The notes below the pieces were generated by a model that searched no databases, was not told where the DNA came from, and saw only the letters and a list, made by a program, of their open reading frames with translations. A stretch of DNA of 36,077 nt from contig QNBC01000002.1 of NCBI GenBank assembly GCA_003641665.1, positions 1-36,077 on the forward strand, written 5' to 3'. How positions within the stretch are numbered: position 1 is the first letter of the stretch; each line of letters begins with the position of its first letter. This document shows positions 1 through 36,077 of this stretch, piece after piece. A program made the position numbers and the translations under genes. The DNA is from a candidate division TA06 bacterium (GTDB taxonomy: Bacteria > Hydrothermota > 32-111 > QNBC01).

Positions 1-116
1 CATATGATAGAAAATAATGTAAAAAACAACCATCTCCAGATATATCCTCTTTAAAATTAAGCCATTTCTAATACAATTTAATCAGGAAACGGTTTATTGT
101 TTTGTAATGATAAACA

Positions 117-854
117 CTATCTCTTTGATTCCAAAACCGCTATATTTTCCAGATGGAATGTTTGCGGGAACATATCAAATGGTTGAATAGCTCTGCATTT
201 ATAATTTCCAATAGAAATAAATCTATCCAAATCTCTCACTAACGTTTGCGGGTTACATGATATATAAACTATCCTTTCCGGTCTTCTTCTGATTATTTCT
301 CTTATTACCCCTTCGGTAAGCCCCTTTTTCGGTGGATCAATTATAACTCTGTTAAATTTTATTTTCCTATTCTTTGCTAATACCTCTTCAATGTCTCCCT
401 GATAAGGTCTTATATTCTCTATCCCCTTTTTCTGCATATTCATTCCAAGCGACACTACCGACATAGGCTCATATTCCACAGCATAAACCCTCTTTACTCT
501 TTTTGCAATTATCATCGAAAGAATTCCTACTCCACTATAACCGTCCAAAACTACCGAATTTTTATCGGGTTCAATATATTCCATTGCTTTTTCATATAAT
601 TTCTCTGCCATTTCATCGTTCACTTGTAAAAAACTCCAGGGATACACTTCGAAAATATCATTAAAATATTTCACCCTTAGATATTTCTCTCCCATGTAAT
701 AAATAAATTGATCACCCATTATTTTGTTACTCTTATTTTCTTTTACACTTTGATATACACCGATTATGTTCTTTAATTCTTCCACCACTGGAAATTCCTT
801 TAACAATTTATCGGTAATAATAATGATATATACACCTTCTGTATCCTTTCGCAA
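117..854 (-). CDS. rlmD: RlmD/RumA-family 23S rRNA (uracil-5-)-methyltransferase, C-terminal SAM-methyltransferase part. It continues the frame of 906..1406 after an in-frame TAA.
   Basis: Motifs present: VLDGYSGVGILS (SAM-binding G-x-G), IIDPPKKG, the catalytic-Cys box YISCNPQTLVRDL, and C-terminal DMFPQTFHLE. The same frame stays open and family-like (IAARGGLSKHIKHIVLRK) from 854 up to the TAA at 906-908. The TTG at 854 is only the ORF caller's start. Confidence 0.8.
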   Translation of the reverse strand: MRKDTEGVYIIIITDKLLKEFPVVEELKNIIGVYQSVKENKSNKIMGDQFIYYMGEKYLRVKYFNDIFEVYPWSFLQVNDEMAEKLYEKAMEYIEPDKNSVVLDGYSGVGILSMIIAKRVKRVYAVEYEPMSVVSLGMNMQKKGIENIRPYQGDIEEVLAKNRKIKFNRVIIDPPKKGLTEGVIREIIRRRPERIVYISCNPQTLVRDLDRFISIGNYKCRAIQPFDMFPQTFHLENIAVLESKR

Positions 855-905
855 AACAATGTGTTTAATGTGTTTTGATAGCCCACCTCTTGCGGCAATT
901 TTATT

Positions 906-1406
906 TTAAATTTCGATGTTCTTGCTTATTATATCTTCTTGAATCAGGCATCCATTCATTAGCCTCACAATTTTATGACTATTCATAGAATAAAAACCGA
1001 TTTTTTCATTTTTAACAGGTAACTGTGCTTTGTTTCTGTATCTAAAAATATTATCGGGGCGGATTATTGGATATACTTTGATATTTTTGTTTGTTTTATA
1101 TCTTTCTAATGCTTCTTTTACAAAACTCTCTTTAATCGCAAGTTGAGTTTCATAAGATATGTTTTGTAAATGACATCCGCCGCATTTTTCAAAGTAGGGG
1201 CATTGTGCTTTTATTCTGCTTTCCGATTCTTTTAATATTTGCGCAATTCTCCCGGAATAGTAATTCCTCTTCTTTTCTACAATCTCGACTTCAGCCAAAT
1301 CTCCGGGAACTCCCCACCGAGTAAAAATCGCTATGCCCTCATTTTTGCCAATGGAATAACCGTTGTAAATAATTTTGTCTATCTTAAGCTCAATGATCTT
1401 TTCCAC
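906..1406 (-). CDS. rlmD: RlmD/RumA-family methyltransferase, N-terminal TRAM plus Fe-S cluster part, ending at a premature in-frame TAA.
   Basis: A TRAM-like N-terminus (GYSIGKNEGIAIFTRWGVPGDLAEVEI) is followed by the cluster cysteines CPYFEKCGGCHLQ and a later GCLIQ, as in RumA. The stop at 906-908 is in the same frame as the 117..854 ORF (1406-854 = 552, divisible by 3). Confidence 0.8.
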   Translation of the reverse strand: MEKIIELKIDKIIYNGYSIGKNEGIAIFTRWGVPGDLAEVEIVEKKRNYYSGRIAQILKESESRIKAQCPYFEKCGGCHLQNISYETQLAIKESFVKEALERYKTNKNIKVYPIIRPDNIFRYRNKAQLPVKNEKIGFYSMNSHKIVRLMNGCLIQEDIISKNIEI

Positions 1407-1409
1407 CGA

Positions 1410-1910
1410 TTACCAATAACTGAATATTTTTTCGATTATATCATCGGACACTTTTTTCGAAACATCCTCTTTTGCCTTTTCCAGGTCAAATGTAGTTGCA
1501 TCTTCAGTGATCCAATCTGATATTTCTCCATTATAAATCGCTTTCTTTAACCCCTTACCTTCAATCAAAACAGAAACAGTTAAAGAAATCTTGTAGCTTT
1601 TCACATTCTGCGTAGCATCATAATCGTAAGCTTCTTTCTTAAATGTTTTCACGGTTGATGAAATGGTAATATCTCCACCACTATTGACCAATGATAGTCT
1701 TCCGTCTTTAACGAATCCGGACTTAAGAGCGCTTTCAACAATAGATTCAAGTCCGTACTGGAGGGTATTATTCTTTACCGGTTTAATTACAATTGTTTTC
1801 AGATTTGTTAAAGATCCGCTTTGGAATGTATAATAGATACATCCCTGAGATATGCCAATAAAAATCAATACAAACAGTATTATATTAATTCTTAGGGTTT
1901 TTGAATACAT
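1410..1910 (-). CDS. Small lipoprotein, LptE-like (possible LPS-assembly lipoprotein).
   Basis: It has a signal peptide with a lipobox (LIFIGISQG/C) and a mature protein of about 145 aa with alternating beta-type pattern. Size and layout resemble LptE. The call is by eye only. Confidence 0.45.
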   Translation of the reverse strand: MYSKTLRINIILFVLIFIGISQGCIYYTFQSGSLTNLKTIVIKPVKNNTLQYGLESIVESALKSGFVKDGRLSLVNSGGDITISSTVKTFKKEAYDYDATQNVKSYKISLTVSVLIEGKGLKKAIYNGEISDWITEDATTFDLEKAKEDVSKKVSDDIIEKIFSYW

Positions 1911-3627
1911 ATCTCTTTATCTTCTTTGTCGTTGTTTTTTCAAATTCCTTAAGTTGTAATGAAACTGTTTTTACTTTCTTATAAGTTGCAAGATTATTGG
2001 TTAACTTCTTTACCTCTTCCCTAATTATTTTCCCTATTTCGTCCATAGCGTCATTCGCTATTTCCTTACCATCTTTACCGGCATAAAACGGTATTTGCTC
2101 GAGATCGGGATGAATAACGGCATGAACCTCTTCACGTCCTGTTCGCTCGTTGATTTTCGACATAACCACAACCTCTTTAATAAAAGGACTCTTTAAAAGT
2201 TCATTTTCGATCTCTTCGGGATAGACATTTTTTCCGGCTTCGGTTACAATTACGTTCTTTTGTCTTCCTTTTATATAAAAATAACCGTCATCATCTACAA
2301 AGCCAATGTCCCCTGTGTATAACCAACCATCTTTTAGAATTTTTGCCGTTTCATTCTCATCCTCATAATACCCCATCATAACATTCGGTCCTTTCACAAG
2401 AATCTCACCTACTCCGTCGCTATTAGGGTTGTTGATTTTCATTTCTATACCGGGTAAAGCAGGACCAATAGATCTGTTCTTAGGATTATCCAACGGATTA
2501 ACATTTGTTACCGGAGAAGCTTCCGATAGCCCGTATCCTTGTAATATGGGAAATCCGAATCTTTCAAAAACATCTGCAACCCACGGTTTTAATGCTGCTC
2601 CGCCTGATATCATAATCCGTAATGTGCTCAAACCGGATTTTTCTCTCAGACCGGCAAACACTGTTCCGCCGAAATTTATACCGACTGTATTCTTGAAAAA
2701 TCCCACAGTTCCGAATGCAGGTTTCAAAATAGCTTTTACTCCCATAGGTTGGTTATCAAGAGCTTTCAGTATGCCCAATGCTATTTTTTCAAAAAGAAGT
2801 GGGACACCAAGCATAATTGTAGCTTTAGAATCCTTTATGTCTTCTATAATTTCGTTAGGACGATAGCTTCTTGCGTAAGTAATTGTTGCTCCTTTATACA
2901 TCGCACCAATAAAAGATACGGTGGCTTCAAAAACATGGTGAAGAGGTAAAATGGATATAAATATATCATCATTCGAAAACTTCACAACCTCACTTGCAGA
3001 AATGATATCGAAAACCACATTCTTATTGCTTAACATCACACCTTTTGACTTTCCCGTTGTCCCGGAAGTGAAAAGAATTACCATTAAATCATCGACATCT
3101 ATAGGTATTTTGCTTAAATCAATATCTAATTTATTTCCTTCTTCCATCAAAGTGTGAATATCGATCTCCTCACTCTCGTCCATTGATATTACTCTCTCGA
3201 GAGTTTTCAATTTATCTTTGATGCCATTCATCATAAAGATGTAATTTTCCGAACAGATAACCATTTTTACCTTTGCTTTTTCAATGATGTTGTAAAGTTC
3301 TCCCTCTTTTAACAATGGATCGAGAGGAACAACAACCGCACCTGTCAAGTGAATTGCGATATAACTAATTGCCCATTCCGGACGATTTTTTGATATGACA
3401 CTTATCTTGTCGCCTTTCTTAACCCCTAATTTGACAAGCATCTTTGCAAGATTCGAAGCATTTTCATAGAGCTGATTATAAGATGTGCGCTCAAATTTGC
3501 CGCTTCTCCTAATCTGAAGGGCGGTTTTATCACCATACATTTTTACGCTATCCAGTAAAATTTCTCTGAAAGGTTTAACTTTTCTCAACAAGTCGTCTCT
3601 TTTACTACCACTCACAAAACACCTCAC
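1885..3627 (-). CDS. Long-chain acyl-CoA synthetase (AMP-forming), paralog 2.
   Basis: It has the AMP-binding signature ILFTSGTTGKSKGV, plus GYGLSEASP, YTGDIG and EAGKNVYPEEIE, and is about 50% identical by eye to the upstream paralog. The true start is probably the GTG at 3615, which follows a GAGGTG Shine-Dalgarno sequence, rather than 3627. Confidence 0.85.
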   Translation of the reverse strand: MRCFVSGSKRDDLLRKVKPFREILLDSVKMYGDKTALQIRRSGKFERTSYNQLYENASNLAKMLVKLGVKKGDKISVISKNRPEWAISYIAIHLTGAVVVPLDPLLKEGELYNIIEKAKVKMVICSENYIFMMNGIKDKLKTLERVISMDESEEIDIHTLMEEGNKLDIDLSKIPIDVDDLMVILFTSGTTGKSKGVMLSNKNVVFDIISASEVVKFSNDDIFISILPLHHVFEATVSFIGAMYKGATITYARSYRPNEIIEDIKDSKATIMLGVPLLFEKIALGILKALDNQPMGVKAILKPAFGTVGFFKNTVGINFGGTVFAGLREKSGLSTLRIMISGGAALKPWVADVFERFGFPILQGYGLSEASPVTNVNPLDNPKNRSIGPALPGIEMKINNPNSDGVGEILVKGPNVMMGYYEDENETAKILKDGWLYTGDIGFVDDDGYFYIKGRQKNVIVTEAGKNVYPEEIENELLKSPFIKEVVVMSKINERTGREEVHAVIHPDLEQIPFYAGKDGKEIANDAMDEIGKIIREEVKKLTNNLATYKKVKTVSLQLKEFEKTTTKKIKRYVFKNPKN

Positions 3628-5345
3628 TACTTTTTATTTACAATGTACCTTTTAATCTTCCTTGACGTTGTTTTCTCAAACTCTTCGAGTCTTAATTGTA
3701 TCGATTTCACCCTTTTATACGACGCAAGATTATTGGTAAGCCTCGTGACTTCTTCCTTGATAATTTTATTTATCTCTTTCAGAGTTTCCCCCGTAATTTC
3801 CTTCCCTTTATTTCCTTCATAAAATTCTATATTTTCAATATTCGGATAAACTATCGCTTTTACCTCTTCTCTCCCGGTCTTTTCGTTCTTATAACCCGTT
3901 ACAACTACTTCTTTAATATAGGGACTTTTCAGCAGTTCATACTCAATTTCTTCGGGGTAGATGTTCTTCCCTGCTTCCGTTACAATAACATTTTTCTGCC
4001 TTCCAACAATATAAAGGTATCCTTTCTTATCAAAATATCCCATATCTCCGGTATAGAACCAACCGTCTTTCAATACCCTATTTGTCATTTCTTCATCGTT
4101 ATAATAACCTTTCATCACAATGGGACCTTTAATACAAATTTCCCCGACACCTTCCTGATTAGCTCCGACAATTTTTTCTTCAATACCTACGATAGGTTGC
4201 CCCACAGAAGATATATTTCCTTCTTCCATTGTATTTAGATTGGCTATTGGAGACGTTTCGGTAAGACCGTATCCCTGTATCATATTGAAACCTAACATCC
4301 TGAAGCCTTCCGCAATATCGGGCCTCAATGCCGCTCCGCCGGAAATAAGAACTCTAAGGGAATTAAGGCCTGCCTTTTCTCTCAAGCTTTTAAATAGGAC
4401 TTTCCCGGAATTTCTTCCGGTCAATTTCCCAATAGCCGATGATATTCCCATGGTCGAATAGAGAAATGCCTTAACCCCCAGGGGTTGTTTCTTTACCCCG
4501 TTCATTATACCGTTATATATTTTTTCGAATAAAAGAGGGACACCGAGCATAACAGTTATACCTGCATCTTTGATATCTTCGATTATCTCATTCGGACGAA
4601 GACTTCTCGCATATGTTATTTTTGCTCCGCAGATCAGAGGAACAATGAACCCTGAGGTAGCCTCGAATGTATGATGAAGTGGTAATATGGAAATAAACGC
4701 GTCACTGGCATAGATGTGCAAACGTCGAATCGCCGCAAGACTATCGTAAACCACATTTCTGTTTGTCAATATTACGCCCTTTGACTTTCCCGTCGTTCCA
4801 GATGTGAATAGAATTGCCAAATCATCATCATTTCTAACGGGGATCTTCCATATATCAATTCTTGATCTTTTGCCTATACCGATTAATTCATCGAGGTTTT
4901 GAACCCCTTCGTCTGCGTCCATTGAAATTATTTCGAGGTCGAGTTTCTGGTTAATTTTAAGCCCGTTCAGCATAAAGAAATGATCCGTTGCGGTAATAAT
5001 TCTCTTTAAACCGGAAACTTTTATAATATTCAAAACCTCTTTTTCTTTTAATTTGGAATCGATAGGAATGACAACGCCACCTGCCGTATGTATCGAAAGG
5101 TAGCTTATCGCCCATTCCGGTCTGTTAGGTCCTATGAGCCCAACCTTTTCACCTTTTTTTATACCTGTTTTTACAAGGCTCTTTGCCAAAGCATTGACTT
5201 TTCCCCACATTTCCTCGTAAGTAATATTGGAAAATGCTTTACCTTTTCTTACCTGAAGAGCAATGTTGTCTTTATGCTCATCGACAGATTTTTTTATTAC
5301 TTCTCTTAATGGTAATACATCCCTTTCAAGAATCGGATTCTCCAT
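3627..5345 (-). CDS. Long-chain acyl-CoA synthetase (AMP-forming), paralog 1.
   Basis: It has ILFTSGTTGKSKGV, GYGLTETSP, YTGDMG and EAGKNIYPEEIE. Its length of 572 aa is typical of the FadD-like long form. Confidence 0.85.
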   Translation of the reverse strand: MENPILERDVLPLREVIKKSVDEHKDNIALQVRKGKAFSNITYEEMWGKVNALAKSLVKTGIKKGEKVGLIGPNRPEWAISYLSIHTAGGVVIPIDSKLKEKEVLNIIKVSGLKRIITATDHFFMLNGLKINQKLDLEIISMDADEGVQNLDELIGIGKRSRIDIWKIPVRNDDDLAILFTSGTTGKSKGVILTNRNVVYDSLAAIRRLHIYASDAFISILPLHHTFEATSGFIVPLICGAKITYARSLRPNEIIEDIKDAGITVMLGVPLLFEKIYNGIMNGVKKQPLGVKAFLYSTMGISSAIGKLTGRNSGKVLFKSLREKAGLNSLRVLISGGAALRPDIAEGFRMLGFNMIQGYGLTETSPIANLNTMEEGNISSVGQPIVGIEEKIVGANQEGVGEICIKGPIVMKGYYNDEEMTNRVLKDGWFYTGDMGYFDKKGYLYIVGRQKNVIVTEAGKNIYPEEIEYELLKSPYIKEVVVTGYKNEKTGREEVKAIVYPNIENIEFYEGNKGKEITGETLKEINKIIKEEVTRLTNNLASYKRVKSIQLRLEEFEKTTSRKIKRYIVNKK

Positions 5346-5346
5346 T

Positions 5347-6531
5347 TTAAACCTCCATTCGGTTTATATAAATTTTTATATCATTTTCACTTTTTAATTT
5401 CCCCTCCAAATACATATTTGCAATTTTATTTATAGTTTCTACATAACGATATTTTGGTAACTTCGGTTTAAACTTTTTAATGATACCACCAACTTTCATA
5501 CGATCGAATTTTCTTATTTTTTTTAATATATTAATCGATGTAATCCCGCTTTTTCCCTTGAATAGTAAATATAGCAAAAGAGCTGTGTCCCCGAATCTTT
5601 TGTATACATTAAAAAGTCCCTCTTCATTCAACTTTGACATCCTGTTCAACCGGTCCCATTCCCTTGGATAAGCTCTTTTTACATTCGAATCATCAATACA
5701 ACTCATAATAAAATAATCTCTGTTAAATTGCGGTATATTATTTTCATTCAAATAGGGATAAATATGAGTAAATTTTTTACTTGAACACTTAAATAACCCT
5801 ATTTTCTCAATCAGTAAGCTGATATTTTCAAAACTTCTTTCCATAAAAATCAAATCCAACTCCCTCTTTAACCGACTTGCGCTTATAGTGGAAAGAGAAT
5901 CTTTTTTTAATGCAGTATTATAGCACCTTACGGTTTTCTTGTCTATATTAAATAAATACTTGCCGGCAAAACGTACTCCCCTAACCATTCTAGTGGGATC
6001 ATCAATAAAACTTTTTTCATATGTTATCCGTAATATTCCGGATAAAATATCCTCTACCCCACCTAAGGGATCAATGATTTTACTGTTTTTAATATCCCAA
6101 ACAATTGCATTAATCGTAAAATCTCTCCTTTTAAAATCCCTTTCCAACGGGCAATATTTAACAACAGGTAATACCCCCGGTTTAGGGTATTTTTCACATC
6201 TTGTTGTTGCAAAATCGAACGTTCTTCCCTTTAATTCAAGTGTTCCGGTCATAAATCGAGTGTTATATCTATAGCTACCTTGAATATTCGTTGCAATTTC
6301 TCGGAGCAAATCGAGTAGATTTCCATCATAAAGGAAATCTACATCTCGTGTCTCTTTATTTAACAAAATATCTCTTATAAATCCCCCTACAATATATATA
6401 TTATCTTTTTCGGTAATCGTTTCTATTATTTCTTTTAATAAATTGTCTCTTTTAAGACGATTTTTTATATTTTTTGCTAAATTAATATGTATATTCCGGT
6501 TCTTTTTCAATTTCCACCTCATCAATGTCAT
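5347..6531 (-). CDS. cca: Class II tRNA nucleotidyltransferase (CCA-adding) / poly(A) polymerase family protein.
   Basis: The head-domain motif is present (IVGGFIRDILLNKETRDVDF, then RRDFTINA), together with a PcnB-type body. The 5' end overlaps the upstream CDF gene by 41-50 nt, depending on which start is used. Confidence 0.7.
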   Translation of the reverse strand: MTLMRWKLKKNRNIHINLAKNIKNRLKRDNLLKEIIETITEKDNIYIVGGFIRDILLNKETRDVDFLYDGNLLDLLREIATNIQGSYRYNTRFMTGTLELKGRTFDFATTRCEKYPKPGVLPVVKYCPLERDFKRRDFTINAIVWDIKNSKIIDPLGGVEDILSGILRITYEKSFIDDPTRMVRGVRFAGKYLFNIDKKTVRCYNTALKKDSLSTISASRLKRELDLIFMERSFENISLLIEKIGLFKCSSKKFTHIYPYLNENNIPQFNRDYFIMSCIDDSNVKRAYPREWDRLNRMSKLNEEGLFNVYKRFGDTALLLYLLFKGKSGITSINILKKIRKFDRMKVGGIIKKFKPKLPKYRYVETINKIANMYLEGKLKSENDIKIYINRMEV

Positions 6532-7606
6532 TAAATCGCTTTATAATCTCATCTTTCAGATTATTCGAATTTGCAATACTGCTTTTTTCATCTTTATATT
6601 TTGCCTCAAAGTATAATTTTATAATTCCTCGATGTTTCACTATGTGAATATCATGAAGTTCTTCAATTTCATCATTATTTTCCGAAACAGAATCCAAAAA
6701 TGCCTTAATCTTTCGGTACAGTTCATCGTTTTCATCAACGGGATCTATGTGTATAGATATATTAATATTTAATTCCTCTTTAATTTTATTCTCAATTCTA
6801 TCTACGATTTCATGAGCTGCTTTCAAAGACATGGATTCAGGCATTACAACATGGGCACTTCCCACTCTAAAATTTCCGTAACTGTTCAAAACAATGTCAT
6901 GCACTCCCTTAATATTATCAAATTCATTAACAATCCCTCTTATCTTTTGTACCGTTTCGCGGGCAGGTGCTTTTCCTATGAGATCGCTAAAAGCTTTCAT
7001 TAAAATTTTAATTCCGATAAATATTATAAAGGCCGATATAAATACTCCCATTACCCCGTCAATCCAGTAAATTTTGTAATAGGATGCGATTATTGATATA
7101 AGAACAAGGACGGAAGAAATAGAATCACTTCTATGGTGCCATGCATCCGCTTTTAATGTATCAGAGCCTATAATTCCTTCGAGATGGAAAGAGTATCTTG
7201 CCATAGCCTCCTTAAAGATTATTGTTAATATTATGATAATAAGTAACAGTATGTTGGATTTTACAATATTGGGATTAATTATTTTATAAATACCTGCTCT
7301 TGCGAATTCCACTCCTATTACTATTAATAAAACGGCAACAATCAATGTAGCAATGCTCTCCGCTCTTTGGTGTCCAAACGGATGTTCTTTATCAGGCGGT
7401 TTTGCACTGATTTTGAAACCAATAATCACAACAACGGAAGTAATTATATCGGAAAGAGAGTGAACGGAATCGACAATTAAAGCATAACTATGAGAAATCA
7501 AACCGAAAATGAGTTTAACGATAAATAAAATGAAATTTCCAATTGTAGAAACGTATCCTTCCCTGATGCCTATTTTTGCCCTTTCGAGTTCTGTATATTC
7601 TCTCAT
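6482..7606 (-). CDS. Cation diffusion facilitator (CDF) metal efflux transporter with an extra C-terminal domain.
   Basis: Six hydrophobic segments carry the CDF metal-site motifs (HSYALIVDSVHSLSD in TM2, DAWHHRSDSISS in TM5). The cytoplasmic alpha/beta domain appears twice. Confidence 0.85.
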   Translation of the reverse strand: MREYTELERAKIGIREGYVSTIGNFILFIVKLIFGLISHSYALIVDSVHSLSDIITSVVVIIGFKISAKPPDKEHPFGHQRAESIATLIVAVLLIVIGVEFARAGIYKIINPNIVKSNILLLIIIILTIIFKEAMARYSFHLEGIIGSDTLKADAWHHRSDSISSVLVLISIIASYYKIYWIDGVMGVFISAFIIFIGIKILMKAFSDLIGKAPARETVQKIRGIVNEFDNIKGVHDIVLNSYGNFRVGSAHVVMPESMSLKAAHEIVDRIENKIKEELNINISIHIDPVDENDELYRKIKAFLDSVSENNDEIEELHDIHIVKHRGIIKLYFEAKYKDEKSSIANSNNLKDEIIKRFNDIDEVEIEKEPEYTY

Positions 7607-9513
7607 CTTAAAACGACAAACTTAAAGTAATTATTCGATTGATTATTGTTAAGTTTCAGAAAATAGAACCCTTGGATTAATTTTAATTGACCAATTTTAC
7701 CCTTAACGATTGTTCCTTTCGTAATCTCTCTTCCTGATAAATCAAAAATTGAATATGTGTACTTCTCCTGTCCGATTCCTTCAAAATATATATTTCCAGA
7801 TCTATAATGCATTCTAATTTCAGCTATTCTATTAACTATTATCGGGTTACTTACACCCCACGGCTTATAATTTACCGTTTTCAAAATCAATGAATCCGGA
7901 TCGAAAACAACACTAATAATACTGTCACTTGTATAAACGGAAAAAGTATCCGCTCTTAATGAATCGAAAAATTGAACAGTTGTATCGTTGTTATTGCTAT
8001 ATAGCCTGAAAGTAATCGGCATTTCAAATACATAGGGTGTATTAATCGATGTATCCTGATTCTGTATAACAGAAATTTCGGTCTTAAATTTACCCGATGA
8101 ATCACCTACCGATTTAAATGCAATCTCATACTCGGGATATCCGGCCTTATAAAGCCATTCGGTGAAAAACCAACTCAAATCCGAACCACACGTAGATTCG
8201 CATACATCTATGAAATCCTGCGATACTGCGGAAGAAAAGGCATACTGTTCCCTGTAATTAGCCAATATTTCCTTAAAAACGGAATTACCAACTACTCCTC
8301 TTAGCATATTCAATAGCCATGCTCCCTTTTCATAAACCGTCGCTCTCCACATGTATAGCGGATTGTATACAGTATATCTAACTGTAGAATCATCAATGAA
8401 ATAGTAATGTTTAAAATCACTCATCCTCTTCTGAAATGCGGAGTCACCATATTCATACTGATGATACATAGCATCGCTATATGTGGCGAATCCTTCATTC
8501 AACCATATATCTTTCCATGTACCACAAGTAACAAGGTCACCCCACCATTGATGAGCAAGCTCGTGGGCAAAAACATAATCGTAATCGTGATTACCCGTAA
8601 TCATCCTGTAGCTAATACTCGTGATTGTTTGATGTTCCATACTGGGCCGCCAGGTAAATTCCGCCATTCCGTATTTTTCTTCTGCAAAGGGATATTTACC
8701 AAAGTAACTATTGTAAAAATCAAGCATACGGGGAATATTGGAAAAATCAATCCGCGCTTTGTTGTAATCCTCCGGGTAAACATAGTAGATAAGAGGGATT
8801 GAATCACCGTCATTAAAATAATACATCTCTGCAAAATTAGAGTAATTTGTTACAGCAATTGATATAAGATACGGAGCTATGGGATATTGTTCATTCCAAT
8901 AATATGTTGCACGGCCGGAATGATATTTCACGGAATCAAGTACACCATTGGAAACTGCAAATAGGGTATCGGGTGCCGTTACGGTAACATGGCTGATTAC
9001 TTTATCATACGGAACATCTTTCAACGGAAACCATGATTTGGCACCTGTAGGTTCGGAAAGTGTAGAAACTATTTCCGAACCCGAATGAAAAGCAAAAGAA
9101 AGTCCCGAATCGGAAACGGATGAGGGATCTCCGTGATAGTAAATATTGAAATTTAACGTTTCATCTTCCGTATAAGATGAATCAAAATATAATTTTAACT
9201 TACCGTTCTCGTGCGTAAACGACAGGTTAGGACCGACAATCGAATCCACCGTCATCTCCTCTGCAAAATCCAAATAGAGACTATCAAACGGTGATTCTTG
9301 TGTAACTATCGCTATATCGTTTTCACCGAAGATCAACTGTTCCTGAAAATAGATATCTATCTTAATATTGTAAGATTGAGCATCATAATTATAACTGTCC
9401 AACTGAGGCGGACTTCGAAAATCTCTGCCATTAAAAAATATCGAATAGGGATCCGCATACACAATACCGTTAATTATTGCGAAAAAGGCAATAATTAAAA
9501 TAATTTTTTTCAT
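7603..9513 (-). CDS. Secreted M1-family zinc aminopeptidase with a T9SS C-terminal sorting domain.
   Basis: It has a signal peptide (MKKIILIIAFFAIINGIVYA), the gluzincin site HELAHQWWGD followed 18 residues later by WLNEGFATY, and a C-terminal beta-sandwich tail of about 80 aa ending GFYFLKLNNNQSNNYFKFVVLR. Confidence 0.85.
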   Translation of the reverse strand: MKKIILIIAFFAIINGIVYADPYSIFFNGRDFRSPPQLDSYNYDAQSYNIKIDIYFQEQLIFGENDIAIVTQESPFDSLYLDFAEEMTVDSIVGPNLSFTHENGKLKLYFDSSYTEDETLNFNIYYHGDPSSVSDSGLSFAFHSGSEIVSTLSEPTGAKSWFPLKDVPYDKVISHVTVTAPDTLFAVSNGVLDSVKYHSGRATYYWNEQYPIAPYLISIAVTNYSNFAEMYYFNDGDSIPLIYYVYPEDYNKARIDFSNIPRMLDFYNSYFGKYPFAEEKYGMAEFTWRPSMEHQTITSISYRMITGNHDYDYVFAHELAHQWWGDLVTCGTWKDIWLNEGFATYSDAMYHQYEYGDSAFQKRMSDFKHYYFIDDSTVRYTVYNPLYMWRATVYEKGAWLLNMLRGVVGNSVFKEILANYREQYAFSSAVSQDFIDVCESTCGSDLSWFFTEWLYKAGYPEYEIAFKSVGDSSGKFKTEISVIQNQDTSINTPYVFEMPITFRLYSNNNDTTVQFFDSLRADTFSVYTSDSIISVVFDPDSLILKTVNYKPWGVSNPIIVNRIAEIRMHYRSGNIYFEGIGQEKYTYSIFDLSGREITKGTIVKGKIGQLKLIQGFYFLKLNNNQSNNYFKFVVLR

Positions 9514-9514
9514 T

Positions 9515-10198
9515 TTAATTCAACTTGAAATTGCTCAGTGAGAGCTTCATGCTGCCAAAACTCTGTTTGGCATTTACAATAACCGGTAAATGAAGAGAAT
9601 CGTTGCTTATGTAAGCATCAAGTATGTCGGGAATAGATTTTACATGAATTACCGGTAATTTATGTTTCTTCCCGTTTATATTTACCTTTAATGTATCCGA
9701 TCCGACTACTTTCAATTTGAACTCACCCTGTAAAAGCCCGAATTCCTTTCCGTCGAGGGAGTCGAATGGAATTGACATCAGGAAAAAAGGCAATGTGAGA
9801 ACATCCTGGACCTTCTCCTTCCGCCTGAATATATTGGAATCCAACGATTCTCCCTTCCATTGGTAAAATTTTGCAAGTTTTTCTTTTTGATAAAAGAGCG
9901 CTTTACCATGGGATTTTTTCCCAAACGTGTTGTTCCAGGTTAATATTTTAACGGGAACCAGATCTGTAGTATCCAGAAAAAGAAGTGCCTTTATACTGAT
10001 TTTCGATGAAATCTTTGTGCTGTAATTTATGCAATACACTGGATTCCCGTTTACTTCGGAAACCGAATCGACCCTACATCTTGTTTTTCCTCTGAAAAAC
10101 GTATATTTCACATTAAAAACAAGACTATCACCCAAGGAAATAGCATTCAAAGGCAATACGGATAGAAATAAGACAAAATAAAACAATATCTTCTTCAT
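9515..10198 (-). CDS. Secreted hypothetical protein (DUF3108-like in general appearance).
   Basis: The ATG at 10198 gives a classic signal peptide (MKKILFYFVLFLSVLPLNA). The ORF-track start at 10294 would run through the predicted promoter. No catalytic motif is recognisable. Confidence 0.5.
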   Translation of the reverse strand: MKKILFYFVLFLSVLPLNAISLGDSLVFNVKYTFFRGKTRCRVDSVSEVNGNPVYCINYSTKISSKISIKALLFLDTTDLVPVKILTWNNTFGKKSHGKALFYQKEKLAKFYQWKGESLDSNIFRRKEKVQDVLTLPFFLMSIPFDSLDGKEFGLLQGEFKLKVVGSDTLKVNINGKKHKLPVIHVKSIPDILDAYISNDSLHLPVIVNAKQSFGSMKLSLSNFKLN

Positions 10199-10204
10199 AA
10201 ATAT

Positions 10205-10234
10205 AATATAAACCAAAACTACGTCTTTTGTCAA
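10205..10234 (-). promoter_or_regulatory. Sigma70-type promoter for the minus-strand array, placing the transcription start at or next to the ATG.
   Basis: On the minus strand: TTGACA (10234-10229), an 18-nt spacer, TATATT (10210-10205), 6 nt, then the ATG at 10198. There is no Shine-Dalgarno sequence. Confidence 0.45.
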
Positions 10235-10330
10235 ACTCTTATTTTTTAAACCAAAATCAGCTATTTTTCGTGCAGATATAAACACAAGAATCATGGGTGT
10301 TTTAATTTAAACACTCTGACTTAAATTTCC

Positions 10331-10358
10331 TTGACAAAGTTAGTTTAAAATGTATACT
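10331..10358 (+). promoter_or_regulatory. Sigma70-type promoter of the 9.7-kb kinase/redox operon.
   Basis: TTGACA (10331-10336), a 16-nt spacer, TATACT (10353-10358). A strong Shine-Dalgarno sequence AGGAGGAGG lies at 10384-10392, ahead of the ATG at 10397. Confidence 0.55.
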
Positions 10359-10396
10359 AAAATTGATTAATAACTAACTTATTAGGAGGAGGACAT

Positions 10397-11116
10397 ATGG
10401 CAAAAAGAAAAGTTCTAATCATGGGTGCAGCAGGGAGAGATTTTCACAATTTTAACACGTTTTTCAGAGATAATGAAGAGTATGAAGTTGTTGCATTCAC
10501 AGCTACTCAAATACCCGATATTGATGGGAGAAAATATCCTACCGAACTGGCAGGTTCCCTCTATCCTGATGGTATACCTATTTATGACGAAAAAGATCTT
10601 CCCGAACTCATTAAAAAGTTCGATATAGATCTCGTTGTGTTCGCATATAGCGATGTTCCCTACAATTACGTAATGGACAAAGGTTCAATAGTAAATGCCG
10701 CCGGTGCCGATTTTATGTTCTTAGGACCCAAGGCGACTCAGATTAAATCGACAAAACCGGTAATTTCCATTTGCGCAATAAGAACAGGTTGTGGAAAGAG
10801 TCAAACAACAAGAAGAGTATCCGATATTCTCAAATCAAAGGGCTTTAAACTTGCGGCGATTCGTCATCCAATGCCCTATGGCGATTTGACAAAGCAAATT
10901 GCCGAAAGATTCGCAACATACGATGATCTTGACAAATACGAATGCACTATTGAAGAAAGAGAGGAATACGAACCGCATATTGATAGAGGAACCATTGTAT
11001 ATGCCGGTGTAGATTATGAAAAGATAATCAGACAGGCGGAACAAGAAGCCGATATCATACTTTGGGACGGTGGGAATAATGATTTTCATTCTACAAATCC
11101 GATCTCCACATCGTAG
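10397..11116 (+). CDS. COG2403-family P-loop protein (cyclic 2,3-diphosphoglycerate synthetase-like / predicted GTPase), N-terminal part before a frameshift.
   Basis: It has a Rossmann-like N-terminus (KVLIMGAAGRDFHNFN) and a Walker A motif (RTGCGKSQT). The family-like sequence ends at ...ILWDGGNNDF and then continues in another frame. Confidence 0.7.
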   Translation: MAKRKVLIMGAAGRDFHNFNTFFRDNEEYEVVAFTATQIPDIDGRKYPTELAGSLYPDGIPIYDEKDLPELIKKFDIDLVVFAYSDVPYNYVMDKGSIVNAAGADFMFLGPKATQIKSTKPVISICAIRTGCGKSQTTRRVSDILKSKGFKLAAIRHPMPYGDLTKQIAERFATYDDLDKYECTIEEREEYEPHIDRGTIVYAGVDYEKIIRQAEQEADIILWDGGNNDFHSTNPISTS

Positions 11117-11145
11117 TTGTTGATCCGCTGAGACCCAACCACGAG

Positions 11146-11727
11146 ATGACCTATTATCCCGGTGAAGTCAACTTTAGATCAGCAGATGTCATTGTAATTA
11201 ACAAAATCGATTCAGCAAGCCCTGAAGATATTGAAACGGTTCGACACAACATTGAAAAGGCAAATCCCAATGCAATCGTTGTAGATGCCGCTTCACCAAT
11301 AACGGTTGATGATCCTTCCGTTATTAAAGGCAAGAGAGTTCTCATCATCGAAGACGGCCCCACACTTACTCACGGCGGAATGAAAATCGGTGCAGGATAT
11401 GTTGCGGCAAAGAAATTCGGAGCGGCGGAAATTACCGATCCCAAACCTTATGCAGTCGGTACAATAGCCGATACATACAAAAAATATCCCGATACGGGCA
11501 TAATTCTACCTGCAATGGGATACAGCGAACAGCAAATTAAAGACCTCGAAAAAACCATCGAAAATGTTCCCTGCGATGCTGTTGTTATTGGTACCCCAAT
11601 AGATCTCAAAAGAGTTGCAAAAATCGACAAACCTTCAACAAGGGTAAGATATGAACTCGATGAGATAGGGAAACCGGATCTCGAAGATATAATCACAGAC
11701 TTTTTGAAAAGAAAAAATCTTGTATAG
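11146..11727 (+). CDS. COG2403-family P-loop protein, C-terminal part after the frameshift.
   Basis: This frame is open from 11083 (FSFYKSDLHIVVVDPLRPNHE...), upstream of the first ATG at 11146. It contains the NKxD-like motif VINKID. Joined, the two parts give about 443 aa, the usual size for this family. Confidence 0.7.
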   Translation: MTYYPGEVNFRSADVIVINKIDSASPEDIETVRHNIEKANPNAIVVDAASPITVDDPSVIKGKRVLIIEDGPTLTHGGMKIGAGYVAAKKFGAAEITDPKPYAVGTIADTYKKYPDTGIILPAMGYSEQQIKDLEKTIENVPCDAVVIGTPIDLKRVAKIDKPSTRVRYELDEIGKPDLEDIITDFLKRKNLV

Positions 11728-11730
11728 ACT

Positions 11731-12669
11731 ATGAATAATATCGCAGTTGTGGCATTGGGTGGAAATGCTCTGATTAAAAAGGGACAAAAAGGCGATATAC
11801 ATGAACAATTCGCAAACACGAGAAGCAGTCTCAATGCTATAATTCATCTTATAAGAAAAGATTTTAAGGTTGTCATTACGCACGGTAACGGTCCACAAGC
11901 CGGACACGAGCTAATAAAAAACGAAATGGCAGAGGGGGTTGTCCCTCCTCTGCCATTAGGCGTTATAGATGCATCCACTCAGGGATGGATCGGTTATATG
12001 ATAGAACAATCATTACAGAATAAATTACTTTTGGAAAGAATAGACAAGGATGTTGTAACAATAGTTACCCAGGTTCTTGTTGACAAGGACGACCCATCCA
12101 TAACCAACCCGACAAAACCGGTAGGTCCCTTTTACAAGGAAGAGGATCTGCCCAAGTTAAAAGGGAAAGGTTGGGTGATTAAAGAAGATGCGGGCAGAGG
12201 TTACAGAAGAGTTGTCCCCTCCCCCATACCTCTCGGAATTATTGAGAGTAAAATAATTAAAAAGATAATTGATTCAGGAACAATTGTAATAGCTGCCGGA
12301 GGTGGTGGCATACCTGTTTACAAGCAAGAGGATGGAACCCTTGAAGGTTTTGATTCCGTAATCGATAAGGACAGGGCATCGGCAGTTCTTGCTCTGGAAA
12401 TCGGAGCGGATACATTTATAATTCTGACAGGTGTGGATAAAGTTTCTTTGAATTTCAATAAACCCAACCAGGTTGATTTGGATTACATGACTGTTACAGA
12501 GGCACGAAAATATTACGAAGAAGGACATTTTGCAAAGGGAAGTATGGCGCCTAAAATCGAAGCGGCAATTAACTTTCTCCAAAACGGAGGTAAAAGAGTA
12601 ATCATTAGTTCTATCGAAAACGGAGCAAATGCCATAGAGGGAAAAACAGGAACACTGATTACTCCATAG
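11731..12669 (+). CDS. arcC: Carbamate kinase.
   Basis: The N-terminus VVALGGNAL, plus ITHGNGPQ, IAAGGGGIPV, DKDRASA and GSMAPKIEAA, are typical of the carbamate kinase branch of the amino-acid kinase fold. Confidence 0.9.
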   Translation: MNNIAVVALGGNALIKKGQKGDIHEQFANTRSSLNAIIHLIRKDFKVVITHGNGPQAGHELIKNEMAEGVVPPLPLGVIDASTQGWIGYMIEQSLQNKLLLERIDKDVVTIVTQVLVDKDDPSITNPTKPVGPFYKEEDLPKLKGKGWVIKEDAGRGYRRVVPSPIPLGIIESKIIKKIIDSGTIVIAAGGGGIPVYKQEDGTLEGFDSVIDKDRASAVLALEIGADTFIILTGVDKVSLNFNKPNQVDLDYMTVTEARKYYEEGHFAKGSMAPKIEAAINFLQNGGKRVIISSIENGANAIEGKTGTLITP

Positions 12670-12670
12670 G

Positions 12671-13081
12671 ATGAAAGAAAAAACATTTTGTCTCATAAAG
12701 CCCGATGCTTTTGAAAGAAACATTGTCGGTAAAATTCTTGACATTATAGAAGCGCATGGTTTTCAGTTCGTAGCCATGCGCTTTTTGCATTTATCCGAAA
12801 CAGAAGCCGAGCAGTTTTACATTATTCATAAAGATAAGGATTTCTACCATGGGTTGTGCAAATATATGTCAGAAGGTCCTGTCTTATGCATGGTTCTTGA
12901 AAAAGAAAATGCCATTGCCGATCTGAGAAAACTCATGGGAGTAACGGATCCTGACAAAGCGGAAAAGGGAACAATTCGCAATGAGTTCGGGATTGACATT
13001 CGTCACAACTCTATCCACGGCTCAGATTCTCCCGAGAGCGTAAAAAGAGAAATAACTTTCTTTTTTAAAGGAGTTATATGA
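12671..13081 (+). CDS. ndk: Nucleoside-diphosphate kinase.
   Basis: It has TFCLIKPDAFERN, GTIRNEFG and the active-site NSIHGSDS. The stop overlaps the ackA start (ATGA). Confidence 0.92.
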   Translation: MKEKTFCLIKPDAFERNIVGKILDIIEAHGFQFVAMRFLHLSETEAEQFYIIHKDKDFYHGLCKYMSEGPVLCMVLEKENAIADLRKLMGVTDPDKAEKGTIRNEFGIDIRHNSIHGSDSPESVKREITFFFKGVI

Positions 13082-14283
13082 AAATACTTATTATTAATTC
13101 CGGAAGTTCATCGGTAAAATACCAATTAATCAATACATCCACAAATAATGTTTTGTGCAAAGGCTTGATTGAAAAAATAGGGGAGGATGAATCATTCATT
13201 CATCACAATTTCGGAAAAAAGATTTATGAAAATAAAGAAGTCGTAACAAATCACAGTGATGCTTTTAAACGTATGATAACACTCCTAATGGATCATACTT
13301 ACGGCCCCATACATTCGCTAAAAGATATTGATGCCGTCGGACATAGAGTCGTTCACGGGGGGGAAAAATACTCGGAATCCGTTTTAATTGACGAGGATGT
13401 AATAAACGAGATAAGAAACAATGCGAAATTAGCTCCGCTTCACAATCCACCTAACCTAAAAGGTATTTTATCATCGATACAAATGATGCCGGATGTCCCT
13501 CAGGTTGCCGTATTTGATACCTCATTTCATCAGACGATACCTGCACATGCTTATACGTACGGATTGCCATACGACTTTTATAAGAATTACGGGATAAGAC
13601 GTTATGGTTTTCACGGAACAAGTCACAAGTATGTTGCCATGAAAGCAGCGGAATTTTTAAATAAACCCGTTGAGAACACAAACCTTATTACCTGCCATCT
13701 CGGTAATGGTGCAAGCATTACGGCAATCAAAAATGGAAAATCCTATGATACATCAATGGGTTTCACTCCTGTCGAGGGCTTACTAATGGGTACGCGTTCG
13801 GGGGATATTGACCCTGCTATACTAATCTATCTGGAAAACGACCTTAATTATTCCATGCCTCAAGTTAACAATATAATCAATAAAAATAGCGGGCTTCTTG
13901 GCATTTCGGGATACAGTAACGATATGAGGAAAATTGTTAAAAAATCGGAAGAGGGAGATTACAGGGCTAAACTGGCTTTCGACATCTTTTGCTACCGAGT
14001 AAAGAAGTACATAGGGGCATATATGTTTGCAATCGGTACCGTGGATGCTATTGTTTTTACTGCCGGGATCGGGGAAAACTGCATACCGGTAAGGGAATCA
14101 TCCGTAAAAGGATTAGAAGAATTCGGGATTATAATAGATAAAAACAAAAATAGAAATCTTGAGAAAGGTAAAATGGAAGATATATCTGCGTTTAACTCTA
14201 AAATAAGAATACTCGTAATTCCCACCAACGAAGAGTTAATGATTGCAAAAGAGACAGAAACAATTGTTAAAAACTTAAAATAA
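13078..14283 (+). CDS. ackA: Acetate kinase.
   Basis: It has MKILIINSGSSSVKYQL, GHRVVHGG, FDTSFHQT, YGFHGTSH and IPTNEELMIA. Confidence 0.92.
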   Translation: MKILIINSGSSSVKYQLINTSTNNVLCKGLIEKIGEDESFIHHNFGKKIYENKEVVTNHSDAFKRMITLLMDHTYGPIHSLKDIDAVGHRVVHGGEKYSESVLIDEDVINEIRNNAKLAPLHNPPNLKGILSSIQMMPDVPQVAVFDTSFHQTIPAHAYTYGLPYDFYKNYGIRRYGFHGTSHKYVAMKAAEFLNKPVENTNLITCHLGNGASITAIKNGKSYDTSMGFTPVEGLLMGTRSGDIDPAILIYLENDLNYSMPQVNNIINKNSGLLGISGYSNDMRKIVKKSEEGDYRAKLAFDIFCYRVKKYIGAYMFAIGTVDAIVFTAGIGENCIPVRESSVKGLEEFGIIIDKNKNRNLEKGKMEDISAFNSKIRILVIPTNEELMIAKETETIVKNLK

Positions 14284-14292
14284 GGTGAGTTT

Positions 14293-14751
14293 ATGGATAC
14301 TAAAAACGCTTTATCTGTTGAAGAAATCATTCAAAAACACTCAAATGAAAAAGGGACATTAATCCCAATTTTGCAGGAAATACAAGAGAGTTTCGGCTAC
14401 ATCTCCAAGGATGCTATTGAAACGATATCACGACTCACAAATTACGCTGAGAGTGATATTTACGGTGTTGCAACATTTTATTCTCAATTCAAACTTGAAG
14501 AACCGGGGTTGCACAACATCAAGATCTGCCAGGGCACAGCATGTCATGTAAACGGTGCAGATACAGTTAAGGATGTGATTTTTGAAGAACTAAAACTAAT
14601 TGATTATGGGACTACCGATGATAAAAAATTCACCGTTGAACATGTTGCCTGTCTCGGTTGTTGCAGTCTTGCACCAGTTATGATGATTGACGGAGTAGTT
14701 TACGGCAAACTGACCCCCGATAAAATCAGAAAAATATTAAAATCATTCTAA
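14293..14751 (+). CDS. nuoE: NuoE/HydC-like [2Fe-2S] thioredoxin-fold subunit.
   Basis: The Cys pattern is CQGTACHV ... CLGCCSLAP. At 152 aa it sits directly upstream of a NuoF-like gene. Confidence 0.85.
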   Translation: MDTKNALSVEEIIQKHSNEKGTLIPILQEIQESFGYISKDAIETISRLTNYAESDIYGVATFYSQFKLEEPGLHNIKICQGTACHVNGADTVKDVIFEELKLIDYGTTDDKKFTVEHVACLGCCSLAPVMMIDGVVYGKLTPDKIRKILKSF

Positions 14752-14763
14752 CGGGAGAAGATT

Positions 14764-16545
14764 ATGGGTAAATACAAGATTACTGTCGGAATGGGATCAT
14801 GCGGAATTGCTGCTGGTGCTAAACCCGTTTACGATAAGTTGAATAAATTGATACTGGAAAAAAATCATCCGGAAATCACATTGGAAGAAACGGGTTGTGT
14901 CGGAATGTGTTACAAGGAACCACTCGTTGAAGTTATCGATACGGAAACTGGACAAAAAACACTCTACGGTGGTGTAACACCGGAAAAGGTCGAAAAGATA
15001 TTCACAGAACATATTGAAAATAACTCTGTAATCAGAGATTGGGTGGTGAAATCGTCGAAAAAGGACGGTAGTGAAGAAAATCTCTTCGACAAGCAGTATC
15101 GTATCGTTTTATCTAGAACCGGAATAATTAATCCCGAAAGTATACAAGATTACTTAAATAGTAATGGTTATGAAGCTTTGAAAAAAGTCATGAATTCAAT
15201 GTCTCAAACTGATGTTATTGAAGAGATAAAAAAATCCGGTCTTAGAGGCAGAGGCGGAGCGGGATTTCCTACGGGTTTAAAATGGGAATTTGCGAACAAA
15301 GCAAAGGGAGACAAGAAATATATGGTTTGCAATGCTGATGAAGGCGATCCCGGAGCATTTATGGATCGTTCCGTTCTTGAGGGAGATCCACATTCCGTTA
15401 TTGAAGGAATGGTCATTGGTGCTTATGCCATAGGTGCCAATGAAGGTTTTATTTATTGTAGAGCTGAATATCCCCTTGCCATCAAACGACTCAATATTGC
15501 CATTGAACAAGCCGAAAAAGAGGGATATCTCGGTAACAATATATTGGGTACTGATTTTTCCTTTCATTTAAGTATAAAACAGGGAGCCGGTGCTTTTGTA
15601 TGTGGTGAAGAAACGGCTTTAATCGCATCGATAGAGGGAAAAAGAGGTATGCCCCGAATTCGCCCCCCCTTCCCCGCTCAATCGGGAATTTGGGGAAAAC
15701 CGACTAATATAAACAATGTGGAGACATTAGCTAATATCGCCTGGATTATACGGAACGGTGCGGATAAATTTGCCTCCCTCGGTACTGAAAAGAGTAAAGG
15801 GACAAAGGTTTTTTCCCTATCCGGTAAGGTGAAACGAACAGGACTAATTGAAGTACCTATGGGAATTACACTGCGAGAAATCATTTTCGATATTGCAGGT
15901 GGGATAAAGGAGGATAAAAAGTTTAAAGCGGTTCAAGTGGGAGGTCCGAGTGGCGGATGCATCCCCGAATCACTACTCGATACACCTGTGGATTACGATT
16001 CTCTTAGTGCAACCGGAGCTATAATGGGATCCGGTGGAATGGTGGTAATGGACGAAGATACATGTATGGTATCCGTTGCAAAATATTTCCTTAATTTTAC
16101 TCAGAATGAATCATGCGGGAAATGTACATTCTGTAGAGTGGGAACAAAACGAATGTATGAAACGCTTGACAGAATAACCGAAGGGAAGGGTGTACCCGAA
16201 GATCTCGACAAACTCGAAGAGTTAGCTTATATGACGAAAGAATCTTCTCTATGTGGTTTGGGGCAAACTGCTCCCAATCCTGTTCTTACCACTCTTAAAT
16301 ATTTTAGAGATGAATATAAGGCACATATAATAGACAAAAAATGTCCTGCAAAGGAATGCAAAGCACTGATAAAATATGAGATAGATCCCGATAAATGTAA
16401 GTCTTGTAGTATTTGCGCAAGGAACTGTCCTGTAAACGCTATATCCGGAGAAAAAGGTATTCCCTATGTTATCGATCAATCTGCATGTATAAAATGCGGG
16501 AATTGCCTTAGAGTTTGCCCGTTCGGCGCTGTTGAAGTTAAATAG
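14764..16545 (+). CDS. nuoF: NuoF/HydB-like NAD(H)- and FMN-binding subunit with extra Fe-S domains.
   Basis: It has the FMN/NADH motifs GRGGAGFPTGLKW and NADEGDPGAF and the N3 cluster motif ESCGKCTFCR. An N-terminal thioredoxin-like Cys domain (GSCGIAAG...CVGMCYKEP) and a C-terminal 2x[4Fe-4S] ferredoxin (CKSCSICARNCP / CIKCGNCLRVCP) are added. Confidence 0.88.
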   Translation: MGKYKITVGMGSCGIAAGAKPVYDKLNKLILEKNHPEITLEETGCVGMCYKEPLVEVIDTETGQKTLYGGVTPEKVEKIFTEHIENNSVIRDWVVKSSKKDGSEENLFDKQYRIVLSRTGIINPESIQDYLNSNGYEALKKVMNSMSQTDVIEEIKKSGLRGRGGAGFPTGLKWEFANKAKGDKKYMVCNADEGDPGAFMDRSVLEGDPHSVIEGMVIGAYAIGANEGFIYCRAEYPLAIKRLNIAIEQAEKEGYLGNNILGTDFSFHLSIKQGAGAFVCGEETALIASIEGKRGMPRIRPPFPAQSGIWGKPTNINNVETLANIAWIIRNGADKFASLGTEKSKGTKVFSLSGKVKRTGLIEVPMGITLREIIFDIAGGIKEDKKFKAVQVGGPSGGCIPESLLDTPVDYDSLSATGAIMGSGGMVVMDEDTCMVSVAKYFLNFTQNESCGKCTFCRVGTKRMYETLDRITEGKGVPEDLDKLEELAYMTKESSLCGLGQTAPNPVLTTLKYFRDEYKAHIIDKKCPAKECKALIKYEIDPDKCKSCSICARNCPVNAISGEKGIPYVIDQSACIKCGNCLRVCPFGAVEVK

Positions 16546-16550
16546 GAGGT

Positions 16551-19500
16551 ATGATGGCTAAGGTTAACGTAACGATAAACGGAACAAAATACACTGCTGA
16601 CAACAATCAAACTGTCCTAGATGTTTGCAAAGAACATGGTATAGATATTCCCACATTGTGTTATCACGAACAACTCGAACCTTATGGCTCATGCTTCCTC
16701 TGTACCGTTGAAATCAAAGGAGCAAGAAAAAAATATTCCCTCTCTTGCGGAACAAAAGTAAGTGACGGAATGGAAATTCAAACCGATACAAATGAAATAT
16801 GGAAACAGAGAAAAATGGCACTTGAGCTTCTCCTATCCAACCACTATGCCGATTGTATAGGTCCCTGTAAGGATACGTGCCCATCCAATGTCGATGTTCA
16901 GGGTTATATTGCTGCCATTGCAGAAGGGAATTATAAAGAAGCGGTTAAAATTATTAAGAGAGACAATCCGTTTCCTTCCGTTTGCGGCAGAGTTTGTACA
17001 CGTCCCTGTGAAGATGCATGCAGAAGAAATCTTGTTGATTCCAGAGTAGGTATAGATTTCCTGAAGAGATATGCGGCTGATAAAGATTTGGCCAGTGAGA
17101 ATAGTTATACTCCACCTAAAAAGCCCGATACGGGAAAGCGTATTGCAATAGTTGGCGCCGGTCCGGCAGGCCTTTCATGTGCGTTTTATCTCGCAAAAAA
17201 CGGGCATAGTGTTGATATATTCGAACAATACGATAAACCCGGCGGAATGGTACGCTACGGAATCCCCGAATACAGGCAGCCAAACAGTGTTCTCGATATT
17301 GAAATTAAATCCATCACAGACTTGGGACCTAAGATTTTTACTAACCAAAAACTTGGCAGAGATTTTACATTGAATGATTTGAAAAACAAGGGTTATGATG
17401 CCATTTTTCTTGCCATAGGCGCCCATAAAAGTATGGCAATGGGTATAGAAGGAGAAGATGCGAAAGGAGCTTTTGGCGGTATTGATTTTCTCCATGATGT
17501 CGCAAGCGGCAAAAAACCTGAAATCGGGAATGATGTAATTGTCATAGGTGGGGGAAATACGGCAATCGACACGGCACGTGTTAGCTTAAGGCTCGGTGCG
17601 AAAAATGTAACAATGATATACAGAAGAACCATAAATGAAATGCCTGCACATAAAACCGAAATTCAAGATGCATTGGATGAAGGAGTAAAAATTGAGTTCC
17701 TTACCAACCCCGTAAGAATCATTAAAGACGACAACGGTAGTGTTTCGGAAATCGAATGTATCAGAATGAAACTCGGAGAACCGGACAGTTCCGGAAGGAG
17801 AAGACCTTTGCCTGTTGAAGGTTCAAATTTCAGAATAAAAGCTTCTTCCGTAATATTCTCAATCGGGCAACGTTCAGATTTAACGTTTATCAACAATGAA
17901 TCTGATGATATTGCTTCTAAAGTTAAATTTACTCGAAAAAACACGATAGAGACATCAAAAAATACATTTTCTACTGATTATCCCGGTATTTTTGCGGGAG
18001 GTGACTTCAGAAGAGGTCCGGATACCGTTATCGGAGCCATTGCTGACGGGAAAAAAGCAGCTTGGGTTATAGATAAGTACATTACCAACGGTGAAATCGT
18101 TCCTTATCCGGAAGATTTTTTCTCAAAGAAGGATGCTCTTGCGGAACAACTATCGGAAAATTATAAACATTTGCCCAAATTACCTAAAGTTGAGATGCCT
18201 AAACTACCTCCCGAAGTAAGAATAAAAGGATTTGACGAGGTGGAACTTGGTTTTGATGACGAGATGGCTCACAACGAGTCTCTTAGATGCCTTGAATGTG
18301 GCTGTAAAGCCGTTTTCGATTGCGAATTAAAGAAGATATCTACAGAGTATAATGTTGATCAAACATACTTTAAAGGAGAATTTAAAGATCTACCCGTTGA
18401 TGATTCCCATCCATATATAACTTTCGAGCCTAATAAGTGTATCTCTTGTTCGAGATGTATAAGAATGTGTAAAGAGGTTGTCGGATTATCTATTTTAGGA
18501 CTTGTAAATAGAGGATTCAAGACAATTGTCCGACCTGCAATGGACAAACCATTACTTGAAACCGAATGTATCTCATGCGGTTTATGTGCGGATGCATGTC
18601 CAACAGGTGCCATTGTTATAAAACCCAATACTCTGAAACCCGGTCCGTTTAAAGTTGAAACAAAGAAAACCGTTTGCCCATTCTGCAGTTTTGGTTGTGA
18701 ATTGGAAGTTGATGTAATGGGTAATAAAATCATCTCAATTAAAGGATTCCACGATTCTGATACAAATTTATACGGCAATATCTGTAAATTGGGTAGATTC
18801 GGCTTCAAGAAAATTTATGATACTCTCGGTGAAAACGTTTCATGGAAAGAAACCAGGGCATCTGTCATACAACTCGCAAACAAATTAAAAACCATGAAAT
18901 CTGAAAATACGGCATTTTTTGTTTCGGAAAGTTCTACACTTGAAGAGCTATATGTATGGAGTAAAATTTCCGAAGCCCTACCGGGAAGCTTTATATGCTC
19001 AGTTAAAAACACGAATATGAAAAGTAATCTCGAAAAATCTTTTGGCTCCAATCTTTCCCCTAATAACTACGCAACATTAAGAAGCGCCGATGTAATAATG
19101 GCGATTGGTATTCTCCCTTATGATGAAGCTGTTATGGTTGTACCGGAAATCATGAGGAGGAAAAAAGAGGGAGCTAAGTTTGTTTATATAGGGAAAGAGG
19201 ATCATCGGGTTAGCCGAATCGCGGATTTTTATATTCCACTGAATAATGACAACACAATATCCGATTTCGTCAACAGCCTATCTTCTTATATAGTAAAATC
19301 GGGAATAGAGAACAAGGCGTATATAAACGCAAAAACAGATAATTTTGCCGAATTTAAGGAGTATCTGGCTCATTTTGATGCTGATAACCCGTCTTATGAG
19401 GAAATTTCCCAATTGTTTGTCAATGCTGAAAACACCGTAACCATCACATCACACACATCTTATCAATCTGCTCTACTTTCTTCAATTGCAAATTTACTGC

Positions 19501-20063
19501 TTCTCACAGGCAAGATCGGTAGGAACAATGGTGGTTTAATTGTTTTCGGAGAATCCGCTAATTCCGAAGGGGCTAATATTCTCGGATTAAAAAAACCAAT
19601 TGATACTACAAATCTTGAGTTTTCAGTATTTTACAACGAAATACCACCGACAGAATTTGAAAATAACAATAATTTCTACTACATAGGTTACAACAAAACA
19701 GATTACCCTAATACTATAAGAATAAACCATCCCTTTGCAAATAGCGGTATTTTTGTCAATGCAGAGAGAAAAGCTCGTTATTTTCGTTCTGTTGTCTTTG
19801 ATCTTGAATATTCCAATATCGATCTTCTTATTGAACTCCACAATAATTTAACAGGTGCAAACTACACGGCGGATTCAATTAAAGAGGAGATGAAAAATGC
19901 CTATCCGTATCTATTTGACAAGAATTTCAACGATATAACTCCCGATAATATTTACAAATACTATTTCATGAATAAGAGCGGAAGGGGTAATTTTATCATA
20001 AACAAGGAAAAGTCAGACAAAATAATTACTTCAAATATTATAAAGACAAGTGATTTGCCTTAA
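16551..20063 (+). CDS. 1170-aa multidomain redox fusion: [2Fe-2S] ferredoxin, GltD-like NAD(P)H/FAD oxidoreductase, NuoG-type His/Cys [4Fe-4S], 2x[4Fe-4S], and a molybdopterin-oxidoreductase-type [4Fe-4S] followed by a truncated MopB-like domain.
   Basis: aa 1-80: 2Fe-2S cysteines C37/C48/C51/C65. aa ~95-515: CIGPCKDTCP, CGRVCTRPCEDAC, the dinucleotide fold IAIVGAGPAGLSCA, a second fold VIVIGGGNTAID, and FAGGD. aa 574-591: HNESLRCLECGCKAVFDCEL. aa 630-686: CISCSRCIRMC / CISCGLCADACP. aa 709-745: CPFCSFGCELEV...GNICKLG. aa 746-1170: poorly conserved. Confidence 0.85.
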   Translation: MMAKVNVTINGTKYTADNNQTVLDVCKEHGIDIPTLCYHEQLEPYGSCFLCTVEIKGARKKYSLSCGTKVSDGMEIQTDTNEIWKQRKMALELLLSNHYADCIGPCKDTCPSNVDVQGYIAAIAEGNYKEAVKIIKRDNPFPSVCGRVCTRPCEDACRRNLVDSRVGIDFLKRYAADKDLASENSYTPPKKPDTGKRIAIVGAGPAGLSCAFYLAKNGHSVDIFEQYDKPGGMVRYGIPEYRQPNSVLDIEIKSITDLGPKIFTNQKLGRDFTLNDLKNKGYDAIFLAIGAHKSMAMGIEGEDAKGAFGGIDFLHDVASGKKPEIGNDVIVIGGGNTAIDTARVSLRLGAKNVTMIYRRTINEMPAHKTEIQDALDEGVKIEFLTNPVRIIKDDNGSVSEIECIRMKLGEPDSSGRRRPLPVEGSNFRIKASSVIFSIGQRSDLTFINNESDDIASKVKFTRKNTIETSKNTFSTDYPGIFAGGDFRRGPDTVIGAIADGKKAAWVIDKYITNGEIVPYPEDFFSKKDALAEQLSENYKHLPKLPKVEMPKLPPEVRIKGFDEVELGFDDEMAHNESLRCLECGCKAVFDCELKKISTEYNVDQTYFKGEFKDLPVDDSHPYITFEPNKCISCSRCIRMCKEVVGLSILGLVNRGFKTIVRPAMDKPLLETECISCGLCADACPTGAIVIKPNTLKPGPFKVETKKTVCPFCSFGCELEVDVMGNKIISIKGFHDSDTNLYGNICKLGRFGFKKIYDTLGENVSWKETRASVIQLANKLKTMKSENTAFFVSESSTLEELYVWSKISEALPGSFICSVKNTNMKSNLEKSFGSNLSPNNYATLRSADVIMAIGILPYDEAVMVVPEIMRRKKEGAKFVYIGKEDHRVSRIADFYIPLNNDNTISDFVNSLSSYIVKSGIENKAYINAKTDNFAEFKEYLAHFDADNPSYEEISQLFVNAENTVTITSHTSYQSALLSSIANLLLLTGKIGRNNGGLIVFGESANSEGANILGLKKPIDTTNLEFSVFYNEIPPTEFENNNNFYYIGYNKTDYPNTIRINHPFANSGIFVNAERKARYFRSVVFDLEYSNIDLLIELHNNLTGANYTADSIKEEMKNAYPYLFDKNFNDITPDNIYKYYFMNKSGRGNFIINKEKSDKIITSNIIKTSDLP

Positions 20064-20067
20064 AATT

Positions 20068-20092
20068 AAAGGGGAGTTATAAACTCCCCTTT
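20068..20092. terminator. Bidirectional intrinsic terminator hairpin between the convergent operon and tetR.
   Basis: A perfect 10-bp stem, AAAGGGGAGT (20068-20077) with ACTCCCCTTT (20083-20092), encloses a 5-nt loop and is flanked by A/T runs on both sides. The tetR stop codon (20091-20093) lies in the right arm. Confidence 0.7.
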
Positions 20093-20675
20093 ATCCTGTG
20101 GATACTATATACTTTGCAAATTCCTCTATTGCTTTTTCTATATTCACAGTATCGCCTATATCTCTATTTAATTTTAATTCGATTAAACCGTTCATAAATG
20201 CCCATAATAGGTATAAATGATTTGTATAGTCACCCTTCTTTGAACCATTCATAACAAGTCTGTCAAACACTCTTCCAAATGGGAAAATCGGTGCATTTAT
20301 CAAACTCTCTCTCTGTTCCGGATCAATATTGATTTTACTTAGATTTATTTTTGTATACAGATAATAGTATTCGTGATTCTCAACAAAAAAGTCCACATAT
20401 GTATTTATCATTTCTCTCAACAGTTTTTCTTCGTCATCTTCCTCAATATGCCTCATTTCATTCACAAGTTCATTTAGTTTACTGTGTAAAATTTCAAAGA
20501 GAAGTTCTTCTTTATTGCTGAAATAGCTATAAATAACCGTGGCACTGTATTTTATTTTACCGGCAACCTTTCTCATCTTAATATTTTCTATGCCACCGGA
20601 TTCGAAAAGTTTAATAGCGGTGTTTAATATTTTGTTTTTTAAAAATTCACGGTGTTCTTTCTGTCGCTCATTCAT
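20091..20675 (-). CDS. TetR/AcrR-family transcriptional regulator.
   Basis: An N-terminal helix-turn-helix (IENIKMRKVAGKIKYSATVIYSYFSNKEELL) is followed by an all-helical C-terminal ligand domain. Length is 194 aa. Confidence 0.85.
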   Translation of the reverse strand: MNERQKEHREFLKNKILNTAIKLFESGGIENIKMRKVAGKIKYSATVIYSYFSNKEELLFEILHSKLNELVNEMRHIEEDDEEKLLREMINTYVDFFVENHEYYYLYTKINLSKINIDPEQRESLINAPIFPFGRVFDRLVMNGSKKGDYTNHLYLLWAFMNGLIELKLNRDIGDTVNIEKAIEEFAKYIVSTG

Positions 20676-20676
20676 A

Positions 20677-20691
20677 ATAATATGATATTAT
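20677..20691. promoter_or_regulatory. 15-bp perfect palindrome, a candidate TetR operator, overlapping the tetR -10 element.
   Basis: ATAATAT-G-ATATTAT lies at 20677-20691, 1 nt from the tetR ATG at 20675. The minus-strand TATAAT at 20692-20687 overlaps it. Confidence 0.35.
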
Positions 20692-20925
20692 AAATTCCAG
20701 AAGTTGTAAAGAGAAATCGATTTTTTATAGTAAATAGGTCCGCCTCCATTAAAGTTTCGACGGCAGTTATAGACATATTGATTGGTTTACAATTTTTAGA
20801 TTCCTTTCTGTTGGATAAGTAAACATTTCTACTGATTTTTCGACAGATACGCGGAACAATCTCTCACAATTGTTTATCTTTGGGGAATATTCATCTGCTC
20901 ACATTTTAACTATCTTTTAATGCTC

Positions 20926-21609
20926 TTATAAAATCCTCTCTTCGGCAAAACTGTAATACTTGTCTTTACCAATAATAATATGATCCAAAAGGGATATATC
21001 CATTGTATCACAAATATTTTTGATTTTTTCGGTAACGAGTATGTCTCCCCTGCTTGGAGTTACATCTCCGGACGGATGATTATGGACTATTATTATGGAA
21101 ACAGCATTATAAATAAATGCTTTTCTCATAATTTCTCGCGGATATACGGGACTTTCATTCACCGTTCCGACAAATAAATCATCGATCTTTATAATTTCAT
21201 TTTTTACATTTAAAAACACTGTTTTAAAAATCTCTCTATTCAAAAATCCCATACTACTATACAGATAATCGACTAGATCTTTAGCATTTTTTATGCGACT
21301 TTTTCTCATCAATTTTGTCTTATGAAAAGTTTCGATTATTCCTCTTGCTAATTTTATACCAAAAATGTTATGTCTCCCTATCCCCTTTATTTTAAGAAGT
21401 TCCTCATCATCAGCATATATTATATCATGGATACTTTTGAATTCTTTAATCAATTCCTTTGCAATACTTTTACAATCTTTTCTCGGTGTTCCAAGTGTTA
21501 AAAGTAACTCAACAATTTCATAATCATTCAAGGATTCTATTCCGGCTCTAACTAGTTTTTCTCTGAGACGCTTTCTATGTCCCGCCCCTTTAATTTCCTT
21601 TTTCCCCAT
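20926..21609 (-). CDS. radC: RadC-family (UPF0758) JAB/MPN-domain protein.
   Basis: It has an N-terminal helix-hairpin-helix region (LLKIKGIGRHN) and the C-terminal JAMM motif HNHPSGDVTPSRGD. Confidence 0.88.
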   Translation of the reverse strand: MGKKEIKGAGHRKRLREKLVRAGIESLNDYEIVELLLTLGTPRKDCKSIAKELIKEFKSIHDIIYADDEELLKIKGIGRHNIFGIKLARGIIETFHKTKLMRKSRIKNAKDLVDYLYSSMGFLNREIFKTVFLNVKNEIIKIDDLFVGTVNESPVYPREIMRKAFIYNAVSIIIVHNHPSGDVTPSRGDILVTEKIKNICDTMDISLLDHIIIGKDKYYSFAEERIL

Positions 21610-21681
21610 AGAATCATTATACGGATTTATTACAAAATTTCAAGTATTATTTGTCGTTATCATTACGCACGCTTATTTATG

Positions 21682-21710
21682 TTGACAAACAACCATTCCT
21701 AAAATATAAT
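21682..21710 (+). promoter_or_regulatory. Consensus sigma70 promoter whose predicted transcription start coincides with the ABC ATPase start codon.
   Basis: TTGACA (21682-21687), a 17-nt spacer, TATAAT (21705-21710), then 6 nt (ACTCCT) and the ATG at 21717. There is no Shine-Dalgarno sequence. Confidence 0.55.
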
Positions 21711-21716
21711 ACTCCT

Positions 21717-22436
21717 ATGATATTGCTTAAAGATGTAATGAAAATTTTCAAGCAGAAAAATAAAATCATCTACGCATGTAATGACATCAACTTAGAAATA
21801 AAATCAAATCAAATATTCGGATTTATCGGACCGAACGGAGCAGGCAAAACCACAGCATTGAGACTTATTTCAACATTAATGGCTCCTACAAAAGGACGTA
21901 TTGAGGTAAACGGGTTAGATACGGTAAAAGAAAAAGATGCAATTCGAGCACAAATCGGTTTTTTATCATCCGATATGACATTGCCACCGAACTATACACC
22001 ACGGGAACTCTTTTTGTTCTTTGGCAAATTAAACAACTTGAAAAACGAAGTATTATCAAAACGCATTTCGGAAATTACAGAACAGTTGAATCTATCTCAA
22101 TATGTCGATGTTCTTACACAAAAATTATCAACCGGAAATAAGCAAAAAACATTAATAGCAATATCAATTATACATAACCCGAAAATCGTCATCTTTGACG
22201 AGCCTACAAACGCTCTCGATCTATCTGCAGCTCAATCCGTTCTTAAAATAATCAAACAGATGCGAGATAATGGAAAAACAATTATTCTGTCAACACATAA
22301 TTTATCGGTTGCTGAAAAAATATGTGATAATGTAGCTTTTATAAACAAAGGAAAAATTGTTGAAATGAGTGATGTGCAGAACCTTAAAAAGAAATACGAT
22401 AAGAGCCTTGAAGATATCTATTTGGATATAATATGA
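21717..22436 (+). CDS. ABC transporter ATP-binding protein (NatA-like, ABC-2 type).
   Basis: It has Walker A (GPNGAGKTT), the signature LSTGNKQK and Walker B (IVIFDEP). The start is taken at MILLKDVMKIF. The ORF-track TTG at 21651 would lie upstream of the promoter. Confidence 0.85.
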   Translation: MILLKDVMKIFKQKNKIIYACNDINLEIKSNQIFGFIGPNGAGKTTALRLISTLMAPTKGRIEVNGLDTVKEKDAIRAQIGFLSSDMTLPPNYTPRELFLFFGKLNNLKNEVLSKRISEITEQLNLSQYVDVLTQKLSTGNKQKTLIAISIIHNPKIVIFDEPTNALDLSAAQSVLKIIKQMRDNGKTIILSTHNLSVAEKICDNVAFINKGKIVEMSDVQNLKKKYDKSLEDIYLDII

Positions 22437-23551
22437 GAGATAGTATTTTATTGTTCAAAAAGGAAATGATTGCTATATTCAGGGACAAACGTCTGATTTT
22501 AACCGTTACCCTCGTACCATTCATATTTATCCCCGCCATATTTTATTTCAACGGCATCGGTAGAAATACAAAACCCGAAAAAAAATTCGTAATTGCTTAT
22601 AATGAAAAGTGCCCTTATGTTTCATTCCTTGAAAAATATAACTTCCAAACTGTCAAAATTTTAGACAAAAGCGATGCATTAAAATTCGATGCATGGGATG
22701 TTTTTGTTTACAATTCGAAAGAGGATACATTATTAAAACTATATGTTAATGCGGCAAAAAGCAATTCCGGAGGTATTATAAAAACAATGGAGCGTTATTA
22801 TCTTTCATTCAGGGATGTTTACATAAAGGATAAACTGAAATCGATGCAAATTGATATTAACAAGGTTATTCCGCCCACGATCAAAATTATTCGAATAAAT
22901 GAAAGTAAGAATTCAATCGTTTCGTTCCTTCTACCGTTTTTTATCTTAATTTACCTATTCAGTAATGCAATAGGTGTGGGACTCGATAGTATTGCCGGGG
23001 AAAAAGAACGAAATACTCTACAAATCCTACTCGTCAACAGAATTTCAAGAGAAAGTATACTTTTCGGAAAACTCTTCTCCACAATGACCGTTTCCTTAAC
23101 AGGTGCTATTTTTTCTATACTCGGTATTTTAGTTTTATACATTTTCAAGATTATCCCTAATGCAGGTAGTACTTTGCTAAACTTTACCCCTGTCAATTTT
23201 TCCCTATTTTCAATTATTATTCTATCTCTGGATATGCTCGTTGTTTCCATATTAATATTAATTTCATCGTATAGCAGAACAGTGAAAGAAGGGCAGGGAT
23301 ATATTCTCCCCGTTTACTTTATAATATTAATCTTGGGTATGGCAGTAATGAATCCTGATTCCTCAATCGCCGTCAATTTTGCAAATTGGCCATTTATAAA
23401 CTCTCTTTTATCCATGCAAAATATACTGAACGGTAACATACATACAAGTTACATTGTATGGACAATCGTTTCGAACATATTGTTCACAATAATCATATTA
23501 AAAATCGCTACAATTTTATTTAACAGAGAATCTATAATTTTTAGAAAATGA
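22433..23551 (+). CDS. ABC-2 family permease (NatB-like).
   Basis: One N-terminal transmembrane segment is followed by an external loop of about 120 aa and five clustered transmembrane segments. The ATGA start/stop overlap with the ATPase gene indicates coupling. Confidence 0.75.
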   Translation: MRDSILLFKKEMIAIFRDKRLILTVTLVPFIFIPAIFYFNGIGRNTKPEKKFVIAYNEKCPYVSFLEKYNFQTVKILDKSDALKFDAWDVFVYNSKEDTLLKLYVNAAKSNSGGIIKTMERYYLSFRDVYIKDKLKSMQIDINKVIPPTIKIIRINESKNSIVSFLLPFFILIYLFSNAIGVGLDSIAGEKERNTLQILLVNRISRESILFGKLFSTMTVSLTGAIFSILGILVLYIFKIIPNAGSTLLNFTPVNFSLFSIIILSLDMLVVSILILISSYSRTVKEGQGYILPVYFIILILGMAVMNPDSSIAVNFANWPFINSLLSMQNILNGNIHTSYIVWTIVSNILFTIIILKIATILFNRESIIFRK

Positions 23552-23557
23552 GGTAAT

Positions 23558-24778
23558 ATGCAATACAAAAACAAAAGAGTTTTTATCACCGGTATTGGTG
23601 GGTTTGTAGGCTCCTATCTTGCACGAGAACTAATAAAGCATGGGGCAACTGTTTCCGGACTTATTAATGTGGAATTTGACGGTAAAGAACCCAAAAACCT
23701 TAAAGAAAAGCACATTCTTAAGAATGTCAAATTGATCGAGGGAGACCTTCTCGACAGACAAAGTATCATTAAAGCTCTTAAAACTACAAAACCGGATTAT
23801 ATTTTCCACCTTGCCGCTCAATCTTCGGTTTTTAAATCATTTATAAATCCGGTTGAAACTTTTGAAATAAACGTTAAAGGAACGGGTAACCTTCTCGAAT
23901 CTATTCGCTCCACGAATAAAAAACCTCGTGTTCTTTTTACCGGGACAAGTGAAGAATACGGTTTTGTAGCAATTAATCACGAACAAGTATCACGTTATCT
24001 CAAATTGCACAAAACAATATTCCCCTTCCCCGAGCGGTATCCCGAGATACCCGTTAACGAATCCAATCCTTTCAGACCAATGTCGCCTTACGCTGTAAGC
24101 AAAATTGCATGCGATCTTATGATGCGCGATTACTATAATTCCTTCGGCATTCCTACTATTGTAGCAAGGGCATTTAATCACGAAGGGAAAGGAAGAGGTC
24201 CCAATTTTGTAACATCCGTGATAACAAGTCAGGTTGCAAAGCTATTTTTAGGCAAAATCAATTCCATAAAAATAGGTAATGTGAATGCACTCCGCGACTG
24301 GAGTCATGTCCTTGATGTGGTAAAAGGCTATATGCTTTTACTCGATAAGGGAACTCCCGGTGATGTCTATAATATCGGCTCCGGCAGAGCGAATTCCGTA
24401 CTTACATATATACTGATTGCCCTTGAAACTGCGGGTTATAAAGTCATTTCTCTTCACTCAATAGAAAACGACAAAACAATAGACCATCCTCTTGAAAAAG
24501 ATAACGGAAATATGTTCGGATTCCGCTTTTACCGGACTAAGACAGACAGGTTAATTATGGATGGGGAATTGGAATTTAGCATAGAGGATAAAGGCATTAT
24601 CATAGAAACCGACAAGGGTAATGTTAAAATCACCTTTGATAGAGAGCGTTTTCGCCCAAGTGATATTCCCATCATTATTTGTGACAATAGCAAGATTAAA
24701 AAACTTGGCTTTAAAGTTAAACATTCGTTGCGCGATATTATTAAAGAACAGGTTAAATTCTACATCAATAACGAATAG
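23558..24778 (+). CDS. Extended-SDR NAD-dependent sugar-nucleotide dehydratase/epimerase (GDP-mannose 4,6-dehydratase-like) with two insertions.
   Basis: It has the TGIGGFVGS dinucleotide fold, TSEEYG and the catalytic PYAVSK (YxxxK). At 406 aa it is longer than the usual ~320-370 aa. Confidence 0.75.
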   Translation: MQYKNKRVFITGIGGFVGSYLARELIKHGATVSGLINVEFDGKEPKNLKEKHILKNVKLIEGDLLDRQSIIKALKTTKPDYIFHLAAQSSVFKSFINPVETFEINVKGTGNLLESIRSTNKKPRVLFTGTSEEYGFVAINHEQVSRYLKLHKTIFPFPERYPEIPVNESNPFRPMSPYAVSKIACDLMMRDYYNSFGIPTIVARAFNHEGKGRGPNFVTSVITSQVAKLFLGKINSIKIGNVNALRDWSHVLDVVKGYMLLLDKGTPGDVYNIGSGRANSVLTYILIALETAGYKVISLHSIENDKTIDHPLEKDNGNMFGFRFYRTKTDRLIMDGELEFSIEDKGIIIETDKGNVKITFDRERFRPSDIPIIICDNSKIKKLGFKVKHSLRDIIKEQVKFYINNE

Positions 24779-24791
24779 TCTTACACTTTCA

Positions 24792-25244
24792 CTATTTATG
24801 ATATTTTCGGTTATGTTTTATAGACGCCGCTCTGTAAAGCTGTTCCAAGAGTAGTATTTTCGCTAAATGGTGCGGAAATGTCATCTTGGAAAAAGAAATA
24901 ATATAATCTCCCAAAATTTTAATTTCTTCGCACAAACCGTCACTCCCACCGATTACAAAAGTAATGGATGGAAATTTATATATGAATTTTGAAAATTTGA
25001 CACTGTCCATTTCTATTCCTTCCGGAGAAAGTATAATTAATGCGGAACTCCTCTTAAAATGTTTTTTTATCTCTTTTGCTTCTTCCCTGAGTCTCGTTAT
25101 TTTATCACCGGACCTGCTTTCTCTTATTATTATCTCATTTACCGTGAAATAGTGCCCTAACCTTCTCAGATAATCCGATTTTATAAGATCGACATATTTG
25201 AATTTATCTCTTCCTACCTGGATAATTTTAATTTCTCTTAACAT
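24792..25244 (-). CDS. rlmH: 23S rRNA (pseudouridine1915-N3)-methyltransferase RlmH (SPOUT family).
   Basis: At 150 aa it has the layout KIIQVGR..., ILSPEG, FVIGGSDG and MTFPHHLAKILLLEQLYRA, typical of RlmH. Confidence 0.85.
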   Translation of the reverse strand: MLREIKIIQVGRDKFKYVDLIKSDYLRRLGHYFTVNEIIIRESRSGDKITRLREEAKEIKKHFKRSSALIILSPEGIEMDSVKFSKFIYKFPSITFVIGGSDGLCEEIKILGDYIISFSKMTFPHHLAKILLLEQLYRAASIKHNRKYHK

Positions 25245-26148
25245 AATTGAACTCCGACAAATCTCCCTGTTTGTAATTATTCCTTTCCATTATGCTTTCT
25301 ATTGATGTTATAATTTTATGTTTATTCAATGTCCATTCCGGTCCTATTAAGAGTTCTCTGTTTGGATCGCCGGTTAATCGTTGTATCACTATATCGGGCT
25401 TTAAATAGCGTAGTGCTTTTACAACAATCTCAACATATTTTTCTGCCGACAAAAATGAGAATCCCTTCGATCTATAGATTTTTTCGAAAACGGTACCCTT
25501 TTCCAGATAAAATGAATGTATTTTTATTGCATCTACATTTAATACGGAACATAACTTTGCCGATTCCAACATATCACCGCTATTATCATATGGCAAACCG
25601 AAAATAACATGAGCACATACATTTAAATTGTGCTTTTGGATTCTGTTAACTCCATCTACAAATGATGCTATACCATGCATTCTACCAATCTTTTGCAATG
25701 TTTTTATACTCGCACTTTCAAGCCCCAATTCAAGCCAAACATCTTTCTTTTCATTCATCTTTTCCAGATATTTTAAAATTTCTTCATCGATACAATCAGG
25801 TCTCGTGCCGATCGAAATAGCCACAAATCTGTCGTTGTCAAACACCTTATCATAGAGCTTTTTCAAATATTCGTTTTCTCCATACGTATTGGAATATGCC
25901 TGATAATACAAAATAAAATAAGGCTCTCTATACTTTTTTTCGTAGTATTCCATTTGGGTCGCTATTTGAATATCAACAGGTTCATTCGATGCATTGCCGG
26001 AGCCGTAACTGTTACAGTAAAAACAACCGCTCCGAGAGAGAATACCATCCCTTACAGGACAAGTAAGCCCTGCATCGACGGATATTTTCTGTACTCGTCT
26101 TCCGTATTTCCTCTTTAAATATTCACTGAATTTATTGTATCGTAACAT
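25228..26148 (-). CDS. TIGR01212-family radical SAM protein (YhcC-like, function unknown).
   Basis: The N-terminal cluster motif is DAGLTCPVRDGILSRSGCFYCN, followed by a TIM-barrel-like body. Length is 306 aa. Confidence 0.75.
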   Translation of the reverse strand: MLRYNKFSEYLKRKYGRRVQKISVDAGLTCPVRDGILSRSGCFYCNSYGSGNASNEPVDIQIATQMEYYEKKYREPYFILYYQAYSNTYGENEYLKKLYDKVFDNDRFVAISIGTRPDCIDEEILKYLEKMNEKKDVWLELGLESASIKTLQKIGRMHGIASFVDGVNRIQKHNLNVCAHVIFGLPYDNSGDMLESAKLCSVLNVDAIKIHSFYLEKGTVFEKIYRSKGFSFLSAEKYVEIVVKALRYLKPDIVIQRLTGDPNRELLIGPEWTLNKHKIITSIESIMERNNYKQGDLSEFNYVKRN

Positions 26149-26151
26149 TTT

Positions 26152-26916
26152 CTATTTATTTCGTGCTTTCCTTAGTGTTTCTATCTCATCAGGTGTAAGG
26201 CTGTCAACTCCGTAAACGGAAGCTTTCTTCAGGATTCTGTCCACCTCACTGTCATATTCATCGTAGTTATCCTTCCACTTGTTTCTATTGCCCCCTATAA
26301 CGGATTTTCTTATATGTAACTTGGACTTTATTAAGGGCCATTTGAGGTAAATAAAACCGGTAAGTAATCCACCGAGGTGAGCAAAATGAGCAACATGGTC
26401 ACCCCCTCCGGAAATACCGGCAAAAAATTCAAAGATAACAAACATTATGACCAAATATTTTGCTTTTATTGGAATAAAGAAATAGAGATATAGATATCTT
26501 TCCGGAAATAACAGACCATAAGCCAACATAACACCATAAATTGCTCCCGATGCACCGATAATGGGGATTGGAGAATTATAATATGTGAGAAGTGATATAA
26601 TACCGGCACCAAGACCGCATATCAGATAGTACTCAAGAAATTTCTTGCTACCCCAATAGTATTCTATCTCTATTCCGAAAATATACAGAGCGAACATATT
26701 GAAAAAGATATGCATCCAACCACCGTGCAAAAACATATACGTAAATACCTGCCAATAATAGTATTTACCGATGACTAGTCTAGGAATAAGACCAAAGTAG
26801 TAAGTCATATAGCCGCTTGGTATAAATAACTCGATTATGAAAACAGCAAAGTTAATCAGTATCAGTTTAAGTACAATATTTGTGTGCGAGGGTCTGTAGT
26901 AGGAATTATACATCAT
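26152..26916 (-). CDS. Rhomboid-family intramembrane serine protease.
   Basis: It has HGGWMHIFFNM, the catalytic GASGAIYG and HFAHLGG, with six to seven hydrophobic segments. Confidence 0.88.
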   Translation of the reverse strand: MMYNSYYRPSHTNIVLKLILINFAVFIIELFIPSGYMTYYFGLIPRLVIGKYYYWQVFTYMFLHGGWMHIFFNMFALYIFGIEIEYYWGSKKFLEYYLICGLGAGIISLLTYYNSPIPIIGASGAIYGVMLAYGLLFPERYLYLYFFIPIKAKYLVIMFVIFEFFAGISGGGDHVAHFAHLGGLLTGFIYLKWPLIKSKLHIRKSVIGGNRNKWKDNYDEYDSEVDRILKKASVYGVDSLTPDEIETLRKARNK

Positions 26917-27679
26917 TCACCATCCTTAAAATCGTTTCATATATTTTTCTGTTCGCTACGAGAATATCTCCCGTTTTCATATAATTTTTTTTCCCCTTAT
27001 GATCCCTAAAGATACATCCTGCTTCCTTTGCAATAATAATACCGGCAGCAATGTCCCAAGGTGCGAGCTTAAATTCTATATCGGCATCAAATACACTGTC
27101 TGCTACATTTGCTATATTGAGCGATGCAGCTCCCATTCTCCGTACTCCGTGTGTTTCGAATATGAAATCACCAAATAATTGAAGAAATTTATTAATTTTA
27201 CCATTCGCTCTAAATGGAAACCCCATTGATATAATGGATTTTTCAATATTTTTTCCTTTAGCAAACATTTTCTTTTCATTTCCGTTTTCTATTTTGAATG
27301 AGCCACCGTTTTCCGAAGCGTAATAAGTAACATTTCTTTCCGGATCATAAATGACACCTGCACAAATCTCTCCTCCTTTTTCGTATCCAATAGAAACACC
27401 GTAGTATGGAATCTTATGAATATAATTTGTTGTTCCGTCAAGGGGATCTATTATAAACTTTTCCTCTGCATTGACCTTTCCTCCCAATTCCTCACCCAAA
27501 ATAGGAATTCCCTGTTTTTCTCTTAATATTCTCCTGATTACTCTCTCCGCTCCCCTGTCTATATCGGAAACAAGATCGTTTTTCCCTTTTTCCTCTATTT
27601 TAATATCGGTTAATTTATTCTTATTTTCAATTAAAAAACAGCCCGCTTCATAAGCTGCTTTTAACATTAAATTCAACAT
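26906..27679 (-). CDS. Inositol monophosphatase family protein (SuhB-like).
   Basis: It has the metal-binding motifs LGEE, IIDPLDGTTNY and WDIAAG. Confidence 0.85.
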   Translation of the reverse strand: MLNLMLKAAYEAGCFLIENKNKLTDIKIEEKGKNDLVSDIDRGAERVIRRILREKQGIPILGEELGGKVNAEEKFIIDPLDGTTNYIHKIPYYGVSIGYEKGGEICAGVIYDPERNVTYYASENGGSFKIENGNEKKMFAKGKNIEKSIISMGFPFRANGKINKFLQLFGDFIFETHGVRRMGAASLNIANVADSVFDADIEFKLAPWDIAAGIIIAKEAGCIFRDHKGKKNYMKTGDILVANRKIYETILRMVNDV

Positions 27680-28560
27680 TAGATTTCTTTGCCGGTTAAC
27701 ATATTATATATGGAACGATAAATCTCCGATGCCTTTTCTACAATCCGATTTGGTAAATGAGGAGGTGTTGAATTTTTATCCCAATCCGTTTCGAGCAAAT
27801 AATCCCTGACAAACTGCTTGTCGAGTCCCACCATCTTCTTTCCCGGCACATAATCGTTTAATGGCCAAAATCTCGATGAATCGGGTGTCAATATTTCGTC
27901 TATAAGCGTCAATTTACCGTCAATCATACCGAATTCAAACTTAGTATCGGCAATTATAATACCTCTTTTCAAAGCGTACTCATAACCGTATTTATATAAA
28001 CATATTGATTTCTTCTTTATTAATTTCGCCAGTTCATCTCCCAATTCTCTTTTCATGTAATCAAAAGAAACATTTATGTCATGACCGCTTTCTTCCTTTG
28101 TTGATGGAGTAAATAGAGGTTCCTTAAACTGTTCCGATTCCTTCAAATCGTAATCGATTCTCACTCCGTTAACAGTCCCGTTCTTTTTATATTCCTCCCA
28201 AGCACTTCCTGTTATATAGCCCCTTACTATGCACTCGAACGGGATAACTTCAGCTTTTCTTACAACCATACTACGTCCGTTTATTAAATCGTCGTATTTT
28301 TCAAGATTCTTATAGATGCTCGAAGGGACATCCGTGATATAGTGATTATCTATTATATTTTTTGTTTTTTCAAACCAAAATTTAGAAATTTGGTTTAACA
28401 CATATCCTTTATAGGGAATTAATTCTGTCAAAATATGGTCAAATGCTGATATTCTGTCGGTAGATATCATAAGTAATGTATCACCCAGGTCGTAAATATC
28501 TCTTACTTTACCTCTTGATAACAATTTGTATTCACTAATATTGACTTCTTTAACTCTCAT
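27679..28560 (-). CDS. purC: Phosphoribosylaminoimidazole-succinocarboxamide (SAICAR) synthase.
   Basis: It has GKVRDIY, SDRISAFD-like TDRISAFD, IIADTKFEFG, TPDSSRFW and LDKQFVRDYL. Confidence 0.9.
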   Translation of the reverse strand: MRVKEVNISEYKLLSRGKVRDIYDLGDTLLMISTDRISAFDHILTELIPYKGYVLNQISKFWFEKTKNIIDNHYITDVPSSIYKNLEKYDDLINGRSMVVRKAEVIPFECIVRGYITGSAWEEYKKNGTVNGVRIDYDLKESEQFKEPLFTPSTKEESGHDINVSFDYMKRELGDELAKLIKKKSICLYKYGYEYALKRGIIIADTKFEFGMIDGKLTLIDEILTPDSSRFWPLNDYVPGKKMVGLDKQFVRDYLLETDWDKNSTPPHLPNRIVEKASEIYRSIYNMLTGKEI

Positions 28561-29024
28561 TTTTGCTCCGATTCTTTGCGTTTAATTGTTTCAAATTCCT
28601 TCATAAATTCATCAATATCCTTAAAATTTCTATACACTGATGCGAATCTAATATAAGCAACATGGTCGATTGCCTTCAATTCTTTCATTACCTTCTCTCC
28701 CAACCATACGGATTTTACTTCATTCCCTTCGATTTCAAACATCTCACGGATAATTCTATTCACCATCTCTTCTATTTCTTCGCCTGAAATTGGTCTTTTT
28801 CTGCAGGCAATTTCAATACTCTGTTTCAATTTTTCTCTGTTAAATTCTTCCCTTTTCCCATCTCTTTTTGTAACATAAATCACCGTTTTTTCGACATATT
28901 CATATGTAGTAAATCGTCTTCTACATCTAAGACATTCTCTCCTACGCCTAACGGATAAACCATCTTTACTCGGACGTGAATCAATCACTTTATTTTCTCC
29001 ATAACCGCAATAAGGACATTTCAT
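28557..29024 (-). CDS. nrdR: Transcriptional repressor NrdR (zinc ribbon plus ATP-cone).
   Basis: It has MKCPYCGY...VIDSR...CLRCRRRFTTYE and an ATP-cone. The start is taken at the canonical MKCP (29024) rather than the ORF-track start at 29033. Confidence 0.88.
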   Translation of the reverse strand: MKCPYCGYGENKVIDSRPSKDGLSVRRRRECLRCRRRFTTYEYVEKTVIYVTKRDGKREEFNREKLKQSIEIACRKRPISGEEIEEMVNRIIREMFEIEGNEVKSVWLGEKVMKELKAIDHVAYIRFASVYRNFKDIDEFMKEFETIKRKESEQK

Positions 29025-29124
29025 AATAACCAATTATATTGAATTTAAGGCTATTAGTCAAGGTTGTATTATCATGTTTAGTAGATATTTTCGACATTCT
29101 AACCACATATTCTTCTCATTTGCA

Positions 29125-29152
29125 TTGACAAAATTTCTATATTGTGTAATAT
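29125..29152 (+). promoter_or_regulatory. Sigma70-type promoter driving the riboswitch and receptor transcript.
   Basis: TTGACA (29125-29130), a 16-nt spacer, TAATAT (29147-29152), immediately upstream of the riboswitch core. Confidence 0.5.
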
Positions 29153-29154
29153 TC

Positions 29155-29287
29155 TCCTCATGAGGGAATGCGGTGAGAACCCGCAGCAGCCCCGCTACTG
29201 TATGTGGTATCGAAAGCACATTTGCCACTGTCCATAAGACGGGAAGGCGTGTGAGTAGCAAGCCACGAGCCAGGATACCTCTTGTTC
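29155..29287 (+). promoter_or_regulatory. Cobalamin (B12) riboswitch aptamer.
   Basis: The conserved core is read directly from the sequence: AGGGAAUGCGGUGAGAACCCGC, AGCAGCCCCGCUACUGUA, GCCACUG...GGGAAGGC, and the B12 box GAGCCAGGAUACCU. The region is locally GC-rich in an AT-rich genome and lies upstream of a TonB-dependent receptor. Confidence 0.88.
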
Positions 29288-29319
29288 GTATATCCTCGCG
29301 GGTGGGATATATGTTTTTT
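29288..29319 (+). terminator. Riboswitch expression-platform intrinsic terminator.
   Basis: The stem pairs GTATATCC (29288-29295) with GGATATAT (29305-29312; 7 Watson-Crick pairs plus one G-U) around a 9-nt loop, followed by T6 (29314-29319), 40 nt before the receptor ATG. Confidence 0.7.
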
Positions 29320-29358
29320 CTTACCCGCACGGTGAAAAACTTTTAAAAGGAGGTTTTA

Positions 29359-31287
29359 ATGAAAAAGTTCTTTATCGCCGTGCTGCTATTCTCCATGTTC
29401 ATGGGGTCTGTTTATGGAGACAAAATCTACCGTCTCCCAACAACTATCGTCTCTGCCGACAGGTTTAAAAGTTCAAAAAACAAAACATCGTATCGCGTGA
29501 CGGTTATTACGGCAAAGGAAATTGAAAATCTCGCACTTCGCAATTTGTCCGAGATCATCGATTATTCATCGAACATCATAACTTCGGATAACGGCTATAA
29601 CGGTTCTGTTGCCAAAATTTCCATGAGGGGAGGATTCACTCGCCATATCACCGTTATGATCGACGGAGTTCCTATAAACTCCTCATTTAACGGCTCTCCC
29701 GATCTTACTCTTATTCCGACGGAGTCAATCAAACGAATCGAAATTATCGAAGGTCCCATTTCGGCTATGTACGGCAGCGGTTCCATTTCCGGTGTTATTA
29801 ATATCATAACAAAGGACGATTCAAGAAATACTTTCTCTATCGGTTTAAAAAATAGAAACGGCTATAAATGCTCGGCTTCCGTTTCCACCCCTTTTGGTTA
29901 TCTCCTCTTCTCTATCGGAAATGACAGGAGCTGGAGAAGTAATACCGATTTAAGTAAGAACAGTTTCTTGTGGGAAAAGAAAATTTCCATTAACCGGTTC
30001 GATCTTTCATTAACTACATTATATTCGGGTTATCGTGTCGGTGTACCTGGTCCAATGCCTGATAGTAATTTTATTCCCGAGTTCGGAGATTCAACAGCAA
30101 ATTCTCTGTATAATCATCAGAATACACACAAATTTCTTACCAAACTATCATCAATTTACAACTTTAATTCAAACAATATGATTCGCTTAAACTACTCTCT
30201 TAGTTTTGATTCTCTGCTTTATTATTCTCAGGACAGAAGTTGGATTGATAATTCCGTTCAACATTCATATTACAGGTACTTGACGATTTCGAATTTCCCT
30301 GAAATCGTATATCTGCTATCGAAACATTCGTTCGATTTCAGTATCGGAGGGAATCTAAACGTGCAAAATAACTATTCACATAGCGATGTATACGGAGATT
30401 CAAATATCTTGTCGGATAGTTCTTCATGGAATGTAAAATACAATACATACTCGATTTTTCAAGAAGGAAAATTGAAATTTATTCCACATTTCATTCTCGA
30501 AAATAAGCTGAGATATGACTATGTTGTACTGAGTAAAGACACGATATCCAGAAAATTCAATGCTTTATCCTATGCGTTGGGAACTGTTTTCAACTATAAG
30601 ATATTTCTATTAAAGGCAAATTACGGAACCGCATTTAAAAACCCGGGGCTAAACGATCTTTTCTTCCCCTATATGGGTAATCCGGATTTGAAAGCCGAAA
30701 ACAGCAGGGAGTTTTCAACATCTTTCGGAATCAATTTGTATAAGACTGATTTTAATGTCTCATATTTTAATAAAAGCATAGACAATTTGATATACTGGAA
30801 CGGAATGACACCGCAAAATATAAACAGCGTTAAAATTAACGGTCTTGAAAGTGGCTTTAAGGCTTCATTCTCCCTACTGAGCCTCTCGATCAATCTTTTA
30901 TATCAGAAATCGATTAGCCACGATCTAATTGACTCTCTCGGTAACTATATAGAAAGACCCACTCCCTATTCCCCCGATTTCAAAGCATCTTACGGTATTA
31001 CTCTATATCTTCCTCTCGGTTTCACATTAGGAAATTCCGGGACATTCACATCCTCTTATGTTAATTACTTCAAGAATTATTCAGGAGGTATCGACACTGT
31101 AAAAACAGAAAACAATTTTATCATAAACGCAAATGTAAACAAAAATATGGATAACACAAATATCTCCTTTTCAATAAACAACATACTCGACTACAGGGGT
31201 ATAAAGAACTTCGGGTATTCTGCATACGATAGAGGGTATCCTTTTGACGGCAGAAGATTCGAATTTTCGATTTCTTCAACATTTTAA
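29359..31287 (+). CDS. btuB: TonB-dependent outer-membrane receptor, probable cobalamin/corrinoid transporter (BtuB-like).
   Basis: A signal peptide is followed by a plug domain (VITAKEIEN..., RGG..., [35 protein letters not shown]) and a beta-barrel with a terminal aromatic residue (...SISSTF). The substrate call rests on the upstream B12 riboswitch. Confidence 0.8.
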   Translation: [642 protein letters not shown]

Positions 31288-31293
31288 TGCGCG

Positions 31294-31319
31294 GAAGCGG
31301 GTACTCAAGTGCCCGCTTC
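31294..31319 (+). terminator. Stem-loop downstream of the receptor gene (possible terminator without a U-tract).
   Basis: GAAGCGGGTAC / GTGCCCGCTTC form an 11-bp stem (one G-U) with a 4-nt loop, 7 nt after the TAA stop. It is followed by TCAAAAA rather than a T-run. Confidence 0.45.
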
Positions 31320-31340
31320 TCAAAAATATACCTCCACATA

Positions 31341-31369
31341 TTGACATTTCGATGTTTCGACATTATATT
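31341..31369 (+). promoter_or_regulatory. Sigma70-type promoter of clpB.
   Basis: TTGACA (31341-31346), a 17-nt spacer, TATATT (31364-31369). The Shine-Dalgarno sequence TGGAGGT precedes the ATG at 31405. Confidence 0.5.
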
Positions 31370-31404
31370 CCGATGTAAAAAAATGAAATTTTGGAGGTAT
31401 TAAT

Positions 31405-33999
31405 ATGAACATAAATAAATATACGCAAAAATTACAGGAAATTTTGATGAATTCTCAATCTATTGCTCTAAGATACAATAATCAATCAATCGATATACCA
31501 CATTTTATTATGGCAATTATCGAGGACAACGATAATGTAGGTTCTTCTATTTTTTCCAAAGCGGGAATAAACCTGGAACAACTAAAAAATGGTGTTGAGG
31601 CAATACTTGCTTCAATCCCAAAGGTATATGGAAGTAATCAACAAGTAGGCATCAATCCCGATTTTCATCGCCTGTTAATCGCCGCTGAAGATTATGCAAA
31701 AAACATGAAGGACGACTATGTTAGTATTGAACATGTTATTTTCGTTATTTTTGAGAAAGCCGCAAATTCTCAGATTGTTCGATTACTTATCAGTCTTGGG
31801 TTGACAAAGGAAAAACTTATGTCCATTATAAAGGATATAAGAGGAAATCAGAGAATAACATCCGACAACCCCGAAGAAACTTTTCAAGCTCTCGAAAAAT
31901 ACGGAAGGGATCTAACGAAGCTCGCAGCATCCGGAAAACTCGACCCTGTTATAGGAAGGGATGATGAAATTAGAAGAGTGATTCAGATACTATCACGAAG
32001 AACAAAAAACAACCCTGTACTTGTGGGAGAACCCGGTGTCGGAAAAACAGCAATTGTTGAGGGGTTGGCTCAAAGGATAATAAAAGGTGACGTTCCCGAA
32101 GGACTTAAAGATAAAAAAATACATACACTCGATATCGGTTCACTTATTGCCGGAGCAAAGTTCCGCGGTCAATTCGAAGAACGCTTAAAAGCAGTTTTGA
32201 AAGAGGTGCAAAATTCTAACGGAGGGATTATACTCTTCATTGATGAATTGCATACCGTAGTGGGAGCAGGCAATGCCGAAGGAGCCGTTGATGCGGGTAA
32301 TATTCTCAAACCTATGCTTGCCAGAGGAGAATTACACTGCATAGGCGCTACTACGCTTAAGGAATATAAAAAGTATATTGAAAAAGATGCAGCACTGGAG
32401 AGACGTTTTCAAATGGTCCTTGTTGACCAACCCAGTGTTGAAGATACTATTTCGATACTAAGAGGTTTGAAAGAAAAATATGAAGTTCATCACGGGGTAA
32501 GAATCAAAGATGCCGCGCTTGTATCCGCCGCCGTTTTGAGCAACAGGTATATAAGCGATCGTTTCCTTCCGGATAAGGCAATCGATCTCGTAGATGAAGC
32601 TGCCGCTAAACTTAGAACGGAAATTGACAGCATGCCAACGGAATTAGATGAAGTTTCGCGGAGAATAATGCAACTTGAGATTGAAAAAGAAGCTCTAAAA
32701 AAAGAAACGGATAAGGCATCCAAACAGAGACTTGAAAAATTGGAAAAGGAATTGGCAGATCTCAAAGAAAGAGAAAAAACGTTGAGATCTCAATGGGAAG
32801 AGGAGAAAAAACTTATTCATGGATTGAAAGAGGCTAAAGAAAGAATTGAACAGATAAAACTGGAAATCCAGAAAGCAGAAAGGGCTTATGATTATAATAA
32901 AGCGGCGGAATTGAAATACGGTAAATTAAAGGAAGCAGAAGATGAAAAAAAACACTACGAGGAACTGCTCAGTAAAAAATCCGATAAACGTCTTTTGAAA
33001 GAAGAGGTCGATGAAGAGGATATTGCTGAAATAGTTAGCAGGTGGACAGGTATCCCCGTAAATAAATTGATGGAAGGTGAAAAATCAAAACTCTTGAAAT
33101 TAGATGAACACTTACATGAACGCGTTATCGGTCAGGATGAGGCTGTACAAGCAGTCGCTGATGCCGTAATAAGGGCAAGAGCGGGAATAAAGGACCCGAA
33201 AAGACCCATAGGGAGTTTCATATTCCTCGGACCTACAGGTGTAGGAAAAACTGAACTGGCAAAGGCACTTGCAGAGAGTCTATTTGATGATGAGAATAAT
33301 ATTATCAGACTCGATATGTCCGAGTATATGGAAAAATTTAATGTATCGAGGCTAATCGGGTCACCTCCTGGATATGTGGGATATGAGGAAGGTGGTCAGC
33401 TAACCGAAGCGGTAAGAAGAAAACCATATTCCGTAATACTTTTCGATGAAATTGAAAAAGCCCATAGCGATGTATTCAACATACTGCTTCAGATTCTCGA
33501 TGATGGTCGACTTACCGATGCTCAAGGAAGAACGATTAACTTCAAAAATACCGTTATAATAATGACATCGAACATTGGGAGCGACAGAATTCTTGAATAT
33601 GCTGAGAACGATGAATTTGATTACATGAAAATGAAAACAGAAGTTATCGGTATGTTGCGAAATCACTTCAAACCGGAATTTCTGAACAGAGTTGATGAGA
33701 TAGTCGTCTTCCATGCACTTAGGAAAAAACAGCTTAAGGAAATTGTGAAATTACAACTCGGCATTCTACAAAAGCGACTAAACGAAAAAAACATTAAAAT
33801 AGAATTAAGCGAATCTGCTGAAGATTATCTTATAAACAAGGGATATGACCCGCATTACGGTGCAAGACCATTAAAAAGATTGATACAAAATGAGATTGAA
33901 ACAGGCATCGCAAAACTTATAATAGCTGGTAAAATCGGGGATAGCGATATAATTAAAATCGACGTTAAGAACGGCGCACTTTCCATAAAGAAAAAGTAA
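31405..33999 (+). CDS. clpB: ATP-dependent chaperone/disaggregase ClpB.
   Basis: It has a Clp-N domain, two AAA+ modules (GEPGVGKT and GPTGVGKT), a long coiled-coil M-domain between them, and the RFQ sensor motifs. Length is 864 aa. Confidence 0.93.
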
Positions 34000-34008
34000 A
34001 TTTTTAGA

Positions 34009-34028
34009 GGGGGTATTATTATACCCCC
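34009..34028 (+). terminator. GC-rich hairpin after clpB.
   Basis: GGGGGTAT / ATACCCCC form an 8-bp stem with a 4-nt loop, beginning 10 nt after the clpB stop. The downstream T-tract is weak (CCTTCTCC). Confidence 0.5.
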
Positions 34029-34070
34029 CCTTCTCCTGACTAACAAAATTATTTGAATTTACATTCAAAC

Positions 34071-34099
34071 TTGACATAATATTTAAATTGTATTATATG
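34071..34099 (+). promoter_or_regulatory. Sigma70-type promoter of the FGE-family gene.
   Basis: TTGACA (34071-34076), a 17-nt spacer, TATATG (34094-34099). The Shine-Dalgarno sequence AAGGAGGAG lies at 34121-34129. Confidence 0.4.
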
Positions 34100-34133
34100 C
34101 ATTATATAAGTTCTATTTATAAGGAGGAGAAAA

Positions 34134-35030
34134 ATGAAAAATATTGTTTTTGCCTTATTTTTTATTATTGGCTTTTGCTTTTTTATTTTTGCAAGCGGAA
34201 GAACTAATAATAATATCGATTCCATGGAAGGTATGGTTCTAATCCCCGGGGGGACATACCAAATGGGGATTGATAAAGAAGATATTAATGATATCATCAT
34301 TATGGGGAAACATGTACCGCATATGGATAGCACACACGCATATTGTTGGTTTGGAGATGAAATTCCGAGACATACTGTTAGAGTAGATTCTTTTTATATT
34401 GACAAATATGAGGTCACAAATAAAATATTTGCGGAATTCGTAAAAAAAACCGGTTACAGAGCGGAAGGTAACTGGCAAAAATATGCAACACGGGAAAGAA
34501 TGAATCAACCAGTTGTAAATGTAACATGGAATGATGCAAATGCCTTTGCAAAATGGGCAGGAAAACGTTTACCAACGGAAGAAGAATGGGAGTATGCGGC
34601 AAAGGGTGGTAAATATTATAAATGGTTTTCCTGGGGGAATAAACCCGATTCCAGCAAAGCAAATTACAGGTATAAAGGAGAATCGATTATTGACGGCATT
34701 AGAAAAATATTAAAACTAAGGAAAATGGGGACCACTCCGGTAGGGAGTTACCCCCCAAACGGTTTTGGGCTTTTTGATATGTGCGGAAATGTAAGCGAAT
34801 GGTGTTCAAACGACAGATTCCCATATGACAATTCAAAGGAGAACAAATCCTTTTACAAGCACTATGGCTGTTTTGAAAAAGACGGTAAAACGATTTATGG
34901 TAAAACCGTACGTGGTGGCAACTGGGAGTCACCAAATCCTGTTTTTGTGAGGATAAGCAACAGAAGAGGTTTTAATCCCCGCTATTCGAGTACATGGTTA
35001 GGTTTCAGATGTGCAAAATCACTGAAGTGA
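34134..35030 (+). CDS. Secreted formylglycine-generating-enzyme (FGE/SUMF1) family protein.
   Basis: After a signal peptide it has the family blocks MVLIPGGTYQMG, FYIDKYEVTN, PVVNVTWNDANAFAKWAGKRLPTEEEWEYAAKGG, GLFDMCGNVSEWC, VRGGNW and LGFRCA. Confidence 0.85.
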   Translation: MKNIVFALFFIIGFCFFIFASGRTNNNIDSMEGMVLIPGGTYQMGIDKEDINDIIIMGKHVPHMDSTHAYCWFGDEIPRHTVRVDSFYIDKYEVTNKIFAEFVKKTGYRAEGNWQKYATRERMNQPVVNVTWNDANAFAKWAGKRLPTEEEWEYAAKGGKYYKWFSWGNKPDSSKANYRYKGESIIDGIRKILKLRKMGTTPVGSYPPNGFGLFDMCGNVSEWCSNDRFPYDNSKENKSFYKHYGCFEKDGKTIYGKTVRGGNWESPNPVFVRISNRRGFNPRYSSTWLGFRCAKSLK

Positions 35031-35114
35031 ATAACTATACCGTTCTCCCATAGCGGTGATTATAGACTATATTTTATACGTTTCCAATTTTGTTTTAAAA
35101 ATTAGAAATTTTAC

Positions 35115-35143
35115 TTGACATTATTCAAATTTTGTAGTAGATT
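35115..35143 (+). promoter_or_regulatory. Sigma70-type promoter of rho.
   Basis: TTGACA (35115-35120), a 17-nt spacer, TAGATT (35138-35143). The leader to the ATG at 35182 is about 32 nt and has no obvious Shine-Dalgarno sequence. Confidence 0.45.
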
Positions 35144-35181
35144 TACTCTGTTCATTAACCTTAAACCATTTTTTATATTTT

Positions 35182-36077
35182 ATGAATTTAATTGAACTCA
35201 AAGCAAAACCCATTAAAGAGTTATACGAAATTGCAAAATCACTCAAAATAGCCGATTACAGCGAATTATCTCGCCAGGATCTTATTCTTAAGATTTTGGA
35301 AGCTGAAAAGGAAACCGGCGAACCGTTTTACGGTGGTGGTGTACTGGATGTTATCCAAGATGGATACGGTTTTTTAAGATCATCGATTTACAGTTATTAT
35401 CCCAGCAATGACGATATCTATGTTTCATCATCTCAAATCAAAAAATTTGGACTTAAAACCGGTGATATTATTTACGGGCAAATACGCCCCCCAAAGGACA
35501 ATGAAAAGTATTATGCCATGTTGAAAATCGATGAGATAAACTACAATTCACCGGAAAAAATCCATGATAGAATAATGTTTGATAACCTTACACCTCTCTA
35601 CCCCACGGAGCGGATAAAACTTGAAACTACGAGAGAAGATGTGACCACAAGAATAATTGACCTTTTAACCCCCATTGGCAAAGGTCAAAGAGCTCTGATA
35701 ACTTCTCCCCCACGGGCAGGGAAAACCGTTATTCTTCAAAAAATCGCAAATAGCATAACAAAAAATCATCCTGAAATAATCGTCATTGTGCTACTTATCG
35801 ATGAACGTCCCGAAGAAGTTACAGATATGGAACGTTCCGTACAGGCTGAAGTTGTAAGTTCTACTTTTGATGAACCTCCGGAGAGACACGTTGCAGTTGC
35901 AAGACTTGTTATCGAAAAGGCAAAACGACTTGTTGAAGCCAAAAGAGATGTTGTAATTCTTCTTGATAGTATCACAAGACTTGCAAGAGCTCATAATGTT
36001 GTTATTCCTCACAGCGGAAAAACTCTTTCAGGAGGAATTGACTCCAATGCACTTCACAAACCGAAGAGATTTTTCGG
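35182..36077 (+). CDS. rho: Transcription termination factor Rho, 5' partial, running off the window end.
   Basis: My own translation gives [42 protein letters not shown] (Rho N-terminal domain), [14 protein letters not shown] (cold-shock-like RNA-binding domain), Walker [19 protein letters not shown] and [14 protein letters not shown]. It is not in the ORF track because no stop is reached. Confidence 0.93.

Follow-up and report, generated by a model that had tools for sequence, protein, structure and literature searches.

The three genes at 14293..20063 very probably encode a heterotrimeric Nfn-Bfu transhydrogenase (NfnABC, equivalent to StnABC) of the Type 1 BfuABC class. The 1170-aa product of the last gene was assigned as the large subunit, NfnA/StnC, and by homology it is a WOR-3 orthologue within an enzyme type that has been characterised before. 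The genes lie in a window of 36,077 nucleotides (the whole stretch of DNA that was analysed), and the features are listed in Table 1. The original prediction had pointed out a likeness to the NfnABC and Stn enzymes, and had left room for a novel architecture. The exact architecture, including the MopB-like tail, is present in StnC and NfnA, so the novelty fails. The architecture is ordinary, because three enzymes with cryo-EM structures already share it, those of Caldicellulosiruptor saccharolyticus (Csac), Sporomusa ovata (Sov), and Thermococcus sibiricus (Tsi). The identical architecture, the activity, and the electron path have all been published (PMC10482914; PMC11829005; PMC12018979; PMC9304861).

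Table 1. Genes and NfnA domains in the window (residue numbers refer to the protein named)
Feature	Position	Strand	Basis or remark
Carbamate kinase	11731-12669	+	NCBIfam arcC above cut-off
Nucleoside-diphosphate kinase	12671-13081	+	NCBIfam ndk above cut-off
Acetate kinase	13078-14283	+	NCBIfam ackA above cut-off
nfnC (stnA), NuoE-like, 152 aa, thioredoxin-like [2Fe-2S] cluster C1	14293..14751	+	2Fe-2S_thioredx, PDB matches
nfnB (stnB), NuoF-like, 593 aa	14764..16545	+	Pfam domains, PDB matches
nfnA (stnC), large subunit, 1170 aa	16551..20063 (stop codon included)	+	ORF and homology
NfnA N-terminal domain, aa 1-100, [2Fe-2S] cluster A1 (C37, C48, C51, C66)	16551..16850	+	Fer2_4; ligands invariant
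Inserted NfnL/GltD-like module, aa 101-570	16851..18260	+	Fer4_20, Pyr_redox_2; alignment to StnC, NfnA, NfnL
[4Fe-4S] motif C580-x2-C583-x-C585-x5-C591	18288..18323	+	Four Cys invariant, H574 variable
Two ferredoxin-type [4Fe-4S] clusters (C630/633/636/640; C673/676/679/683)	18411..18614	+	Fer4_Nqo3; ligands invariant
Molybdop_Fe4S4-type [4Fe-4S] cluster (C709, C712, C716, C745)	18660..18821	+	PF04879; ligands invariant
Fdh-like (MopB) remnant, aa 762-1125	18834..19925	+	Molybdopterin 16-248/353, FdhF alignment, pLDDT
C-terminal 45 aa, low predicted order, rich in Asn, Ile, Lys	19926..20060	+	pLDDT, composition

The nfnA reading frame opens with an ATG codon. Pfam analysis identified Fer2_4 (residues 4-80), Fer4_20 (104-181), Pyr_redox_2 (197-500), Fer4_Nqo3 (621-688), Molybdop_Fe4S4 (704-757), and Molybdopterin (762-1020), the last at profile positions 16-248 of 353 only. 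All E-values fall between 1e-13 and 3e-33, far beyond chance. The N-terminal [2Fe-2S] domain is followed by a GltD/NfnL-like module for FAD/NADPH, which carries two [4Fe-4S] sites. Next come the CxxCxCx5C cluster, the pair of ferredoxin-type clusters, and the Molybdop_Fe4S4 cluster, followed by a shortened Fdh-like body without a cap. This domain order was obtained from Pfam and NCBIfam, and had been read correctly in the original prediction. The Cys positions are consistent with seven clusters, and all of the cluster ligands are invariant in an alignment of 30 diverse homologues. At least 7999 database proteins match NfnA at E ≤ 1e-20, and the architecture is common to the best 120 of these matches.

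For all three subunits, the best sequence matches in the PDB come from NfnABC/StnABC cryo-EM complexes. For full-length NfnA, these are 9bov_A of Csac (E 2.3e-236, aligned over residues 4-1014) and 8oh5_C of Sov (1.7e-210). The AlphaFold model of NfnA (mean pLDDT 82.9) gave 9bov_A, 8oh5_C, and 9n5u_A as its top Foldseek matches, with about 1120-1190 aligned columns; Csac NfnA is again the best (E 2.5e-99, 1190 columns), and 8oh5_C has an E-value of 2.7e-95. Identity to the characterised NfnA proteins is 32-36% over the whole Foldseek alignment, and much higher in the redox core. The TM-score is 0.55 and the rmsd is large; therefore, the domains of the monomer model do not take the same relative orientation as in the complexes.

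Profile models of NuoG, HoxU, and [FeFe]-hydrogenase (HydA) match NfnA in two stretches. The first covers NfnA residues 5-102/108 (model positions of about 1-103), and the second covers residues 589-1016 (positions 102-504 of the NuoG model). The NuoG chains in the PDB are split in two in the same manner. The break in these matches thus places about 485 aa of GltD-like sequence at one point in the NuoG-like scaffold. As judged from these alignments, the GltD module is a true insertion, and the domain-insertion reading given in the original prediction was upheld. The two [4Fe-4S] sites of the module comprise C102/106/110, C149/153/157, and K172, probably together with H98. The FAD fold (GAGPAG, 202-207) and the NADPH fold (GGGNTA, 333-338) are both invariant in the 30 homologues. 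K172 is also invariant, and aligns with K170 in Sov and K165 in Tsi. R235, likewise invariant, aligns with R239 in Sov, and corresponds by alignment to the Arg of NfnL that contacts N5. In the same alignments, the [4Fe-4S] cluster adjoining the FAD has its three Cys and the conserved Lys.

The CxxCxCx5C motif lies at the position of the His-ligated cluster in NuoG/HydA, and the alignments of HydA1 and YjgC to NfnA begin at 570-580. It had been described as a His/Cys cluster motif, which is a minor error. The solved enzymes have Leu or Ile in place of H574, and this position varies among the 30 homologues. Since H574 is not conserved, the cluster is assigned as all-Cys and not His-ligated. In the solved enzymes, the Molybdop_Fe4S4-type cluster forms the end of a dead-end side branch (PMC10482914; PMC11829005).

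The genes nfnC, nfnB, and nfnA are adjacent, with gaps of 12 and 5 nt. NfnC matches Pfam 2Fe-2S_thioredx (E 3.7e-49), with C79, C84, C120, and C124 as the C1 ligands. Its best PDB matches are the NfnC subunits of Tsi (9n5u_C, 3.5e-46) and Csac (9bov_C, 1.5e-44). In Type 1 BfuABC, the C-terminal thioredoxin-like [2Fe-2S] domain of BfuC is joined by a conserved linker to the N-terminal domain; the linker of NfnC reads YSQFKLEEPGLHNIK, aligned to YAQFRFEPLGKYVIK of Tsi NfnC. NfnB contains Complex1_51K (1.3e-48), NADH_4Fe-4S (1.5e-34), two Fer4 domains, and 2Fe-2S_thioredx at 1-81. It has an FMN/NAD(H) site, the B1 [4Fe-4S] ligands (C451/454/457/497), an N-terminal thioredoxin-like domain with C13, C45, and C49, a His/Cys3 site (C434, H521, C527, C532, aligned with C437, H524, C529, C534 in Tsi), and a C-terminal 2x[4Fe-4S] ferredoxin-binding domain (C545-555, C575-585). 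Its best PDB matches are 9bov_B of Csac (3e-265) and 9n5u_B of Tsi (7e-265). NfnB scores barely better against NfnB (884 bits) than against the B subunit of NiFe-Bfu (854 bits). The substrate could not be settled from NfnB by itself. The three kinase genes upstream are co-oriented with nfnCBA (gaps of -4 to 12 nt). The nfnCBA arrangement, and the whole order arcC-ndk-ackA-nfnCBA, is kept in the WOR-3 MAG locus L001.

Alternatively, NfnA could belong to a non-bifurcating NADPH:acceptor oxidoreductase, such as an SfrAB-like NADPH:ferredoxin/Fe(III) reductase or a GltD-like donor, with the NuoEF-like proteins as a simple NADH dehydrogenase module. The GltD-like FAD does not bifurcate even in the Stn/Nfn enzymes (PMC10482914; PMC12018979), and PRK12771 of NCBIfam is above its cut-off. 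PRK12814 ("putative NADPH-dependent glutamate synthase small subunit") scores 710 bits over residues 2-643, below its cut-off of 916, and both TIGR01317 and TIGR01318 fall below their cut-offs. Moreover, a GltB-like large subunit was not found in the 36-kb window. NfnB carries features that are characteristic of bifurcating Bfu cores: a thioredoxin-like domain at the N-terminus, a His/Cys3 site, and 2x[4Fe-4S] in the C-terminal domain. In addition, complexes that bifurcate experimentally are the best matches of all three subunits. A non-bifurcating enzyme is thus improbable. The NuoE/F-like partners directly upstream support the earlier suggestion of a HydABC-related bifurcating transhydrogenase.

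The Fdh-like part of NfnA is incomplete. In the alignment to E. coli FdhF, the positions of Sec140, His141, and Arg333 are taken by K819, N820, and G1000. The FdhF match ends at FdhF residue 345 of 715, which leaves the second half of FdhF unmatched, and Pfam analysis of NfnA found no Molydop_binding cap domain. A Cys/Sec-His pair at the active-site position is absent in all 30 homologues. C816 does not qualify as a Mo ligand; it is not conserved, and in the FdhF alignment it lies three residues ahead of the Sec. As far as these residues indicate, the Fdh-like part is catalytically dead, in agreement with the degenerate and truncated MopB domain described originally. By analogy, it would neither bind a pterin nor perform catalysis. 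The pterin is absent from the published structures, and the Fdh-like branch was called an evolutionary remnant (PMC10482914; PMC11829005).

The remnant is mostly predicted at pLDDT 80-95, and the fold reaches about residue 1125. The C-terminal 45 aa are mostly at 41-56, rising to 74 only at about 1141-1150. The end had been described as Asn-rich and of low complexity: residues 1021-1170 contain 15% N (window GC, 36%), yet the low confidence is limited to 1126-1170. A long disordered C-terminal region was also found in Sov NfnA (PMC12018979). The remnant evolves about 3 times faster than the redox core, and is under purifying selection (pN 0.19 against a saturated pS of about 0.8). Past residue 745, strict invariance in the 30 homologues is limited to E798 and E799, and N1004, G1007, and G1066 come close to it. 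The lengths of the homologues range from 963 to about 1260 aa.

The remnant might have acquired a new role in the WOR-3 clade, as a substrate or partner site or an electron overflow store, which would make the complex a functional variant of NfnABC. The invariant cluster ligands of the dead-end branch, the confident fold, and the purifying selection are in favor of this reading, and an "overflow pool" was raised by the authors of the Csac study (PMC11829005). However, the fast evolution, the few invariant residues, and the variable length argue against it. Retention could be explained by a scaffold or oligomerisation role, since the Fdh-like part in the solved enzymes docks NfnC and mediates oligomerisation (PMC10482914; PMC12018979; PMC11829005). 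Such a new role is therefore very unlikely. An equally implausible reading makes NfnA the catalytic alpha subunit of a molybdopterin oxidoreductase, either a formate dehydrogenase linked to NAD(P) or some other enzyme of that group, as suggested by the Molybdop_Fe4S4 and partial Molybdopterin matches, by the NCBIfam Fdh-alpha match, and by the labels of homologues in JGI/NCBI ("formate dehydrogenase major subunit", "molybdopterin-dependent oxidoreductase"); this identity is refuted at the sequence level by the replaced active-site residues and the incomplete MopB body, the Fdh-alpha score of 125 bits is far below the cut-off of 666, and the solved homologues are without pterin.

For the NfnABC complex, a mechanism can be proposed by analogy with the solved enzymes. 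NADP(H) would bind at the non-bifurcating FAD of the inserted module. Single electrons might then pass from the Lys-ligated [4Fe-4S] cluster to the second cluster of the module, to the CxxCxCx5C cluster, to one of the ferredoxin-type clusters, and to the N-terminal [2Fe-2S] cluster, and would arrive at the [4Fe-4S]-FMN-[2Fe-2S] bifurcation site of the NuoF-like and NuoE-like subunits. There the electrons would be divided, one branch leading to NAD+ at the FMN and the other to ferredoxin, by way of the C-terminal 2x[4Fe-4S] domain of NfnB. The two clusters of the Fdh-like part would form a dead-end branch. The overall reversible reaction may be written as 2 NADPH + NAD+ + Fd(ox) <-> 2 NADP+ + NADH + Fd(red). 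The Sov, Csac, and Tsi enzymes are tightly coupled, and NADPH reduces ferredoxin only with NAD+ (PMC10482914; PMC11829005; PMC9304861). The host is a fermentative-looking WOR-3 bacterium, and we would guess from this context that the physiological direction is the formation of NADPH from NADH and reduced ferredoxin.

Several more distant systems share parts of this architecture. SfrAB of Geobacter, named in the original prediction, is an NADPH-using two-subunit enzyme, in which the NuoG/Fdh-like SfrA and the GltD-like SfrB are separate chains; it is not known to have NuoEF partners. The electron-bifurcating [FeFe]-hydrogenase HydABC was rejected as an identity: FeFe_hydrog_A6 scores 194 against a cut-off of 765 and its match to NfnA is confined to 5-108 and one further short stretch, and the H-cluster domain Fe_hyd_lg_C has no Pfam match in NfnA. 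FdhF/FdsA and NuoG (Nqo3) have a homologous Fe-S scaffold, consisting of the [2Fe-2S] N-terminal domain, the ferredoxin-type clusters, and the Molybdop_Fe4S4 cluster, and a homologous first Rossmann-like MopB domain. In NfnA, the GltD module is inserted after the N-terminal domain, and compared with FdhF/FdsA the Sec/Cys-His-Arg triad, the second MopB half, and the β-barrel cap are missing. The large subunit of NfnSL/NfnAB (T. maritima 4YLF_B, E 1.5e-91; P. furiosus 5JCA_L, E 1.8e-85) and the N-terminal modules of GltD/DPD are homologous to NfnA residues of about 104-517. They have the pair of [4Fe-4S] sites and the folds for FAD and NADPH in common with NfnA. NfnSL lacks the NuoG-like scaffold and the BfuBC partner; its bifurcating flavin is this FAD itself, and Glu takes the place of Lys as the non-Cys ligand (PMC10482914; PMC12018979).

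The closest systems are the three solved complexes. Tsi NfnABC (PDB 9N5U/9N5V) agrees in its subunits and in the mechanism proposed here, and provides the best PDB match for NfnC and the tied best for NfnB. It also conserves the Lys-ligated A7 cluster (Xiao et al. 2025, PMC12018979). Its NfnA architecture is shorter; the protein has 963 aa, 209 residues fewer than Sov NfnA, and lacks the A4 cluster, the C-terminal helix bundle, and the disordered region, and the complex is a heterotrimer and not a tetramer of trimers (PMC12018979; PMC9304861). StnABC of the acetogen Sporomusa ovata (PDB 8OH5/8OH9) connects redox pools within the Wood-Ljungdahl pathway; its activity is credited in PMC10482914 to Kremp et al. 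2020. The 1172-aa StnC begins with a [2Fe-2S] domain (1-101) and a GltD-like domain (102-565), continues with NuoG-like clusters, and has an FdhF-like domain (683-1172) that is catalytically inactive, with six [4Fe-4S], one [2Fe-2S], FAD, and NADPH as cofactors (Kumar et al. 2023, PMC10482914). It shows 33% Foldseek identity to NfnA of the window and, compared with the latter, has a deletion within the Fdh-like region (about 850-885). Csac NfnABC (PDB 9BOV/9BP5), from a thermophilic Firmicute, has the same three subunits as the complex in this WOR-3 genome of 36% GC. Its NfnA (1178 aa) has the same order of N-terminal, NfnL-like, and Fdh-NuoG-like domains and 36% identity over the whole length (Foldseek), and the N-terminal Cys pattern GSCG...TGCxGxC of NfnB is common to both. 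Csac NfnA contains seven Fe-S clusters and FAD, with an incomplete pterin site and a dead-end A2-A4-A5 branch (Li et al. 2025, PMC11829005). The two NfnA proteins differ in the tail beyond about residue 1015, which is not alignable by sequence, and at V116 and C145 of the window protein, where Csac has Cys and Ile, respectively. NfnA of the window retains every Cys motif of the Csac and Sov enzymes.

The 1170-aa ORF starts with an ATG and encodes NfnA (StnC). Its Pfam domains follow the order given in the original prediction, and no Molydop_binding match was found in NfnA by Pfam. The Cys positions of NfnA supply the ligands of six [4Fe-4S] clusters and one [2Fe-2S] cluster. Thirty homologues with 38-67% identity to the query were aligned; every cluster-ligand Cys is invariant among them, and so are K172, R235, and the glycine motifs of both dinucleotide-binding folds. 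A His-ligated cluster had also been proposed. However, H574 is variable in this alignment, and the solved enzymes have Leu or Ile at its position; therefore H574 was ruled out as a cluster ligand. The invariant ligands of this motif are C580, C583, C585, and C591.

Features of the window and PDB sequence matches of NfnA
Feature	Position	Remarks
Split gene	10397..11727 (+)	frame break at about 11082/11083
ORF halves of split gene	10397..11116, 11146..11727	239 aa, 193 aa
Carbamate kinase, nucleoside-diphosphate kinase, acetate kinase, nfnCBA	11731..20063 (+)	1430..8914 in the WOR-3 locus
nfnC (NuoE-like)	14293..14751	immediately upstream of nfnB/nfnA; best PDB match NfnC of NfnABC complexes
nfnB (NuoF-like)	14764..16545	immediately upstream of nfnA; best PDB match NfnB of NfnABC complexes
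nfnA	16551..20063 (+)	1170 aa
Fer2_4	aa 4-80 of NfnA	Pfam
Fer4_20	aa 104-181 of NfnA	Pfam
Pyr_redox_2	aa 197-500 of NfnA	Pfam
Fer4_Nqo3	aa 621-688 of NfnA	Pfam
Molybdop_Fe4S4	aa 704-757 of NfnA	Pfam
Molybdopterin, partial	aa 762-1020 of NfnA	Pfam, profile positions 16-248/353
TetR-family regulator gene	20091..20675 (-)
Cobalamin riboswitch RF00174	29115..29297 (+)	85 bits, full-length model
TonB-dependent receptor ORF	29359..31287
C. saccharolyticus NfnA	9bov_A, 1178 aa	E 2.3e-236, essentially whole length
S. ovata StnC	8oh5_C, 1172 aa	E 1.7e-210, essentially whole length
T. sibiricus NfnA	9n5u_A, 963 aa	E 1.1e-197, essentially whole length

The three solved NfnA/StnC chains also rank first in a Foldseek search with the AlphaFold model (1120-1193 aligned columns). 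NfnB contains the N-terminal thioredoxin-like domain, the B1 cluster, and the C-terminal 2x[4Fe-4S] domain; its His/Cys3 site is C434, H521, C527, and C532. All three subunits match NfnABC/StnABC best and the BfuBC core is complete, which supports the bifurcating-transhydrogenase interpretation proposed before. The protein could otherwise be read as GltD or a non-bifurcating NADPH oxidoreductase. This is unlikely, since the GltD scores fall under the curated NCBIfam cut-offs, GltB is absent from the 36-kb window, and the complete BfuBC core argues against a non-bifurcating enzyme. At least 7999 database proteins match NfnA at E <= 1e-20, and the architecture is common to the 120 best of these listed matches.

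The window protein is very probably an uncharacterised orthologue, from WOR-3, of NfnA/StnC, an enzyme type that is already known. Schut et al. 2022 defined the Bfu family, with Nfn-Bfu among its Type 1 members (PMC9304861). StnC starts with a [2Fe-2S] domain (1-101), followed by a GltD-like domain (102-565); in the NuoG domain that comes next, the FdhF-like part (683-1172) "is catalytically inactive", and clusters C1 and C2 are described as a non-functional evolutionary remnant (Kumar et al. 2023, PMC10482914). The C. saccharolyticus NfnA has the order NTD, NfnL-like, Fdh-NuoG-like; its pterin site is incomplete and without pterin density, and its A2-A4-A5 branch is a dead end (Li et al. 2025, PMC11829005). 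The archaeal NfnA is shorter, and the Lys ligand is conserved (Xiao et al. 2025, PMC12018979). Whether known enzymes have this exact architecture had been left open in the original prediction, and its novelty was to fail if one did. Given these structures and the enzymology of the S. ovata, C. saccharolyticus, and T. sibiricus enzymes, the architecture is already characterised, and the novelty fails.

By homology, NADPH would reduce a non-bifurcating FAD in the inserted GltD-like module. Single electrons would then travel through the chain of clusters and arrive at the FMN/[4Fe-4S]/[2Fe-2S] site of NfnBC, where they might be reversibly bifurcated to NAD+ and ferredoxin. The Fdh-like (MopB) C-terminal remnant may serve as a scaffold; in S. 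ovata and C. saccharolyticus it docks NfnC and mediates oligomerisation (PMC10482914, PMC12018979, PMC11829005).

NCBIfam analysis showed that the GltD segment is a domain insertion, as originally predicted. Query residues 5-102/108 match about positions 1-103 of the HoxU, NuoG, and group A6 hydrogenase models, and residues 589-1016 match NuoG positions 102-504. PDB NuoG chains are split likewise (e.g. query 4-102 and 589-882). The two matched halves are contiguous in NuoG; therefore about 485 aa of GltD-like sequence were inserted at one point of the scaffold.

The genome-contig search with NfnA identified one true relative, a candidate division WOR-3 MAG (WFRF01000162.1, 87% identity), which is the closest genome match. 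A Mogibacterium match was spurious (28% identity over 170 aa). Among the matches listed, close homologues with a named source likewise come from MAGs of WOR-3 and Stahlbacteria. The order arcC-ndk-ackA-nfnC-nfnB-nfnA is common to the window and the WOR-3 locus, whose genome has only 79.5% identity at the DNA level. In the window all six genes point the same way, and the gaps between them are -4 to 12 nt. The tight packing and the order kept in a second WOR-3 genome suggest a conserved unit tying substrate-level phosphorylation to the transhydrogenase. Between 10200 and 20800, neither promoter-like sites (40 vs 34.4 +/- 5.8 in shuffles) nor terminator-like sites (12 vs 8.6 +/- 3.5) were above chance; the scan thus gives no operon boundaries. 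The best promoter-like site (10331-10358) is upstream of the split gene at 10397. The TetR-family gene is convergent with nfnA, with 27 nt between the stop codons, and the terminator scan found no hairpin between them.

The split gene lies directly upstream of carbamate kinase, 3 nt apart. It is intact in the WOR-3 locus (47..1426, 459 aa), to which the halves have 99% and 95% amino acid identity; in the window, a 1-nt deletion within a run of T splits it, which means either that the gene is a pseudogene or that the homopolymer was misassembled. Its protein has no match among the Pfam and NCBIfam families. The remaining window is occupied by ordinary diderm housekeeping genes, among them LptE, ClpB, and a TonB-dependent receptor. 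The latter is presumably a BtuB-like B12 importer; a cobalamin riboswitch is located directly upstream.

Alignment to E. coli FdhF (1aa6) showed that Sec140, His141, and Arg333 are K819, N820, and G1000 in NfnA, and that the match ends at FdhF residue 345/715. The MopB-type domain is thus degenerate, in agreement with the prediction. None of the 30 aligned homologues has Cys/Sec-His at the active-site position. C816 was rejected as a Mo ligand; it is not conserved, and aligns with a non-ligand Cys three residues before Sec140. Past residue 745, the invariant positions are reduced to E798 and E799, with near-invariance at N1004, G1007, and G1066. Homologues share 2-4 times less identity with NfnA in 761-1170 than in the redox core (47-51% vs 74-77% for the homologue P0002; 10-26% vs about 50% for distant homologues). 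Nonsynonymous divergence from the 87%-identical WOR-3 orthologue is 0.19 in 761-887 and 0.06 elsewhere; pN values alone were used and dN/dS was set aside, because synonymous sites are saturated (pS 0.70-0.80). The remnant is still confidently predicted to fold, with pLDDT mostly 80-95 up to about residue 1125, and predicted disorder is confined to the last 45 residues. Residues 1021-1170 contain 15% N, consistent with weakly constrained sequence at the 36% GC of the window. The remnant is rightly described as vestigial but structural.

Relatives range in total length from 963 to about 1260 aa. The closest homologue clade (P0004-P0014, WOR-3/Stahlbacteria-like) is 1028-1147 aa long, and most members are without even a weak Pfam Molybdopterin match; in a large group of environmental proteins, about 1230-1260 aa in length, more of the MopB body is retained. 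From these differences in match and length, the remnant appears to be eroding to different extents by lineage.

A broader joint reading is improbable. The WOR-3 nfnCBA would be co-transcribed with the three kinase genes, which would couple the regulation of redox-pool balancing to that of substrate-level phosphorylation; and the fast-evolving folded remnant, whose dead-end clusters are strictly conserved, would do more than act as a scaffold and serve a lineage-specific purpose, for instance electron storage or partner docking. A new function of the remnant is very improbable and has no positive support. A genuine formate dehydrogenase or MopB enzyme is excluded, as the active site and cap are missing.

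The correct gene name is NfnA/StnC, the NADP(H)-binding subunit of the Nfn-Bfu transhydrogenase. The names "formate dehydrogenase major subunit", "molybdopterin oxidoreductase", and "glutamate synthase small subunit", assigned to homologues by source databases, are wrong for the window gene. In earlier surveys the Nfn-Bfu family was found mainly in Firmicutes and Euryarchaeota (PMC9304861), and Nfn is not mentioned in a 2025 WOR-3 metabolic survey. Its presence in the candidate phylum WOR-3 helps metabolic reconstruction of uncultivated anaerobes; it is not a new enzyme kind, and beyond annotation has little importance.

In the GltD module, the window protein shares C145 (CGRVC motif, as in GltD) with all 29 homologues aligned to it, and none of them has Cys at position 116 (V116 in the window protein). 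H98 (in SNHYADC) is invariant in the alignment and, going by the DPD/GltD pattern, is a likelier candidate than Cys at 116 or 145 for the eighth ligand of the two clusters in the GltD module. All three solved NfnA/StnC proteins have another residue in place of C145. The S. ovata and C. saccharolyticus proteins have Cys at the V116 position instead, the reverse of the window protein; the S. ovata C114 at this position was discussed as a possible extra ligand (PMC10482914). Variant cluster ligation through such a Cys swap was rejected. The T. sibiricus NfnA has Cys at neither position (V and L), yet binds both clusters (Xiao et al. 2025, PMC12018979); therefore neither Cys is required.
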